Below, in pieces: positions 1 to 64,000 of a stretch of DNA of 64,000 nt. Made by a program: the position numbers and the translations under genes. Source of the stretch: an uncultured bacterium (GTDB taxonomy: Bacteria; Oederibacteriota; JAAXVQ01; JAUVAV01). The DNA lies in contig CAVQBK010000006.1 in assembly GCA_963710755.1 (NCBI GenBank), positions 1-64,000 on the forward strand. The letters are read 5' to 3'. Position 1 is the first letter of the stretch, and the number at the start of each line of letters is the position of its first letter. The notes beneath the pieces are model-generated. The model ran no database searches, was not told where the DNA came from, and saw only the letters and a program-made list of their open reading frames with translations.

Positions 1-98
1 TACAACGATTCAAAGACTAGTACATTAATTGATGGCTCCCAAATTCGCGGATAAGTTTTATTGTAAATATTCTCGGAAGGTAATCCTCCAAATAAACA

Positions 99-125
99 CA
101 GCTCTCCCGCAAAAAGCGGGGGCTG
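99..125. terminator. GC-rich hairpin just past the SDR gene stop; probable terminator
   Basis: CCCGC-AAAAA-GCGGG stem-loop with an extendable CAGC/GCTG outer stem, about 40 nt past the stop at 164. Confidence 0.45.
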
Positions 126-163
126 GGTGACTATTTTTTATTTTATTATTCTAACCGAGGCAC

Positions 164-1369
164 TTAATTCAATACAGCATGGCTGCTTTTATCGGATTCC
201 CTATCTTGGTTATCCATGGAATCGATTTGATTGATAAAATAGTCACATACGGTTTTGATGACTTTGAAATCAAATGAGGGGCACTCTCTTAGATGGTGTG
301 CCTCTACAACGGAAGAGGTTAAGTCACGATCAAAATCATTAAAAGAGTTGAGATAAGGGATATAATTCCTTATCCCTTTTAAGAAGAGGCGCTCCATCTT
401 TGTCTCATTTGGTATTTCATCTTTGGATTGCATTTTAATATGGCGGATTCTAAACTGCTGAGTTGTCCAGTTAATGACATCTGTTGTTGATACATTAGCT
501 TTATTGGTCAAATTATAAGTCGCATTCTGAAGTTCCGGTGTGGCCGAACACTTGAGCATAAAATCCGCAATAAATTCAGTATCCACAAAATTGAGCAGCC
601 CATTGTCGCATTCAGGAATATTAATCGGTATGTGAATAATGGGAAAGTTTAAAAGCAACTTATTTTTTTTGGCTTCCTCCGGCGCTTTTTTCGCCATTCT
701 CATAGCCAAAGTCTTGATAATCGAAAAGGCTCTTAAAAATCCATAATAGCCGATTTGTTCCGTAATCAGCCGTTTAATTCTAAAATCGACGATAATACTT
801 GGTCTGTAGATGGTTATTTTTAAATTATGCTCTTTTCTTCCCCTGGTCATAATGCTTTCGGCATGGAATTTTGATTCTTCATAGCCATTTTTAAAATTCT
901 GACTGGCATCCAATTCGGATGGCTTAAACATTCTCCATTCACAACCACTGACATAAGCGGTGCTAACGTAATGAATGGTGCTGCATTTGATGGCCTCGGC
1001 AAAATCAATAATATTTTTGGCCCCTTCAATATTGACTTTTCTCGTCATGGAATCTTTGGCTTGATCAAAGGATACCATACCACTACAATGCCAGATTTCA
1101 TCCACTTTCCCTTTTAACGATTCCAGTTGCTCCTGGTTAAGTCCTAGGTTGAGGTGCGTCACATCTCCAAAAAAAGCGTCAACTTCGGTAAAATGGTGAG
1201 CGGCATTGATTTTGGTCATCGCCTCCATTGCTCTTTGGTGCGCGCTTAAATGACCTTTTTTCCTGACAATAAAAATCATCTTATGCCCATTGACAAGGTT
1301 ACGGTGAGCCAGATAGGACCCTAGAAATCCGGTCCCCCCTGTTAGTAAAATAACTTTAGGTTTTGCCAT
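164..1369 (-). CDS. Extended SDR / NAD-binding oxidoreductase (fatty acyl-CoA reductase or thioester-reductase-like)
   Basis: N-terminal TGGTGFLG Rossmann motif, HYVSTAYV, catalytic YEESK (YxxxK) and RPSII motifs. Confidence 0.8.
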   Translation of the reverse strand: MAKPKVILLTGGTGFLGSYLAHRNLVNGHKMIFIVRKKGHLSAHQRAMEAMTKINAAHHFTEVDAFFGDVTHLNLGLNQEQLESLKGKVDEIWHCSGMVSFDQAKDSMTRKVNIEGAKNIIDFAEAIKCSTIHYVSTAYVSGCEWRMFKPSELDASQNFKNGYEESKFHAESIMTRGRKEHNLKITIYRPSIIVDFRIKRLITEQIGYYGFLRAFSIIKTLAMRMAKKAPEEAKKNKLLLNFPIIHIPINIPECDNGLLNFVDTEFIADFMLKCSATPELQNATYNLTNKANVSTTDVINWTTQQFRIRHIKMQSKDEIPNETKMERLFLKGIRNYIPYLNSFNDFDRDLTSSVVEAHHLRECPSFDFKVIKTVCDYFINQIDSMDNQDRESDKSSHAVLN

Positions 1370-1813
1370 TGTCCCCCCTCTATCTTTTAGCGTTTGCGCT
1401 TAAAATAATTAAGATATATATAAATGAAACGGACCTTACCCTCTGTCTGGACCACTTCATAATAAATCTTACATCTTCACACGTTCCTATTTTCCTAATC
1501 AAAAAACGGTTGCGAATATTATATCAAATATATAAATCATTTTTTCCGTCATATTTTTATGTTCTATTTAATTTTTTATCTCAGTTGATCGAGGAAACTC
1601 CTATATTTAATATAGTTTGATCGATTTTTTTCAAATTTCCTTCGATTTTTTTTTATTAAAACTATTTTACCAGCTGCTGGCCAACATGCTTAAATGACCA
1701 CGCCGCTTAGGGCTAGCAAGGCTGAAGATGGATCCGTAAAGGAGGAAAAACATGCGGAAATAGGGCTCAACTTCAGGCCTAGGGACGTTATGGCTTGGCC
1801 AAAGGCGGGAATT

Positions 1814-3298
1814 TTACATTTTTTTATCTTTTGTTCCCCCTTGCCCCATGGCCTTGTCCAGCAGGTGTTGGTCCTCCGGGGTATTGTTAACACCTGTTTT
1901 TTCCAGAATCGTGGGGATGATGAAAATCACCACATCATTGCGTACTCTGATTTCCTTGCGGCTGGAAAAGAAGAAGTCGATCAGCGGAATGTAGCCCAGG
2001 ACAGGCACGCGGTCCACTTGGGTTACGGTGGTTTCCTTTTTCAGCCCGCCCATGACAAAGACTTCCCCGCTTTTAATGGTGACCGTGCTGTTGGCCGATC
2101 GGCTGGAGACAATGGGACTATTGGTCGGCGACCAGCCGGTTAAATTGTTTAAATGAGCGTTCAGATCGAGGGTTACAAAATCCTGGGAGACAATGTGAGG
2201 AATGACCGATAAGGAGAAACCGGCATTGACCCAGGTGGTGGATTGCGAAGTATCCATATTTTGGGTGATACTGTCAGTACTATTGTTGTCATAAGACTTG
2301 CTGATATTGGTGCTTGGGATCTCATTCTCCATTCTTGCGCTTACCGATCCATATTCATGAGGATAATTCGAGGAATAATTGCCAGTATAATAGTGGCGAC
2401 CAAGGTTCTCATAATAAATACGATCGCCGTCGCTAATATAGGCACGCTTGTTGTTGGAGGCCACGATCCTGGGGCTGGAGAGCACCTGGCCCCGACCATT
2501 GCTGACCAACAGGCCAATTAGAGAATCCAAGCCCTGAATACTCATGCTGCCTTTATAACCATAGCCGATGTTGGTATATTGTGCTTTGCTGTCCAGGCTG
2601 TTTTTTTGAACATTGGGACTGTCCACATCGGCCGTAAAGGGCTGGCTTTGGCGGGTGCTCAGCGAGTTGATGGTGGCCTGGGCGGACTTGAGGATGGAGC
2701 GCCAATCAAAGCCCAATTTGGAATCACTACCGTTATTTAGCTCCACCACTTTCATCTCAATGCTGACTTGCTTGACCGGCACATCGAGCTTGGCGACAAA
2801 TGCTTTGGCATTGTCGATTTTGCTTTTGAGGTCGGTGATGATCAAGGCATTGAGATCGCCATCAACTCGGACAATGGCCGAAGAGGACAATTTATCGCGG
2901 ATGAGGTTGATCAGTTTATAAGCCTGGGTGTTTTTGATGGACAGGACCACTGTGTCCAGGCGGAGATAGTCTTTTAGCTTGGGGGAATCCAGTTTTTTCA
3001 CTATTTTGATGAGATCTTTGACCTTGTTGTCCATGTCGGTGATGATGAGCATGTTTAGGGCGTCATTAACTTGGACCGTGCCGTAGCGGGATAACCGAGC
3101 TTTGATGAAAGGTTCCACTTCCGAGGCTTGGATGTGCTTCAATTCTACTGTATCGGTCACGGTGTCCGTACCGGCCGGATCGGCCAATTCCAAGTTGAGC
3201 TGCATGGAGCCCTTTTGTACCGGGTCCACAGCAAAAAGTGTGGTGTTCAAAAAGGCAAATAAAATAGTTCCTAATAACATGATCTTAGTTAACTTCAT
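1814..3298 (-). CDS. Secretin (GspD/PilQ-family outer-membrane channel)
   Basis: Signal peptide (MKLTK...LFA); secretin-N repeats (LKHIQASEV...LNMLIITD, LNALIITD...LDVPVKQVSIE); C-domain motifs LSSPRI, GFSLSVIPHI, VTIKSGEVFVMGGL, VPVLGYIPLI and VIFIIPTI. Start placed at the ATG after a GGAGG RBS; the ORF track begins at 3310. Confidence 0.9.
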   Translation of the reverse strand: MKLTKIMLLGTILFAFLNTTLFAVDPVQKGSMQLNLELADPAGTDTVTDTVELKHIQASEVEPFIKARLSRYGTVQVNDALNMLIITDMDNKVKDLIKIVKKLDSPKLKDYLRLDTVVLSIKNTQAYKLINLIRDKLSSSAIVRVDGDLNALIITDLKSKIDNAKAFVAKLDVPVKQVSIEMKVVELNNGSDSKLGFDWRSILKSAQATINSLSTRQSQPFTADVDSPNVQKNSLDSKAQYTNIGYGYKGSMSIQGLDSLIGLLVSNGRGQVLSSPRIVASNNKRAYISDGDRIYYENLGRHYYTGNYSSNYPHEYGSVSARMENEIPSTNISKSYDNNSTDSITQNMDTSQSTTWVNAGFSLSVIPHIVSQDFVTLDLNAHLNNLTGWSPTNSPIVSSRSANSTVTIKSGEVFVMGGLKKETTVTQVDRVPVLGYIPLIDFFFSSRKEIRVRNDVVIFIIPTILEKTGVNNTPEDQHLLDKAMGQGGTKDKKM

Positions 3299-3384
3299 TA
3301 TTCCCTCCAAAAGCTTGGTTTTATAGATTTGACTAAAAACTCTAAAAATCCTTTCATGTTTTTTTAAATAAAATAGATTAATTC

Positions 3385-3609
3385 ATCCCCATCGCATGAT
3401 GAGCTTCGCTCATTAACCCTCAGCCAATATTGATAAAGTTTATTCTTTTCAATCTGCGCCATCTGCGCCATCTGCGGACAATTGCATTTGTCTTGAAGGC
3501 CTTGATAATGTATTTATCCCCATCGCGAGATGAGCTTCGCTCGTTAACCTTCAGCCAATATTGATAAAGTTTATTCTTTTCAATCTGCGCCATCTGCGTA
3601 ATCTGCGGA
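3385..3609. repeat. Two direct copies (~94 bp, period 131 bp) each ending in an ATCTGCG 9-mer triplet
   Basis: ATCCCCATCGC...GATGAGCTTCGCTC.TTAACC.TCAGCCAATATTGATAAAGTTTATTCTTTTCAATCTGCGCCATCTGCG..ATCTGCGGA occurs at 3385-3478 and 3516-3609. Confidence 0.9.
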
Positions 3610-3625
3610 TAGACGTCTTTATCCT

Positions 3626-5221
3626 TTATATCCAAATCTTCACCCCGGCCCGGAAGAGGAGGCCTTCGTAGTTGACCTGCAGGGGCCGGTTGTCAATCAC
3701 GATCTTTTCGCCCCGGTCATAGACATCGGTCATAAAAGCCTGGCGATAGCCCATGTCGAAAGCCATGGCCACATTCTCGGACCAGAAGAAATCCAGCCCC
3801 ATGGTGGCGCGATACCCCATAGTCTCGCCAATAAAATCCATTACGCCGTAACTTCTCCGTTCATGATCGATTACTGTTTCCTGATAATAACCCCCATCAA
3901 GGCTAATATATTCCAGCCCGCCGCCAAGCGTAAACAGCAACCGCTCCCCCAGGGGAACGGCCAATTTGACATGGGCTTCATAGATTCTGGTGGGCAGATC
4001 AAGGCGGGCATTGAATTCATGGAGCACCCCAGTATCAGGATTGATCAGACTCCCTGAGCCTTCCACATGAACATACAGCTCATTGTACTCGCCACCCACG
4101 ATCAGCCAGTCGGTCAGACCATAATCAGCGCCCACGCCCCAGCTATATCCCCTTTTTACCTCAGGCATTTTGGAACTATCAGCACCATATAAATTGGCCG
4201 CAATTTCCAATTCGTCATTGACGTACTGCACATAAATGCGGTTAAAATCTGTAAAAACAAATTGATTTTCCGCGCCAGTGCCATAAATACACTTCCTGCC
4301 GGCCACGGAATTCATTTTCCGGGGTTGAAGCGGTTTTTGGTAAGTGCTTTGAAAAGCGGCTGTTTGTTTTACCGGTGCCGTGGATTGGGGAGCGGCTGCC
4401 GTCTGTGCGGGTTGGCTGACGGCGGCGGTTGCCTTAGGTGTGGCTGCGGGTGCTGCGGCAGCATAGGCCTGGTCGTACACATTGGTCTTGTTTTTAAAGT
4501 CATATTTGGCGATGTTGTCCCTGATCCAGCTATCGAACCGGATCAAGGCATCCTCAGTGGCTTCCATGCATAAGGGCTGCAATTGGCTGGCATCAAAGAC
4601 CCCGCCCAAAGAGAAGCGGAGGCTGTTTTTCGATTCCCCGAAAATAACCACGCTGGTGATGTCTTCCTGTTGGCGGTTGCGCAGGACAATGGTCAGGTAG
4701 GTGGCCATTTTGGCGGTGCCGAAACCGAGAAACTCGCCCTGTTTTTTCAATTTAAATTCCGATTGTACCACCAGGCCCGCATCCGCGCCGGGGATGTCCT
4801 GCAGTAACTTGGTCATCATGGTGGCGTCATCGTAAAAAATGGTGGTATACCGGGGTGCATCATTGTATCTGAGGAAATCGACCACCCGCGATTGCACGGT
4901 GGCTTTCAACTGCTGATAGCGGGGTGAGTTAAGAATCTGCTCCTCAGGAATAAATTTAAAAGGAAACGCCGCCTGATAGCGGCTGAAAAGGCTGTCCTTG
5001 ATTTTTGCAGCCACTGGCTTTAGATCAAACTTATCGTTTTGCACCAACTTGCTCACTACGCTGGCCAAGCCGGTGAAATCGGTCATGTCAATGGACTTGC
5101 TGGCATAAACGGACAGAATTGCCGTATTTTTAACATGAGACAATTTTTCCACATCCACCGTGGCGCATGATGACAGCATCAACATCGCCACTAACCCAAC
5201 CACTAGCCTGCTTTTGTTCAT
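3626..5221 (-). CDS. Lipoprotein with Ala/Pro/Thr-rich linker and C-terminal outer-membrane beta-barrel
   Basis: Lipobox LSS-C; linker AAAAPAATPKATAAVSQPAQTAAAPQSTAP; C-terminal amphipathic beta strands ending FRAGVKIWI. Confidence 0.65.
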   Translation of the reverse strand: MNKSRLVVGLVAMLMLSSCATVDVEKLSHVKNTAILSVYASKSIDMTDFTGLASVVSKLVQNDKFDLKPVAAKIKDSLFSRYQAAFPFKFIPEEQILNSPRYQQLKATVQSRVVDFLRYNDAPRYTTIFYDDATMMTKLLQDIPGADAGLVVQSEFKLKKQGEFLGFGTAKMATYLTIVLRNRQQEDITSVVIFGESKNSLRFSLGGVFDASQLQPLCMEATEDALIRFDSWIRDNIAKYDFKNKTNVYDQAYAAAAPAATPKATAAVSQPAQTAAAPQSTAPVKQTAAFQSTYQKPLQPRKMNSVAGRKCIYGTGAENQFVFTDFNRIYVQYVNDELEIAANLYGADSSKMPEVKRGYSWGVGADYGLTDWLIVGGEYNELYVHVEGSGSLINPDTGVLHEFNARLDLPTRIYEAHVKLAVPLGERLLFTLGGGLEYISLDGGYYQETVIDHERRSYGVMDFIGETMGYRATMGLDFFWSENVAMAFDMGYRQAFMTDVYDRGEKIVIDNRPLQVNYEGLLFRAGVKIWI

Positions 5222-5576
5222 TCCCTCAGTCCCCTTTACAGCTAATAGCCCCTTTATCTTGGGCTTGTATTAGAATTAGACCGGCAAATGTAAAAAAACT
5301 TCCCTTTTTTTTGATATTTTTACCAATGTCAATTTCGGTTAAATGCATGATTTAATTTAATCTTGATTTTAAGGACATTATTTGACATTTGATCTGGATG
5401 GCTTACTGAAGGTGAGATTGATCAATCTTTATTAAAATAGTCTGAAGATTTCAATGGGCAATATCAATGAATTTAAAAATGGAATCCCGCAATCCTTTAA
5501 ATCGTCATTTTTATTATTTATACTCGTAAGCATAATACAGAAACAGCCTTATAAACACGACTTCACCAAAGAAAAC

Positions 5577-8500
5577 CTACACCGCCCCGGCCAATCGCTG
5601 TACCCGCCATAATAAAGGCCGGGGGAGCAGCGGCGCTTCCACTTGCGGATAAAGCCGATGGAACTGGTTATAAAGCCGCTGCTCTTCAAAGAGCAGTTTT
5701 GGCAGTTTCACAGGCCGCACTTGACCGTCCATCAGCAGCGAAACCTTGGTCCCCTTAACCAACATAAGTTGATGCAGCAATGCGGACTCCAGTTTATTGT
5801 CTGCTGTCCGGCCTCGAAGCTCACTAATCTCACGCAGCAGCATGGAACCCCAATAGATGTTGATTTGCTCCGGCGATTGGGCAGCCATCAAAGTTACTAA
5901 AACCTTGTCAAGACGCTGCCAAGCTTTTTCCTGGTGATGGTAATAAGGCCGCAATACGGGATCAGCCAGCAATTGCTGCGTCAACGTTACTACCAAAGAC
6001 GGTTGCTCGAGGCCTTCCACTGCATGACTACGATCTTCCTGTTCAAAAAGCATCTCCATGGCCAAGCCGGTCAGGGGTGATGGCGACTTGCCTGCTCTTG
6101 GCATCAGCACTTGCGGCAGATAGAAGGTCACCTGATTCCCTTCCTTCCGCCAGGCCCGGCCTTGGACCCATTGCCAAAGCTGGGACCATCTGTTGCCGGG
6201 CAAATCGCCGAGGGGTTTAATGCGGGGTGTAAAGACAGCGCCCGTATCCAGGAATTGCCTGAGCCCAACTGATCCTTGCCAGCGCAATAAATCAACTTTG
6301 GAAAATGGTGACTGCTCTGGCTCAGGGTTTATTCTCATCCCCATCAGGGCGGCCCAGAGAAGAAGCCTAACCATGGTCACAGGCCTATTCAACAGACCGG
6401 GAAGCGTTTGGCCTAATTTCACGTTCTTGAATGAGGGGCCCTTAAACAGCAAGGCTTTCACCAGCGTGCGTTGCCAGTGCCTGAGAGGAGCATAACTTAG
6501 TGATTCCCCCGCGGCCAATGGCTGATCGATTTGCTGTCCTTGGCCGAGCAGATTGACCATGAAATGATTGAATGAAAAGACTGCTATATAAACCCACCAA
6601 GGACTGAGGGGGTAAAAGATGCTGATAAGCACCATGGCGCCGGCAGTCAGGGCTGATAGGATAAGCAGGTGGCGCCGGGTGGTCTCGCGCCAGGCTTGTT
6701 TCAGCCCGCGCCAATGCCGCCAGTCGATATGCAGCACTTGCCATATCAGTTGCAGCCCCCACCACGGCAGCCCGGTGCCCCAGGCTAAAAACAGCAGCAC
6801 CGCGCCTTCGGTGATCACCGGCGCCGCTACCCGGCTCATAAGGCTGCCATAAACCGTCCTCATTGGGGCAGGCAACAGCTGCTCCCAAGAGGCATAAAAA
6901 GCGTTGAGCCAGGGCCATTGGCCACCATTTTCCGTTTTTTTGAAACCTCTTTTAATCAACACCCGGGCATTAAATTCAGGATCATTGGGAATATTCAGCT
7001 TTTCCGATTGTTTGGCCAGTATGTGCATGCCATCGTCCCAGGATTGCTCTCGGGAATTGAGAAAAGGATTTTCTTGTAAAAATCTCCTTTTGTCTTGCCC
7101 AGAAAATGATGGCTTCTTTTCCTTAACCGTGGCCGGCCTTCCTGTTTTCAGTATTTTCTGAACCTCACTAGGATCATTAACATTTCCGAATTTTTCTAAA
7201 AGTTCTTCACGACTAGGTATTTCAAGTGGTAATTTAATAAATAACTCCAGGAGGACTTGCTGATTTTCCAGATGAGGAGCAAGGTTTAAAAGCGTTGTCA
7301 TCGATTGCTGATCACGGGAAGTAAAGACGCACCTGACAATGACATCAGGTAAAAATGTAATGCTGGAGGTCGAGGTCCATTCCAGCTTGCGCACTTCTTC
7401 GAGAAAGGCCAGGTTTTTCAAATATGAATCTCGAATGTAGTACTCTCTCTCATCCAAAAGACGTTGACCAGGTTGGCTCTGAAGATGATTTAAAATGATA
7501 TTGAACGCCTTTTTTTTAGCTCTACTGCTACTCTGCTTAAAATCATCCCGCAGCTTCCGACTATCATCTATCCAGCCATAGGTCTCCAATTGTCCGACCA
7601 TGGTTTGATACGCTGCTGGAACATCGTCATAATCCGAGTTCAGATATGCCGAAACCATGAGATACCGTATTTGCCCAGGCAGTTCCCTGAGGTGGGCCAA
7701 TTCCGGATCATCCTTGCCTGCCCCTTGGCTCCAGAGTTTGTCCATGACAGGGCTTAATGCCTCACGGTTAAGGTTAGGAGCTGTCTGCTTAACGGCCTGC
7801 TTTTGTTCTTCTATCCCACCTGTGACTGCAGCCACCTGTTGACACCATTGCCCAAAGGAAGTGATGGGTTGAGCCGGCGTTCCGGCTTCAGGCTGTTGCT
7901 GTTCTGGTTCAACAATAGTTCCTTCCACTTCTTCTTGACTCAATATTTCCCTGACCTCATCCGGTTCTGTAGCCGATTTGAGTTGGTCCCAATATTTTTT
8001 AATTTTGGTCATACCATAGGGTAGCTGAATTAATTTCTCGAGAACTTTTTGGTTTTTCAACTCTGGCGAAAGATTTAAAAGTTCTTTCAAAAATGTCTCG
8101 TCATGAGTCGTAAACAGCATTTGGCCAACAACAGCTGCTGAGAATGAAATATCTAAGGTCCATTCCAGCTTACGCACCTCTTCGAGAAAAGCGAGGTTTT
8201 CTTTAAATCGCCCACCAATTTTATACGCTATCTTGCGAGGCAGATGTTTCTTGGATCGGCTCTGGATGTGTCTTAATATGATCTCCCAGCCCTGATCCGA
8301 AGAAGTCTCCGGGTTAAAATCATCGCGCAGCTTCCGGCTGTCATCTATCCAGCCGTAGCTCTCCAATTGTCCGACAAGGGATTGATACGCTTCGGGGATA
8401 GCCTCCTGATACTTTTCAGGGGCAACATTTGGCCCCAGCAAGTACACTGATATCATCAGGCACCGTATTTCCCCGGGCAGTCTCCGTAATTGATCCAATT

Positions 8501-9401
8501 CCGGATCACGCTCGCCTGCCCCTTGGCTCCAGAGTTTATCCATGACAGGACGTAATGCCTTACGGTTAAGTTTATTGGCGGTCTGCAAAAGAACCTGCTT
8601 TTGCCCTTCTATCCCATCTTTAGCTTCAGCAACTTGTTGGTGCCATTGACGCAAGGAAGTGATAGACTCGGCCGGCGTTTCCGCTTCAACGCCCTTTCCC
8701 GATTCGATCGGGCCTTCCTCAGCAGGGGCTTTTTCCTTCACCGGCTGTGTTTCAGCCGCTGGTGCTTCTGGCTTTTCAGCGGCAGCAAAAGCAGGCGGTG
8801 ACACTAGTGGCTGGATAATGCCTTCCATCCCAGCGTCTTTTAAAATTGTTTGCATAGTCTCAGGATCCCAGTTCCACTCAAACCGGAACCTGCTCCGATT
8901 CTTATCAACCCAAATTACTTTTAAATTATTTCGGGCATGTAATTTTGCAATAAAAGCAGGATCAACCAAGACCCGGGCCTCTTTCCTATCCATGACAACC
9001 GTCTTGTGCTGCTTTTCCATCACGATTTGGAGGACAGCAAGAAATAATTGTGGTTTAACCGCTGCATCTTTATATTCAGGCATGATGTAGGCAAAGGTAA
9101 TCATGCCGGCTTTATCAACAGCCACTGTGCCCACCAAATTTTGCTGACCATCATAAGCCATTATTTTGTAGGCATCGGTCCAAAATCCCGCCATTCCCGG
9201 CGTCCATTCTTTTTTTCGTTTATTAAACAAGTTGGTTTTCTTTAATTGCCGTATTCCTGGATCGTCATCTGCGATTTCATGTTCATAGATTTTAATTTCC
9301 TTGATAGGCGTTTTCGCCATGTCCGAAGGAACCGGTTCAGCCCCGGGTTTTTCCTCGGGCTTTTCTTGCGCTTGACGTTGAGCGCCTACCCGAGCCATCA
9401 A
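5577..9401 (-). CDS. C-terminal part of the giant protein (GNAT-like domain, ~266-aa repeat pair, TM bundle); probably continuous with 9455..16342 across a frameshift
   Basis: The frame is open upstream of the annotated TTG and encodes LELAKDNPPVEESLEELRALMAR, which completes a repeat begun in the upstream ORF. Confidence 0.75.
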   Translation of the reverse strand: MMARVGAQRQAQEKPEEKPGAEPVPSDMAKTPIKEIKIYEHEIADDDPGIRQLKKTNLFNKRKKEWTPGMAGFWTDAYKIMAYDGQQNLVGTVAVDKAGMITFAYIMPEYKDAAVKPQLFLAVLQIVMEKQHKTVVMDRKEARVLVDPAFIAKLHARNNLKVIWVDKNRSRFRFEWNWDPETMQTILKDAGMEGIIQPLVSPPAFAAAEKPEAPAAETQPVKEKAPAEEGPIESGKGVEAETPAESITSLRQWHQQVAEAKDGIEGQKQVLLQTANKLNRKALRPVMDKLWSQGAGERDPELDQLRRLPGEIRCLMISVYLLGPNVAPEKYQEAIPEAYQSLVGQLESYGWIDDSRKLRDDFNPETSSDQGWEIILRHIQSRSKKHLPRKIAYKIGGRFKENLAFLEEVRKLEWTLDISFSAAVVGQMLFTTHDETFLKELLNLSPELKNQKVLEKLIQLPYGMTKIKKYWDQLKSATEPDEVREILSQEEVEGTIVEPEQQQPEAGTPAQPITSFGQWCQQVAAVTGGIEEQKQAVKQTAPNLNREALSPVMDKLWSQGAGKDDPELAHLRELPGQIRYLMVSAYLNSDYDDVPAAYQTMVGQLETYGWIDDSRKLRDDFKQSSSRAKKKAFNIILNHLQSQPGQRLLDEREYYIRDSYLKNLAFLEEVRKLEWTSTSSITFLPDVIVRCVFTSRDQQSMTTLLNLAPHLENQQVLLELFIKLPLEIPSREELLEKFGNVNDPSEVQKILKTGRPATVKEKKPSFSGQDKRRFLQENPFLNSREQSWDDGMHILAKQSEKLNIPNDPEFNARVLIKRGFKKTENGGQWPWLNAFYASWEQLLPAPMRTVYGSLMSRVAAPVITEGAVLLFLAWGTGLPWWGLQLIWQVLHIDWRHWRGLKQAWRETTRRHLLILSALTAGAMVLISIFYPLSPWWVYIAVFSFNHFMVNLLGQGQQIDQPLAAGESLSYAPLRHWQRTLVKALLFKGPSFKNVKLGQTLPGLLNRPVTMVRLLLWAALMGMRINPEPEQSPFSKVDLLRWQGSVGLRQFLDTGAVFTPRIKPLGDLPGNRWSQLWQWVQGRAWRKEGNQVTFYLPQVLMPRAGKSPSPLTGLAMEMLFEQEDRSHAVEGLEQPSLVVTLTQQLLADPVLRPYYHHQEKAWQRLDKVLVTLMAAQSPEQINIYWGSMLLREISELRGRTADNKLESALLHQLMLVKGTKVSLLMDGQVRPVKLPKLLFEEQRLYNQFHRLYPQVEAPLLPRPLLWRVQRLAGAV
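7150..8690 (-). repeat. Internal domain duplication B in the giant protein (period ~798 nt)
   Basis: PVMDKLWSQGAG, YGWIDDSRKLRDDF and NLAFLEEVRKLEWT each occur twice, with DNA-level similarity. Confidence 0.9.
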
Positions 9402-11030
9402 GGCACGTAGTTCCTCAAGGCTTTCCTCGACCGGCGGGTTATCTTTTGCAAGCTCTAAGCTTCCATAAGATTTTCAGCGTCCATTCTTGAATTAGCCCAT
9501 TGTGAAAGCAAAACTCTCTGCCAGTCTCTTGGAAGAGCTGTCAGTCCCCGGCTTACTTCCGGGGAGAGAGGGTTAAGGTTCTGCAATTGGGCTATCGTTA
9601 TTTTTTTATTGGCGACCATCGAGGCAAGGCTCTGCTGCTGAAAGGAAGTCAAATTTTCAGATAGCCGATGTAGTTTCTGCAACTCCTGCAATCCAATGGT
9701 TTTCGCAATGCGCGCCATCAACAGGGGTTCCTGGCATGGTTCAGGCAGGCCGTCAATGATTTTAATGTCCGCTTTGTCCATAGTGGTTTTTTCATATTGA
9801 TCACTTTCAAGGCGCCCTGCAAGCAGGGCGTTGAGCACAATCCATGCCATGGACGGGGGTAATTGATCCAATTTTTCATAGACTTGGGCATTTAGCCCAG
9901 CCGCTGTTTTCAAGTCGTCTTTTTTCAACTCTTTTTTATAAACAGCAGAGAGCAGCGGCCAGCGGTATGGTGCGGGCAACTGGAGCAAGGCCTCACTATT
10001 CTTTTGGGCGAGGTCAATGAGGCCGCGCAGATCATTCCTGGTATAACCGGCATCCTCCCAATGAGGAATAATGATACCCGCCAAGGCAGGATTTAGGCCG
10101 GACCAAAATCCAGCCATTGCGAGAATCCTTTTTCCCCAAAAGTGTATGAAGGGATACAGGACAGCCATTAATTGGTTTTCATCAGGCCTTTCATGGCCAT
10201 CATAGACTACCATAGCCTTGGCGGACGTTTTCACAGTGTCTGAAGGGACTGTTTTGGTCATGAGTTCTGCCGCGGCAGACTCTTCCGCAGTGCGCAAAGC
10301 GTGAGCCTGGGCCATCAAGGCACGCAGGCTGGTAATGCTTTCATCAGATGGCGGGTTGTCCCGAACAAGTTCGGCTGCATTCTTTAGGTCTTTAAGATCC
10401 AGTCTTTTATTGGCCCAATCTAAAAGCAAAGCTTCCTGCCAAGCCATGGGAAAAGCAGCCAGCTCCAGGCTTGCTGCTAACGCGAGGGGGGAAAGCTTGT
10501 CTAATTGGCTAACGTTTATTTTCACCTGGGCGACCATCAAGGCAAGGCTCTGTTGCTGATAAGAGGTCAAGTTCTTAAATAATTGGCTTTGATTCCTATA
10601 CGCATGTTGTAATTGTTGCAAGCCAAGCAATCTGACAGTTTCGGCAATGCGCGCCACCAGCAGGGATTCATGCCATGACTCAGGCAGGCCGGCAATGATA
10701 TCGATATCCGCTTTCGTCATGGTGGTTTGCCGATACTGGAGGCGCTTAAGGCTCTTAGTAAGCAGGGCGTTGAGCACGATCCAACGCATGGCCGGAGGCA
10801 ATTCACCCAATTTGGTATAGACGTCTTCTTTAAACCCGGCTGCTGTCGACAGGCTGTCCGCGGGCAACGCATTTTTGTAAACAGCAGAGAGCAGAGGCCA
10901 ACGGTATGGTTGGGGCAATTTGAGCAAGGCCACACTGTTGTCTTTGGCAATATTAATTAAAAAAGGCAGGTCCTCCTTGGTATAACCGCCATCTTTCCAA
11001 TGCGAAATGATGTCATCAGCCAGGGCTGGT
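9393..11030 (-). repeat. Internal domain duplication A in the giant protein (second copy spans the frameshift)
   Basis: PALADDIISHWKDGGY...LPQPYRWPLLSAVYK...DNPP...LRALMA versus PALAGIIIPHWEDAGY...LPAPYRWPLLSAVYK...DNPP...LRALMA. Confidence 0.85.
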
Positions 11031-14000
11031 TTCAATTGCTCCCCAATATAATCAGTGTATTGCGGCCTTTGACTTAAAATGGTCTGGATTTTCTCCAGTT
11101 GGTCCTTGGTTTGAACCGGAATTGGTGTTGCTAAATAATTTTCTATTTCGTCCGGTAGCAGGGCACTGGTAATAAGGCGGGATTGAATGGTGGGCGAAAG
11201 ACCTTTTTCTCTAAATCGTTTTAAAAGCACAACCAATTCCCGAGGAGGCCGGGAAGTTCTGAGCATGGCTAAGGCCAGCACTTCAGGTGCACCATATTGT
11301 TGCATCAGATCCAGCAGCTTCCATAGGTTGGAGACATCGTCATCAGTTGTTAAGATCGTGGCAATGACTTCAGGTGTGCACAGATAATCTTTGTGTCCGG
11401 ATAATTTCATCCGTAAATAGCCGTGGTTCCACAAGGACAAGTGCCCCGTAAATTGCACCCATCCGTCTTTGACAATAGCCGTAACCTGAGCATTCCTCGT
11501 AAATAAAGGGTGCCCCCCGCGCTCCATACTTTCCACCAAACAATAAAAGGTAAACTCATTCCACTGATCGTCGGCAATTTGTTTAAACGTCGCGGCTGTT
11601 ATTGGGGACAACCATTGGCGTTTCTCCATGGTGTCCACCACTTCTCGAAAAGACCGTAAGGGCTGGATCGCCATGTCTTTTTTGGAAGCCTTACGGCGGG
11701 GGCTTGTGGAGAAGGGGTGGGCCGGCCGGGCCTTAGCCAAGGCTGCGCGAAAAGTTCTTAAATCCAAGTTCCGGCTGACAATTTCTTCCAGGGTTTTCCC
11801 GGGCAACGGAGAAGCCAGCAATCTGGGGATCATGGCTTGTTGGGCTCCAAGTTTTATAAACTTGGGAATAATTTCATTTAATTCTTCGGTGGTTTTTTTG
11901 GACGTGATCACGGCAGCTGCAGCCGATGCCGTTAAACCATGATTTCTGATTAATTCAATCCTTGCCAAAAGATCTTCTTGAGACAACGGGCTAAGCAACA
12001 TGTCCTTCAGCACGGCGGAGGTGCAACTGTATTGGTTAGTAGCTTCAAGTTTTTCCCTCAAGTAAGGGTGATCCCACAAGAAAGCTTTGCTTTCAAATTG
12101 ATCCCAGCCCGCTTTTACCAAAGCCGTCATTTGATCGCGTGCCAGCCATTGAGATCGCTCGCGGCGAATATTAGTCAACAACTGTTCAAGTACCTGATCT
12201 TTGGTACGGGCACTGATCACCATCTGAGACAGGCTATTCTCCAAAGACGCCAATGTGTTCGGTGCCAGCCATTGTTGACGCTCCATTTTGGAGATCACCT
12301 GCTTACATTCAGGCGGCAGGACAACAGCCTCCTCGGGCGACACGATGGCGGCTTTGATCCGGCCCAGCTCTTCAACACTCAAACGATGGCCTAAAAACAG
12401 ATTAATAACCATTAATTGATAACGATAGCTGGGTTTGCCCAACAAGCAAACTCGCCCTTGATCAAGTTGGCGCAGGGTTTGTTTGATGGTTTCACTGTCC
12501 CAGTCTTGCCCAGGTTCTTTTCTAAAAAGACTTAGTAGTTGGTTTTGAATGTCCATTCTGATGTTCTGAGACATGCTCTGTGCCATCCAGGCACCCCATT
12601 GACTTTCCTGCCATAAGGCCTCAGCAGATTGATGTTGGAGAATCAAAACCCAATCATCCAGTGTGGCCTGACGGCGGCATAGCCTAATTAATACGGGCCC
12701 TCTGGGTCTGGTCTCCATGCCGGCAAGTAAATCCAAATAGTCCTGCAACAAGTCCACGCCGACACCGCTAAAAAGAACCTCCTCCTGGGCACGGGCGCTG
12801 ATCTCAGCCTTTGCCATCATTCCCAAGAGCCTATTGAGTTCTTCCCAGGGCCAGGCACATTCAATGGCCCTCCGTAAAATATTAGCTTCACTGCTGTTCC
12901 AGGTTTCCAAAATGGCTAAAATTTCATCGTCATTTCTGGTGGAATGCATGGCCGATTCCAAAACGACCTCCGGCAGATCCATATGGGTTTTCTTTTCCCA
13001 CTGAAGTATTTTCTTGAGGCGCTCCGGTTTTTGATAAAACAATTCAATAGGAATCTTATGTAGCGGGCTGGTTCCGGATTTCAACCGGGGGGCCCGATCC
13101 AACATATGCGAAAAAAAGACTTTAGCTTGGTCTGCCGTATCCAGTGGCTCTCTTTTTAAAAGCTCATCCACCACCGCCCCCTCTATCAGGCCTGATTCAG
13201 CCCATTGCCGTGCCACTGATCGAACCTGTTCTGTCAGGCTGGGCGGTGCGTCGAGTTTTTTGAAAAAGGGCTTCATGGTTGGCCATGATTTATTTTGAGG
13301 CAGGTGGGAAAGCGCCTTTTCAATTTGTCCGGCATTTAAGCTGGTATTTAATATATTAAACATCACATACGGTCTCAGATCCAACTTCTGCATGCGGTCG
13401 ATCAAGGTCTTCAGCTCCTCAGGCGCACGCCGTTTGTAGATCATATCGCGGGCATAGCTAAGGGAAAAGCCGTTCTCTCTAAGCACATTAAAATAATCCC
13501 TAAAATAAGCCGCATCCTTATCATCTACGGAAATCAAGCGGTATATGCATGTATGGGTCATGGTGGCATCTTTAGGACTCATATACTGGTCATGATAGGC
13601 TTTTTCCACTTCCACTATCAAAGGCCAGATGTCTTTCCTGGCCAGCAAGACCTTGAGGCCGCGGTTCTTCAGATTACTCATCTGTTGCTGGTCAAAAATG
13701 GGACTGTTTTTTTCCGCCAGCACCACCGGCCACTCATACTGCGGATGGCGAATGCGGCTCAGGATAATATCGAGGATTTTATCTTCATCAAGATCGATAA
13801 TAGGTATCGCTTCCAGCGCTGATGATGTTTCTGCTTTATTGATCCAATGAACTTGATCCAATTGATCCACCAACTGCAGGGCTTCGTTATACAACTGTGA
13901 GGACGGCTGTTGCTGATAAGCCGTCTTCTTCAAATCAACGATGGCCTGCTCAATATCACGGGCCGCATAATTATCCAGTAAAAATGTATAAATATCAGTT

Positions 14001-16342
14001 TCGTCAGCTTCAAGAATGGTCTCACCACGTTGATTAAGCCAGCGTTGCAGGGCTTGGCGGGCAGAAGGTCCTGGTTGGCCACCATTGCCGCCCGACCCAT
14101 TATTAGGTGATTCATGCCTTTCAAGCCACTGGAAAGGCTGGTCTCCCAACACAGGTACTGCCAAGCCCTGGCCCCATGGTTTGGTAAAAGTCAGGCCGGC
14201 CAACACCAAGGCTGTGGTCATTAACGCGAGTATGCTTGGTGCGGGATACTGCCCCAACAGCATAAGCAGTTCACGATGACTGTCTATTCCTGTCAGGCGA
14301 TAAAGACCAAGTAGGCTATTGACTATGGGTGACACCATGGTCTGAATCAAGGTATTCATGGTTTCCGGACGCAGCATGAGCCCTGCAGCCCAAAGGCCTG
14401 TTCCAACGACAGGCACCACCGCATGGGCACGTCCGGTCTGTTGCAGGGCAAGTGCCCAAACCTGGCCGGCGTCCGCCCGTACGGCCTGGAGGCCGCGCCT
14501 TATCAATGTGTAAGCCTGGCCGGGCAACCGCTTTACCACACCCCAGGAGGTCCATGATCGCCACGGGTTCCGCGCCACGCTGCCCGGTTGCATGGCCTCG
14601 GCCCTGGTGGGCAGATTATCGGCCACTTGATTTTCCCGGCAGGTGACCAGCTCCCACTGGCCGGGCAAAGGCATGATGCCCAGGTTTGGCGTTTTCCTCC
14701 GAAGGCTGCGCCTGAGGATGGCCTTTAAATCCAAAAGACGGCCGTCCTGGAGAACCGGGATGATTATGGCGCTGCTTTCAGGCGCACGCCGGGCTTGGGC
14801 AAAATCCAATTGCACCCCCCCATCTTCAGCATACCGAGCTTGCAGAGCCTGATAGGTATTGCTTAAACTCACCAAACTATGTCCGGTTTCAAGCTGATCA
14901 AAAGCCCAAACACTTTTCAGCAACAGTTCCAGCGAGCGCATCACGCCCCGTATTGGCATGGCCAGGTTGGCTAATGTTTTTGAAGCACCGTGGTCCATCA
15001 GCGGAAAATTGGTAGGCAAAGCGAAATGGATTTGATTTTGGCCCAACAATTGTTCCAAGGGGGTCATTTTCCTGGTAAGCAATTGAAAATAAGGATTAAC
15101 CATGTCCATCTTGGTCATTTGAGGCTGCAGCGCAATATAATTCATGCCGGCTGTTTTCATATCCTGCAGAATATCGTTGGTATGAAAGCCGCCGGTAATC
15201 AGGACCGCCAGAGGCACTGATTTTTGCTTGATGACCGCAATGGCTTTAGCCGCCAGAACATGGCTGCGCTGGTCAGCCTGCTTGTAAAAAATTCTGGCCT
15301 GGTCAATATAATCCCACAGCTTGGCCCAGCTCAACGGCTCCATCATGTCCTGTCCTTGCTGGCCGCGCAGAAACGCTTTGAAAGATTGGGCTGTATAATG
15401 TTCGGGATAGAGACGTAAAGCCTGCCACTCCTGCGGGTTCAAGGAAATGTTAAGCAGCCGCTCCAGGAGGCGGGCCCTCCCAATGAATTGGTCCAATCGA
15501 GTGGCATTTTCATTACGATACAGCCGCCGGCGCAGGGCTTGATCAAGGTGATCCATAGCAGCCAGAAGCGCATCCGGATCCTGACCCTGCAAAGAGGCAT
15601 CGCTGCTTTTGAGATAGGTCAGGATCTGCGGAAAGGCCTGCAAGGTCATCCCCTGCCGGCGTGCCGCCTGAGCCAAAAAGTAGGCATATTGCCTGAGACT
15701 GGTTTGGCCTTTTTGGTAATTTTCCCGACCTTGATCAAAGGCCGCAAGTTCAGGAGAGTAAAGGGCGGGTTTGAGCTGTTCCAAACGGTCGAGCAAGTCT
15801 TTAACCAAACCTTGGGCCTCATAATTAAAAAAGCCTTCCAAGGCCGCCTGGCTTTGATCATAGAGTGCCTGGTCTTCAACCCCTTCCAGCACCAGGGGCG
15901 AGGAACTCATGGCAGCGCTGTATTCGGCACCCGTAATTTTGCCTTGGCGCATCAAGTAGCGGCCGACCAATCTCTTGGCTTGCCGGTCTGGAAAACTGCC
16001 CAATTTCCCCACGTCAATCGCTTGGGAGGCCCCTTCCACCATCACCAGCGACAGATGATGGTTGGCCTTCAGATAGTCCAACAATTGACTGATATGCTGT
16101 TGAACTTCATACTGGCAATGCACATCGGCAATGTGAATAATGGTGGTCGGTCCTTGACCTTGGTGCACCGCGGTAATGCGGGCCATGGAGGCTGGAATCT
16201 TAAGAGGGGACCCTTGTATAACCGACGCTTGGAAGCCCGCCGATGGCATGGTGGTCAAAGACCAGGAAAAGTGAGGCATCAGCAACATTAGGGTATTGAA
16301 CAACACCAGGACGTTGGCCATGCGCCGCGTTAATCGTTTCAT
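9455..16342 (-). CDS. N-terminal part of a giant exported/membrane protein
   Basis: 2295-aa ORF with a signal-like N-terminus, motifs HIADVH, VEGA, ITGAEY, GVED and ITGGFH, hydrophobic segments near aa 640-720, and internal duplicated domains. Confidence 0.8.
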   Translation of the reverse strand: MKRLTRRMANVLVLFNTLMLLMPHFSWSLTTMPSAGFQASVIQGSPLKIPASMARITAVHQGQGPTTIIHIADVHCQYEVQQHISQLLDYLKANHHLSLVMVEGASQAIDVGKLGSFPDRQAKRLVGRYLMRQGKITGAEYSAAMSSSPLVLEGVEDQALYDQSQAALEGFFNYEAQGLVKDLLDRLEQLKPALYSPELAAFDQGRENYQKGQTSLRQYAYFLAQAARRQGMTLQAFPQILTYLKSSDASLQGQDPDALLAAMDHLDQALRRRLYRNENATRLDQFIGRARLLERLLNISLNPQEWQALRLYPEHYTAQSFKAFLRGQQGQDMMEPLSWAKLWDYIDQARIFYKQADQRSHVLAAKAIAVIKQKSVPLAVLITGGFHTNDILQDMKTAGMNYIALQPQMTKMDMVNPYFQLLTRKMTPLEQLLGQNQIHFALPTNFPLMDHGASKTLANLAMPIRGVMRSLELLLKSVWAFDQLETGHSLVSLSNTYQALQARYAEDGGVQLDFAQARRAPESSAIIIPVLQDGRLLDLKAILRRSLRRKTPNLGIMPLPGQWELVTCRENQVADNLPTRAEAMQPGSVARNPWRSWTSWGVVKRLPGQAYTLIRRGLQAVRADAGQVWALALQQTGRAHAVVPVVGTGLWAAGLMLRPETMNTLIQTMVSPIVNSLLGLYRLTGIDSHRELLMLLGQYPAPSILALMTTALVLAGLTFTKPWGQGLAVPVLGDQPFQWLERHESPNNGSGGNGGQPGPSARQALQRWLNQRGETILEADETDIYTFLLDNYAARDIEQAIVDLKKTAYQQQPSSQLYNEALQLVDQLDQVHWINKAETSSALEAIPIIDLDEDKILDIILSRIRHPQYEWPVVLAEKNSPIFDQQQMSNLKNRGLKVLLARKDIWPLIVEVEKAYHDQYMSPKDATMTHTCIYRLISVDDKDAAYFRDYFNVLRENGFSLSYARDMIYKRRAPEELKTLIDRMQKLDLRPYVMFNILNTSLNAGQIEKALSHLPQNKSWPTMKPFFKKLDAPPSLTEQVRSVARQWAESGLIEGAVVDELLKREPLDTADQAKVFFSHMLDRAPRLKSGTSPLHKIPIELFYQKPERLKKILQWEKKTHMDLPEVVLESAMHSTRNDDEILAILETWNSSEANILRRAIECAWPWEELNRLLGMMAKAEISARAQEEVLFSGVGVDLLQDYLDLLAGMETRPRGPVLIRLCRRQATLDDWVLILQHQSAEALWQESQWGAWMAQSMSQNIRMDIQNQLLSLFRKEPGQDWDSETIKQTLRQLDQGRVCLLGKPSYRYQLMVINLFLGHRLSVEELGRIKAAIVSPEEAVVLPPECKQVISKMERQQWLAPNTLASLENSLSQMVISARTKDQVLEQLLTNIRRERSQWLARDQMTALVKAGWDQFESKAFLWDHPYLREKLEATNQYSCTSAVLKDMLLSPLSQEDLLARIELIRNHGLTASAAAAVITSKKTTEELNEIIPKFIKLGAQQAMIPRLLASPLPGKTLEEIVSRNLDLRTFRAALAKARPAHPFSTSPRRKASKKDMAIQPLRSFREVVDTMEKRQWLSPITAATFKQIADDQWNEFTFYCLVESMERGGHPLFTRNAQVTAIVKDGWVQFTGHLSLWNHGYLRMKLSGHKDYLCTPEVIATILTTDDDVSNLWKLLDLMQQYGAPEVLALAMLRTSRPPRELVVLLKRFREKGLSPTIQSRLITSALLPDEIENYLATPIPVQTKDQLEKIQTILSQRPQYTDYIGEQLKPALADDIISHWKDGGYTKEDLPFLINIAKDNSVALLKLPQPYRWPLLSAVYKNALPADSLSTAAGFKEDVYTKLGELPPAMRWIVLNALLTKSLKRLQYRQTTMTKADIDIIAGLPESWHESLLVARIAETVRLLGLQQLQHAYRNQSQLFKNLTSYQQQSLALMVAQVKINVSQLDKLSPLALAASLELAAFPMAWQEALLLDWANKRLDLKDLKNAAELVRDNPPSDESITSLRALMAQAHALRTAEESAAAELMTKTVPSDTVKTSAKAMVVYDGHERPDENQLMAVLYPFIHFWGKRILAMAGFWSGLNPALAGIIIPHWEDAGYTRNDLRGLIDLAQKNSEALLQLPAPYRWPLLSAVYKKELKKDDLKTAAGLNAQVYEKLDQLPPSMAWIVLNALLAGRLESDQYEKTTMDKADIKIIDGLPEPCQEPLLMARIAKTIGLQELQKLHRLSENLTSFQQQSLASMVANKKITIAQLQNLNPLSPEVSRGLTALPRDWQRVLLSQWANSRMDAENLMEA
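11130..12300 (-). repeat. Internal domain duplication C in the giant protein
   Basis: MERQQWLAP...QMTALVKAGWDQF...LWDHPYLREKL versus MEKRQWLSP...QVTAIVKDGWVQF...LWNHGYLRMKL. Boundaries are approximate. Confidence 0.75.
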
Positions 16343-16457
16343 TTTTCCCTGCCTTTTTGATTTTTTCGAAGCGATGGCGCAATGGGTTTGGGATGGAAAA
16401 ACGGCTAAAATTGTAAAAAACCTGATGTTTTTGAATGGTTATGGGAAGCGATACGTT

Positions 16458-17165
16458 TTATTGTTTGACAACTTTCAGATCACTCAATACCACGGCACTG
16501 CTGATGGTCCCGCCGGGGGTAATAATGCGCGCAAAGATTTTTTTAGGCACTGCCACTTGATTAATGGTTTCATAGCCCAATTTCAATTCCATGGCCGGCA
16601 TGGATTCAACGGCCACAAAATTAATTTTGGTTACCAGTTTCTGATCAGGATCATAAAGAAATTCCACGGCCAAAGGGTTGCGCGCTGTGGATGAATCCGC
16701 TTTTTGGCCTTCTTTGTTCTTGTAATAGCCTTTGACTTTGATCAGGTTCCCTGCTTGCTTTTCCGAATGGTCTCTCTCCAGCCAAAATTGATTAAGAAAA
16801 TGGTAATAAAAAAGGTCGCTGTTCATACCAGCCGAAGCTTCCCGGAGGGGGACGGTTTGAAAAGGCCCGCCATTGAGGCTGACCTTTACGTCATTGCCAT
16901 TAATCCTGACTTCTTGGGGAGCCGGATCAGTGAGGCTCATGGTCACCTGATCAGGCGCGCTGTAATGATAGGACCCTGACTGGGTAATGGTCTGGCCGCC
17001 CACACCAAAGATGGACATTTGTAAATTGGCCTCAATGGAGCTCACCTGATCCTGATGAGCTTTTAAAGCGTTTAAAAGGGATTGCGGAGTTGTATCCACC
17101 GCCACGACCAGAGGGACCAGGCTAAAATTTAAAAATATAAGGAATATCCATTTCAGTGTTTTCAT
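16458..17165 (-). CDS. Exported LolA-fold (lipoprotein carrier/sorting-like) protein
   Basis: Signal peptide, then the LolA-like pattern SIEANLQM...SGSYHYSAPDQVTMSLTDPAPQEVRINGNDV and a C-terminal LGYETINQVAVPKKI...LSDLKV. Confidence 0.6.
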   Translation of the reverse strand: MKTLKWIFLIFLNFSLVPLVVAVDTTPQSLLNALKAHQDQVSSIEANLQMSIFGVGGQTITQSGSYHYSAPDQVTMSLTDPAPQEVRINGNDVKVSLNGGPFQTVPLREASAGMNSDLFYYHFLNQFWLERDHSEKQAGNLIKVKGYYKNKEGQKADSSTARNPLAVEFLYDPDQKLVTKINFVAVESMPAMELKLGYETINQVAVPKKIFARIITPGGTISSAVVLSDLKVVKQ

Positions 17166-17408
17166 AATTTCTCCTCACCTATGCCGCCATGTCTTGGACC
17201 CGAACATGTTTTTGGCGTTGTATCTCATTGATTGAATACCCATCCCTATTGACGCCAAAAGGTATAATCCGATAATATTGACGACATAAGGTTGAAAAGC
17301 ATAGACTGCCTAGTCTCCTACTTGGTTGAAGAACTATATCATACCGTGAGGCTGCTTTCAATTCAACAGCACATTTTGATGAGCACCGGGAAAAGTTGAG
17401 GGCAAAGC

Positions 17409-17446
17409 AAAAAAATAGGCACGAACCGCCAGGTCCATGCCTATTT
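17409..17446 (-). terminator. Probable intrinsic terminator of the Hdr/Qmo-like cluster
   Basis: Imperfect stem AAATAGGCA...TGCCTATTT followed by a T run on the minus strand, about 60 nt past the dsrE2-like stop. Confidence 0.55.
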
Positions 17447-17504
17447 CTCATGTTATTATTTAATTTAACTATTGTCTTTAATTTATTTATTTAGAATTAA
17501 TTAT

Positions 17505-18068
17505 TTAAAAAACTAAAGTGAATTTTGAATCTGCGGCCAGCCCGACATACGTGCCGACGCCGGCAAAATTAATATTAGGGTAGTCAATAAATTCCTCTTC
17601 CTTAAAGCCCATCAAATCCATGCTCATGGTGCAAATATGGAGTCTCACGCCCAATTCCCCGGCGGTTTGGATCAGCTTTTCCAAGGACATGACGTTTTTC
17701 TGTTTCATCAGTCCCCGGATCATTTTGGAGCCCATACCCGCCATCTCCATTTGGGACAGTTTTAATTTTTTGGAACCCGTAGGCAGCATCCAGCCGAACA
17801 TGGTGCTGATCAGGTTTTTACTGACATGTTTCTTGGGATCGCGGAATACGGAAATACCCCAGAACGTGACGAAGATGTCCACTTCCATGTCCGAGGCTGC
17901 GGCGCCATTGGCAATGATAAATGTGGCAATGGCCTTGTCCAGATCACCGCTAAAAAGCAATAAGGTCAGCCGGTCGGTTACCCCTTCCCCGGTTTTGTTG
18001 TTGGTTGCGGCTTTAATTTCAGCGAGCTGTTTTTCCAGATCGTCAATCTTTTTTTCCAGATCGGGCAT
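17505..18068 (-). CDS. DsrE2-type (DsrE/DsrF/DrsH-like) sulfur-carrier protein
   Basis: LLFSGDLDKAIATFIIANGAAA...FVTFWG, LSQMEMAGMG, conserved ICTMSMDLMG and AGVGTY. Start placed at MPDLEKK after an AGGAG RBS; the ORF track extends it to 18296. Confidence 0.9.
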   Translation of the reverse strand: MPDLEKKIDDLEKQLAEIKAATNNKTGEGVTDRLTLLLFSGDLDKAIATFIIANGAAASDMEVDIFVTFWGISVFRDPKKHVSKNLISTMFGWMLPTGSKKLKLSQMEMAGMGSKMIRGLMKQKNVMSLEKLIQTAGELGVRLHICTMSMDLMGFKEEEFIDYPNINFAGVGTYVGLAADSKFTLVF

Positions 18069-18088
18069 AGTGGGTTCTCCTTCTTGTC

Positions 18089-19228
18089 TCAGAGGCTGTT
18101 TTTCAAAGCATGTACGGCCAGGGCTACCGGCCGGTAAACCGCATGGGCAAATTTTGTAAATGGCAGCAAAACAAGGAGGTCCAGGGCCAGCACGACATGG
18201 GTCAAAAACGCGGCATAAGCCCAGGGCCCTACCAAGGGCAAATAGTCTGCAACCTCCAAAGTAAAACCGGTAAAGACCGTGAAGAAAAAGATCCATAAAA
18301 ACATCCAGTCCGAAAAACGGCCTGAACTGTAAACTGTCTCCAATTTGAGCAAACGACGCAGAATGGTCATACCGGAACCATAAATCGCTGCCAGGCCGCC
18401 CAGGGTACCCAGTAAGCGGGCCGGATAGAGCAAGCTTACGGCACTGCCCGGGGTTTTAAAAAGAAAATCCCAGGTGGTGGCCAGGCCCATCACGATAAAG
18501 CCCCACATCATGGCCATATGCAGCACCCGCCTGGAAACAAACCAGGTCACCGGTTTTTTATCCTCGTCGCATTCGGCAAACCGTCTTTGCACGCCGATTT
18601 CCCGGGCCACGGCAATCATTTCAGGCACCAGGGTTTTAAGGGAGAATTTAAACTTAGGCACACTAGGCTGACCCGGTAATTGCACCTGCCAATTCTGGAA
18701 TACGGTGCGCAAGGCATTAATAACCAATACCAGTCCCAGAAAACCAATCGCCGCCACACCCATATTATGGATTAATTCAAAAGGAATGAATTTAAATAAT
18801 TGTAATGGACCTTGCGGCATAGGCCCGCGATGGGCCATGAGGAAGATTGCAAAAAAGGCCGAGATAGCCAGGTAAAATACCATGGCCCCCAGTCCGCCAC
18901 GGTGCAGCAATCCGGCGATGCCCGTAAAATCGACTTTACTGATGGCAAAACTGCGGGCTGCTGCCATAAAGGTACCGGGTTTGGCATCACGCGGACAGGT
19001 ATCGGAACAGGCGCCGCAATAATAACAGAGCCAGACTTCAGGCGCTGCAGCTACTTTCTTGTCCAGGCCAAGCTGGGCCAACCGGATCAGACGCCTGGGA
19101 AAAGTATTATATTCTTTGGACAAAGGGCATACAGCGGAACAGTTGCCGCAATGATAGCAGGCACTAATGTCCTTAGCCCCGAATTTTTTCAGCTTGTTGA
19201 TAAGCTTGGGTTCAGTGGATATTAGCAT
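18089..19228 (-). CDS. QmoC-like membrane subunit (HdrC-type 2x[4Fe-4S] domain plus NarI-like cytochrome b region)
   Basis: CYHCGNCSAVCP and WLCYYCGACSDTCP, followed by several TM helices carrying His residues (LIHN, VLHM, LTHV, KFAHAVYRP). Confidence 0.85.
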   Translation of the reverse strand: MLISTEPKLINKLKKFGAKDISACYHCGNCSAVCPLSKEYNTFPRRLIRLAQLGLDKKVAAAPEVWLCYYCGACSDTCPRDAKPGTFMAAARSFAISKVDFTGIAGLLHRGGLGAMVFYLAISAFFAIFLMAHRGPMPQGPLQLFKFIPFELIHNMGVAAIGFLGLVLVINALRTVFQNWQVQLPGQPSVPKFKFSLKTLVPEMIAVAREIGVQRRFAECDEDKKPVTWFVSRRVLHMAMMWGFIVMGLATTWDFLFKTPGSAVSLLYPARLLGTLGGLAAIYGSGMTILRRLLKLETVYSSGRFSDWMFLWIFFFTVFTGFTLEVADYLPLVGPWAYAAFLTHVVLALDLLVLLPFTKFAHAVYRPVALAVHALKNSL

Positions 19229-19515
19229 GCATTCTTATCCTCACAAAAAGAGTAGGTAAAATAATCCCCCTCCTGCGCACTCTCCTTGATTTGACCATAT
19301 TTGCGCATGGAGGCCAGGTGCCATAAGACCTCAGCCGTGGGCAGTTGGCAATGATCAGCCAACGCCGGCACAGTGGACGGGCCCGAAGCTTTGAGTTGGT
19401 TCACGATTTTTTGACGCGTCTGTCTGGTTTGTTTCATATAAGCCTGGGCCTGACTGACCGAGGCCTGTTTTTCCTGGCGCAGGGTTTTTAAGTCGTTAAC
19501 CTTGTTGTCTTCCAT
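19222..19515 (-). CDS. Small winged-helix DNA-binding protein
   Basis: GPSTVPALADHCQLPTAEVLWHLASMRKYGQI followed by a beta wing; overlaps the next gene. Confidence 0.7.
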   Translation of the reverse strand: MEDNKVNDLKTLRQEKQASVSQAQAYMKQTRQTRQKIVNQLKASGPSTVPALADHCQLPTAEVLWHLASMRKYGQIKESAQEGDYFTYSFCEDKNAC

Positions 19516-19554
19516 AAATAACTCCTTCGGCTTCTGGTTGCCTCGCGAACCCTT

Positions 19555-19641
19555 GCAGGGAAGGGTCGCGACCCTTCCCTAAAATATTAAATCCCCATGG
19601 TCTGATGATTATCGTAAGGACGACATATTTATCGCCCCTGC
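19555..19641. repeat. REP-like palindromes inside the cluster
   Basis: Perfect 24-bp palindrome AGGGAAGGGTCGCGACCCTTCCCT (19557-19580) and a degenerate GTAAGGACGA...TCGCCCCTGC (19614-19641). Confidence 0.55.
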
Positions 19642-19661
19642 CCGCCAATTCCTGGTGCTCC

Positions 19662-21449
19662 TCACGGCGCTGCTAAAATCGCTTCTACCATGGCGTCATA
19701 TTGATCCAATTCCCAGCCATCCACGCTAATAGCTCTCTCCGGGCAAACAGCGCCGCAAGCACCGCAGCCTTTGCAAATGGCCTCATTGATCACAGCCTGC
19801 TTCACTTTTTTGCCGTTCACTTCCTTTTCTTCCATGACAATGGCGCCTTCATAGCCGCAGTGGTCCACGCATAACCCATGGCCTTGGCAGCGGCTGTGAT
19901 CCACCCTGGCTACAAAAGGCGGCAGTTCCACAAAGCCTTTGGCAAGAATAGCCGAAGCTTTGACTGCGGCGGCCGACGCTGCGGAAGAAGCCTCGATGAT
20001 GTCCATCGGAGCCTGAGCCGTCCCGGCCAGCAAAAGCCCCGGTTTGGGCAGTTCCACTGGTTTTAACTTGGGATGGCCTTCCTGCAGAAAGCCGTCACTG
20101 CTTCTGGGCAATTTTAACTGGTCCACCAAATCATCAATACTTGCCGGTTCCATGCCCGTGACCAAGACCACCAGATCCACTTCCAATTCCAGCAATTCAT
20201 TAAAAGTCAATTTGTCTTGTACTTCCAGCACCACGCCAGTGGCCGTATTTTTAACTTGAGGCATGCTCTGCCCGTCCACTTTAAAAAAGAGGGTGCCCTG
20301 GCGGGCGGCTTTTTCGTACAAGGCTTCATGCCCACGACCGTAGGTGCGAATATCCTGGTAAACATGGAACAATTGCAGCTGCGGATCGCGATCCTTCACC
20401 ATGGTTGACCAATTCAAGGCCGTGGTGCAGCATACCCGGGAACAATATTCGTTGCAAGCCTTGCCTTCCGGTGGATTGAACACGCCCGGAATCTGCCTGC
20501 TGCCTACGCAGTGAATAACGCCTATCTTCTTAACCGGCCTGCCCTTCCATACCATACGTCCCTGATCAAACAGGGCTGCTCCGCTTTCCATAAGTTCGGG
20601 CAAGGTCGCCACCTGAGGCCATTGACCATAGCCCAGCTCGCCCGGGGCGGGACGATAGGGTTGAAAACCAGTGGCCATGATAATCACGCCGGCTTCCAAC
20701 AGTTCTTCCTGGCCCTGCTGCATAAGCGTTGCTGAAAAATTCCCCACAAAACCATTTACTTTTTTCAGTTCTGTATTGGTGCTGACTGTAATTCCTGTTG
20801 TCCGGTTAACCCGGCTTACAAGGTCTTCCACCAAGGTGCGCCCGTCAATGCCTTGGGGATATATATGGTTTAGTTGACGAGTAAATCCGCCTAAGTTGTC
20901 CTGCTTTTCGATCAAACGCACCTGTAAGCCGCGCTTGGCGAGATCGAGGGCAGCTTTCAAGCCGGCCACGCCGCCGCCGATGATCAGAGCTCTTTTTTTG
21001 GCTTCCACAGTGATCGGTTCCAGCGGTTTTAAGAGTTTCGCTTTGGCTACTCCGCCCGCCACCAAGGCCTCGGCTTTGGCAGTGGCTTCCTTCTGGCGGT
21101 GATGGACCCAACTGACTTGCTCCCGGATGTTAACGTGTTCGTAGAGGTAAGGATTTAATTCAGCACGTTTTAAGGCACGGCGGAAGGTGGTTTCATGCAA
21201 ATGAGGAGCGCAAGCCGCAATCACCACACGGTCAAGTTTTTCCGCTTTAATGTCATCTTCAACCTGTTTCTGGCCCAGAGCGGAACACATGAACATATTG
21301 GTCCGGCTGCAAACCACCTGGTCAATGCCGCCGGCTTGGCGGGCCACCTCGGCCACATCCACCACATCGGAGATGTTACCTCCGCAATGACAAATATAGA
21401 CGCCAACCCGATGAGTTGTCGCAGGTTGGCTGGTTTTAGAATCATCCAT
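19662..21449 (-). CDS. hdrA: HdrA-family flavoprotein (N-terminal FeS domain, FAD, C-terminal ferredoxin)
   Basis: GVYICHCGGNI, MCS, AACAP, VNIREQ, IGGGVAG, HCVGSR, YCSRVCC, HPKLKPVE, CQGHGLC and CKGCGACGAVCP. Start placed at MDDSK, overlapping the upstream stop; the ORF track starts at 21596. Confidence 0.9.
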   Translation of the reverse strand: MDDSKTSQPATTHRVGVYICHCGGNISDVVDVAEVARQAGGIDQVVCSRTNMFMCSALGQKQVEDDIKAEKLDRVVIAACAPHLHETTFRRALKRAELNPYLYEHVNIREQVSWVHHRQKEATAKAEALVAGGVAKAKLLKPLEPITVEAKKRALIIGGGVAGLKAALDLAKRGLQVRLIEKQDNLGGFTRQLNHIYPQGIDGRTLVEDLVSRVNRTTGITVSTNTELKKVNGFVGNFSATLMQQGQEELLEAGVIIMATGFQPYRPAPGELGYGQWPQVATLPELMESGAALFDQGRMVWKGRPVKKIGVIHCVGSRQIPGVFNPPEGKACNEYCSRVCCTTALNWSTMVKDRDPQLQLFHVYQDIRTYGRGHEALYEKAARQGTLFFKVDGQSMPQVKNTATGVVLEVQDKLTFNELLELEVDLVVLVTGMEPASIDDLVDQLKLPRSSDGFLQEGHPKLKPVELPKPGLLLAGTAQAPMDIIEASSAASAAAVKASAILAKGFVELPPFVARVDHSRCQGHGLCVDHCGYEGAIVMEEKEVNGKKVKQAVINEAICKGCGACGAVCPERAISVDGWELDQYDAMVEAILAAP

Positions 21450-22764
21450 GGTTAACGGTCTCCATTTGCAATACTGAACTTTGCTGTTGCAGGTAAGTGG
21501 AAGCTTCCATGGCCGCAGCCCCGGCTTCCACGATGGTATCGACGATGTCCTTAGGCCCCGTGGCCATACCGCATAAAAACAACCCCGGCACAGCACTGAT
21601 GGTAGGTGCGATCATGCTCTTGCCCTGCTGGTAAAAACCATCATCTGCATCCGCAAGAGCCGTAATCGTCAAAGTCTTAGGCGACGGCACAATCCCCAAG
21701 GAAAGCACGGTCATGTCGTGGCTGATTTCTTCCACCCGGCCGTCTTCATCAATGTGCTCAATGCGCAGCACCGTGTTTTGCTGATCATCTTCTTTGATCC
21801 TGCCCACCTTGGCCTTTACAAACTGGATACCCATAGCCTGGGCATTTTGGAAAAACTGTTCGTAGTTCTTGCCAAAAGCGCGGATGTCCATGTAATAAAT
21901 GGTGATATCGGCCAGAGGCAAGGAGCCGCTGAGCAGCATGGCCTGCTTGATGGAATACATACAGCACACGCGGGAGCAATGGGCCACCCCGCATTGCTGA
22001 TCCCTGGACCCGGCGCACAGCACATAAGCAATGCTATCGGGCACCTTACCATCCGAAGGCCGGATGACCCGGCCATAGGGCCCGTGAGGCGCGAGCAGGC
22101 GTTCCATTTGCAGGCTGGTGATAACGTTGTCAATTTCAGCGCCGTGGTATTCGGCCTTATAGTCAAGCGGCAGCAGTTCGTAACCGGTCGCCATAATCAC
22201 GGTCTTGGCTTGAACTTCAACAGTCTCGTCTTTTTGCCAGTAATCAATGGCATCAGTAGGACAAGCTTTGGCGCAAAGCCCGCAGAGGGTGCAGTGATCC
22301 ATGTCGATCATGGCCAACTGGGGCATGGCATTGGTAAAAGGAATATAGGCCGCCCGGCGCGCGCCCAGCGTGCCTTCGAATTCATCGCGCACATCCACCG
22401 GGCAGGCATATTCGCAGAGCCGGCAGCTGATGCATTTTTCCTGGTCCACATAACGGGCCTTTTTGGTGATATCCAGATGAAAACGGTCGGCTTCTTTTTG
22501 CACGGCTGTTACATCACTGTAGGTCCAATAGGTAATATTTTCATGATGGGCCACGGCCGCCATTTTAGGGGTGGTGATGCAACTGGAACAATCGAGGGTG
22601 GGAAAGACCTTGCTGAGACCGATCATCTTACCGCCAATGCTGGGCTGTTTTTCCACCACCAGGACTTTGAAGCCCTGATCGGCCAAATCAAGCGCGCTTT
22701 GCATACCGGCAATACCACCGCCGATGACGGCTGCATCGTAGAGGATGGGAGTTTGTGCTGTCAT
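21442..22764 (-). CDS. hdrA: HdrA/QmoA-like flavoprotein with inserted ferredoxin domain
   Basis: IGGGIAG, LSKVFPTLDCSSCI, CISCRLCEYACP, CTLCGLCAKACP, CAGSRD, CSRVCC, DIRAFGK and GPKDI. Confidence 0.9.
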   Translation of the reverse strand: MTAQTPILYDAAVIGGGIAGMQSALDLADQGFKVLVVEKQPSIGGKMIGLSKVFPTLDCSSCITTPKMAAVAHHENITYWTYSDVTAVQKEADRFHLDITKKARYVDQEKCISCRLCEYACPVDVRDEFEGTLGARRAAYIPFTNAMPQLAMIDMDHCTLCGLCAKACPTDAIDYWQKDETVEVQAKTVIMATGYELLPLDYKAEYHGAEIDNVITSLQMERLLAPHGPYGRVIRPSDGKVPDSIAYVLCAGSRDQQCGVAHCSRVCCMYSIKQAMLLSGSLPLADITIYYMDIRAFGKNYEQFFQNAQAMGIQFVKAKVGRIKEDDQQNTVLRIEHIDEDGRVEEISHDMTVLSLGIVPSPKTLTITALADADDGFYQQGKSMIAPTISAVPGLFLCGMATGPKDIVDTIVEAGAAAMEASTYLQQQSSVLQMETVNHG

Positions 22765-23201
22765 GACTTGCTGCTATCCTTTCCTGCCAAAACCTCCTGG
22801 CGCATCTGCTCCAGCGTATCTTCCATCATTTTAATTTCATTAAGAAAAGCCTTGATGCAGACCGTGCAAATAGAGGTCAGCCGTAAACGGCGTGTGTCGA
22901 GACCACGGGTTTTCATATCGGCCGTCACCTTGTCAATGCGTTTGGCCAGCCGTTCGTAAGCCCCGGTATAAGGGCATTCATGGCCTCCGGACATGAGAAT
23001 AATGGCGGCCGCGCCTTTTTCAAAACACTGAAAATAAAATTCTTCCGGAAAAAGCACGGGCGACGGCACGCGCATAATATAGGCGTTTTCCGAATACTGC
23101 TGATGGGCTTGGCCGGCGGCATTGGCGCCGGGGTAACCGCAGGATTCGGTGGCAAAAATCAGAATCTTTTTTTGATTGATCAGATCTGCGTTCATGGTCA
23201 A
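22761..23201 (-). CDS. mvhD: MvhD/FlpD-like [2Fe-2S] subunit
   Basis: KILIFATESCGYPGANAAG...Y...IMRVP...ECPY...RRLRLTSICTVC; adjacent to hdrA. The start may be the second Met (23195). Confidence 0.8.
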   Translation of the reverse strand: MTMNADLINQKKILIFATESCGYPGANAAGQAHQQYSENAYIMRVPSPVLFPEEFYFQCFEKGAAAIILMSGGHECPYTGAYERLAKRIDKVTADMKTRGLDTRRLRLTSICTVCIKAFLNEIKMMEDTLEQMRQEVLAGKDSSKS

Positions 23202-23202
23202 G

Positions 23203-23448
23203 TTACTTTTTGCGGGTCAGAAAATGGCGGTCATAATTATCGACTTCCAAATAGCCCATATATTCATGACCGACTTTTTTCGCCCACGCCGGCAAATCAG
23301 AGCGGGTTCCCTTGTCATTGGAGACCACTTCCAAAATGCCGCCTACATTGACTTTACCAATGCCCTTCTTGGCTTCCAACAAAGGTCCGGGGCAGGCTGA
23401 CCCACGTGCGTCCACCACGCTATCGGCTTTTACTGTATTCAGTTCCAT
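23203..23448 (-). CDS. tusA: Sulfurtransferase TusA family protein
   Basis: VDARGSACPGPLL motif and DLPAWAKKVGH; 81 aa. Confidence 0.92.
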   Translation of the reverse strand: MELNTVKADSVVDARGSACPGPLLEAKKGIGKVNVGGILEVVSNDKGTRSDLPAWAKKVGHEYMGYLEVDNYDRHFLTRKK

Positions 23449-24049
23449 GATGTTGAATCCTCCTCTTAAGCATAAACTGTTAATTATTGACCACGCTTTA
23501 TTTCATTAAAATGATTTAAGCTGTAAAGATCCTCTAACCGTTTGCACTTACCCACTGAGTAGATACGGCTATCTTAAACTAAGACTAACCACCAGGTTTG
23601 ATGAAAATTGAAAGATGGATTTAAAAAGGTTGGATAACCTATGGTTACTACTATTAAGATTGATTCCTACTTTACATGATCATCCTTCATCTTTCAATAA
23701 TTTATTATAAAAAGTCGTAAAAATCATCATCCTTTCAAACAATCACTTTTAATATAAACTTTCCTCCATTTAAAAAATTATCGTCAAGTTACCCCCATCA
23801 ATTAACTTACCTTTCCATTCTTTTTAGCTTATTTTAAATGGAAAGATCGATTGTCCTTTGTAAAATGTTAAAATTTAGATATAATAAGGAAAAGTTTTTT
23901 TGTAATTATTTTGTATATTTCAAACAGATAACTACCGATACTTATTTCAAGCATGAAGCACATAATACAAGGCGTTTTGTTCAAAGTTAGTAACTAACTG
24001 GTTGATGCTTACTCCTTTAAACTTAGCTTTTTTCATTGCTGGAGGATGA

Positions 24050-26533
24050 ATGAAACTTTCCAACAAAATAATGCGTTCCCTCCTGTCTTTTTGCCTCTTC
24101 ATCCTTGTCATTTTTGTTTCTTTTTCTTCTGCTTCCGCATTGATCAAACGCTATGTTATGCCCGGCGGCTGGGATGGCGCTAGTGGCAATTCCGTGCTAA
24201 CAGCCTACGGCAGCATTACCAAAATCGTGCAAGACCTCAGCAGTGGCAGTTTGGCTGCTTCCGCCGATGCCATCGAAATCTATATTGCGGCCGGGACATA
24301 CGCCACTGACAATTTCAACTTGAACGCTCTTAATCAATTTTCTTCCATCAGATTCATTGGTGATCCCAGCGCCCAAGTGTTTACAACGCCGGGTGATGTA
24401 AACCTGAACTTCAATGCCACCAGTGCGCTTTACGGCCTATCCATTGTGAATCAGCAAAGTCCTCTTGCTTTTGAAAGTCTGGCCTTCAGCAATCCCAACC
24501 AGGCTATGGTCTCCATTCAGGCCTCCTCGCAGATCACTTTCTCTCAATGCAGTTTCACCGGTGATGGCCAAGCCTTCAATGGCCTTAAAGTGGATGCCGC
24601 CTCCAATACCATCGTGGTGGACAGTTGTACCATCAGTCAAACCAATGTTGGCCTCTTATTGGACCACAGTGATAGGGTCATCCTGCAAAACTGCTTTGTG
24701 ACAAACAACAATATCGGCATTCAATGGGTTAATACCCAAAACTGTGCGCTTATCAACAATTACATTACCAAACAACTACAATACGGTCTGCGTATCGAAA
24801 GCGAGAATTTGAGTAGTGTCATATTCAACAACATCATTACCGACAATGCCACCCAGATCTACACGAATTACCCAAATACCTATGTCTATCGCCAAACGGG
24901 CACGGACAGCGAAGGCAATCCTATTTATTCCAATTTGCGGACCTGGAGCAGTTCTGGCAATGTGATCACCCCCAACAACAGTACCCAGATCTTTGCGGAT
25001 GTCAACGGTACTTTAATTTTCAATCAAAAACAATGGCAGGAAGCCGCCAACCGTGACTTTTGGCCGCAAAGCCTTAGCTATACGATGAGTTTCAACTCTC
25101 CCTTAACGGCCGCTAGTGCCAATAGCGACATCATCTTTGGCCATGGGCTAAGCTCCTTTAACGGGTTTACGGCGCCTGCCTACGACGCCAAGGGCACGGC
25201 TCGCCCGTTGCATGGCTTGGATGCCGGCTGCATCGAGATCAGTGAAAACAGCATGGCCCACCACTATACCCTTTCCGCCAGCAGCAGCCATCAACCGCCG
25301 GGTACTACCATGACCATTACTTCGGGCTTAAAGGACAGTATTAATCAAGCTATCAATATTCATACCCTGGCGCGGCCATTATATATTTTCCTGGCCCCTT
25401 CCAGCGTCTCCACCACCGTTGATTCCCTAGGGGTGTTTTCAGACAATACCGGTCAGCTGCAAGCCACAAGCATCAATGGTCTTTATGTGGTCTCCAGTGG
25501 GACCATCATGTCCCCCTATCAACTCGAAGTTAAGCGTACCCAAACCACCAACAACGGCACCCGTTATTATGTGCGCACCATCGAATGGGATGATTGGACC
25601 GCAAACAATACCATCGCCTACGGCGGCATTGGCAATGGTAACAATGTCGGTCTTTTCTGGACCAATCCGCCTGATGCTGATCTTTGCCAGGTGACCGCCA
25701 CGCCCTCTCTTCTGGCCTCGGGCCTTCGCCGCCATCATGCCGAAATCACCGTTCGCGTCGTGGACAGCACCGGCGCTGTCATTCCCAATTTATACAACGG
25801 TGATTTCTCCTTTTCGATCAATGGCGCTAGCGTAAATTGGTACAGTTTTGATGAACTTTCCTCCAGCCCCGGTACTTATCATATCTTCTTTGATACTGCC
25901 CAGGTCGGCACCCGCACCATCACCATTACGGTGTTGGGCCAAGTCTTGAACACCACGCCGGTAGTGGAAGCTTATCCCGGACTATATGGTACCATTACCT
26001 CCTCCGATGGTGCCCAGGCAGCAGCTGATGCTCAAGTCACTGTCATGGCCAACGATTATACGGTACTCGGCAGCACAACCGCGGATAGTAGCGGCCAGTA
26101 TGCGGTGATGGTACCTTCGGCCAACGGCAGTGAGTATATTGTGCGCATCATCGATCCCCATGGCCATTTCCCGCAAAAAGATATGGTGGTAGCCATTCCC
26201 GGTGACACGGCCATGGAATATAACATCACCCTCGAACCTATACCGGCCCATGCCACGCTGGAAGCACACGCTTTTCCCAATCCCGCACACCAAGGACAGA
26301 TACTGACTGTGCCCTACAACCTGCCCCAGGCCGGGCATTTCAAACTAAAGATTTATGATCTTAGGGGCAGACTAGTGATGACCCTTTTTGACGGGCCTGC
26401 GGCCGCCGGGCAAGGCCAATTTAACTGGCCCGGAGTGAATGAAACCGGCAAATCATTAGCTCCTGGTACCTATCGGCTGGTGATGACCTTGGACAAAGCC
26501 ATTGCCACCGCAAGAATCGTGATCGTGCCATAG
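24050..26533 (+). CDS. Secreted protein with parallel beta-helix, Ig-like, carboxypeptidase-regulatory-like and C-terminal FlgD-Ig/T9SS-CTD-like domains
   Basis: Signal peptide; IYIAAGTY; N/S/T-rich beta-helix repeats; C-terminus HAFPNP...FKLKIYDLRGRLV...WPGVNETGKSLAPGTY...IVIVP. Confidence 0.75.
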   Translation: MKLSNKIMRSLLSFCLFILVIFVSFSSASALIKRYVMPGGWDGASGNSVLTAYGSITKIVQDLSSGSLAASADAIEIYIAAGTYATDNFNLNALNQFSSIRFIGDPSAQVFTTPGDVNLNFNATSALYGLSIVNQQSPLAFESLAFSNPNQAMVSIQASSQITFSQCSFTGDGQAFNGLKVDAASNTIVVDSCTISQTNVGLLLDHSDRVILQNCFVTNNNIGIQWVNTQNCALINNYITKQLQYGLRIESENLSSVIFNNIITDNATQIYTNYPNTYVYRQTGTDSEGNPIYSNLRTWSSSGNVITPNNSTQIFADVNGTLIFNQKQWQEAANRDFWPQSLSYTMSFNSPLTAASANSDIIFGHGLSSFNGFTAPAYDAKGTARPLHGLDAGCIEISENSMAHHYTLSASSSHQPPGTTMTITSGLKDSINQAINIHTLARPLYIFLAPSSVSTTVDSLGVFSDNTGQLQATSINGLYVVSSGTIMSPYQLEVKRTQTTNNGTRYYVRTIEWDDWTANNTIAYGGIGNGNNVGLFWTNPPDADLCQVTATPSLLASGLRRHHAEITVRVVDSTGAVIPNLYNGDFSFSINGASVNWYSFDELSSSPGTYHIFFDTAQVGTRTITITVLGQVLNTTPVVEAYPGLYGTITSSDGAQAAADAQVTVMANDYTVLGSTTADSSGQYAVMVPSANGSEYIVRIIDPHGHFPQKDMVVAIPGDTAMEYNITLEPIPAHATLEAHAFPNPAHQGQILTVPYNLPQAGHFKLKIYDLRGRLVMTLFDGPAAAGQGQFNWPGVNETGKSLAPGTYRLVMTLDKAIATARIVIVP

Positions 26534-26651
26534 TATCAACCCATTCCTGCAAAGCGCCAAAGGTGAGGATGGGATTATGGACTATTTTTAATTTCCGATT
26601 ACTCGGGTGCCCGAGCAATCAATTGCTCAAGATCCTAGGGGAGGTGGCTGA

Positions 26652-28586
26652 ATGCATCGTCTTTCAGCCTGGCTGTTAACGATCATTTTACTTTTACCTG
26701 TCATAGTCATGGGCTTTGGCAGTGATGAGGCCGGAACATCGGCCGGCGTGCTGCTGGGCCAACCTGCTTCCGCACGTCTGCTGGCCATGGGCGGTGCCGG
26801 TACGGCCGCCAGCCAAGGTGCCGAAGCTATGGGCTGGAATCCTGCTAATCTGACGACGCTTTCAACATTTAACAGCCAATTTTCCTTTCGTCGCCACTTT
26901 ATGGACACAGAACTTGGCTATATCACGGCAGCCTTGCCGACCGCTTTGGGCGTACCTGCACTGGCCTTCACTTATGCCCGTTCTACTAATATTACAGGTT
27001 ATGACAGCAGCGGCCTGGCCACCGGTACTTTTGCCACCCAGGACATGGACTTGCAGGCCGGATGGGCCATAAAGTGGGATCAGTGGAGTGTGGGATTAGC
27101 CGGTCATTATTTTTATCAAGATCTTTACACAGCCAAAATCCATGGCTGGGGTGTGGATGTGGGCGGAACATATGAAATTTTACCCTGGTTAAAAACCGGT
27201 TTGTCTGTATTGAGGCTCGGCAAGACCGAGCATGGCGATCCTTTCGGTACGGAACTAAGAGGCGGCATGGCGGCTTCGGTGTTATCCAATTTAACCCTGG
27301 CCGCCGATATCGCATTTCCCCGCGACAGCAACCACTATTTTGCCTCAGGTATCGAATGGACTCTTTTTCACATGCTTTCTTTGCGTGCAGGATGGTCCAA
27401 TGGGCCGGCTGATAAAAGCCAATGGACTAATTTAGGCTGGTTAAGCGCTGGTCTGGGCTTAAAGTGGCAAGAATTCACTCTCGATTATTTATACGAACCG
27501 GCCGGATTTGTGGAAGATGTACATCAAATAACCTTGGGTTATCAGTATCATTTTAATCCACCTTCGCAGGCTTCCCCGGTCCTGGCTACGCAGGAGAATC
27601 AGTCCTGGCAGCCCCGGCCTTTAGCCACAACCGCGGCCGGGGGTATGCGTATGCAATTCATGCCCAGAACTTTGAACCGCAACTATCAAGTGAAAGAAAT
27701 GACTTTTAATATTAGCGGTCCTGACGGCCAGGTCATCCGTACCTATCACTTCATTGGCCAGGACAATGTTCCTAGAACCATTTCCTGGGATGGCCGCGAC
27801 AACCAAGGTCACTTGGTAACCGGTGGGCCCTATACTTTTCAAGTTAAGTATTTAACCAATCGCGGGCCTTTGGACTATACGGAGCAGTGGCCTCTGGTTT
27901 CTGTAACAGGCAAACTGCAATTTCTGGACAAGGGTGCGGGCATTGCTCCGCAAGCTCAGGTTAATGCCCAGGGAGCATTGAGCCAAGTTCAGGCCTGGAC
28001 GCTGTCCATATATAAAGAGCAGGAAGCCATGCCAATACGGGCTATAACCGGCCAAGGCGCCCTGCCGGAGCAATTGATCTGGGACGGTAAAACTGATCGC
28101 GGAGAATGGGCTGATCCCCAAGCCCGCTATCGACTCCTGCTCCATCTGACCAATAAAAACGGGGCTCAAACCGCCATAGAAGAAACGTTACCGCCCGTGC
28201 CTGCGCAAGTCATGGAAGATAAAAAAGAATCAGTACGGTTTAAATTAATTGAAATCGAATTCGCTTTTCGCAGCAACAAGATTACCCCTGGAATTCTGCC
28301 CCAACTGGACAAGGCTGTTGAAATTTTCAAACATTATCAATCCAGGATTACAACGATTCGCATTGAAGGCCACGCTGATGAGGTTGGTTCAGAGCGGGTG
28401 AATACTAATGTCAGCCGCCGGCGGGCACTGGAAGTCCGGTATTATATGTATCACCATGGCGTGCCTTCCAGTTTTCCCATCCAGGTTAAGTGGTTCGGTA
28501 AAAAACACCTTTATTCCAAATCAGGAACTGAAGAAGGACGTGCCAAAAATCGGCGGGTTGAAATTGTATTTGAAATGGAAAAATAA
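26652..28586 (+). CDS. PorV/PorQ-like beta-barrel fused to two FlgD-Ig-like domains and an OmpA-type peptidoglycan-binding domain
   Basis: SARLLAMGGAG...WNPANL N-terminus, barrel ending HQITLGYQY, WDGRD and WDGKT modules, then IEGHAD...VSRRRA...NRRVEI. Confidence 0.8.
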   Translation: MHRLSAWLLTIILLLPVIVMGFGSDEAGTSAGVLLGQPASARLLAMGGAGTAASQGAEAMGWNPANLTTLSTFNSQFSFRRHFMDTELGYITAALPTALGVPALAFTYARSTNITGYDSSGLATGTFATQDMDLQAGWAIKWDQWSVGLAGHYFYQDLYTAKIHGWGVDVGGTYEILPWLKTGLSVLRLGKTEHGDPFGTELRGGMAASVLSNLTLAADIAFPRDSNHYFASGIEWTLFHMLSLRAGWSNGPADKSQWTNLGWLSAGLGLKWQEFTLDYLYEPAGFVEDVHQITLGYQYHFNPPSQASPVLATQENQSWQPRPLATTAAGGMRMQFMPRTLNRNYQVKEMTFNISGPDGQVIRTYHFIGQDNVPRTISWDGRDNQGHLVTGGPYTFQVKYLTNRGPLDYTEQWPLVSVTGKLQFLDKGAGIAPQAQVNAQGALSQVQAWTLSIYKEQEAMPIRAITGQGALPEQLIWDGKTDRGEWADPQARYRLLLHLTNKNGAQTAIEETLPPVPAQVMEDKKESVRFKLIEIEFAFRSNKITPGILPQLDKAVEIFKHYQSRITTIRIEGHADEVGSERVNTNVSRRRALEVRYYMYHHGVPSSFPIQVKWFGKKHLYSKSGTEEGRAKNRRVEIVFEMEK

Positions 28587-28636
28587 CTTGCAAAAGCTAT
28601 CGTAGAGAAACGTGAAACAGCACCAACGAAAAACGG

Positions 28637-29182
28637 TCACGTCCAAACCACCTTCCACTTCCAGGCCTGGGAATTACTAAAATCGCTTTGTACAGCCGTG
28701 ACTTTTAATCTGATGATCCCTAAAAAACCCTCCAGCCAGCCGCACATATAGATTCTCATATATTCCGGAAATTGGGGATAATCTCGAATGACAAAAGTGC
28801 CTTCCTTGCCGCCCGCATAAATCATTTCTGCGGCACCGGTGTCGTAAAAGGCGCGCCAGAGTTGAGGTAATTTCTTAAACACAAATTCCTTGGTAGGAAT
28901 GGATAAAAAGATTTGATAAAAGAGTGGAGCTTTCCTGGCCATCACCAGCCCCAGGTTGGACAGGCTTTTAGCCTCCGGTCCCGGAAAAAGCAGCTGGGCG
29001 GCCTCATAGATGGGCGATCCTTTCTTTGCCAAGGGGATGTCCACCCAGGAAACCGCCAATTTGTTGAAGATCACTTGGGATTCGGGCGTGATTCGGGGCA
29101 GGTAGTCCTTGGCAAAATCAAACGACCGTTCTTCGATCACCTTTCTTATAATGACCAATCCGCTGCCTTTAACTTTGTTCAT
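28637..29182 (-). CDS. Hypothetical protein, DUF2378/V4R-like; paralog 1
   Basis: 181 aa with KVKG start, PQLWRAFYDTG and GWLEG motifs; clear paralog of the next gene. Confidence 0.6.
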   Translation of the reverse strand: MNKVKGSGLVIIRKVIEERSFDFAKDYLPRITPESQVIFNKLAVSWVDIPLAKKGSPIYEAAQLLFPGPEAKSLSNLGLVMARKAPLFYQIFLSIPTKEFVFKKLPQLWRAFYDTGAAEMIYAGGKEGTFVIRDYPQFPEYMRIYMCGWLEGFLGIIRLKVTAVQSDFSNSQAWKWKVVWT

Positions 29183-29296
29183 GGCCGCCTCTTTTCATGC
29201 ACGCTGGTTTAACCTTTGGCCTTTATTTTAAAATCAAGGCAATACCATACTCAACGCCATTGGCGAAAAACTTACGCTGATACAAATAATAAATCT

Positions 29297-29842
29297 TCAA
29301 GCCCAAACCATTGTCCATTTCCAGGCCTGAGGATCACTGGCGTCAGCTTTTACAGAGGTTATCTTCAATTTGATGATGCTAAAAAAACCTTCCAACCAGC
29401 CACACATATACCATTGCATATACCGCGGAAAATCAGGGTAATCTTTAATAACTAACGTGCATTCCTTACCGCCTCCATAAAGTACTTCCACTAATCCAGT
29501 ATCATAAAACGAGCGGTATAATTGAGGCAGTTTCTTAAACACAAACTCTTTGGTGGGAATGGATAAAAAGATTTGATAGAAGATGGGGGCTTTCTTGGCC
29601 ATCAGCAGGCCCAGGTTGGTAAGACCTTTTTCTTCCGGTCCTGGAAAGAGTAATTGGGCTGCTTCATAGAGAGTCGATCCTTTCTTTTCCAAGGGGATGT
29701 CCACCCAGGAGACCGCCAATTTGTTGAAGATCGCTTGCGATTCTGGTGAGAGCCTGGGCACGAAATCTTTAGCAACGTCAATGGCACGTTCTTCCAACAC
29801 TTTTTTCAAAATAACATTACCGCTGCCTTTGACCTTGTTCAT
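29297..29842 (-). CDS. Hypothetical protein, DUF2378/V4R-like; paralog 2
   Basis: 181 aa, gap-free alignment to 28637..29182 with about 48 substitutions by manual count. Confidence 0.6.
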   Translation of the reverse strand: MNKVKGSGNVILKKVLEERAIDVAKDFVPRLSPESQAIFNKLAVSWVDIPLEKKGSTLYEAAQLLFPGPEEKGLTNLGLLMAKKAPIFYQIFLSIPTKEFVFKKLPQLYRSFYDTGLVEVLYGGGKECTLVIKDYPDFPRYMQWYMCGWLEGFFSIIKLKITSVKADASDPQAWKWTMVWA

Positions 29843-30021
29843 GGCCGCTCCTTGTCATGCCCATGTTTAACGCGCTGGTATCACCCTAATATATTTTCCA
29901 GCCTTAATGTGCATCATCTCACGCGCGTTGCGTTTCTTTTTTATTATCGAGCGACAGAAAGGTTTACTTTACTGAAGTATCTATATATCCATTTTCGTTC
30001 CATATCATTTTTTCCAACCAT

Positions 30022-31131
30022 TCAACGCCAGCTGGGCACCACATGATCATAACGGCTATGCGTAATATTACGGACATGACTGCCGTCGGCGTTCATGACA
30101 TAAATATTCCAGGCATTGTTCCATTTGGCGATATAAGCGATCATCTTGCCATCGGGCGAGAAAATGGGATCATCTTTGTCCTGCTGATCCTTGGTAATAC
30201 GGTAATACGTCTTGGATGCTTCGTTGTATAAATAAAGCTGCCGGCAATGATGATTGACCGAATCCGAAGTAAACACCATGACATTTTCTTTGGGTGAGAA
30301 TACAGGGTCGCCAACATCGATAAGTCCGTCATAGTCCACCACAGGATAACTCTGCTTTTTTTCCATATCATAAAAGAATATTTCGTGGCGATCACGGTTA
30401 ATAGCTTCGTAGGATATTTTGGAACCATCCAAGGAAAAGCCATAGCCGTAATGATGGCCTCCAGGCTGTGTAATTACTTGTTGTTTTTGGCCATCGCCAT
30501 TCATCACCATCAAATAGCTGGAAGCGCCGCGATGTACGGTATACAATATTTTTTTATTGTCCGGACTCCATATGGGATTGGTCTTGTCTTCCTCCCCCCT
30601 GGTCAACTGAACAATCGATTTGTCATCGAGTGTCATTTTATAAATCTGATAATTGCCCTGCCGGTTGGAGGAAAAAATCACCCATTGGCCGTTGTAAGAA
30701 ACATGAGGATCGCGATCAAAAGCTTCACTGTAGGTTAGACGTTCCAGATGCTCACCATTGCTATCGATCATATACAACTGATAAAAACGGGAATCACGGT
30801 TGGAGGCAAAAACAATACGTTTTAAAACACCACCACCGGGAAGTTCCGGTGCCACTACCTTTGGTTTGGAAGCAACTGGCGGTAGCGGCGGCGGTACGGC
30901 CTTGGCTAAGCGGCGTACCACAGGTGGCGTTGCCGGGTCGACGGCCATGGTATGGATGGCTTGAGATACCACCGGGCCAACGGAAAGTGATACGGGAATG
31001 TATCCCGGGTTGCCGGGCAAGTGCATGCCCACCCAAAATATAATTAAAATGTTCACCATTGAAAGTCCTATCAATGTTCTCAAAAACCCGCCGTCATCAT
31101 CATGCATCAATGTTCTTAGGTTGCGGAACAT
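30022..31131 (-). CDS. Membrane-anchored TolB-like beta-propeller (PD40 repeats)
   Basis: One N-terminal TM helix, a Pro-rich linker, then repeats such as IVFASNRD, PIWSPDNKKI and PIFSPDGKMIAY. Confidence 0.85.
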   Translation of the reverse strand: MFRNLRTLMHDDDGGFLRTLIGLSMVNILIIFWVGMHLPGNPGYIPVSLSVGPVVSQAIHTMAVDPATPPVVRRLAKAVPPPLPPVASKPKVVAPELPGGGVLKRIVFASNRDSRFYQLYMIDSNGEHLERLTYSEAFDRDPHVSYNGQWVIFSSNRQGNYQIYKMTLDDKSIVQLTRGEEDKTNPIWSPDNKKILYTVHRGASSYLMVMNGDGQKQQVITQPGGHHYGYGFSLDGSKISYEAINRDRHEIFFYDMEKKQSYPVVDYDGLIDVGDPVFSPKENVMVFTSDSVNHHCRQLYLYNEASKTYYRITKDQQDKDDPIFSPDGKMIAYIAKWNNAWNIYVMNADGSHVRNITHSRYDHVVPSWR

Positions 31132-31645
31132 GTTTGGGCCTCCATAATATTATATTATTATATATTATCTTATTATATCCAAATGATGTCAACCTTTAAT
31201 AACTTCCCCCTCATCCCCAGCTTTCTTACCCTGGAGAATGATGGGGATTTAATCAACTAACTATCTACTCCTGTCAAATCCCTTGCGCTTTGTTGCCGAA
31301 GACAGTCCCGTTAAGTTGGCGTTTATGAATGGCCGAGGACGTAGGATGATTTAATAAAAGGGTGGAGGAGATTTAAATAAACATTTTTTCCAACGCGAAG
31401 ACATGTTGCGGACGACTGGATTTAATATTGGTGCGGGACAATATCAATTTGAAAGGTAGATGGTCATGGCAATAAAATCTAATGTAGTGATACGGCTTAT
31501 AAACTATAGATCCTCGGGCACGCGAGGCTTCTCTTCCCTCTTCCCCATGAAAATCAAGCAACCACTTTAATTAACCAGAAAGATCGTTTGTCGTCTGCCC
31601 GGTTCAACCAAATCATATAAATGTATCATTAAGGCTAAATTCGGT

Positions 31646-32383
31646 TTATCTCTGCCTTAATTTGGCCAGCAGCCTAAGAATTTCGAGGTAGAGCCATACC
31701 AACGTGACCATCAGCGCAAAGGCACCATACCATTCCATGTACTTGGGAGCACCTTGTTGGGATCCCTGCTCAATAAAGTCAAAATCCAGCACCAGGTTAA
31801 GGGCCGCAATGGTAACCACAAACAAGCTGAAAAGAATACCAAAAAGACCGCCTGAATTAATCAAGGGGACTTGAATGCCAAAAAATCCAAGAATGATGGA
31901 GATAAAATAAAACACGGCAATCCCGGCAGTGGCGGCCACCACCCCTAGCTTGAAATTTTCGCTGGCTTTGATCAAGCCCGTACGGTAGGCCACCAACATG
32001 GCTAGCAACGTGGCAAAAGTAAGCCCCACGGCAGGCAGAACAATCCCCGGATATTGCGCTTCCATGATGGCCGAAATGCCGCCTAAGAACAACCCTTCCA
32101 GCAGGGCATAAATCGGCGCCAACACCGGTGCCCAGGTCTTTTTAAAAATCACCACCATAGCCAGTACAAAGCCACCAATCAACCCGGCCCATATCATAGG
32201 TCCCACCGCAGCGGTTTGGCCGCTAAAGTAACTGGTCCAGGGCCAGAGCGCGGCCAACAACAATAGAGCCAAAAGGAAAAACGATTTATTGACCGTTCCC
32301 TGAACAGTCATTCCGGCCTGGCCGGTCATGGTCAGTGTTTGGTTAAAGACTTGCCCCTGTAAGGCCGGATTACCAGTGCGCAT
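31646..32383 (-). CDS. Bax inhibitor-1/YccA family membrane protein
   Basis: MTVQGTVNK, YALLEGLFLG, LVLDFDFIE, GAPKYMEWYGAF and WLYLEILRLL; about 7 TM segments. Confidence 0.92.
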   Translation of the reverse strand: MRTGNPALQGQVFNQTLTMTGQAGMTVQGTVNKSFFLLALLLLAALWPWTSYFSGQTAAVGPMIWAGLIGGFVLAMVVIFKKTWAPVLAPIYALLEGLFLGGISAIMEAQYPGIVLPAVGLTFATLLAMLVAYRTGLIKASENFKLGVVAATAGIAVFYFISIILGFFGIQVPLINSGGLFGILFSLFVVTIAALNLVLDFDFIEQGSQQGAPKYMEWYGAFALMVTLVWLYLEILRLLAKLRQR

Positions 32384-32576
32384 GATGAGTTCGCCTCCAA
32401 AGTCGTATTCAGATCAACAGACTGATTCGAATGGTTATCATAACAAAGGCTCAAAGCAAGGTCAATGTGTTTGAATTGTTCATTCTTTGGTTTTCATTTA
32501 AATGAATTTATTATAGAATCCTTTGGCTGTTGCCAAGCACACGGCGGCACTAGTGATTCTTTTAAGGAGATTAGTA

Positions 32577-33674
32577 ATGTCATTATCCATAGGTATCGTG
32601 GGCCTGCCCAATGTGGGCAAATCCACCTTATTCAACGCCATCACCAATGCCCAGGCCGAAGCCCAAAATTATCCCTTTTGTACGATCGAACCCAATACGG
32701 GCATTGTGCCTATTCCCGACGCCCGGTTGGCCGTGCTGGCCGGTATGAGTCAAAGCAAAAAAACCATCCCCGCCACCATTACCTTCACTGATATTGCCGG
32801 TTTGGTCAAAGGCGCCAGTCAAGGCGAAGGCTTGGGTAACAAATTTCTCTCCCACATCCGGGAAGTCTCCGCCATAGCCCATGTGGTGCGCTGCTTTGAA
32901 GATGATAATATCACCCATGTCAGCGGCCATATCAATCCTATGGAAGACATTGACATCATCAATACGGAATTGATTATTGCTGATTTGGAAATGGCTGAAA
33001 AAATGCACGGCAACATGGAAAAACAGGCCAAACGTGCTAAAGACCAGGACAGTCTGGAACGATTCGCCCTCCTGACCAAGGTTAAGGAAGCCCTGGGCCA
33101 GAATCTGCCGGTGCGTTCCCTGACCCTGACCGAGCAGGAAGCGGCCTTGGTCAAGTCCATGAATTTCCTTTCCTATAAGAAGGTTATTTATTTGGCCAAT
33201 ATCAGTGAAGCCTTGATCGGTCAGCCCAATCCCTTGGCCGACCAGGTCCAGGCTCACGCCCAAGCCGGGCAAGATGAGTTTGCCATAATCTGCGGCAAGG
33301 TGGAGGAAGAATTATCCAAGCTGTCCGAGGAGGAAAAAGACGAATTTTTAAAAGCTTTGGGCATTGCCGAATCAGGCTTGGATGTGGTGGCCGGAAAATG
33401 TTTTCACCTATTGGGCCTGCAAACCTATCTTACCACCGGTGAAAAAGAAACTCGCGCCTGGACCATCCACAAAGGCGACACTGCCCCGCAGGCCGCCGGC
33501 GTGATTCATAGTGATTTTGAACGGGGATTCATCAGGGCCAACATTGTCGGTTATGACGACTTTGTCAAGCTGGGCGGTTGGAAGGAAGCCCGGGAAAAAG
33601 GGGCTCTCCGCCAGGAAGGTAAAGATTATATTATGCAAGACGGCGATGTGGTTGAATTTTTATTTAATGTTTAA
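32577..33674 (+). CDS. ychF: Redox-regulated ATPase YchF
   Basis: GIVGLPNVGKST, NYPFCTIEPN, DIAGLV, GEGLGNKFL and EGKDY...DGDV; start after an AAGGAG RBS. Confidence 0.97.
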   Translation: MSLSIGIVGLPNVGKSTLFNAITNAQAEAQNYPFCTIEPNTGIVPIPDARLAVLAGMSQSKKTIPATITFTDIAGLVKGASQGEGLGNKFLSHIREVSAIAHVVRCFEDDNITHVSGHINPMEDIDIINTELIIADLEMAEKMHGNMEKQAKRAKDQDSLERFALLTKVKEALGQNLPVRSLTLTEQEAALVKSMNFLSYKKVIYLANISEALIGQPNPLADQVQAHAQAGQDEFAIICGKVEEELSKLSEEEKDEFLKALGIAESGLDVVAGKCFHLLGLQTYLTTGEKETRAWTIHKGDTAPQAAGVIHSDFERGFIRANIVGYDDFVKLGGWKEAREKGALRQEGKDYIMQDGDVVEFLFNV

Positions 33675-33724
33675 CTGGACAAGGACAGCCCGACCAAACT
33701 GTTCCTGACCAAAGCCGGTAAAAT

Positions 33725-33763
33725 AAAAAAGGGATAAGCGGATAAACCGCTTATCCCTTTTTT
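33725..33763. terminator. Bidirectional intrinsic terminator between convergent ychF and pnp
   Basis: AAAAAAGGGATAAGCGG-ATAAA-CCGCTTATCCCTTTTTT, a perfect inverted repeat. Confidence 0.9.
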
Positions 33764-33775
33764 CATTAGGTGCGT

Positions 33776-35896
33776 TTAGGCGTCCTGTTCGCCGGTTTCC
33801 TTCAAGGCATCCTTGTAGGAAAGTTTTACCCGGCCATTGCCTTCGATATCAATTACTTTAACAGGAATTTCCTGACCTTCTTTAAGAACATCCGTGACGT
33901 TCTTGACCCTATAATCAGCGAGCTGGGAAATATGCACCAAGCCATCTTTCCCCGGCACAATTTCCACAAAAGCCCCAAAATCCATGATCTTTCTAACTGT
34001 GCCCTGGTAGATTTCGCCAATTTCCACTTTCGGGGCCAATTTTCTTATCCAGTCCATAGCCTTTTGCATAGCAGCCGGATCTTTAGCCGCCACGTTGATT
34101 TTACCCGTATCCTCGATGTCAATCTTGGTGCCCGTTTCCTCGGTGATCTGTTTGATCATTTTGCCACCGGGACCAATGATGTCCTTGATGAATTCCGGAT
34201 CAATCTGAATGGATTCAATACGCGGAGCATACTGGGAGATTTGCGAATTGGGTTGCGAAATGGTATTGTTCATGGATTCGAGGATATGCATACGGGCATC
34301 GCGCGCTTGCTCCAATGCCTGCTGCATAATATCGTGACTTAAGCCGGTAATCTTGATATCCATCTGAATGGCGGTAATGCCATCCTTGGTGCCGGCCACT
34401 TTAAAATCCATATCCCCGAAATGATCTTCCAAGCCCTGGATATCTGTCAAAACCGTGTAATTTTCTTCATGCTTAATCAAGCCCATGGCAATACCTGCTA
34501 CATGCTGGCTCAAAGGCACGCCGGCGTCCATTAAGGATAAAGAAGCGCCGCAAACCGTGGCCATGGAAGAGGATCCATTGGATTCCAGAATATCCGAAGT
34601 AACTTGAATGGTGTAATTAAATTTTTCTTTCTCCGGGATAAGCGGTGCCAATGCCCGCTCGGCCAGCATTCCATGGCCGATTTCCCTGCGCCCAGGGCCG
34701 CGTACCGGCCGAGCTTCCCCAACGGAAAAGGAAGGGAAATTATAATAAAGCATGAAATTTTTCTTATATTCACGCTCTAATTCTTCCATCAATTGTTCAT
34801 CCCCGGCCGTACCCAGGGTGGTCACCACCAGGGCTTGCGTCTGACCGCGCGTAAAAATGGCCGAGCCATGAGGACGGGGCAACACACTGACTTCTGATGA
34901 CAGCGCGCGAATATCTTTCAATCCCCGACCGTCGGGACGAATATGGCGCAAGGCAATATCTTCACGAACCGTCTGCACTTCCAGATCATCCAAAATTTTC
35001 TTAACGTCTTTTTCCATAGCTGCAAAAGCTTCATCATCCTTGGTCTGTTCGGCCAATTGTGCCAGAGCCTTTTTCTTGGCCTCAGCCACGGCATTGGCCC
35101 GGGCTTGTTTGTCCACTGTGCGAACAGCGTCTGCTATCGACGCCCCTGCCAATGACCTGACTTTTTCCACCAAGGCTTCGTCTATGGTCTTGATCTCGAT
35201 GACCCTTTTAGGCTTACCCACCTTGGCTGCTAATTCTTCCTGCATTTCCACCAAGGTCTTGATGTATTGCTGGGCCAGTTTAAAGGCATCAAGCATCACG
35301 TTTTCCGGCACTTGTTCAGCCTCGCCTTCCACCATGACAATGTTATCCTTACTACCGGCCACCACAATATCCAGATCTGCTTGGGTCACCTGATCAAAAG
35401 TAGGATTGATGATGAACTCTCCATCAATCCTACCGATGCGTACAGCACCCAATAAATTTTGATAGGGAATATCGGAGATGGCCATGGCGGCCGAGGCGCC
35501 AATCAAGGCCGGGATATCGGAATTATTTTCCAAATCCGAGGAGATGACCAAGGTATAGACTTGCAACTCATTGTGCATGCCCTTGGGCACCTGAGGCCTG
35601 ATGGCCCGGTCAATAAGACGGGCGGTTAATATTTCCTTTTCTCCCGGTCTCCCTCCCCGTTTAAAAAAACCACCGGGGATTTTTCCTGCAGCATAGGTAC
35701 GTTCACGGTATTCCACGGTCAAAGGAAGAAAATCAATGCCTTCTCTAGCTTCATCAGCACATACCGCAGTTGCCAGAATGACCGTGCCCCCATATTGAAT
35801 GGTCACTGCCCCATGGGCTTGTTTAGCAACATGTCCCGTGGTAATGGTTAATGTTCTTCCAGCCAACTCGCGACTGACTGATGTTGATCCTTCCAA
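33776..35896 (-). CDS. pnp: Polyribonucleotide nucleotidyltransferase
   Basis: AAGKIPGGFFKR, FTRGQTQ, RREIGHG, SNGSSSMA and GDMDFKVAG motifs, with KH and S1 domains. Confidence 0.98.
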   Translation of the reverse strand: MEGSTSVSRELAGRTLTITTGHVAKQAHGAVTIQYGGTVILATAVCADEAREGIDFLPLTVEYRERTYAAGKIPGGFFKRGGRPGEKEILTARLIDRAIRPQVPKGMHNELQVYTLVISSDLENNSDIPALIGASAAMAISDIPYQNLLGAVRIGRIDGEFIINPTFDQVTQADLDIVVAGSKDNIVMVEGEAEQVPENVMLDAFKLAQQYIKTLVEMQEELAAKVGKPKRVIEIKTIDEALVEKVRSLAGASIADAVRTVDKQARANAVAEAKKKALAQLAEQTKDDEAFAAMEKDVKKILDDLEVQTVREDIALRHIRPDGRGLKDIRALSSEVSVLPRPHGSAIFTRGQTQALVVTTLGTAGDEQLMEELEREYKKNFMLYYNFPSFSVGEARPVRGPGRREIGHGMLAERALAPLIPEKEKFNYTIQVTSDILESNGSSSMATVCGASLSLMDAGVPLSQHVAGIAMGLIKHEENYTVLTDIQGLEDHFGDMDFKVAGTKDGITAIQMDIKITGLSHDIMQQALEQARDARMHILESMNNTISQPNSQISQYAPRIESIQIDPEFIKDIIGPGGKMIKQITEETGTKIDIEDTGKINVAAKDPAAMQKAMDWIRKLAPKVEIGEIYQGTVRKIMDFGAFVEIVPGKDGLVHISQLADYRVKNVTDVLKEGQEIPVKVIDIEGNGRVKLSYKDALKETGEQDA

Positions 35897-35953
35897 AATA
35901 GTGCCTCCTTAGCTTACGCAGGAAAAGTGGATCTTCATTTTTTAAGCTTTAGC

Positions 35954-36223
35954 TTATTTACGAAGATTGAGTTTAGCAATGATTGCTTTATAGCGGTTTG
36001 CGTGATGCTTCTTGAGGTAATCAAGAAGACGACGGCGTTTACTAACTAACATTAGCAAGCCAGTACGGGAATGGTGATCTTTGGAGTGAACTTTGAAATG
36101 ATCGGTTAACTCTTTGATGCGTTCCGACAGTATAGCGATTTGCACTTCCGGTGAACCCGTATCTGATTCATGAACCTTGTTATCTTCGATGATTAGTTTT
36201 TTACGCTCTTTGACTATGGTCAT
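35954..36223 (-). CDS. rpsO: 30S ribosomal protein S15
   Basis: [10 protein letters not shown]...[10 protein letters not shown]...RRRLLDYL; upstream of pnp. Start placed at MTIVK after GGAGG. Confidence 0.98.
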
Positions 36224-36343
36224 CCTCATGCACCTCCTCTCCATAGTATTTTTAAAGAATAAACACTGCTTACCTTACAATTGTATGGAAAATTTTTATA
36301 TCATATTGACCCTTTCCTGTCAACAGAATAGTCATTTTTGACC

Positions 36344-38653
36344 TTATTTTCTTCTTTTTACATTAATTTCCCTTTTTAGCTTTTTCTTATTTTTTTTAGA
36401 TGCTTTTCGTTCGATTTTGATCGCGATTAGATTATTTTTATATTGTTTTAAATCGATCAGTGTGTCAAAAGACTGGCGATGTCCATTTATGGTTAATTGG
36501 GGGGCCTTACCTAAGTCTGGTTCAATAGCCAAAGAAAGCAGTTTATGCTGAACCGGCAAGTTGTCTATATGCAAAGCTTGGCCAGCCAGGGGGCGTGTGA
36601 CCACAATCCCTCGGGGGGTTATTTTTAATCCACCCAGACCTCGCAAGATTAACGGAATATAAGTAAACGCAGAAACGGACAATCCCCGGGCGGTCATGCC
36701 ACTGTCCCCCGGAAGACCACATTGTTTGGGATTTAGGAGCATTTGCTTGCTGGTTACCTTGAATTGTTGCAGAGCCTCTTGCGCGGTAACCGGGGTAATC
36801 AGCCCAGCGAGCAGCACGCGATAGGTATAGCCGATGTCATAACTATTTTCATTAACCGGCAGAATAGTATTGGGCGAAAGCTCGTCCTTTAAAAAGGACC
36901 GGTAAAATCCCTGGTCAGTACGCCAAAGCGGGTTGGTCCAGCACTCATGAAACACGGCTGCTTGCAGGGCAGGCGGGCCAATATTGAGTATATAAGCATT
37001 TATAGCGCTGATATGGGCGATGTCCAGTATTATATCGCGGTCATCAAGGCGTCCGTAGGCATAAAACCCTTTTTCACCCAATTGATTGGTCCAATAATTT
37101 TCCGCTAAAACCGTTTCGGCTTTTTTATTTTTTTCATCGAGGACCGCCAACAGGTGTTTATACTCAGGGTTGGCCAAAAGCTCATAAAGTTCATGAAGAT
37201 ACCGGTAGGCCAGAATGGACGCCATGCTATATTGGGAAAGCTGAAGGTCAGTGTCCTGGACACGATAGACCGGTTCGTCCGGTTCTACCGCACCCTTGGG
37301 TTCAAGCGCTATCCTGAAATTAGGCAGGCTATCCTGATCATCATCGAGGCTGTCAATATAGTTCATCAGCTCCTGGATTCGAAAGGCATTTCCCCGCAAC
37401 CAGGTAAAATCTGCGCTAAAAGCGATATAATCATAAATCATGTGGATCAAGTAAACCGAATCGACCGACTCCTGTCGTTGATCCAGCCATTGGTTGAGAT
37501 ATTGTTTTACATATTGGCTGTAACCCAGTGCTAAGAGACCGCGCAACCCCATGGCCAGCATTTCGGGATGGGCATTGACATTACTTGCCATCGTGGGATA
37601 AATAACGGTCCGATGCTGCTGCTCGTCCATCTGCCAAGGTGCCCACCCTTTGAGCACCCTAAAAAAATAATCGATGGTGGGATCCCCGCTGGCCACCACC
37701 AGCCCTTTGGCCTCCAAAGCCTCCTGCCTGGCATTCCATGCCGAATAATCGGAGGTGGCACGCAAGTGTGCCACCTGTTCAATAACACTTTGACGGTCCA
37801 GTCCCCAAGTTTGTATAAATTCAAATATCCGGGGCTGCTGCGGTTCCAGGTCCATGGCCGGGGTTTCCAAAGTCAGGCTGCTCATCGTCATGGTAGAGGA
37901 CGGCCTGTGCTCCCCATAGGGTCCTCCTGCCTCCGATCTAATCAACCCCCCGGCCGGTGACCAGGCCAAAGCCATCCAGGCTTCATTGCCTTGGGTGGCA
38001 CGATGCCCATAGACAGCGCCGGTCCTAAAATCATTTTCCCACTCGCCGTCAAGTGGTGATTCTTCCGGCGGCCCCAGTAGTTGGGGTTGGATCAGATTGG
38101 CATTTACCCGGAATCCGGAAAGTTTGCGGCTGCCGCGGTTAACCACCATAAAGCGGGTCACCACGGCAGGTATGCTTTGCGCCTGATAATAGGATCGTAT
38201 CACCCGTACATCATTGGCAAATTGCCAAGTTTCTTGCAAGCGCCCCGGGCTTATGGCTAGACGTAGTTTACAATCCGACTGTGCAGGATGAAAAGGAATA
38301 TCTTTTTTGATAGTACTATAGGAGAAAGTCAGCCCAGCCTGAAATTGCTGGCCTTGTGGCAACAAGAGCGTGCCTTCCGGACCGGCCTGGTCGGGACTAT
38401 AGACCAATAGTTGCACCATGGGATGCTGGTATCGAACAGCCAGAAAGATTTCCGGACCGGCGTTTTCAGGCCAGCTTCGGATGAGCGATTGGATTTTACC
38501 GGCGGGGGTTAATCTGAATTCCAGGTAAGAAACCTGCCGGGGATCAGCATCCCGAGGAGGTTGCCCCCATGCTGATCCCCAAACAGTACTAATGCCAAAG
38601 GTAATTAACAACCAGCCCCAACGGACTGTTAAGGCGCGGGGCATGGCGCGCAC
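36344..38653 (-). CDS. Exported protein with probable (alpha/alpha)6 glycosidase-like domain
   Basis: Signal peptide; YLIHMIYDYIAFSADFTWL, DDDQDSL, ENYW and ILRGLGGLKITPRGIVV resemble six-hairpin glycosidase elements; family not resolvable by eye. Confidence 0.5.
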   Translation of the reverse strand: MRAMPRALTVRWGWLLITFGISTVWGSAWGQPPRDADPRQVSYLEFRLTPAGKIQSLIRSWPENAGPEIFLAVRYQHPMVQLLVYSPDQAGPEGTLLLPQGQQFQAGLTFSYSTIKKDIPFHPAQSDCKLRLAISPGRLQETWQFANDVRVIRSYYQAQSIPAVVTRFMVVNRGSRKLSGFRVNANLIQPQLLGPPEESPLDGEWENDFRTGAVYGHRATQGNEAWMALAWSPAGGLIRSEAGGPYGEHRPSSTMTMSSLTLETPAMDLEPQQPRIFEFIQTWGLDRQSVIEQVAHLRATSDYSAWNARQEALEAKGLVVASGDPTIDYFFRVLKGWAPWQMDEQQHRTVIYPTMASNVNAHPEMLAMGLRGLLALGYSQYVKQYLNQWLDQRQESVDSVYLIHMIYDYIAFSADFTWLRGNAFRIQELMNYIDSLDDDQDSLPNFRIALEPKGAVEPDEPVYRVQDTDLQLSQYSMASILAYRYLHELYELLANPEYKHLLAVLDEKNKKAETVLAENYWTNQLGEKGFYAYGRLDDRDIILDIAHISAINAYILNIGPPALQAAVFHECWTNPLWRTDQGFYRSFLKDELSPNTILPVNENSYDIGYTYRVLLAGLITPVTAQEALQQFKVTSKQMLLNPKQCGLPGDSGMTARGLSVSAFTYIPLILRGLGGLKITPRGIVVTRPLAGQALHIDNLPVQHKLLSLAIEPDLGKAPQLTINGHRQSFDTLIDLKQYKNNLIAIKIERKASKKNKKKLKREINVKRRK

Positions 38654-38656
38654 TCC

Positions 38657-39655
38657 TCAATTGTTTTTAAACTGCTTGATCAACTCCGGCACCACCTCAT
38701 TGACATCACCCACAATGCCATAGGTAGCAATCTTGAAAATTTCAGCGTCAGGATCTTTGTTAATGGCAATAATAGTATCCGAAGACTGCATGCCAGCCAA
38801 ATGTTGAATGGCCCCGGAAACACCCAAAGCAAAATAAACTTTGGGGCAAACGGTTTTTCCAGTTTGACCCACTTGATGGGAATAAGGAATCCAGCCGGCG
38901 TCCACCACGGCCCGGGAGGCGCCAACAGCGCCACCGACTACGGAGGCCAATTCACGTACCAGATGGAAATTTTCCTGGCTGCCCATGCCGCGACCGCCGG
39001 TTACAATTATATCGGCTTCCGCAATATTGCAAGTCTCTTCTATTTCCTTAACTACTTCCACCACCTTGGCACGAATGGTGTAATCTGATTCGGCTTTATT
39101 GATTACATGCACTTGGCCCGTACGGGCGGCGTCTTTTTCCAACGGTTTCATGACCTTGTGCCTCACGGTGGCCATTTGTGGCCGTTTCTCAGGACAAATA
39201 ATAGTGGCCATGATATTCCCGCCGTAAGCCGGACGGGTACCAAGCAGCATTTTTTTGGCCGGATCAATTTCCAAAGCCGTGCAGTCTGCCGTCAAACCAG
39301 TTTGCATATTGGCTGCTACTCGCGGCAGGAAGGAACGGCCAATGGCTGTGGCACCGGCCAGTACTATGGCCGGTTTATGTTCCTGGGCCAGGTCGGTCAG
39401 GGCTTGGGCATAGGGTTCATCCTGAAATTTTTCGAATACCGGGCTCTCTACATAGTAGACTTCGTCAGCGCCATAGGCGATCAACTCATCAGCAGCAGCG
39501 CGCATATTATGGCCCAACAATACGGCAACCAGTTTTTGATTGAGATCATCGGCTAATTTCCGCCCCGCACCCAGCAGTTCCAGGGCTACACTATGCAATT
39601 GTCCATCCCGTTGTTCGGCATAGATCCAAACATCTTTAAAATCTTCGACAGTCAT
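38657..39655 (-). CDS. etfA: Electron transfer flavoprotein alpha subunit
   Basis: TGLTADC, RPAYGGN, GGRGMG, GASRAVVD, QVGQTGK and GVSGAIQH. Confidence 0.96.
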   Translation of the reverse strand: MTVEDFKDVWIYAEQRDGQLHSVALELLGAGRKLADDLNQKLVAVLLGHNMRAAADELIAYGADEVYYVESPVFEKFQDEPYAQALTDLAQEHKPAIVLAGATAIGRSFLPRVAANMQTGLTADCTALEIDPAKKMLLGTRPAYGGNIMATIICPEKRPQMATVRHKVMKPLEKDAARTGQVHVINKAESDYTIRAKVVEVVKEIEETCNIAEADIIVTGGRGMGSQENFHLVRELASVVGGAVGASRAVVDAGWIPYSHQVGQTGKTVCPKVYFALGVSGAIQHLAGMQSSDTIIAINKDPDAEIFKIATYGIVGDVNEVVPELIKQFKNN

Positions 39656-39775
39656 CTTTAACTATTCCTCCTATGATGCATCCTCACATACAAAATTGCA
39701 GGATTTACTTCACCGCGGCCTTCAAATGGCCTCCAAATGGAGTTATCCGCACTCAGGTGCCAACCAAACCCTTGG

Positions 39776-40564
39776 TTACAGAATGCTGGCAGCTTTGAGT
39801 TTTTCTCTCAACTGTTTAGCCACCGCCGGGGCTTCTCCATTTAAAATTTCGCCATTGTAAGTTCTCTTCGGAGTAAACGATTTTGCAACTTGGGTGGGCG
39901 AACCTTTAAGCCCCACCTGGTTTACGTCAAAGTCCGGCATATCCGCCACTGCCCAAACGGTGGGTTCGAATTTTTTAGCGCGCATTTTTCCTTTGAGCGA
40001 TTCCAAACGGGGCTCGTTGATTTCCTTGACTACACTGATAATGGCCGGCAAAGGACTTTCCACTACATCATAACCGTCTTCCATCAGCCGTTCGGCGCGT
40101 ATCTTGCTTTCCGTAATTTCTTCAATTTTTCTCACCCAAGAAATGGTGGGCAGATCGAGAATTGCTGCCACTTCCGGTCCAACCTGGGCGGTATCACCGT
40201 CCACAGCCTGCTTGCCGGTAATCACCACATGGTAATCCCCTATTTTCTTGAGCGCTTGTGCCAAGGTATAGGAAGTGGCCCAAGTATCGGAGCCGGCAAT
40301 TGCGCGGTCGCTGACCAGGATGCCATCATCCACACCCATGCCAATACATTTTTGAATGGCTGATTTGGCCTGGGGCGGACCCATGGTCACCACGGTGACT
40401 TTGCCTCCCATTTTTTCCTTAAGCCGCAACCCTTCTTCCACGGCGTATTCATCAAAGGGGTTGAGGATACTCTCCACGCCGTCACGCATCAGCGTACCCG
40501 TGTCGGGATTAATTTTAACATTGGTAGTGGCCACTACCTGTTTAATCAAAACCACGATATTCAT
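39776..40564 (-). CDS. etfB: Electron transfer flavoprotein beta subunit
   Basis: IKQV, NPFDEYAVE, AGSDTWATS, GKQAVDGDTAQVGP and GLKGSPT. Start placed at MNIVV. Confidence 0.96.
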   Translation of the reverse strand: MNIVVLIKQVVATTNVKINPDTGTLMRDGVESILNPFDEYAVEEGLRLKEKMGGKVTVVTMGPPQAKSAIQKCIGMGVDDGILVSDRAIAGSDTWATSYTLAQALKKIGDYHVVITGKQAVDGDTAQVGPEVAAILDLPTISWVRKIEEITESKIRAERLMEDGYDVVESPLPAIISVVKEINEPRLESLKGKMRAKKFEPTVWAVADMPDFDVNQVGLKGSPTQVAKSFTPKRTYNGEILNGEAPAVAKQLREKLKAASIL

Positions 40565-40620
40565 TCCAAACCTCCTGCTGGGATTGCTCACCTGCCGGTT
40601 TTCATCAGGTTCCGGCTTGT

Positions 40621-41778
40621 TTATTTACTTTTAGCAGCTTCCTTGATCAATTGAAGTGCAATTTCATTTCGTTGGATCTGACTGGTGCCTTCATAAATCT
40701 GGGTGATTTTGGCATCACGCATCATTTTTTCCACCGGGTATTCCTTCATATAGCCGTAACCGCCGAGGATTTGAACGGCATCAGTGGTTACTTTCATGGC
40801 CACTTCGGAAGCGTATAATTTGGACATGGCTGAGATTTTAGCAAACGATTTCTCACCAGCGTCAATCGTGCGCGCGGCCTGGTACAACAAAGCCCGGGCC
40901 GCTTCCACTTCCGTGGCCATATTGGCAAGCATATGCTGCACGGCTTGAATGCCGGCAATGGGTTGGCCGAATTGCACGCGCTGACGGGCATAGTGCAAGG
41001 CTTCCTTCAAAGCACCGGCGGCGATGCCCAGCGCTTGTGAGGCCACACCGGGCCGGGAGGTGTTGAGGGTGTTAACCGCCACGATAAAGCCCATGCCTTC
41101 TTTTCCCAAAATGTTTTTGGCAGGTACACGGCAATTATTGAATACCAATTCGCGGGTGGCAGATGCTCGAATACCCATCTTGTTTTCTTTTTTACCAAAG
41201 TCAAACCCAGGTGTGCCTTTTTCCACAATAAACGCGGTGGCGCCGCGGGTGCCCTTGGCTTTGTTGGTCATGGCAATGACTGTGTAGGTCTCCGCTTCTC
41301 CGGCGTTGGTAATCCACTGTTTGGTGCCGTTGAGGATATAATCATCACCATCTTTGACTGCCGTGGTCTGCATGTTACCGGCATCGGACCCGGCTCCGGC
41401 TTCTGTCAGTCCAAAAGCCGCTAATTTTTTACCGGCTGCAATATCGGGCAAGTATTTCTTTTTCTGCTCTTCATTGCCAAAAAGCAGAATCGGAAAAGTA
41501 CCCAAGGCCGTAGCTGCCATGGCCAACGATATACCGCCGCAGACTTTCGAAAGTTCTTCCACAGCCAGACAGAGGGAAAATATACCGCCACCAAAACCGC
41601 CGTATTCCTCGGGGATATAGAGCCCCATCAGATCCGCTTCCGACATGGCCTTCACAATATCCCATGGAAAAATGCCCTCTTCATCGTACTTTTCCCGAAC
41701 AGGTTTTATCTTGGTTTCCGCCAGTTCCCGGCAGGTATCGACAATCATCTTTTGTTCTTCGCTTAAAAAATAGTTCAT
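40621..41778 (-). CDS. Acyl-CoA dehydrogenase (butyryl-CoA dehydrogenase-like)
   Basis: FGLTEAGAGSD, NGTKQWITN, KMGIRAS, RVQFG, GGYGY and RDAKITQIYEGT. Start placed at MNYFL. Confidence 0.95.
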   Translation of the reverse strand: MNYFLSEEQKMIVDTCRELAETKIKPVREKYDEEGIFPWDIVKAMSEADLMGLYIPEEYGGFGGGIFSLCLAVEELSKVCGGISLAMAATALGTFPILLFGNEEQKKKYLPDIAAGKKLAAFGLTEAGAGSDAGNMQTTAVKDGDDYILNGTKQWITNAGEAETYTVIAMTNKAKGTRGATAFIVEKGTPGFDFGKKENKMGIRASATRELVFNNCRVPAKNILGKEGMGFIVAVNTLNTSRPGVASQALGIAAGALKEALHYARQRVQFGQPIAGIQAVQHMLANMATEVEAARALLYQAARTIDAGEKSFAKISAMSKLYASEVAMKVTTDAVQILGGYGYMKEYPVEKMMRDAKITQIYEGTSQIQRNEIALQLIKEAAKSK

Positions 41779-41826
41779 GGTTCCTCCCTCGCTTCGGTTA
41801 TGGTTTAGCAATGCTCCTGCGGCTGG

Positions 41827-42573
41827 TCAGCCGCCTTGGTCTTGATGAGATTGACGCTTTTTTATTTTTTCCAGGGTCTGGGCGGCGGCGCGCTGTTCGG
41901 CTTCTTTTTTGCTGGCACCGATACCAACACCATACGTCTCAGATCCCACCATCACCTTGACTTCATATTGCGGTTGATGATCAGGTCCGCTGATACGGAC
42001 CACGTTGTAATCCGGCAGTTGTCCGAAATATTTTTGCGTCAGCTCCTGTAAACTGGTTTTATAATCTGTGGAGGCCTGTCCCGATTGTACCTGGTCCAGC
42101 AGCACACGCCACTGACTAAGGATGAAACGTTTGGCCTGATTGATGCCCAAGGCCATATAAATGGCACCGATCACCGCTTCCATGGCATCAGCTAAATTGG
42201 AAGCACGCTTTCTGCCGCCGGTTTTAATTTCGCCCTGTCCCAGCAATAAACCTTCACCCAGGTCAAGGTCTTGGGCTCTTTTCGCCAAAACCGGGGTGGA
42301 CACTAAAAATGACTTGAATTTGGAAAGTTGACCTTCATCCGCCTGCGTCAGCCCTTTTATTAAAGCTTCTGTAATTACCAGTCCCAGCACGGCATCCCCC
42401 AAAAATTCCAGACGTTCATTGGAGTGATGCCATTGCCGTGGTTGGCGCGCTTGATGTTCATTGATCCAAGAACGGTGCACCAAGGCCTGATGAAGCAAGG
42501 GTTCCAATTCGTCCTTCCGGGAAAATCGGGAAAGTAAACCATGAACAATGTCATCATGCTTAGACTGGCTCAT
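41827..42573 (-). CDS. rnc: Ribonuclease III
   Basis: NERLEFLGDAVL signature, ADAMEAVIGA and a C-terminal dsRBD. Confidence 0.97.
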   Translation of the reverse strand: MSQSKHDDIVHGLLSRFSRKDELEPLLHQALVHRSWINEHQARQPRQWHHSNERLEFLGDAVLGLVITEALIKGLTQADEGQLSKFKSFLVSTPVLAKRAQDLDLGEGLLLGQGEIKTGGRKRASNLADAMEAVIGAIYMALGINQAKRFILSQWRVLLDQVQSGQASTDYKTSLQELTQKYFGQLPDYNVVRISGPDHQPQYEVKVMVGSETYGVGIGASKKEAEQRAAAQTLEKIKKRQSHQDQGG

Positions 42574-42585
42574 ACAGAGGCTAAA

Positions 42586-43827
42586 TCAGGGTTGAAACCG
42601 TTTCACCAGAATGGAGACATTGTGCCCACCAAAGCCAAAGGAATTGGAAAGTACATTGGTCACCGTGGTTTTCCGCGGCCCTTCCTTAATATAATCCAGA
42701 TCACATTCCGGATCCTGATGCTCAAGATTAATGGTTGAATGTAAAATTTGTTCTTCCAGGGACTTGACCACAGCCACGAACTCCACACCGCCGGCAGCGC
42801 CAAGGGCATGGCCGATCATGGATTTGGTGGAGGAGATTGCCAGTTTGTAAGCATGATCGCCAAACACACGCTTGATGGCTCGAGTCTCACCGATATCGCC
42901 CAAAGGGGTGGAGGTGCCGTGGGCATTAATATAATCAATATCTTCCGGCTTTAACCCGGCATCCAAAATAGCCAATTCCATGGCCCGGGCTCCGCCCCGT
43001 CCGTCTTCCCAGGGGGCTGTCATGTGATAGGCATCATCCGACATACCGCAGCCCGCCATTTCAGCTAAAATCGTGGCGCCCCGGCCCTGCGCATGTTCCA
43101 GGGATTCCAGTACTGCCAACCCGGCACCCTCACCAATCAGAAAGCCATCGCGATCTTTGTCAAAAGGACGGCTGGCACGCGCGGGATCATCATTACGGGT
43201 GGTCAACGCCTTGGCACTGCAAAATCCGGCTACTGATAATTGAGTAATAGCTGATTCGGTGCCACCGGCAATAACCACATCCGCATCACCCCGTTCGATA
43301 ATGCGGGTCGCGTCGGCCAGAGCATTGTTACCGGACGCGCAGGCCGTGACGACCGCCATATTGGGTCCGCAAAATCCATATTTGATAGCAATTTGACCGG
43401 GGGACGCATTGGGGATCATCATGGGAACAAGAAAAGGAGATACGCGGCCAGGACCTTTTTCGTATAAATTTACTTTTTGCGTTTCCGCCACGCCGATACC
43501 GCCGATACCACAGCCAACAATGACACCCACCCGTTCCTTGTTCAGGTTATCCAAATCCAATCGGGCATGCTTAATGGCTTCATCGGCCGCGACCATGGAA
43601 TATTGCACGAACAAATCCATACGTTTGATCTCTTTACGGTCAATGACCGAGCTGGGATCAAAGTCCTTAATTTCAGCGGCAATTTTCGTCGTAAATTGTT
43701 CAGGATCAAAGTGGGTAATCGGTCCGGCGCCAGATTTTCCGGCCAGCAAATTTTTCCAATAGGTTTCTACATTGTTCCCAAGCGGTGTAACCGCACCCAA
43801 GCCGGTTACGACAACCCTTCGTGACAT
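42586..43827 (-). CDS. fabF: Beta-ketoacyl-ACP synthase II
   Basis: RRVVVTGLG, TACASG, INAHGTST, KSMIGH and SNSFGFGG. Start placed at MSRRV. Confidence 0.97.
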   Translation of the reverse strand: MSRRVVVTGLGAVTPLGNNVETYWKNLLAGKSGAGPITHFDPEQFTTKIAAEIKDFDPSSVIDRKEIKRMDLFVQYSMVAADEAIKHARLDLDNLNKERVGVIVGCGIGGIGVAETQKVNLYEKGPGRVSPFLVPMMIPNASPGQIAIKYGFCGPNMAVVTACASGNNALADATRIIERGDADVVIAGGTESAITQLSVAGFCSAKALTTRNDDPARASRPFDKDRDGFLIGEGAGLAVLESLEHAQGRGATILAEMAGCGMSDDAYHMTAPWEDGRGGARAMELAILDAGLKPEDIDYINAHGTSTPLGDIGETRAIKRVFGDHAYKLAISSTKSMIGHALGAAGGVEFVAVVKSLEEQILHSTINLEHQDPECDLDYIKEGPRKTTVTNVLSNSFGFGGHNVSILVKRFQP

Positions 43828-44100
43828 AGGTCCTCCTGCGGTGTTTTGTTCTGCTGCTATGGAACCCCGCGGGCTTAGCCGTTGTGGTACCACTTCTAAT
43901 TTTCACCAGCTGTACATTCCAGCCGGGCCATTGCCCGGGAAACGTCAAACCGGTGTTTTTTCCGGGCATACCCGGGCGTGCACTCATTCCTCAGGTTTGG
44001 ATAATAAAATATCCACCTGTCCGCTACAGCGCACAGAGAATCCCTAACAGTTATTATTCATCCCGGTTGGTTAACCGTTAACTGTGTTGATCCAGATGAT

Positions 44101-44139
44101 GACTTGGCCTCCTGGGACTTACAACCTGGAGGCCAAGTC
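44101..44139 (-). terminator. Strong hairpin just downstream of acpP (terminator or stabiliser)
   Basis: GACTTGGCCTCC...GGAGGCCAAGTC, 12-bp stem; no clear U-tract. Confidence 0.5.
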
Positions 44140-44173
44140 GTACTAACCGAAGAATGAGATCAAAAGAGTTGAC

Positions 44174-44419
44174 TTATGACTGAGCAACGTTGGCGTGAGA
44201 TTTGATATAATCAATAGCATCGCCTACAGTTTTGATTTTTTCCGCTTCTTCATCAGGAATTTCCATGTTGAATTCTTCTTCCAAAGCCATAACCAATTCA
44301 ACCGTATCCAATGAATCGGCGCCCAAATCTTCAATAAAAGATGCTTCAGGCGTTACCTCATCGGCGTCAACACCCAATTGATCCACAATAATTTCTTTTA
44401 CTTTTTCTTCTAAAGCCAC
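44174..44419 (-). CDS. acpP: Acyl carrier protein
   Basis: [20 protein letters not shown] motif. Confidence 0.98.
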
Positions 44420-44501
44420 GCTCGTATGTCCTCCTTGTATAATTTTGTGTTTATTATAGTTTCACTATATTCCCTGGATTTTATGTTGGCTTGGTTAAGT
44501 T

Positions 44502-45248
44502 CTAATGCATCACCATCCCGCCGTCAACGGCCAAAACTTGTCCTGTGACATAGGTCGCATCATCCGACGCTAGAAAGCACACAGTTTTCGCAACATCCTC
44601 CGCTTCACCAAATCGACCCAGAGGGATAAGATTTTGCATGGCCTGTTTCACATCTTCGCTCAATTTGTCGGTCATGGCGGTCTTAATGAATCCTGGCGCC
44701 ACAGCATTAACCGTCACCCCGCGGGAAGCCAATTCCTTGGCAGCGGTTTTAGTTAATCCGATCACACCGGCTTTACTGGCGGAGTAATTAGCCTGCCCGG
44801 CATTCCCCATCAATCCCACCACGGATGCGATATTAACAATGCGTCCGTAGCGCTGCTTCATCATCGGTCTGGTAGCCGCTTTGATGCAATTAAAAGTCCC
44901 TTTAAGGTTGATCGCGATAACCAAATCCCAGTCGGCTTCACTCATGCGCATCATCAGACCGTCGCGCGTGACGCCTGCGTTATTGATCAATACATCGAGG
45001 CGAGTATATTTGTCAATGATTTTTTTAATTCCCGCTTCAACATCTTCCGGCGAGGAAACATCCATTTTCAAAGCCATCATTTCCCGGCCGCTTTGACTGC
45101 CAAGCGTCCGGGCGGCTTCTTGAGCCTTTTCCAAATTCACATCAGCAATCACCAAGGTGGCTCCGGCCGTGTTTAAGGTGTTGGCAATGGCATACCCAAT
45201 ACCCTGAGCGCCTCCGGTCACCAAAGCAATTTTACCTTCTAATGTCAT
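44502..45248 (-). CDS. fabG: 3-oxoacyl-ACP reductase
   Basis: TGGAQGIG, NNAGVTRD, GQANYSASK and VAPGFI. Confidence 0.97.
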   Translation of the reverse strand: MTLEGKIALVTGGAQGIGYAIANTLNTAGATLVIADVNLEKAQEAARTLGSQSGREMMALKMDVSSPEDVEAGIKKIIDKYTRLDVLINNAGVTRDGLMMRMSEADWDLVIAINLKGTFNCIKAATRPMMKQRYGRIVNIASVVGLMGNAGQANYSASKAGVIGLTKTAAKELASRGVTVNAVAPGFIKTAMTDKLSEDVKQAMQNLIPLGRFGEAEDVAKTVCFLASDDATYVTGQVLAVDGGMVMH

Positions 45249-45309
45249 CTCTTTCCTCCCTTTTCACGATCAGCGATTAGTCGTCAGGCTCACCAGGTAG
45301 CCCGGATGC

Positions 45310-46257
45310 TCAAGCCAGCACGGCCGCCTGCTCCCAAACTTTTTTAATCTCTTCGGGGTTAAAGGCACTATAGACGGGAATAGTTTTATCTATCTTCTTC
45401 ATCAATCCCCTCAAAACCTTGCCCGGACCGATTTCCACCATCGTATCCACCCCTTGGGCCAGCATATAACGGATACTGTCCGTCCAACGAACGGTCCCGC
45501 ATACCTGCTCCACCAAACGTTGTTTGATTTCATCGGCATCGCTAACCGGTGAAGCCGTCACATTGGCTACCACCGTATAACGGGGTTGCGTAAACGGTGC
45601 CGTCTGCAGAGCTGGTGTCAGCACTTCGGCAGCGGACTTCATAAAAGATGAGTGAAAGGGACCTGATACTGCCAGAGGCATGACCCGAATGCTTTTAGCC
45701 TGCGCCAAGGTAGTAAAGCGTTCCAAAGCCTGTAGACTGCCGGAAATGACCGTCTGACCGGGGCAATTCAAATTGGCAATTTGAACCTGACCGTCCTGAT
45801 CGGCTTCCCTGCAAAGCTCGGCCACTTCTTGTTCTTCCGGACCTATTACTGCGGCCATCCCCCCCTGGGCTTGGGCCGCTGCCGCCTGCATGGCTTGCCC
45901 CCGCTGCCGAACCAAGCGGAGCGCGGATTCAAAATCAATGGCGCCGGCCGCCACTAAAGCACTGTATTCTCCCAGGGAATGGCCGGCACAGATCACTTGT
46001 TCCGGCTTGGGCGTCCATTTGGTCTGCAAAACCTGCCATGCCGCCACACTGGCAGTGAGCAAAGCCGGTTGCGCAATAGCCGTGTCTTTCAACTTTTCTT
46101 CAGGACCTTCCAGCATTACCTGGCTAAGGTTAAACCCCAAAGTTTTATCAGCCAAGGCATATACCGCTTGTGCTGACGGCAGGGTCTCGATTAAGTCCCT
46201 GCCCATGCCAACAACTTGGGCGCCTTGCCCGGGAAATAGCAACCCTATTTTCGCCAT
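45310..46257 (-). CDS. fabD: Malonyl-CoA:ACP transacylase
   Basis: FPGQGAQ, GHSLGEY and VSGPFHS. Start placed at MAKIG. Confidence 0.97.
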   Translation of the reverse strand: MAKIGLLFPGQGAQVVGMGRDLIETLPSAQAVYALADKTLGFNLSQVMLEGPEEKLKDTAIAQPALLTASVAAWQVLQTKWTPKPEQVICAGHSLGEYSALVAAGAIDFESALRLVRQRGQAMQAAAAQAQGGMAAVIGPEEQEVAELCREADQDGQVQIANLNCPGQTVISGSLQALERFTTLAQAKSIRVMPLAVSGPFHSSFMKSAAEVLTPALQTAPFTQPRYTVVANVTASPVSDADEIKQRLVEQVCGTVRWTDSIRYMLAQGVDTMVEIGPGKVLRGLMKKIDKTIPVYSAFNPEEIKKVWEQAAVLA

Positions 46258-46315
46258 GAGATACTTCCTTTCCAACTGGATTTAAGCCCGCCTCCGAACT
46301 GATCTGGGTTGGTTT

Positions 46316-47308
46316 TTACCATTTAATAATAAGGGATCCCCAGGTCAGGCCTGCCCCAAAAGCCACCAGGGCGATAGTCATGTCTTTTTTAATTCGTCCA
46401 GATTGCTTGGCTTCGGCCAAGGCAATAGGCACGGAGGCGGCCGAGGTGTTGCTGTAACGGTCGATGTTCACCACCACTTTATCCATAGGCAGATTAAACC
46501 GTTTGGCGGAAGACTGGATAATGCGGATATTGGCTTGATGAGGGATTAACAAATCCAGATCACTATCCTGCAGGCCGGCTTTCTTTAAAGCTTCACTAAC
46601 GGTTTCGCCCACAATTTTAATGGCGAATCTGTAAATTTCAGGTCCGTTCATTTTCATATAGTGTAATTTTTGATCAATGGTTTCATGAGTGGTCGGTGTT
46701 CTGGATCCCCCGGCGGGAATCATCAACTCTTCCAAGCCTTCGCTATTGGCACCCAGTACCGAAGACAGGATCTCCCCTTGCGGACTGTCGTTGGTCAACA
46801 CCACTGCTCCGGCACCATCCCCCATCAGTACGCTGGTGGAACGATCATCCCAGTCCAGCAAACTGGAAAACTTTTCCGTGGCCACGACCAAAACCTTGTT
46901 GGCTTGGCCTGAGGCCACCATCTGGGCACCTGTGATCATGGCATAGACAAAGCCAGAACAAACGGCGCTGAGATCGCAAGCCCCGGCGTTGACCGCGCCG
47001 ATTTTATCCTGGATCAGACAAGCCGTGGCGGGAAATACCATATCGGGAGAGGCGGTGGCGGTCAGGACCAGATCGATCTCCGCGGCAGGGATACCGGCAT
47101 CGTCCAAAGCTCGCTTGGCGGCAATGACACCCAGATCGGAAGCCGCCTGGTCCGGGCCGGCAATTCGCCTTTCCTTGATTCCCGTTCTGCTCTGGATCCA
47201 TTCATCGGAAGTATCCATTTTTTTAGCCAACTCGTCATTGGTCACCACCTGCTCGGGCACATAGAACCCCACACCGGCGATCCCGACTTTTTGTTTCTGC
47301 CTCAACAC
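46316..47308 (-). CDS. fabH: Beta-ketoacyl-ACP synthase III
   Basis: DTSDEWI...RTGI, AVCSGF, HQANIRI, NTSAAS and FGAGLTWG. Confidence 0.97.
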   Translation of the reverse strand: MLRQKQKVGIAGVGFYVPEQVVTNDELAKKMDTSDEWIQSRTGIKERRIAGPDQAASDLGVIAAKRALDDAGIPAAEIDLVLTATASPDMVFPATACLIQDKIGAVNAGACDLSAVCSGFVYAMITGAQMVASGQANKVLVVATEKFSSLLDWDDRSTSVLMGDGAGAVVLTNDSPQGEILSSVLGANSEGLEELMIPAGGSRTPTTHETIDQKLHYMKMNGPEIYRFAIKIVGETVSEALKKAGLQDSDLDLLIPHQANIRIIQSSAKRFNLPMDKVVVNIDRYSNTSAASVPIALAEAKQSGRIKKDMTIALVAFGAGLTWGSLIIKW

Positions 47309-48321
47309 TCTGCCACTCCATTCTCAACCAAAGAGGCTTCTATTTTATGATTAATATTCACTTCTGCGAAACGAGCTGTTTGTAATAGAGCGTTTTTAAT
47401 GGCCTTGCTGTTGGACTTGCCGTGACCAATCAAGGAAATACCATTTACCCCCAACAAAGGGGCCCCACCGTATTCCTTATAATCCATTTTACGATAGATA
47501 CGTCGCATAATGGGCATCATGGCCGCCGCGGCTATTTTGTTGAGCCATCCGCTTCTCATCATTTCCCGCTTCAAAATATCACCAAAAAACCGGAAAGAGC
47601 CCTCGGCGAATTTAAGGGTGATATTGCCAATAAACCCGTCACAGACCACCACATCGGCTTTGCCGGTCATGACATCCTGCCCCTCAATATTACCTATATA
47701 ATTTATGTTTTTAAGATTTTTAAAAATTTCCTGGCTTTCACGAATTAATTCATTGCCCTTGGATTCTTCCTCCCCCACGGACAATAAACCAACTTTGGGA
47801 TTATCGGTTTTGACGATATGCTGGACAAAAAGAGAACCCATCACTGCAAATTGAGCCAGCATCTTGGGTTTGCTATCTACATTGGCCCCCGCATCCAATA
47901 AAGAAGTGCCGGTACCGTCGTTCAGGGATGGAAAATTAATCAACAGCGCCGGCCGAATAACGCCGGGGATTCTGCCCAAAGTCAACAAAGACACACCCAT
48001 GGCTGCGCCTGTATTGCCGGCTGTAAAAACCGCCTGGGCCTCTCCCTCTTTCACTAATTGATTGGCAAGATGCAAGGAGGAATTCCGCTTCTTCCTGGCC
48101 GCGGTAGCGGGAGAGTCATCCATCTGGATTACATCGGGAGCATGAACAACTTTAATGATCTCGGGGTTGTATTTTTGTTTGCCTAGTTCGGCTTTCAAAA
48201 CTGTTTCGTCACCCACTAATAAAACAGTTAGGTCATCATTTTCACGAGTGGCATCAATAGCCCCAATCACATTAGTCAAGGGACCTTTGTCGCCACCCAT
48301 GGCATCCAGTGCAACTCTCAC
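47302..48321 (-). CDS. plsX: Phosphate acyltransferase
   Basis: ALDAMGGD, GNTGA, DAGAN, GEEESKG, DGFIGN and GGAPLLG. Confidence 0.97.
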   Translation of the reverse strand: MRVALDAMGGDKGPLTNVIGAIDATRENDDLTVLLVGDETVLKAELGKQKYNPEIIKVVHAPDVIQMDDSPATAARKKRNSSLHLANQLVKEGEAQAVFTAGNTGAAMGVSLLTLGRIPGVIRPALLINFPSLNDGTGTSLLDAGANVDSKPKMLAQFAVMGSLFVQHIVKTDNPKVGLLSVGEEESKGNELIRESQEIFKNLKNINYIGNIEGQDVMTGKADVVVCDGFIGNITLKFAEGSFRFFGDILKREMMRSGWLNKIAAAAMMPIMRRIYRKMDYKEYGGAPLLGVNGISLIGHGKSNSKAIKNALLQTARFAEVNINHKIEASLVENGVAEC

Positions 48322-48341
48322 CTCACGGCACCTCTCAGTAA

Positions 48342-48524
48342 TTATTCGTTGTCGGTGTTGATAATTTCCTTACCTCGATAATAACCGCAATTCGGGCACA
48401 AACGGTGGGGTTGTTTGGGTTGATGGCACTGGGCACACAGCGCCATACTGACATTTTCAATTTTCCAATTGGCGCGATGACTGTGGGTACGCGCTTTAGA
48501 CCATTTTCTTTTCGGATTGGGCAT
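48342..48524 (-). CDS. rpmF: 50S ribosomal protein L32
   Basis: MPNPKRKWS...CAQC...PHRLCPNCGYY; canonical yceD-rpmF-plsX order. Confidence 0.95.
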   Translation of the reverse strand: MPNPKRKWSKARTHSHRANWKIENVSMALCAQCHQPKQPHRLCPNCGYYRGKEIINTDNE

Positions 48525-48558
48525 TTTATTTTGTTCCTCCTGCAATAATCCCGTTGCT

Positions 48559-49086
48559 TTATTTTTTTTCAAACGGCCAGTTTTTCAAAGCCGAAAAAGG
48601 TGTCGCCCGGACGCTGGGGGAACAGCGGCAGGAACCACGATTCAACTCAGCACCGCAGTGCGAACAAAGCCCTTTGCATGCCTCCGTACAGAGCGGTCTC
48701 ATGGGCAGAGCTAATAAAAGGGCGCTGCGAATTTCCGGTATCAGGTCCAATTGGTCTCCCGGGCAAATAATCAATCCGGGATCTTGATCCTGGACGGACT
48801 CCTCTCGCGAATGCTTGAACTCCGGGGGCGTCGGCTGAATAATAAACAACAGCTCTGCGCTCAGGTCATGGCTAAATTCCGTCAAACATCGGCTGCACGA
48901 CAACTCCACTTGCGTTGTTGCCCGGCCGCGAATCACCACTTGTTCGCCGGTACGATAGAGCTCCAGATCAATCATCACCGGGTGGTCAAAGATCTCTTCC
49001 TCAGGAAGATTGAAGAAATGGCCCGCAAGTTCTGTTCTGAAAAACTGGGAATCGTTTTTTATGGAATTCAGATTGATGGTCAGCAT
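48559..49086 (-). CDS. YceD/DUF177 family protein
   Basis: CSRCL, LALPMRPLCTEACKGLCSHCG and PFSALK. The start could be 49113. Confidence 0.92.
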   Translation of the reverse strand: MLTINLNSIKNDSQFFRTELAGHFFNLPEEEIFDHPVMIDLELYRTGEQVVIRGRATTQVELSCSRCLTEFSHDLSAELLFIIQPTPPEFKHSREESVQDQDPGLIICPGDQLDLIPEIRSALLLALPMRPLCTEACKGLCSHCGAELNRGSCRCSPSVRATPFSALKNWPFEKK

Positions 49087-49291
49087 CTTTTGCAACCATT
49101 TTCCAGTAGCCAAGCGTCCAGCTCAGCGTTGCCAAAAGCATTTAAATAGGCAACTTATTAAAAAAACTCAAAAAGAGGTGCAATTATAGCCACCCACCTT
49201 GGGGTTGTCAATCATAAAACGGCAATAACTGTGGCCCTGGACACTCATTTCCAACCGGGCCCTATAGCACCCCGTCACAGGATACATTTTT

Positions 49292-49678
49292 TTATTTTTG
49301 CGGATTTGCCGTATCCGTCTGGCCGGCAGCATTGTCGGCCGCACTGCCGGGATTGGATTGTGTCGATTGATCAGGCAACTTTTCCGGGACAGCTTGATTG
49401 TTTTCCGTAGGTAATTGTTGCATAACGCCCCGGTAATTTTTCACGCTCTTGGAGGACATTACGGACAGCGTGATGGAGGTCACCATAAATCCAATGGCCA
49501 ATCCTGCGGTAACACGGGCAAAGAAGTTCTTACCTCCTGATGACCCAAACACCGTCTGGGAGGCTCCGCCCCCGAAGGAAAATCCGGCGCTGGCACCTTT
49601 CCCTGCCTGAAGTAATACCACAACAATCAGCACCACGCAAATAATAACATGGAGCACCCATAATAGATCTAGCAGCAT
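49292..49678 (-). CDS. secG: Preprotein translocase subunit SecG
   Basis: VVLLQAGKG...FGGG...FGSSG followed by a second TM helix; downstream of tpiA. Confidence 0.93.
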   Translation of the reverse strand: MLLDLLWVLHVIICVVLIVVVLLQAGKGASAGFSFGGGASQTVFGSSGGKNFFARVTAGLAIGFMVTSITLSVMSSKSVKNYRGVMQQLPTENNQAVPEKLPDQSTQSNPGSAADNAAGQTDTANPQK

Positions 49679-49890
49679 GCTCGTCCTCCCTTGAAATTTT
49701 AATACGTCTTCGCCAATTCCCCGCATTTCGAAACGGTGTCACAACGCACCGAAACTCATACCACTTCCCCCTCTTTTCTATTTTCAGGAGGTAGGGTGAT
49801 GGTTATCCGGCATTTTTTCAATTACGACATAATCGCTTATTGCGGAATATTTTTGTCCCTTCCGGGCCAACCACCTGAAGCTGATCAGGG

Positions 49891-50646
49891 TCAGGCTTTA
49901 AAGTTGACCAAGGCTGCGAAGGAATCCGCTTTTAAACTGGCGCCTCCCACCAAGGCCCCGTCGATATCTTCCTTGGACATCAATTCCTTGACATTATCCG
50001 GCTTGACACTGCCACCGTATTGAATTCTGATTACGTCGGCTGTTGCTTTTCCGGCCAGTTGACCCAGTTGAGCCCGAATGAAAGCATGTACTTCCTGGGC
50101 TTGTTCCGGGGTGGCGGTTTTGCCGGTACCGATGGCCCATACCGGTTCGTAGGCAATAATAATTTTCGCAAAATCCTCGTCACTCAGGCCAGTCAATCCA
50201 CCCCTTAATTGGCTGCCAACCACAGCCTCCACTTTGCCCGCTTCTCGTTCTTCCAGAGTCTCCCCCACACAGACAATTGGCACCAGGCCTGCAGCCAGGG
50301 CGGCTTTGAGTTTTTTATTAACCGTTTCATCGGTTTCCCCGAAATACTGCCGCCGTTCGGAATGACCAATGATAACATAAGTACAGCCCGCATCCTTTAA
50401 TAAACTCGAAGAAACTTCGCCGGTAAACGCACCGGATTCTTCCCAAAAGACATTTTGCGCACCCAGTTTCACTTGGCTGCCGGTCAGGACCTGGCCTACA
50501 GTTTCCAGTGCCGTATACACCGGGCATAAAACAATATCCACGCCTTGGCTGTCTTGGGTCTGTTCCACAATGCCTTTGGCCAAGGCCTGGGCTTCCATTC
50601 TGGTTTTATTGAGTTTCCAATTTCCTGCTATGATCGGGGTGCGCAT
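49891..50646 (-). CDS. tpiA: Triosephosphate isomerase
   Basis: [27 protein letters not shown] and LVGGASL. Confidence 0.98.
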
Positions 50647-50670
50647 GACGGGTCATCCTTTCAAATAAAA

Positions 50671-51864
50671 TTATTTATTGGTTAGGGCTTCCACCCCGGG
50701 CAGCACTTTGCCTTCCAAAAATTCCAGCGAGGCGCCGCCGCCGGTAGACACATGGCTCATTTTGTCTGCCATTCCCATTTGGGTAACCGCCGCCACGGAA
50801 TCGCCTCCGCCCACAATGGTGGTGGCCTGCGATTCGGACAGCACCTTGGCAATAGCCAAGGTCCCTTTAGCAAAGGGTTCCATCTCAAACACCCCCATGG
50901 GGCCGTTCCACACAATGGTTTTGGCGGGGCGCAGGGCAGCGGAAAATTTTTCAATAGTATAAGGGCCGATATCCATGCCTTCCCAGCCCTCCTCAATCGT
51001 ACCGCGGGCTACATGCTTGATATTAGCAGTGGCACTAAAATCATCGGCTACGATATGGTCAATAGGCAGCAGGAAGGTTTTGCTCAACTCTAAAGCCTGC
51101 TTCAAAATTTCTCGGGCCGTGGGTACCAAGTCATCCTCGCAGAGGGATTTGCCGATGCCAACACCCTTGGCTTTCAAAAAAGTATAAGCCATGCCCCCGC
51201 CGATGATCAAGCCATCCACCTTGGGCAGTAAATTTTTAATTACTTCCAATTTGCCCGAGACCTTGGCTCCGCCCAAAATAGCCACAAAGGGTCTGGCTGG
51301 ATCGGAGATGGCCTGACCCAAATAATCAATTTCCTTTTCCATTAAAAAGCCGGCGGCCGCCTGCTTAACCAGATGGGCTACGCCTTCCGTGGAACAATGA
51401 GCGCGATGAGCTGATCCAAAAGCGTCATTGACATATAGGTCGGCCAAAGCCGCCAGTTGTTTGGAAAATTCCGGGTCATTCTTGGTCTCCCCTTTGACAA
51501 AGCGGACATTTTCCAACATCATCACATCACCACTTTGTAATTTTCCGGCCATGGCGGTAACCTGTTCCCCTATAACTTCGGGAGCCATTTTAACGTCACA
51601 ATGGAGGAGTTCACCCAAGCGCTTGGCTACAGGTGCCAGAGAATAGTTTTCCTTATCCGAGGGGTCGCCTTTGGGTCTTCCCAGATGAGAGCAGAGGATC
51701 AACTTGGCGCCCGCCTCGTGCAAATAACTTATGGTCTGGAGCGCCTTTTGAATCCTGGTATCATCGGTGATGTTGTGATTGTCATCCATAGGCACATTGA
51801 AATCCACCCGTACCAACACCCGCTGGTCTTTCACTTGCAAATCTTTAACTGTTAACTTGTTCAT
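50671..51864 (-). CDS. pgk: Phosphoglycerate kinase
   Basis: RVDFNVP, SHLGRP, NDAFG, GGAKVSGK, WNGPMG and STGGGASLE. Start placed at MNKLT. Confidence 0.98.
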   Translation of the reverse strand: MNKLTVKDLQVKDQRVLVRVDFNVPMDDNHNITDDTRIQKALQTISYLHEAGAKLILCSHLGRPKGDPSDKENYSLAPVAKRLGELLHCDVKMAPEVIGEQVTAMAGKLQSGDVMMLENVRFVKGETKNDPEFSKQLAALADLYVNDAFGSAHRAHCSTEGVAHLVKQAAAGFLMEKEIDYLGQAISDPARPFVAILGGAKVSGKLEVIKNLLPKVDGLIIGGGMAYTFLKAKGVGIGKSLCEDDLVPTAREILKQALELSKTFLLPIDHIVADDFSATANIKHVARGTIEEGWEGMDIGPYTIEKFSAALRPAKTIVWNGPMGVFEMEPFAKGTLAIAKVLSESQATTIVGGGDSVAAVTQMGMADKMSHVSTGGGASLEFLEGKVLPGVEALTNK

Positions 51865-51952
51865 AGGAGCCCCCCTCTTGAAGAGCATGGTTGATTGCAA
51901 AACAATAGCGCGATACGTTAAATGCTGATTCGGTACTACCGTTCATAACAAA

Positions 51953-51986
51953 GGCAGCGGGAACGGTATTGACCACCCCCGCTGCC
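51953..51986 (-). terminator. Hairpin between gap and pgk (partial terminator or mRNA stabiliser)
   Basis: GGCAGCGGG...CCCGCTGCC stem followed by TTTGTT on the minus strand. Confidence 0.5.
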
Positions 51987-52009
51987 CTGCCATGTTAAAA
52001 ATTCCTGAT

Positions 52010-53002
52010 TTATTTCGTGATGAGTTTCATTAAATCCACTACGCGGTTGGAATAACCCCACTCATTATCATACCAAGCCATAACCTTAACTAAATCGTTG
52101 ATGACATAAGTAGAAGCGGCATCGACGATGGAGGAAGCAGGATTACCGTTGAAATCACGGGACACCAACGGTTCATCAGAATACTTCAAGTAAGGATTGG
52201 AGGCCGTGGCTTCCTTCATAAAAGCGTTAACTTCCTCTTTGGTGGTCGCTTTTTCAACTTTGACAACCAGATCCACCAAGGAAACATTGGGGGTAGGCAC
52301 ACGGATAGCCAAGCCATCCAATTTACCTTTCAGTTCAGGAATCACCAAGCCAATGGCTTTCGCAGCACCGGTGGTGGTTGGAATCATGGACATGGCCGCA
52401 GCCCGGGCCCGGCGCAGATCCTTGTGCGGGGCATCCAGAATGACCTGGTCATTGGTATAGGAATGAATAGTGGTCATCATGCCTGAAATAATACCCAATT
52501 TTTCTTTCAACACCTTGGCCACCGGGGCCAAGCAGTTGGTGGTGCAGGAGGCGTTGGATACAACATGATGTTTGCTGCTGTCAAATTGGTTGTCATTGAC
52601 CCCCATGACAATGGTAATGTCCTCATTTTTAGCAGGCGCACTGATAATAACTTTCTTGGCACCGGCAGTAATGTGGGCTTTGGCTTTGGTAGCATCGGTA
52701 AAACGACCGGTGGATTCCACCACCACTTCAACCCCCATGCTGCCCCAAGGCAGTTTTTCCGGATCTCTTTCGGCCACCACTTTAACACTTTTGCCGTCGA
52801 TAACGATTTCGCCGTCACCGGCTTTTACCTCTCCGGGATAGACGCCAAAGACCGAATCATATTTAAACAAGTGGGCCAAAGTGGCGGCATCGGTCAAGTC
52901 GTTAACCGCCACCACATCCACGTCCGCCTTGCTGGTTAAAATGGCCCGCATTACACCCCGGCCAATACGCCCGAATCCATTAATGCCTGCTTTAATGCTC
53001 AT
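52010..53002 (-). CDS. gap: Type I glyceraldehyde-3-phosphate dehydrogenase
   Basis: [19 protein letters not shown] and WYDNEWGY. Confidence 0.98.
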
Positions 53003-53132
53003 TTTTATATATCCTCCTTTTGATTTCCTGGTGTTTATTATATTAAATAAACGGCGGGTATTTTGTCATATGCCGATTTATTCGTCAATCACTTTTTAAA
53101 TTTCAGCATGGTTTTTTCAGGAAAAATCAGGA

Positions 53133-54107
53133 CTAGATCCATTTTCTCTTTTTCAGAAAGATGATCATGCCCGAAATGGCCACCACCAACAAACCCATTA
53201 CAAAGTAATAGCCCTTGATCCCCCAGGTAAACTCCGGCATTTTAACATTCATACCGTAAAAACTGGTGATCAACGTCATCGGCATCATGATGGTGGTGAT
53301 GATGGTCAGGGTTTTCATAATGGCGTTCAGACGGTGGGACACCATGGACAAATAAGCATCCATAGTGGAATTAAGAATATCACGGTAGGTGTCCAGCAAG
53401 TTACTGACGCGTTCAATATGGTCATAAACATCGCGAAAATAAGCCCCCAGGGATCGCTTGATCAAGGGGTTGTTGGCCCGGCCTAAAATCCCCACAATGC
53501 GCCGCTGGGGCACAATAAAATTGCGCATGGTCAGAATGCTTTTTTTAAGATCCACAATGGTTTCCAGGAGCTGCTCATCGGCACCGGCCAATACCTGATC
53601 TTCCACATTTTCTACATCATTTTCCAATTGATCCATCACTGGAAAATAACCGTCCACCACATTGTCGATGATGGCATGCAGTAAAAAACCGGGTCCCTGC
53701 TGCATGGATTGTAACTTGTTGTTTAAACACATCTGGAACAAACGGGATACAGAAGGCAAAGGATCGGTGTGAATGGTTAGAACATAATTTTTCCCCAGGA
53801 AAATATTAACTTCCCTGGCTTTAATCTCCTGGTCCTTGTTGCGGGGATAACTCATTTCATGAACAACGACAAAGAGGTAATCCGTATAATCATCGATTTT
53901 GGGCTGATTCTGCGGAAATATGGCATCTTCAATAGCCAGTTGGTGGAATTTAAAAATATCCACCATAAGGTCGATGTCATCTTCGGAAGGATTGGTAATG
54001 TCCACCCAAAGCAGATTGCTGCTGTTTTTCAACAAGGGGACAATCTTTTTAGGCTGGTCTATTTTCACCAGCCCTTTTTCTTTATTATAATTCAACGCTT
54101 GCAGCAT
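53133..54107 (-). CDS. corA: Magnesium/cobalt transporter CorA
   Basis: LWVDI, HQLAIED, YFRDVYDH and the YGMN signature, followed by two C-terminal TM helices. Confidence 0.95.
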   Translation of the reverse strand: MLQALNYNKEKGLVKIDQPKKIVPLLKNSSNLLWVDITNPSEDDIDLMVDIFKFHQLAIEDAIFPQNQPKIDDYTDYLFVVVHEMSYPRNKDQEIKAREVNIFLGKNYVLTIHTDPLPSVSRLFQMCLNNKLQSMQQGPGFLLHAIIDNVVDGYFPVMDQLENDVENVEDQVLAGADEQLLETIVDLKKSILTMRNFIVPQRRIVGILGRANNPLIKRSLGAYFRDVYDHIERVSNLLDTYRDILNSTMDAYLSMVSHRLNAIMKTLTIITTIMMPMTLITSFYGMNVKMPEFTWGIKGYYFVMGLLVVAISGMIIFLKKRKWI

Positions 54108-54140
54108 GGCCGACGCTCTCCAATCCTCCCTGGGAGGATT

Positions 54141-54503
54141 TTAGTATTCATTCACCTTGGGGGTTTTTTCCTGCGCCGCCTGACAATTAATGCACAGTTT
54201 GGCAAAAGGCAAAGCTTCCAAACGGGGAACGGCAATCAAGCCGCCACAAGACTCGCATTTGCCGTAGGAGCCGTCCTCGATCCTATCCAAAGCATCTTCC
54301 ACATGTTTGAGTTTCAAGCGATCTGATTCGGAAAGACCGATGGCCAATTCCCGTTCATAATATTCAGTGGCAATATCCACCGAATCACGTACCTCATCAT
54401 TTTTTTCCTGAATATTAGAATCATTATTTTTTACGTTTCTGAGTAAATCATCCTTATACTGAAGCAATTGTTTCTTGAGAACGTCCATTTGTTTCTTGCG
54501 CAT
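54141..54503 (-). CDS. dksA: DksA/TraR family C4 zinc-finger protein
   Basis: DSVDIA (DxxDxA) coiled-coil tip; YGKCESC...RLEALP...CINC. Confidence 0.85.
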   Translation of the reverse strand: MRKKQMDVLKKQLLQYKDDLLRNVKNNDSNIQEKNDEVRDSVDIATEYYERELAIGLSESDRLKLKHVEDALDRIEDGSYGKCESCGGLIAVPRLEALPFAKLCINCQAAQEKTPKVNEY

Positions 54504-54645
54504 GGTTAAGCACCAACCTTAGCTAGTTTTCCCAGGCCTCACCCTGGTTTTGTGGTCTAACATATTCCCTGCCGCCACTGCGGCGAGAGAGACATTATCG
54601 CGACTTTGTTCTATTAAATTGCCCCCCACCTTGCGGATGGGTAAT

Positions 54646-56109
54646 CTAATTTTCGTCCACAACTTTGATGGTCTTCAGCTCCACATCGGAATTCCCCTGG
54701 ATTCTATTACCTTGATGGTAAAGGTCTTTTAGGTAGTGGACAATCTCCTTAGTTAGACGTTCACCAGGATTTAATACAGGAATGCCCGGCGGATAAGGCG
54801 AAAATGTTTCAGCACTAATCATGCCCACAGCACTGTCAATGGCCATGGCTTTGGTCTTGGAGAAAACCGCTTCCCTGGGCGACATCACCAATTCCGGCAA
54901 CTCCATGGGGAAGGAACTAATTTTGTAGCCATTCTGTCTTTTATGGATAGCCGGAACAATTTGTTCCAGAGCTTTAATCAGCCGGGAGATGTCTTTAATA
55001 CGATTACCCACTGAAACGATTAATAATATCGTATCACTATTGGCGAATTCAACCTGTATTTTAAATTTTTGATTCAAGATTCTGGCCACTTCATAGCCCG
55101 TGGTTTCCAGCGCCCCAAAAGAGATCACCAATTTCGTTGGATCTAAATCATCGGCGCCCTCTTGATTGAGCAATTCCCTGCCAAAACAGCGCAGGCCGTC
55201 AATAGCATTAATTTTCTTTCTGGCTTTTTGGGCCAAGGCAATGGTGGTATCCAGCAGTTCTTTGCCGCGCGTGGCCATCTGCATGCGGGCCACATCCAAT
55301 GAGGCCATAAGAATATAGGAAGGACTGGTGGTCATGAGCAGATTCAACACGCGCTTGAGTCGGAGAATGTCGACCGTCTTCCTGGCCAGGAGCATGGAGG
55401 CTTGCGTCATGCTGCTGATAATTTTATGGCTGCTTTGGACGCACAAGTCGGCATCGCACGACATGGCATCAGCCGGCAGGTCAGGATGAAAGTGCAGATG
55501 GGGCCCATGAGCCTCGTCCACCAGGAACAGCATCCCCGCTGCATGAGCCAATTGGGCGATGGCCTTGGTATTGGCGGTGACACCGGCATAAGTCGGACTC
55601 GTTACCAGCACGGCTTTGGCATCGTTATGTTGAGCAATGGCCGAGCGCACCGCGGCAACGGAAATGTTGAGCCACTGCCCGGTTTTGGTATCTTGCTCGG
55701 GCACCACGTAAACCGGCACAGCCCCCGATAAAATAATGCCGGCCAAAACCGATTGATGGGCATTGCGCGGCACAATAATCTTGTCCCCCGGATTGCAGGC
55801 GGTCAACACCATGGCCTGGTTGCCGCCGGAAGTGCCGTTGACCAGAAAATAGGCATAATCCGCACCATAAGCATGCGCGGCCAGACGCTGGGCCTCCTTG
55901 ATCACACCCCGGGGATCATGCAGGGAGTCCACTTCTTCCAATAGGGTAAGGTCACAATCAAAAATGTGTTCCCCTACGAAATTTATGAATTCCTGAGGGA
56001 TGGAAACCCCATGCTTATGCCCGGGCGTGTGAAAGGATATTTTCTGCTCCTTGGCATAATTAATAACTGCTGCAAACAAGGGGGTGACTTGCTGTTCGGT
56101 AAGGTCCAT
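54646..56109 (-). CDS. Orn/Lys/Arg decarboxylase (PLP fold I; probably arginine decarboxylase)
   Basis: FHTPGHK, LVNGTS, RNAHQS, VDEAHG, QSSHK, TTSPSY and PYPPGIP; lies in an operon with speD and speE. Confidence 0.9.
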   Translation of the reverse strand: MDLTEQQVTPLFAAVINYAKEQKISFHTPGHKHGVSIPQEFINFVGEHIFDCDLTLLEEVDSLHDPRGVIKEAQRLAAHAYGADYAYFLVNGTSGGNQAMVLTACNPGDKIIVPRNAHQSVLAGIILSGAVPVYVVPEQDTKTGQWLNISVAAVRSAIAQHNDAKAVLVTSPTYAGVTANTKAIAQLAHAAGMLFLVDEAHGPHLHFHPDLPADAMSCDADLCVQSSHKIISSMTQASMLLARKTVDILRLKRVLNLLMTTSPSYILMASLDVARMQMATRGKELLDTTIALAQKARKKINAIDGLRCFGRELLNQEGADDLDPTKLVISFGALETTGYEVARILNQKFKIQVEFANSDTILLIVSVGNRIKDISRLIKALEQIVPAIHKRQNGYKISSFPMELPELVMSPREAVFSKTKAMAIDSAVGMISAETFSPYPPGIPVLNPGERLTKEIVHYLKDLYHQGNRIQGNSDVELKTIKVVDEN

Positions 56110-56133
56110 CTTTTTTACCCTCACGGTTAATGG

Positions 56134-57048
56134 TTATAAAGGCGTAAACAGGGGATGATCATCCAGGATCACCCTGCCCTGCATGGCCAACATGGTACGC
56201 AAGGCTTTGGTCATATGAAACAAACCTGCATGCGTCTCGCCGTCATAAGCTTTCAATACTTCCCGGAGTTCTCCCAAGCGCTCATTGATGTGTGCGGCTG
56301 AGGCCTTCATGGGATCGGCCTCGTCAGAAGCCATCAAAATTCCCCAGGGCATGTCAAATGAAGGGATCGCCACTTCAAAGCCATGCACCTGTGCGAACAC
56401 GGTTGCCAGGGTATGATAAATGCTGGCCATGATCCGGCCATCCACAATACTGCTGGTCCCGGCCTGCACGGCCACGATTCCGCCGGGATTTAACCGCCGG
56501 CGCACGAGCCGGTAAAATTGCTGGGTATAGAGTAAATAAGCAGGCCCCTCATCGCCCGGATCGGAAATGTCCAGAATAATGACATCGTAGCGCTTATCGT
56601 GCTGTTCCAAGTGACGCCTGCCATCGGCTACGATCAACCGAACCCGGGGATCATCAAACGCACCTTGATGCCATTGCTGCAAATGGGTTTTGGCAAAGTT
56701 CAAAACTTCCCCGTCGATTTCGATCATATCACAGCTTTCCACAACGGGATGTTTAAGCACCTCGCGCAACGTGGCCCCTTCGCCGCCGCCCACAATCAGG
56801 ACGTTCCGGGGTAAACGGTGCGTGCACAGGGCCGGATGCACCAGCATCTCATGGTAAAGGAATTCATCTTTTTCACTGGATTGCATCATGCCATCGAGCA
56901 ACAAACAGCGGCCATATTCATGGGTATCCACAATCGCCAGCTGCTGAAAGGCGGTCTGAACCGTGACCAGCACTTGCTTGAAGCCATGCAAATGGCCCTC
57001 ATGCTTAGTATACATTTCCACAAAAAAGTCTTTTTTATAAATTTCCAT
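56134..57048 (-). CDS. speE: Polyamine aminopropyltransferase
   Basis: LLLDG...DEFLYHEMLVHP, VGGGEGATLRE, EIDGEV, DISDP and LYTQQFY. Confidence 0.95.
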   Translation of the reverse strand: MEIYKKDFFVEMYTKHEGHLHGFKQVLVTVQTAFQQLAIVDTHEYGRCLLLDGMMQSSEKDEFLYHEMLVHPALCTHRLPRNVLIVGGGEGATLREVLKHPVVESCDMIEIDGEVLNFAKTHLQQWHQGAFDDPRVRLIVADGRRHLEQHDKRYDVIILDISDPGDEGPAYLLYTQQFYRLVRRRLNPGGIVAVQAGTSSIVDGRIMASIYHTLATVFAQVHGFEVAIPSFDMPWGILMASDEADPMKASAAHINERLGELREVLKAYDGETHAGLFHMTKALRTMLAMQGRVILDDHPLFTPL

Positions 57049-57063
57049 AATTGCCCTTCATCT

Positions 57064-57107
57064 AAAAAAAAGAATGCAGAATTCATCCCTCGGAATTCTG
57101 CATTCTT
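57064..57107 (-). terminator. Intrinsic-terminator-like hairpin between speD and speE
   Basis: AAGAATGCAGAATTC...GAATTCTGCATTCTT, 15-bp stem running into a T8 tract on the minus strand. Confidence 0.7.
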
Positions 57108-57126
57108 CATTTAACCATCCATCAGT

Positions 57127-57501
57127 TTACAGTTTATGTTTTAAAACCGGAAGATCAAAAGTGCCTCTTTTCATTTCCACCGATTTTTTTCTTTTTGCTT
57201 TAAGCCGTTGCGCAACCAAATGGTGTGCCACCCAGGGATCAACTTCATCGCCGCAAGTAAAAAAGTCCAATGCCGCATAGCCGTATTCCGGCCATGTATG
57301 TATCGTCAAATGAGATTCAGCAATGACCACGACGCCACTGACCCCGTACGGATTGAAATGATGAAAAACCGATTTTACGATTGTGGCCCTAGCTGCCAAG
57401 GCAGCTTCTTCCATAATTTTTTGGATCTCAACAGGATCCTTCAATAATTCGCTGTCGCATTCGTGAAGCTCCAGCAGGATATGGCGACCCAGAGCTTTCA
57501 A
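57127..57501 (-). CDS. speD: S-adenosylmethionine decarboxylase proenzyme
   Basis: LGRH, GVSGVVVIAESHLTIHTWPE (ES self-cleavage site) and DFFTCG; TTG start after a GGAGGTG RBS. Confidence 0.95.
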   Translation of the reverse strand: MKALGRHILLELHECDSELLKDPVEIQKIMEEAALAARATIVKSVFHHFNPYGVSGVVVIAESHLTIHTWPEYGYAALDFFTCGDEVDPWVAHHLVAQRLKAKRKKSVEMKRGTFDLPVLKHKL

Positions 57502-57730
57502 CCTAATCTCACCTCCCTTAAGTTTTAAAAAACGAGGCCTTAAAATATAAAATTTTAATTCAACTGTCAATAAAATTTTATTTACCGGTCCCACCATAGC
57601 GATAGTGGCGTGCCAGCCAGAATGGCTTCGTTAAAGAACCGTAGGGAGAAGAGCGTTTATACCTGATTCGCCATTCGGCGGCTTTTCAGCAATGGTCCGG
57701 GCTGAAATGCGGAGAAATGGCAAAAATATA

Positions 57731-58252
57731 TTAAAAATAGATCCTGCCGCCGATGGACAAAGACATGCTGAACTCCAACACCGGCGCCACAAAAAACTTG
57801 GGGGCCAATTCAAAAAAGATGTCAAAAGGGTCTTCGAATAAATAGGTAATGCCAAAAACCGCACGGGCTCCCGTAGAAAAGGTTGAACTAGAGCCCCCCA
57901 AAAATAATCCCCCGCCCACATAAACCGGCGCTTCCGGCGCTTCTTGAAAAGGCCTGAGATGAAAGAGATAATCGGCATTGATCCCAATACCACCCGATCC
58001 CAATTGGGACCCCACGGAAAAATCAAAAGCCCGGTCATAACTTTGCCAATATTTAAGGGTAAGCCCAGATGGATCTCCCAGGATCAAGCCCACTCCCCAC
58101 TTATCCGTGCGGTCAATAGGGTTATAAGAAGCTGTAGGATTAACCACCACCTTGCTTCTGCGGGTGGTTTTGCTGAAGACCGGTTCCGGTATAAGCGTCA
58201 ACAGCGGAAGCAAGAGTACCGTCAGGGTTAAGATAAGCGTTTTCTTCATCAA
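57731..58252 (-). CDS. Small outer-membrane beta-barrel protein
   Basis: Signal peptide; GVGLILGDPSGLTLKYW, ADYLFH, DIFFELAP and terminal GGRIYF. Confidence 0.7.
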   Translation of the reverse strand: MMKKTLILTLTVLLLPLLTLIPEPVFSKTTRRSKVVVNPTASYNPIDRTDKWGVGLILGDPSGLTLKYWQSYDRAFDFSVGSQLGSGGIGINADYLFHLRPFQEAPEAPVYVGGGLFLGGSSSTFSTGARAVFGITYLFEDPFDIFFELAPKFFVAPVLEFSMSLSIGGRIYF

Positions 58253-58351
58253 GTTTGGTCCTTTTAACTAATTGGTCGTCAAGAAACGCAACTTATTAGG
58301 GCAAACTTCAACTGTCGAATGACCGGAGAGGTCTGCAAATCTGATTTTTTT

Positions 58352-58426
<75 letters not shown>

Positions 58427-58891
58427 TTAAGGGTTAACACTGGGCGTAGTTTGCAGACTGGGCGTAGGCGCCGGAGGTGCGAGGATTGGAATCCCCGAGG
58501 CCAGCATGCCCGCACGAATGGCTGCAATTTCATTGCGGTCTAAGCGGCCATCTTTTAATCCCGTTTGAAACAAGCTGAAGACTTGAGCCACCTTGCCCAT
58601 GCTTTCCTTGGTTCTGCCTGCTTGAGCCACATAGGCTTTGATGGATTTTAAATAATTGCTCATCTCGTAATATTGGGCGTCCGTCAGGGTCCGTTCCACG
58701 TCCAATTTTTTTTGCATATTGTTGACGCTTACATCCACACCATATTGATAGACCGTGTTAATCCGCAGCATCACGACTAAGGCAATCACCAGGGCCGCAA
58801 ACACCAACACGCCACAGCCCACCCCGGTTGCTCTCAGACAGCCTTGCTTGTCACTCAATGGTTTGGGGATGTTGGCCACCGGTTTATTCAT
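58427..58891 (-). CDS. Hypothetical single-TM protein
   Basis: GCL...GCG followed by a hydrophobic helix and a Pro/Thr-rich tail; AAGGA RBS; co-oriented with neighbours. Confidence 0.7.
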   Translation of the reverse strand: MNKPVANIPKPLSDKQGCLRATGVGCGVLVFAALVIALVVMLRINTVYQYGVDVSVNNMQKKLDVERTLTDAQYYEMSNYLKSIKAYVAQAGRTKESMGKVAQVFSLFQTGLKDGRLDRNEIAAIRAGMLASGIPILAPPAPTPSLQTTPSVNP

Positions 58892-58906
58892 CTCGTCCTT
58901 TCATTT

Positions 58907-58929
58907 AAAAACCATACCCGCAGGTATGG
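58907..58929 (-). terminator. Short terminator-like hairpin after the GerMN gene
   Basis: CCATACC-CGCA-GGTATGG stem-loop followed by T5 on the minus strand. Confidence 0.4.
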
Positions 58930-58949
58930 CTTAGTGTGTTTAACATCTT

Positions 58950-59513
58950 TTATAAATCTTCCTGAGTGAACGGCCGGGTGATATCCACATGCCCAATCAG
59001 GGTATCGGTTTCCTGCCCCCCCACCAATAACCTTACTGATTTCACTTCCGGTCTATATTCCATCAAGGTTTTAACAATAGATTTAACCAGTAAAAATTCT
59101 TCAAAGGCACCGATGCGGTGATTATACTGAACCTGTTTCTCAAAGTCAAGAATGACGCTACCGTTTTTTTGTTGGTAGACACTGCGCACGACCAGGCTTT
59201 CCGGCCACCAGGACCATTCCTTCTTAGTTAAGGCCGCACGGTTCATTTTCGCGACCAGGTCCGGCAGCGCCTCCTGCAAGGGCATATCTTTGATTAAACG
59301 GATGTCTTTAGTGGCATAACCGCCACCCGCTACATCTTCGGCAAAATAAACTTTTACGTTAATGGAGGGATTTGCGGATTGAAGTACATCTTCCCCGCCA
59401 TTGGGATTGAGGAGAAAATGCCAAGCCAAAAATCCTAAACCCAACAGCAGCAGCAGACTGATCAAACTCAAAAGCATCGGATTAGCAGTTGTCTTATCAC
59501 CCATTGGCTTCAT
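58950..59513 (-). CDS. GerMN-domain protein
   Basis: TM anchor, VKVYFA, ILDF, EEFLLVKSIVKTL and VRLLVGGQETDTLIGHVDI; next to an amidase gene. Confidence 0.85.
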   Translation of the reverse strand: MKPMGDKTTANPMLLSLISLLLLLGLGFLAWHFLLNPNGGEDVLQSANPSINVKVYFAEDVAGGGYATKDIRLIKDMPLQEALPDLVAKMNRAALTKKEWSWWPESLVVRSVYQQKNGSVILDFEKQVQYNHRIGAFEEFLLVKSIVKTLMEYRPEVKSVRLLVGGQETDTLIGHVDITRPFTQEDL

Positions 59514-59620
59514 TCCACCTTAATAGATCCTCGCGAATCTCCCGTAGTTCAATGCGGGGATAAAGCGACCACAAACGCAACGATCTTCTTCCTTGCGTAT
59601 TAAGATACCCTGCAATTTTT

Positions 59621-60406
59621 TTAATATAAAAACCCCATGATCCCGGAAGCAAGTTTCTCACCCACCTGATCAAGCGCTTGGTCCCTTTTTTGGGGATCAA
59701 AAAATCCGGCTGAAACATTGAGTTCAACGAGCACAGCCGGCGCATGGATACCGTCAAGGACAGCCAACGGCAGTGTATAAAATCCGCCTTCCTGGTTATC
59801 GTCACGGCGGCCCCATTGGGTTAATAACCTCTCTGCCAATATACGGCTCTTTTTAAGCATGCCATTTTGTGCCAAAGCCCAGGGTAAAGCCCGCACGCCC
59901 TGGGTTAAATTCTCGTCCACGGCGTGGGATAGCAAAGCGTCTTTGAGGTAACGGTTGACATAGACCACAACGGCATTCTTGGTATGGGCTTTGAGGCTAT
60001 TGCCCATACAGTGCAGGCTCACAAACACATCCGCCTTCTTGCGGTTGCCTACCATGGTGCGTTCCAGATTATCATGATATTTATCATTATCCCTGGTCAG
60101 CACCACCACGATATCCTTATCCCGGCCCAGTGCCTTTTTAACGGCCAGAGCCAAGCTCAAATCTAGGTCCTTTTCCATCAAGCCTGGGGCAAGGCTAATC
60201 CCATGATCCTGGCCGCCATGACCGGGATCGAGAACCACCACTTTTTTTGACCTTACCACCAAAGCTTCGTCATCGTTGGCAGGGGCCGTCGACAAGGCGG
60301 TACCATCATCCTGCATAGCCCTTGCCAAATGGCCGGTCCATGCCAAGCTGCCAAACAGCAGCACCAAAAGTAAACTCAGGGATTTGTTAAAAGCAAGGCA
60401 CTTCAT
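59621..60406 (-). CDS. N-acetylmuramoyl-L-alanine amidase (Amidase_3)
   Basis: VVLDPGHGG, EKDL, LTRD, FVSLH and PAVLVE; signal peptide. Confidence 0.9.
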   Translation of the reverse strand: MKCLAFNKSLSLLLVLLFGSLAWTGHLARAMQDDGTALSTAPANDDEALVVRSKKVVVLDPGHGGQDHGISLAPGLMEKDLDLSLALAVKKALGRDKDIVVVLTRDNDKYHDNLERTMVGNRKKADVFVSLHCMGNSLKAHTKNAVVVYVNRYLKDALLSHAVDENLTQGVRALPWALAQNGMLKKSRILAERLLTQWGRRDDNQEGGFYTLPLAVLDGIHAPAVLVELNVSAGFFDPQKRDQALDQVGEKLASGIMGFLY

Positions 60407-60548
60407 GTATTAATCCTCAACAATTGTGTCAGACCGGATTCGTGATCTTTCGCCTTTTATCATGGCCCCCTAGGCCGTAAAAAGAAGCGGCCTGCGAAGA
60501 ACCCAACCTGTTAGGTCTCCGGGAAACAAACCATCAATTTCTCTTTCT

Positions 60549-61589
60549 TTATTTCCCGGACACATGGCCCGGTTGTTCAACCTCGCCAACATCGCTGTCA
60601 GACGCCTGCGTTGGTGGCGGTGTGGGCATGACCGTTTCATACTGTCCGATGGAACGGAATTTTTGATACCGTTGTTCCAACAGAGCGTCCTCGTCCATGG
60701 CCTCCAGTTCCGCCAAATGCCGTTTGATAGCAGCTTTGACCTTTTCCAAGGTCGCTTGGCGATCACGGTGAGCCCCACCAAAAGGTTCCTCAATAATGTC
60801 ATCAATCACTTTCAGCTCGATCAAATCTCGTGCTGTTATTTTTAGAATTTCAGAAGCCTTAGGAGCCTCAGCACGATCTTTCCATAATATGGCTGCACAG
60901 CCTTCGGGCGTGATCACGGTATAGGAAGCGTGCGACAACATCAAGACGCGATTACCCACGCCAATGCCCAAGGCTCCACCACTGCCGCCTTCACCAATGA
61001 TGACCACAATGACCGGCACCGTAAGCTGCGACATTTCCCGTAAATTACGGGCAATGGCTTCCGCCACTCCCCTTTCCTCGCCTTCCAGACCGGGAAAAGC
61101 GCCGGCCGTGTCCACAAAGGTAATGATGGGCATACTGAATTTTTCGGCAAATTTCATAAGCCGCAGGGCTTTACGGTAGCCTTCCGGCAGGGGCAGTCCA
61201 AAATTATGAACAAGGTTTTCCTTAGTGTCCTTCCCTTTTTGAGTGCCTACCACCATGACCGGCCGTCCGTCCAGCCAGGCTACCCCTCCCACCATGGCGC
61301 GGTCGTCAATGAAGGCGCGGTCTCCGTGCATTTCCAAAAAATCCTCAAAACAACCATGGATATAGTCCAGGGTATGCGGACGCAGCGGATGGCGACTGAT
61401 TTGAATGATTTGCCAGGGCGTAAGGTTGGTATAAATTTCCTGTCTCAAGCTCTCTGCTTTTTGCTCCAATTGCTCAATCTCTTCACTCATGTTCATGGAT
61501 TTACCATGGGTGAAATGCTTTAATTCATCGATCTTTTTTTCCAGTTCAACCAAAGATCTTTCAAATTCAAGACTTATTTCTTGTGCCAT
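60549..61589 (-). CDS. accA: Acetyl-CoA carboxylase carboxyltransferase alpha subunit
   Basis: LEFE, RHPLRP, MHGDR, PEGYRKALR, GEGGSGGAL and EPFGGAHRD. Confidence 0.97.
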   Translation of the reverse strand: MAQEISLEFERSLVELEKKIDELKHFTHGKSMNMSEEIEQLEQKAESLRQEIYTNLTPWQIIQISRHPLRPHTLDYIHGCFEDFLEMHGDRAFIDDRAMVGGVAWLDGRPVMVVGTQKGKDTKENLVHNFGLPLPEGYRKALRLMKFAEKFSMPIITFVDTAGAFPGLEGEERGVAEAIARNLREMSQLTVPVIVVIIGEGGSGGALGIGVGNRVLMLSHASYTVITPEGCAAILWKDRAEAPKASEILKITARDLIELKVIDDIIEEPFGGAHRDRQATLEKVKAAIKRHLAELEAMDEDALLEQRYQKFRSIGQYETVMPTPPPTQASDSDVGEVEQPGHVSGK

Positions 61590-61736
61590 TATCCACTCCT
61601 CAAAAATCCTTTATCAACGTACTGATGCCCCACCCCAAGCCGGCACAGCGGCCAGCCTTGTTTTTTGGCAGTGACCAAACAGAGTCATTAAACAAAGATT
61701 ATACCTTCTTGGGCGGGTCTCGGGCAAGTGTTTATA

Positions 61737-63998
61737 TCAAGGACCTACTTTGGGTAGCACGATGGTAATCTCCACCCGCCGGTTATGGGTCCGTGCCAAA
61801 GGACTATTATTATTGGTCAGGGGCTGGCTCTTACCATAGCCTTTCATGACAATCACGGAAGATGGAATCCCTTCCTCTTCCACCAGGTAGCGCATAACCA
61901 TCTGGGCCCGTTTTTGCGACAATTCCAGGTTAAATCGGTCCGACCCCACATCATCCGTATGACCTTCAATGTGTAGTTTAACCTTATTTTCACCGTACGC
62001 CTTCACAATATCGGCGGTTTTGCGCAATTTCTCGTGCATTTCACTTTTCAATTCAGCTTTATTGAAATCAAAGAGAATTTGTTCAATTTTAATGGTAGTG
62101 CCATCCTTGCCCCTGTCCAGCACTTTGACATCGGTCTCCCGCAAGGGCTCTGCCTGCCGCCAGATGTTGCCCAGGGCGTCCTGGAGTCGCAGCACATAAC
62201 TATAGGTCTTGGTACTGGGTACAACCCGGCCTTGATTGTCGCGGGCATCCCACATAATTTGTTCCGGCAAAGGCCCCTCCCCATGGAGATTGCGCACCAC
62301 TTGTCCTGTATCACTTTCGATAATGTCCAAAGCCCAGCTTTTAATGGGAGAGGCTGACGAGAACTGAAATCTAAACGGCACTTCTTCCGGCAGCGGTAGC
62401 TCCGCACTGGTTTTGGCTTTGCTGCCTGCATTGACCACAACAATGGGCGCTACACTCTTAATTTCATTATTATGCTCATCCGTTAACTGCAGAATAAATT
62501 GATAACCTTTCTTCAGCGCCACCTGACGGTTCTGCTCATCTTTGCCGTCCCAGGCAAAGTCCTTGGGAATAATCCCCTTGCCTTGATATTTTTTCAAGAC
62601 ACGACCGTCATCGCTGACAATGGTGATCGTCCAGGTCTTGATCTTGCGTTTATCACTGGTACTAAAACTCACTTGTCCGGCAAAAATATCCCGGGGCAGG
62701 GCTTTAAGCTTGGGCAATTTGGTGATGGAGACCGGAAGAATTTCACCTCTTTGTTCGGCGGTATAGCCCAGCTTATCAATAATTTCAAAAGTATAACGGT
62801 AAAATTCCTCCACATTGGTTTGCTTGCCCGCGCTGTCCAAACCGTCCCAGACCACTTCCAAGGGCAGTTTATTTTCTCCCTCATAACGACGTACAACCTT
62901 GCCTTGCCGGTCGGCAATGGTGACCTGCCATTTTTTGAGTCCGGCCGCTACTTGTGTTTTTGGGATCAAATGAATTTCCTGGCCGGGCACACCGCCGGGA
63001 TTGACAAATTGCTTCGTGACCAGGGTGACCTCAAGCTTGGGGCGGGCAACACGGCGTTGGCTTCCGAAATTATATTTCAAGGAGACCTGATGCGTCATAC
63101 CGAGTGTGCCCAACGGAGACACCGCATAATCAAGCATGACGTTCTGCCATTTAAATCCCAGTCCCAGAACCAGCCAATTGCCGCTGTCGGCTTGGCTCTG
63201 CCAGCCCGTGCGGATAAACAAATCATTCCAAACTTTGCCTTCCACGGCCAGGGCCAGGTGCACCTGGTCTGCAAAGGGTTGTGTAAGCTGGGTTAAGAAA
63301 GTAAGACTGTTGGGATCATCGGGCCAAAATTGATAGGCTGCCCCCAATCGGACTTGCATGGGCGGTAAATCCGCTTTTTGAACGAAAGGCGTGGCAAACC
63401 CGAGGTTGCTCAAGACCAGACCCAAGGTGAGATGATCATTGAGCATATAGTACTGAGCGCCCAAATCCATGGTCAAGGCAAAGGCTTGCTGCGCGTCCAG
63501 GTCTTGCCAGGCTAAATTGATTTTCCCACCCACCGCCAGTGACCGTATAAGTTTATAGGCATAGGCGCCTCCCAAACGCAGCATCCAGGCTTGGCTGTTT
63601 TCCAACTCAGGATTGTCCGTACTGTTAAAAGGCTCGACCCGTAAAAAATTGAGGGTGGCCCCCGCACTGGCCTTTGGTCCCAGCGGTTGAATCCCCCACA
63701 ACGCTTGATAGGAGACACCTTCCCACCAGGCAAGATGACTAAGCCCTATTTGCGGGTTGATCAAGGTCACCAGCCCGGACGGATTGGCAAACAACAACTC
63801 CGAATCCTGAGTCATAGCCACAGCCGCATCCCCAAGCCCGGCCATGCGCGCCCCGGGAAGCATGGTTTCAAAATCATTGCTCGTACCGGCACCGCCCCAG
63901 CTCAGGCGGGGCAGGATAAAAACTGCCAGGGCCAAAACCATCATCACGGCCAAAGGGCCAAGCCACAGGGTGGTGGGCCTTGCTTTTAGCCCGGCCAT
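61737..63998 (-). CDS. PorV/PorQ-like beta-barrel fused to three FlgD-Ig-like domains and an OmpA-type domain (5' end at the window edge)
   Basis: GARMAGLGDA...ANPSGL, barrel ending HQVSLKYNF, three WD(G/A) modules, then ILFDFNKAEL...IEGHTD...LSQKRA...NRRVEI. Confidence 0.82.
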   Translation of the reverse strand: MAGLKARPTTLWLGPLAVMMVLALAVFILPRLSWGGAGTSNDFETMLPGARMAGLGDAAVAMTQDSELLFANPSGLVTLINPQIGLSHLAWWEGVSYQALWGIQPLGPKASAGATLNFLRVEPFNSTDNPELENSQAWMLRLGGAYAYKLIRSLAVGGKINLAWQDLDAQQAFALTMDLGAQYYMLNDHLTLGLVLSNLGFATPFVQKADLPPMQVRLGAAYQFWPDDPNSLTFLTQLTQPFADQVHLALAVEGKVWNDLFIRTGWQSQADSGNWLVLGLGFKWQNVMLDYAVSPLGTLGMTHQVSLKYNFGSQRRVARPKLEVTLVTKQFVNPGGVPGQEIHLIPKTQVAAGLKKWQVTIADRQGKVVRRYEGENKLPLEVVWDGLDSAGKQTNVEEFYRYTFEIIDKLGYTAEQRGEILPVSITKLPKLKALPRDIFAGQVSFSTSDKRKIKTWTITIVSDDGRVLKKYQGKGIIPKDFAWDGKDEQNRQVALKKGYQFILQLTDEHNNEIKSVAPIVVVNAGSKAKTSAELPLPEEVPFRFQFSSASPIKSWALDIIESDTGQVVRNLHGEGPLPEQIMWDARDNQGRVVPSTKTYSYVLRLQDALGNIWRQAEPLRETDVKVLDRGKDGTTIKIEQILFDFNKAELKSEMHEKLRKTADIVKAYGENKVKLHIEGHTDDVGSDRFNLELSQKRAQMVMRYLVEEEGIPSSVIVMKGYGKSQPLTNNNSPLARTHNRRVEITIVLPKVGP

Positions 63999-64000
63999 TA

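Follow-up and report, generated by a model that had tools for sequence, protein, structure and literature searches.

Two open reading frames that derive from one very long gene, and the frame break between them, in an uncultured bacterium of the Omnitrophota

Giant proteins have been described from the Omnitrophota, the phylum to which the source bacterium belongs by its Atlas labels. In the portions of the two preprints considered here, such giants are defined by a threshold of >30,000 aa in 2023 (bioRxiv 10.1101/2023.11.21.568195) and of at least 10,000 aa in 2026 (bioRxiv 10.64898/2026.06.07.730766). According to the latter, 13 of 14 giants are flanked by genes for secretion or pili (bioRxiv 10.64898/2026.06.07.730766). 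The gene analyzed here shares with these giants, as far as those portions describe them, the phylum, an N-terminal hydrophobic anchor, later transmembrane segments (here from hydropathy only), an almost complete lack of Pfam domains, internal tandem duplications and a secretin next door. It differs from them, within the same portions, in its size of 3588 aa, which is far below the thresholds of 10,000-30,000 aa, and in its TIKI/Ere-like head, whereas the giants have C39, S8 peptidase or SecA-like domains. The word 'frameshift' is absent from both preprints (10.1101/2023.11.21.568195; 10.64898/2026.06.07.730766), and a full-text literature search for Omnitrophota together with erythromycin esterase returned no paper. 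The downstream neighbors of the gene are a secretin of the type II/III secretion or pilus family (1814..3310, minus strand; PF00263, E 1.6e-35; PF03958, E 2.4e-17) and an OMP_b-brl candidate (3626..5221, minus strand) with a weak PF13505 match (E 2.9e-5; 24.8 bits against a gathering cut-off of 28.7).

The gene can also be compared with frameshift-interrupted genes of bacteria and metagenome-assembled genomes. Like them, it consists of two same-strand open reading frames (ORFs) in different frames which together match one uninterrupted homologue, with the downstream frame fully open and no recoding signal. It differs in that it is mainly its own tandem repeat that supplies the proof and pinpoints the position. 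In genes with programmed frameshifts, such as dnaX (-1) and prfB (+1), a frame change beside a stop codon likewise joins two frames of one protein, but the present gene has no slippery sequence, stimulatory structure or site conservation.

Two open frames and the place of the break

The window, a 64,000-nucleotide stretch of contig CAVQBK010000006.1, contains the two ORFs on its minus strand. The upstream ORF, P0001 (9455..16342), encodes 2295 aa from an ATG start to a TAG at 9457-9455, and its frame ends in ...NSRMDAENLMEA*. Its start at 16342 is consistent with a same-genus orthologue that is 75-76% identical over residues 1-724. The downstream ORF as listed (5577..9401) encodes 1274 aa from a TTG start. 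It belongs to a longer open frame, P0002 (5577..9473; 1298 codons and a stop), which is in the -1 frame relative to P0001, open from 9473 to 5580, and reads KSYGSLELAKDNPPVEESLEELRALMAR... from 9473 on. The two open frames overlap by only 16 nt (9458-9473). On the minus strand, the junction is ...CTT ATG GAA GCT TAG AGC TTG CAA AAG AT..., and re-reading it confirmed the claim of the earlier note that a TAG following ATG GAA GCT closes the first ORF. The public protein collection holds separate entries of 2295 aa and 1273 aa, the latter (P0003) with its start at ATG 9398.

An internal repeat provided the position reference for the break. Repeat copy 1 (10100..11035, minus strand; P0001 residues 1770-2081) is an intact template of the broken unit. 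Copy 2 (9177..10096, minus strand) is read in two frames, of which the upstream one covers 10096-9458 and the -1 frame 9455-9177. When copy 1 was compared with the DNA of copy 2 by tblastn, its residues 1770-1989 matched 10096-9458 (E 4e-74, 57% identity) and its residues 1991-2081 matched 9455-9177 in the other frame (E 1e-14, 39% identity). As these abutting matches are separated by one residue and two bases, one base must be missing. Consistently, BLASTP with the two frames joined by an X gave a single match spanning the break (1951-2081 versus 2257-2389, E 1e-22), the DNA alignment of both copies has its single gap in a GCN codon, and the codon-usage score favors the upstream frame as far as ~9451 and the downstream frame beyond it. 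Both peptides that had been quoted as aligning across the junction are present, and they align gapless except for one missing column. These alignments place the break, as judged from the repeat, at 9455..9460 of the minus strand, with a net loss of one base (or gain of two) where GCT is followed by TAG.

An uninterrupted homologue of 3923 aa, P0004, carries no frame shift and is collinear with the X-joined read-through in six blocks on both sides of the break. It was the only full-length homologue found in the libraries searched, and it is distant. The head domain is found in P0004 with E 3e-69. Downstream of the break, a conserved block of ~85 aa (8916..9167, minus strand; P0002 103-186) corresponds to P0004 3317-3400 (E 4e-7); by its looks, this block may resemble an acetyltransferase-type fold. 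A conserved module at the C-terminus (5649..6923, minus strand; P0002 851-1275; E 2e-32) matches P0004 3448-3900 with E 4e-35. It includes the hydrophobic segments detected by hydropathy at P0002 residues 878-966 (6576-6842), in agreement with the C-terminal membrane module that had been proposed earlier. Over P0002 residues 1086-1298, identity to an orthologue fragment from the same genus is 60%.

Since the uninterrupted P0004 is collinear with both halves, P0001 and P0002 are, by these sequence comparisons, parts of one ancestral gene of ~3,590 codons, of which P0001 is the N-terminal 64% and P0002 the C-terminal 36%. The read-through of both frames amounts to 3588 aa. The earlier claim of a single giant gene of this length, split near 9456, is thereby borne out by repeat tiling and P0004 collinearity, and its derivation of both ORFs from one 10.77-kb gene stands on two independent lines, namely the internal repeat and the uninterrupted homologue.

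The comparison of homologues which the earlier note had proposed succeeded only at a distance: it yielded P0004, but at close range no homologue bridged the junction. In the same-genus genome G001, both orthologue ends are present and the junction region is absent. The genome-contig scan recovered only the same-genus N-terminal fragment, and scans of metagenome contigs with 300 aa downstream and 306 aa upstream of the break recovered no relative. The protein search with P0001 residues 1750-2295 returned the query alone among proteins of 1262-4017 aa, and that with residues 1990-2295 no match among shorter proteins. The downstream part, searched against 40 relatives and the 14 other genomes of the order, matched only G001 and, weakly, G007 (E 8e-4).

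Separate genes or recoding as unlikely readings of the junction

The two ORFs might be long-standing, genuine genes in a stable split, with the 1273-aa protein translated independently. The public collection keeps the 2295-aa and 1273-aa proteins apart, and a weak GAGGA precedes the only restart candidates, TTG 9401 and ATG 9398 (9396..9403, minus strand). Its spacing to these starts is 10 nt and 13 nt, respectively, while the Shine-Dalgarno spacers of this genome peak at 4-9 nt. Moreover, neither the GAG GAA codons nor the Leu-Met pair at the restart evolved anew, as both go back to the repeat unit, whose two copies each have RALMA; the 54 nt from stop to start are still coding by score and still alignable to repeat copy 1. 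The break falls within a repeat unit, in a helix predicted with low confidence; the model of copy 1 is poor (pLDDT 55, 3 sequences) and was used for secondary structure only. A scan of the junction for promoters and terminators was negative on the minus strand, with no promoter-like site within 9200-9800, and P0004 is a single polypeptide. In view of these results, we regard two established genes as most unlikely.

A programmed -1 ribosomal frameshift, transcriptional slippage or phase variation could produce full-length or truncated protein on demand. Such an option had been raised before along with the remark that the site has no slippery heptamer or long homopolymer. The remark was accurate: no X XXY YYZ was found, the longest run within ~25 nt is AAAA (9471-9474 and 9443-9446), the break itself is TT, and the frame overlap contains no run of five or more bases. 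RNA folding of 9360-9480 is not unusual either (z -1.22; 26 of 200 shuffles as stable). The frames do overlap, the shift immediately precedes a stop codon, two other candidate switches of this genome coincide with homopolymers, and switching would be biologically plausible for a family with so many paralogous envelope proteins. However, a GCU-decoding tRNA would be unable to re-pair on AGC in the -1 frame, the A or T runs are too short for transcriptional slippage and there is no repeat tract. Furthermore, the upstream frame is the ancestral reading up to the GCN codon by the repeat alignment, and P0004 has no shift. Programmed recoding is thus unlikely in the absence of a slippery heptamer, homopolymer or significant RNA structure, and the option as a whole is disfavored to the point that we hold it to be very improbable.

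A proposed recent mutation or a possible assembly indel

We propose, at about even chances, that the break is a genuine and very recent frame-changing mutation by which one base was lost at 9455-9460. Its recency is supported by the downstream frame, which is still open over 1298 codons, and by the codon-usage score, which is positive directly from the break, ahead of any start codon. In a related contig, six of the seven differences shown at 7020-7048 are at third codon positions of the P0002 frame, and both indel pairs shown in the same region regain the frame within 3-5 nt. The site itself argues for a real mutation in that it has only TT and no homopolymer run; consensus indel errors concentrate in such runs. 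The gene also belongs to a redundant family with 31 ORFs in this genome, and relatives contain decayed copies of the N-domain with in-frame stops (one TGA and one TAG in G001:C83; one TAG in G008:C37).

The fully intact downstream frame is explained equally well by an error, and we give somewhat less than an even chance to an assembly or consensus indel, in which case the organism carries an intact gene (~3,589 codons) from which one base was dropped during assembly or polishing. The frame is perfectly open and coding-like across its 1298 codons, as this explanation would have it. The genome is a metagenome-type assembly in 13 contigs, one of them of 1.47 Mb, which suggests long reads. Elsewhere in the genome, two big genes have candidate frame switches at homopolymers, T5 (C13 ~372819) and G7 (C4 ~230963), which resemble residual long-read errors. 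The present site, on the other hand, is neither a homopolymer nor a simple repeat. Because 73 open frames of at least 1200 codons in this genome, 515 kb in total and up to 9474 codons long, are uninterrupted, the assembly indel error rate cannot be high. Such long frames, those of 28, 24 and 20 kb among them, bound it at ~1 per 100 kb or lower, a bound that holds even if all 5 candidate breaks of the genome, among them two at C3 ~412771 and C1 ~318335, are errors.

Reads bearing on the junction were sought in public data. Three DNA sequencing runs were found, with 0.17, 0.12 and 0.06 of sampled words, and no RNA run. None of the 22 listed contig pieces from these three runs that were placed on 5000-17000 crosses 9455-9460, which counts against the proposal of a real mutation. 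One contig of 251 nt stops at 9460 with a depth of 2.3 and is uninformative on the allele. A break that is present in the organism itself, and not in the assembly alone, is our inference by a narrow margin.

If the mutation is real, it may be fixed or may be a variant within the sampled population. Translation would end at the TAG at 9457-9455 to give a 2295-aa product that keeps the head domain and most of the helical repeats. The last 1,290 residues would be lost, among them the C-terminal membrane module, the conserved ~85-aa block and a pair of tandem repeats. Re-initiation at TTG 9401 or ATG 9398 would yield little of the downstream part, or none.

The head domain and its family

The product of P0001 begins with a hydrophobic helix (residues ~2-29) followed by a ~420-aa domain with likeness to the TIKI/erythromycin-esterase superfamily (together 14993..16342, minus strand). 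This ~450-aa N-terminal domain defines the family, with 31 ORFs in this genome and members in all 14 other genomes of the order and in none of 84 elsewhere in the phylum. Pfam searches returned no family at E<=0.1 and NCBIfam none above noise for either half of the gene, and a profile search of the N-terminal domain against PDB sequences gave no match at E<=10. The assignment comes from structure. The AlphaFold2 model of the domain has a pLDDT of 85.5, and in VIA-align comparison only 5 of 48,161 chains reached Z>=8 (9.7-8.6), these being EreC, HopBA1, 2qgm, ChaN and BcR135. The top three Foldseek hits were EreC (twice) and 3b55 with E values of 2.7e-3 to 3.6e-2, at TM scores of only 0.21-0.25.

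The fold is shared with EreC (6xcq), BcR135 (2rad/3b55), ChaN (2g5g) and HopBA1 (5t09) of the TIKI/erythromycin esterase/ChaN superfamily, whose reference structures also include RRSP (5w6l) and PMT (2ebf). Residues invariant in an alignment of 33 sequences include H75, E103, R359, G384, G385 and H387, and D73 is nearly so. The resulting pattern, (D73)-x-H75 ... E103 ... H387, may correspond to catalytic residues of the 2His/2Glu type. In the part of the published account considered here, H85/E113 of Bcr135 and H3902/E3930 of RRSP have a His-to-Glu spacing of 28, and the spacing of H75 to E103 is the same (PMC6254334). The domain differs from the superfamily in a ~200-residue helical insertion between the core halves, as seen in the model, and in its fusion to a membrane anchor and thousands of helical-repeat residues. 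With its invariant His, Glu and His, the head domain is a conserved putative hydrolase.

The family to which the gene belongs is specific to the order, highly expanded and made up of large to giant envelope proteins. A further-reaching and improbable extension would be that this massively expanded repertoire of 31 genes per genome, whose bodies vary, alternates between full-length and truncated products through changes of frame, of which some would lie at homopolymers. The present break would then be a real, contingency-like variant at the population level, and the head would serve as a hydrolase in the processing or release of the giant protein.

Taken alone, the break is ordinary and probably has little biological effect; its family context is modestly new. 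In current annotation, one gene of ~3,590 codons is entered as two hypothetical proteins (2295 and 1273 aa) that look unrelated, and surveys of long Omnitrophota proteins that count ORFs will overlook such split genes. The head domain, previously unannotated and limited to one order of the phylum, heads open frames that reach 9474 codons in this genome and 13,678 in a relative. It offers a testable handle on proteins that have so far been almost devoid of recognizable domains.

The split reading frame and its homologue

The reading frames on the minus strand were examined by ORF listing and three-frame translation. The upstream ORF, P0001, occupies 9455..16342 and encodes 2295 aa, and the downstream ORF lies at 5577..9401 with 1274 aa when counted from TTG. 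The junction reads ...CTT ATG GAA GCT TAG AGC TTG CAA AAG AT..., where the upstream frame ends in ...NSRMDAENLMEA*. The frame shifted by -1, P0002, is open for 1298 codons from 9473 and begins KSYGSLELAKDNPPVEESLEELRALMAR..., and the third frame contains stops. All elements that the earlier note describes are thus found at the coordinates it gives.

A unit of ~312 aa is repeated in tandem within P0001. When residues 1761-2090 of copy 1 were used as a tblastn query against the DNA of copy 2, two matches were obtained: residues 1770-1989 with the upstream frame at window positions 10096-9458 (E 4e-74, 57% identity), and residues 1991-2081 with the -1 frame at 9455-9177 (E 1e-14, 39% identity). 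The gap separating these matches, one query residue and two nucleotides, carries the sequence signature of one missing base. In the protein alignment the three repeat pieces tile without overlap, with one missing column as the sole exception, and the DNA alignment of copy 1 with copy 2 places a single gap in the GCN codon preceding TTA GAG. In the 3588-aa read-through, with an X at the break, a single BLASTP match (1951-2081 versus 2257-2389, E 1e-22) crosses the break; two more tandem duplications were found at 1347-1530/1566-1745 and 2553-2801/2819-3065. A codon-usage score trained on the long ORFs of this genome favors the upstream frame until ~9451 and the downstream frame from there on, where it is already positive ahead of any start codon. 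Locating this break to within one codon by means of the gene's own tandem repeat appears to be new.

The first 1200 residues of P0002 were searched against 1.84 billion representative proteins. The three matches were P0003, the window's own public 1273-aa version with its start at ATG 9398, a 274-aa fragment, and P0004, an uninterrupted homologue of 3923 aa encoded on a 70-kb contig. The N-terminus of P0004 matches the N-terminal domain of P0001 (30% identity, 545 columns, E 3e-69), and its residues 3448-3900, at its end, match the C-terminal module at P0002 851-1275 (E 4e-35). A shorter block ahead of this module is common to both (P0002 103-186 and P0004 3317-3400, E 4e-7). Against the X-joined read-through, P0004 aligned in six collinear blocks, at least three on either side of the break. 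Since P0004 is collinear with both halves, the ancestral architecture, as judged from these sequences, is one polypeptide from the head domain through the membrane module. The proposal of a single-base frameshift splitting one gene is thus borne out by the repeat tiling across the break and by P0004.

In P0004, the C-terminal module follows almost directly after the 85-aa conserved block (residues 3317-3900), whereas ~660 residues separate the two in the broken gene (window 5649-9167). This spacer contains the tandem pair 2553-2801/2819-3065 (read-through numbering). The broken gene has therefore been enlarged by internal duplication.

Origin of the break

Programmed recoding was considered as an explanation of the break. 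The junction lacks an X XXY YYZ heptamer, a homopolymer and a repeat tract, in agreement with the earlier note, which saw no canonical slippery heptamer or long homopolymer at the site. The tRNA decoding GCU is unable to re-pair in the -1 position, and folding of the surrounding RNA shows nothing unusual (z -1.22). The repeat alignments indicate that the upstream frame was the ancestral one all the way to the break, and P0004 is encoded without a shift. Recoding is thus highly improbable. That the two frames represent a long-standing arrangement of two genes is likewise improbable: the earliest start codons, TTG 9401 and ATG 9398, sit 54 nt beyond the stop, a GAGGA lies 10-13 nt ahead of them versus a genomic optimum of 4-9 nt, both the start codons and the GAGGA are inherited from the repeat unit, and no promoter-like site was found near the junction.

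We give about an even chance to the break being a real, very recent mutation. An assembly indel is a serious possibility, if short of an even one; it is favored by the flawless downstream frame, by an assembly that is probably long-read, and by the T5 and G7 runs at two of the four further candidate switches seen in large genes. Against it, the break lies outside any homopolymer, the family has redundant members, relatives carry copies with in-frame stops (G001:C83, G008:C37), and 515 kb of the genome lies in unbroken frames of at least 1200 codons. None of the 22 contig pieces listed bridges the junction, these being from low-depth contigs and from runs that hold small shares of the sequence. 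No orthologous fragment was found in metagenome scans and protein searches, and the same-genus genome G001 holds just both ends of the orthologous gene. Whether mutation or indel, the event is recent, since the downstream frame is intact and the changes in a related contig respect the P0002 frame. In the small samples shown from that contig, six of seven differences at 7020-7048 fall at third codon positions of this frame, and both indel pairs restore it within 3-5 nt.

This genome has four other pairs of large open frames that lie on one strand, are read in different frames and overlap by 76-247 nt. In all four the codon score switches frame inside the overlap: C13:366379-383045 (minus strand; at ~372819, on a T5 run), C4:228840-241777 (plus strand; at ~230963, beside a G7 run), C3:409593-423663 (plus) and C1:314880-321624 (minus). 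These switches come from a simple codon-score model without homologue support, and each pair may be another big gene with a frameshift, or an assembly indel.

The head-domain family

P0001 and P0002 gave no Pfam or NCBIfam match above noise. The N-terminal ~450 residues mark the gene as one of a multi-copy family, and BLASTP with them finds 30 other ORFs in this genome. A head-domain profile of 33 sequences matched 31 of its 3506 open frames of at least 150 aa, broken gene included, and the domain is N-terminal in all 31 frames, which reach 9474 codons. These frames share the ~450-aa head domain (window 14993-16342) and have unrelated bodies; examples are C3:1247244-1275665, C1:145408-157785 and C2:20340-32552. 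Among 99 genomes of the phylum surveyed at E<=1e-10, the domain was present in 15, namely this genome, 10/10 others of its family and 4/4 of the sister family (14/14 of the order's other genomes), and in none of the 84 from the phylum's other families. Across the surveyed genomes, the longest open frame that begins with it has 13,678 codons. The nearest ESM Atlas clusters, without Pfam families, are labelled Candidatus Omnitrophota, and the phylum label rests on these Atlas labels.

Head-domain DNA at C11:5922-7277, on an 8.8-kb contig, and at C4:146672-148027 (loci L026 and L027) is 99.7% identical, and identity drops to 79% for the copy on contig C12 (9.3 kb); the two small contigs could represent either variants of the C4 gene from other strains or recent duplications of it. 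The matches at G001:C83:700-1914 (one TGA, one TAG) and, in a related genome, G008:C37:485-1834 (one TAG) contain in-frame stops; therefore, either family members decay or those assemblies contain errors.

An AlphaFold2 model of the head domain (mean pLDDT 85.5) was compared with 48,161 chains. Five scored Z of at least 8, EreC (9.7), HopBA1 (9.4), 2qgm (9.2), ChaN (8.8) and BcR135 (8.6), with PMT (7.5) and RRSP (6.0) lower. The top Foldseek matches were likewise EreC and 3b55, but weak (E 2.7e-3, TM 0.23). In PMC6254334, the TIKI superfamily groups PMT, HopBA1, Bcr135, ChaN and RRSP with a 2His/2Glu catalytic set, and H85/E113 in Bcr135 and H3902/E3930 in RRSP are named as catalytic residues. 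H75, E103 and H387 are invariant and D73 nearly so in the 33-sequence alignment, and the H75-E103 spacing of 28 is identical in Bcr135 and RRSP. No sequence profile among Pfam, NCBIfam and PDB sequences supports a TIKI/Ere assignment. From the predicted model, we read the head domain as a putative hydrolase of TIKI/Ere-like type that follows an N-terminal hydrophobic helix and carries a helical insertion of ~200 residues. A full-text search found no paper joining Omnitrophota with 'erythromycin esterase', and the available text of two preprints on Omnitrophota giant proteins (bioRxiv 10.1101/2023.11.21.568195 and 10.64898/2026.06.07.730766) does not mention such a domain. The head domain of the family, its TIKI/Ere-like fold in the predicted model and its restriction to one order appear to be new; that Omnitrophota have long membrane proteins was already described in these preprints.

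Genomic neighbors and consequences

The remainder of the protein is predicted to be helical (low-confidence model), with hydrophobic segments at P0001 701-719 (one) and P0002 878-966 (several). No second copy of the C-terminal module was found in this genome. In G001, a second match, L003 (C471:537-635), lies downstream of the C-terminus of the same-genus orthologue. Its 33 residues, in a frame of 76 codons, are 64% identical to the very end of P0002 and may be left over from a duplication of the gene's tail.

The broken gene is followed on the same strand (1814-5221, minus) by an outer-membrane beta-barrel match, weak and below the Pfam cut-off, and then a secretin. These neighbors echo the secretion and pilus genes reported beside Omnitrophota giant proteins in bioRxiv 10.64898/2026.06.07.730766. 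Upstream, a 235-aa ORF (16458-17165) has no Pfam match, and 17505-22764 (minus strand) encodes a DsrE-like protein, an Fe-S and membrane protein and two HdrA-like flavoprotein/ferredoxin ORFs. The two HdrA-like open frames overlap (19662-21596 and 21442-22764).

Genes interrupted by a frameshift are commonplace in metagenome-derived genomes. If the break is real, the product would be a protein of 2295 aa that retains the anchor, the head domain and most of the helical repeats but lacks the C-terminal membrane module, one repeat pair and the conserved block of 85 aa, and the 1273-aa remainder would be made solely via inefficient re-initiation.
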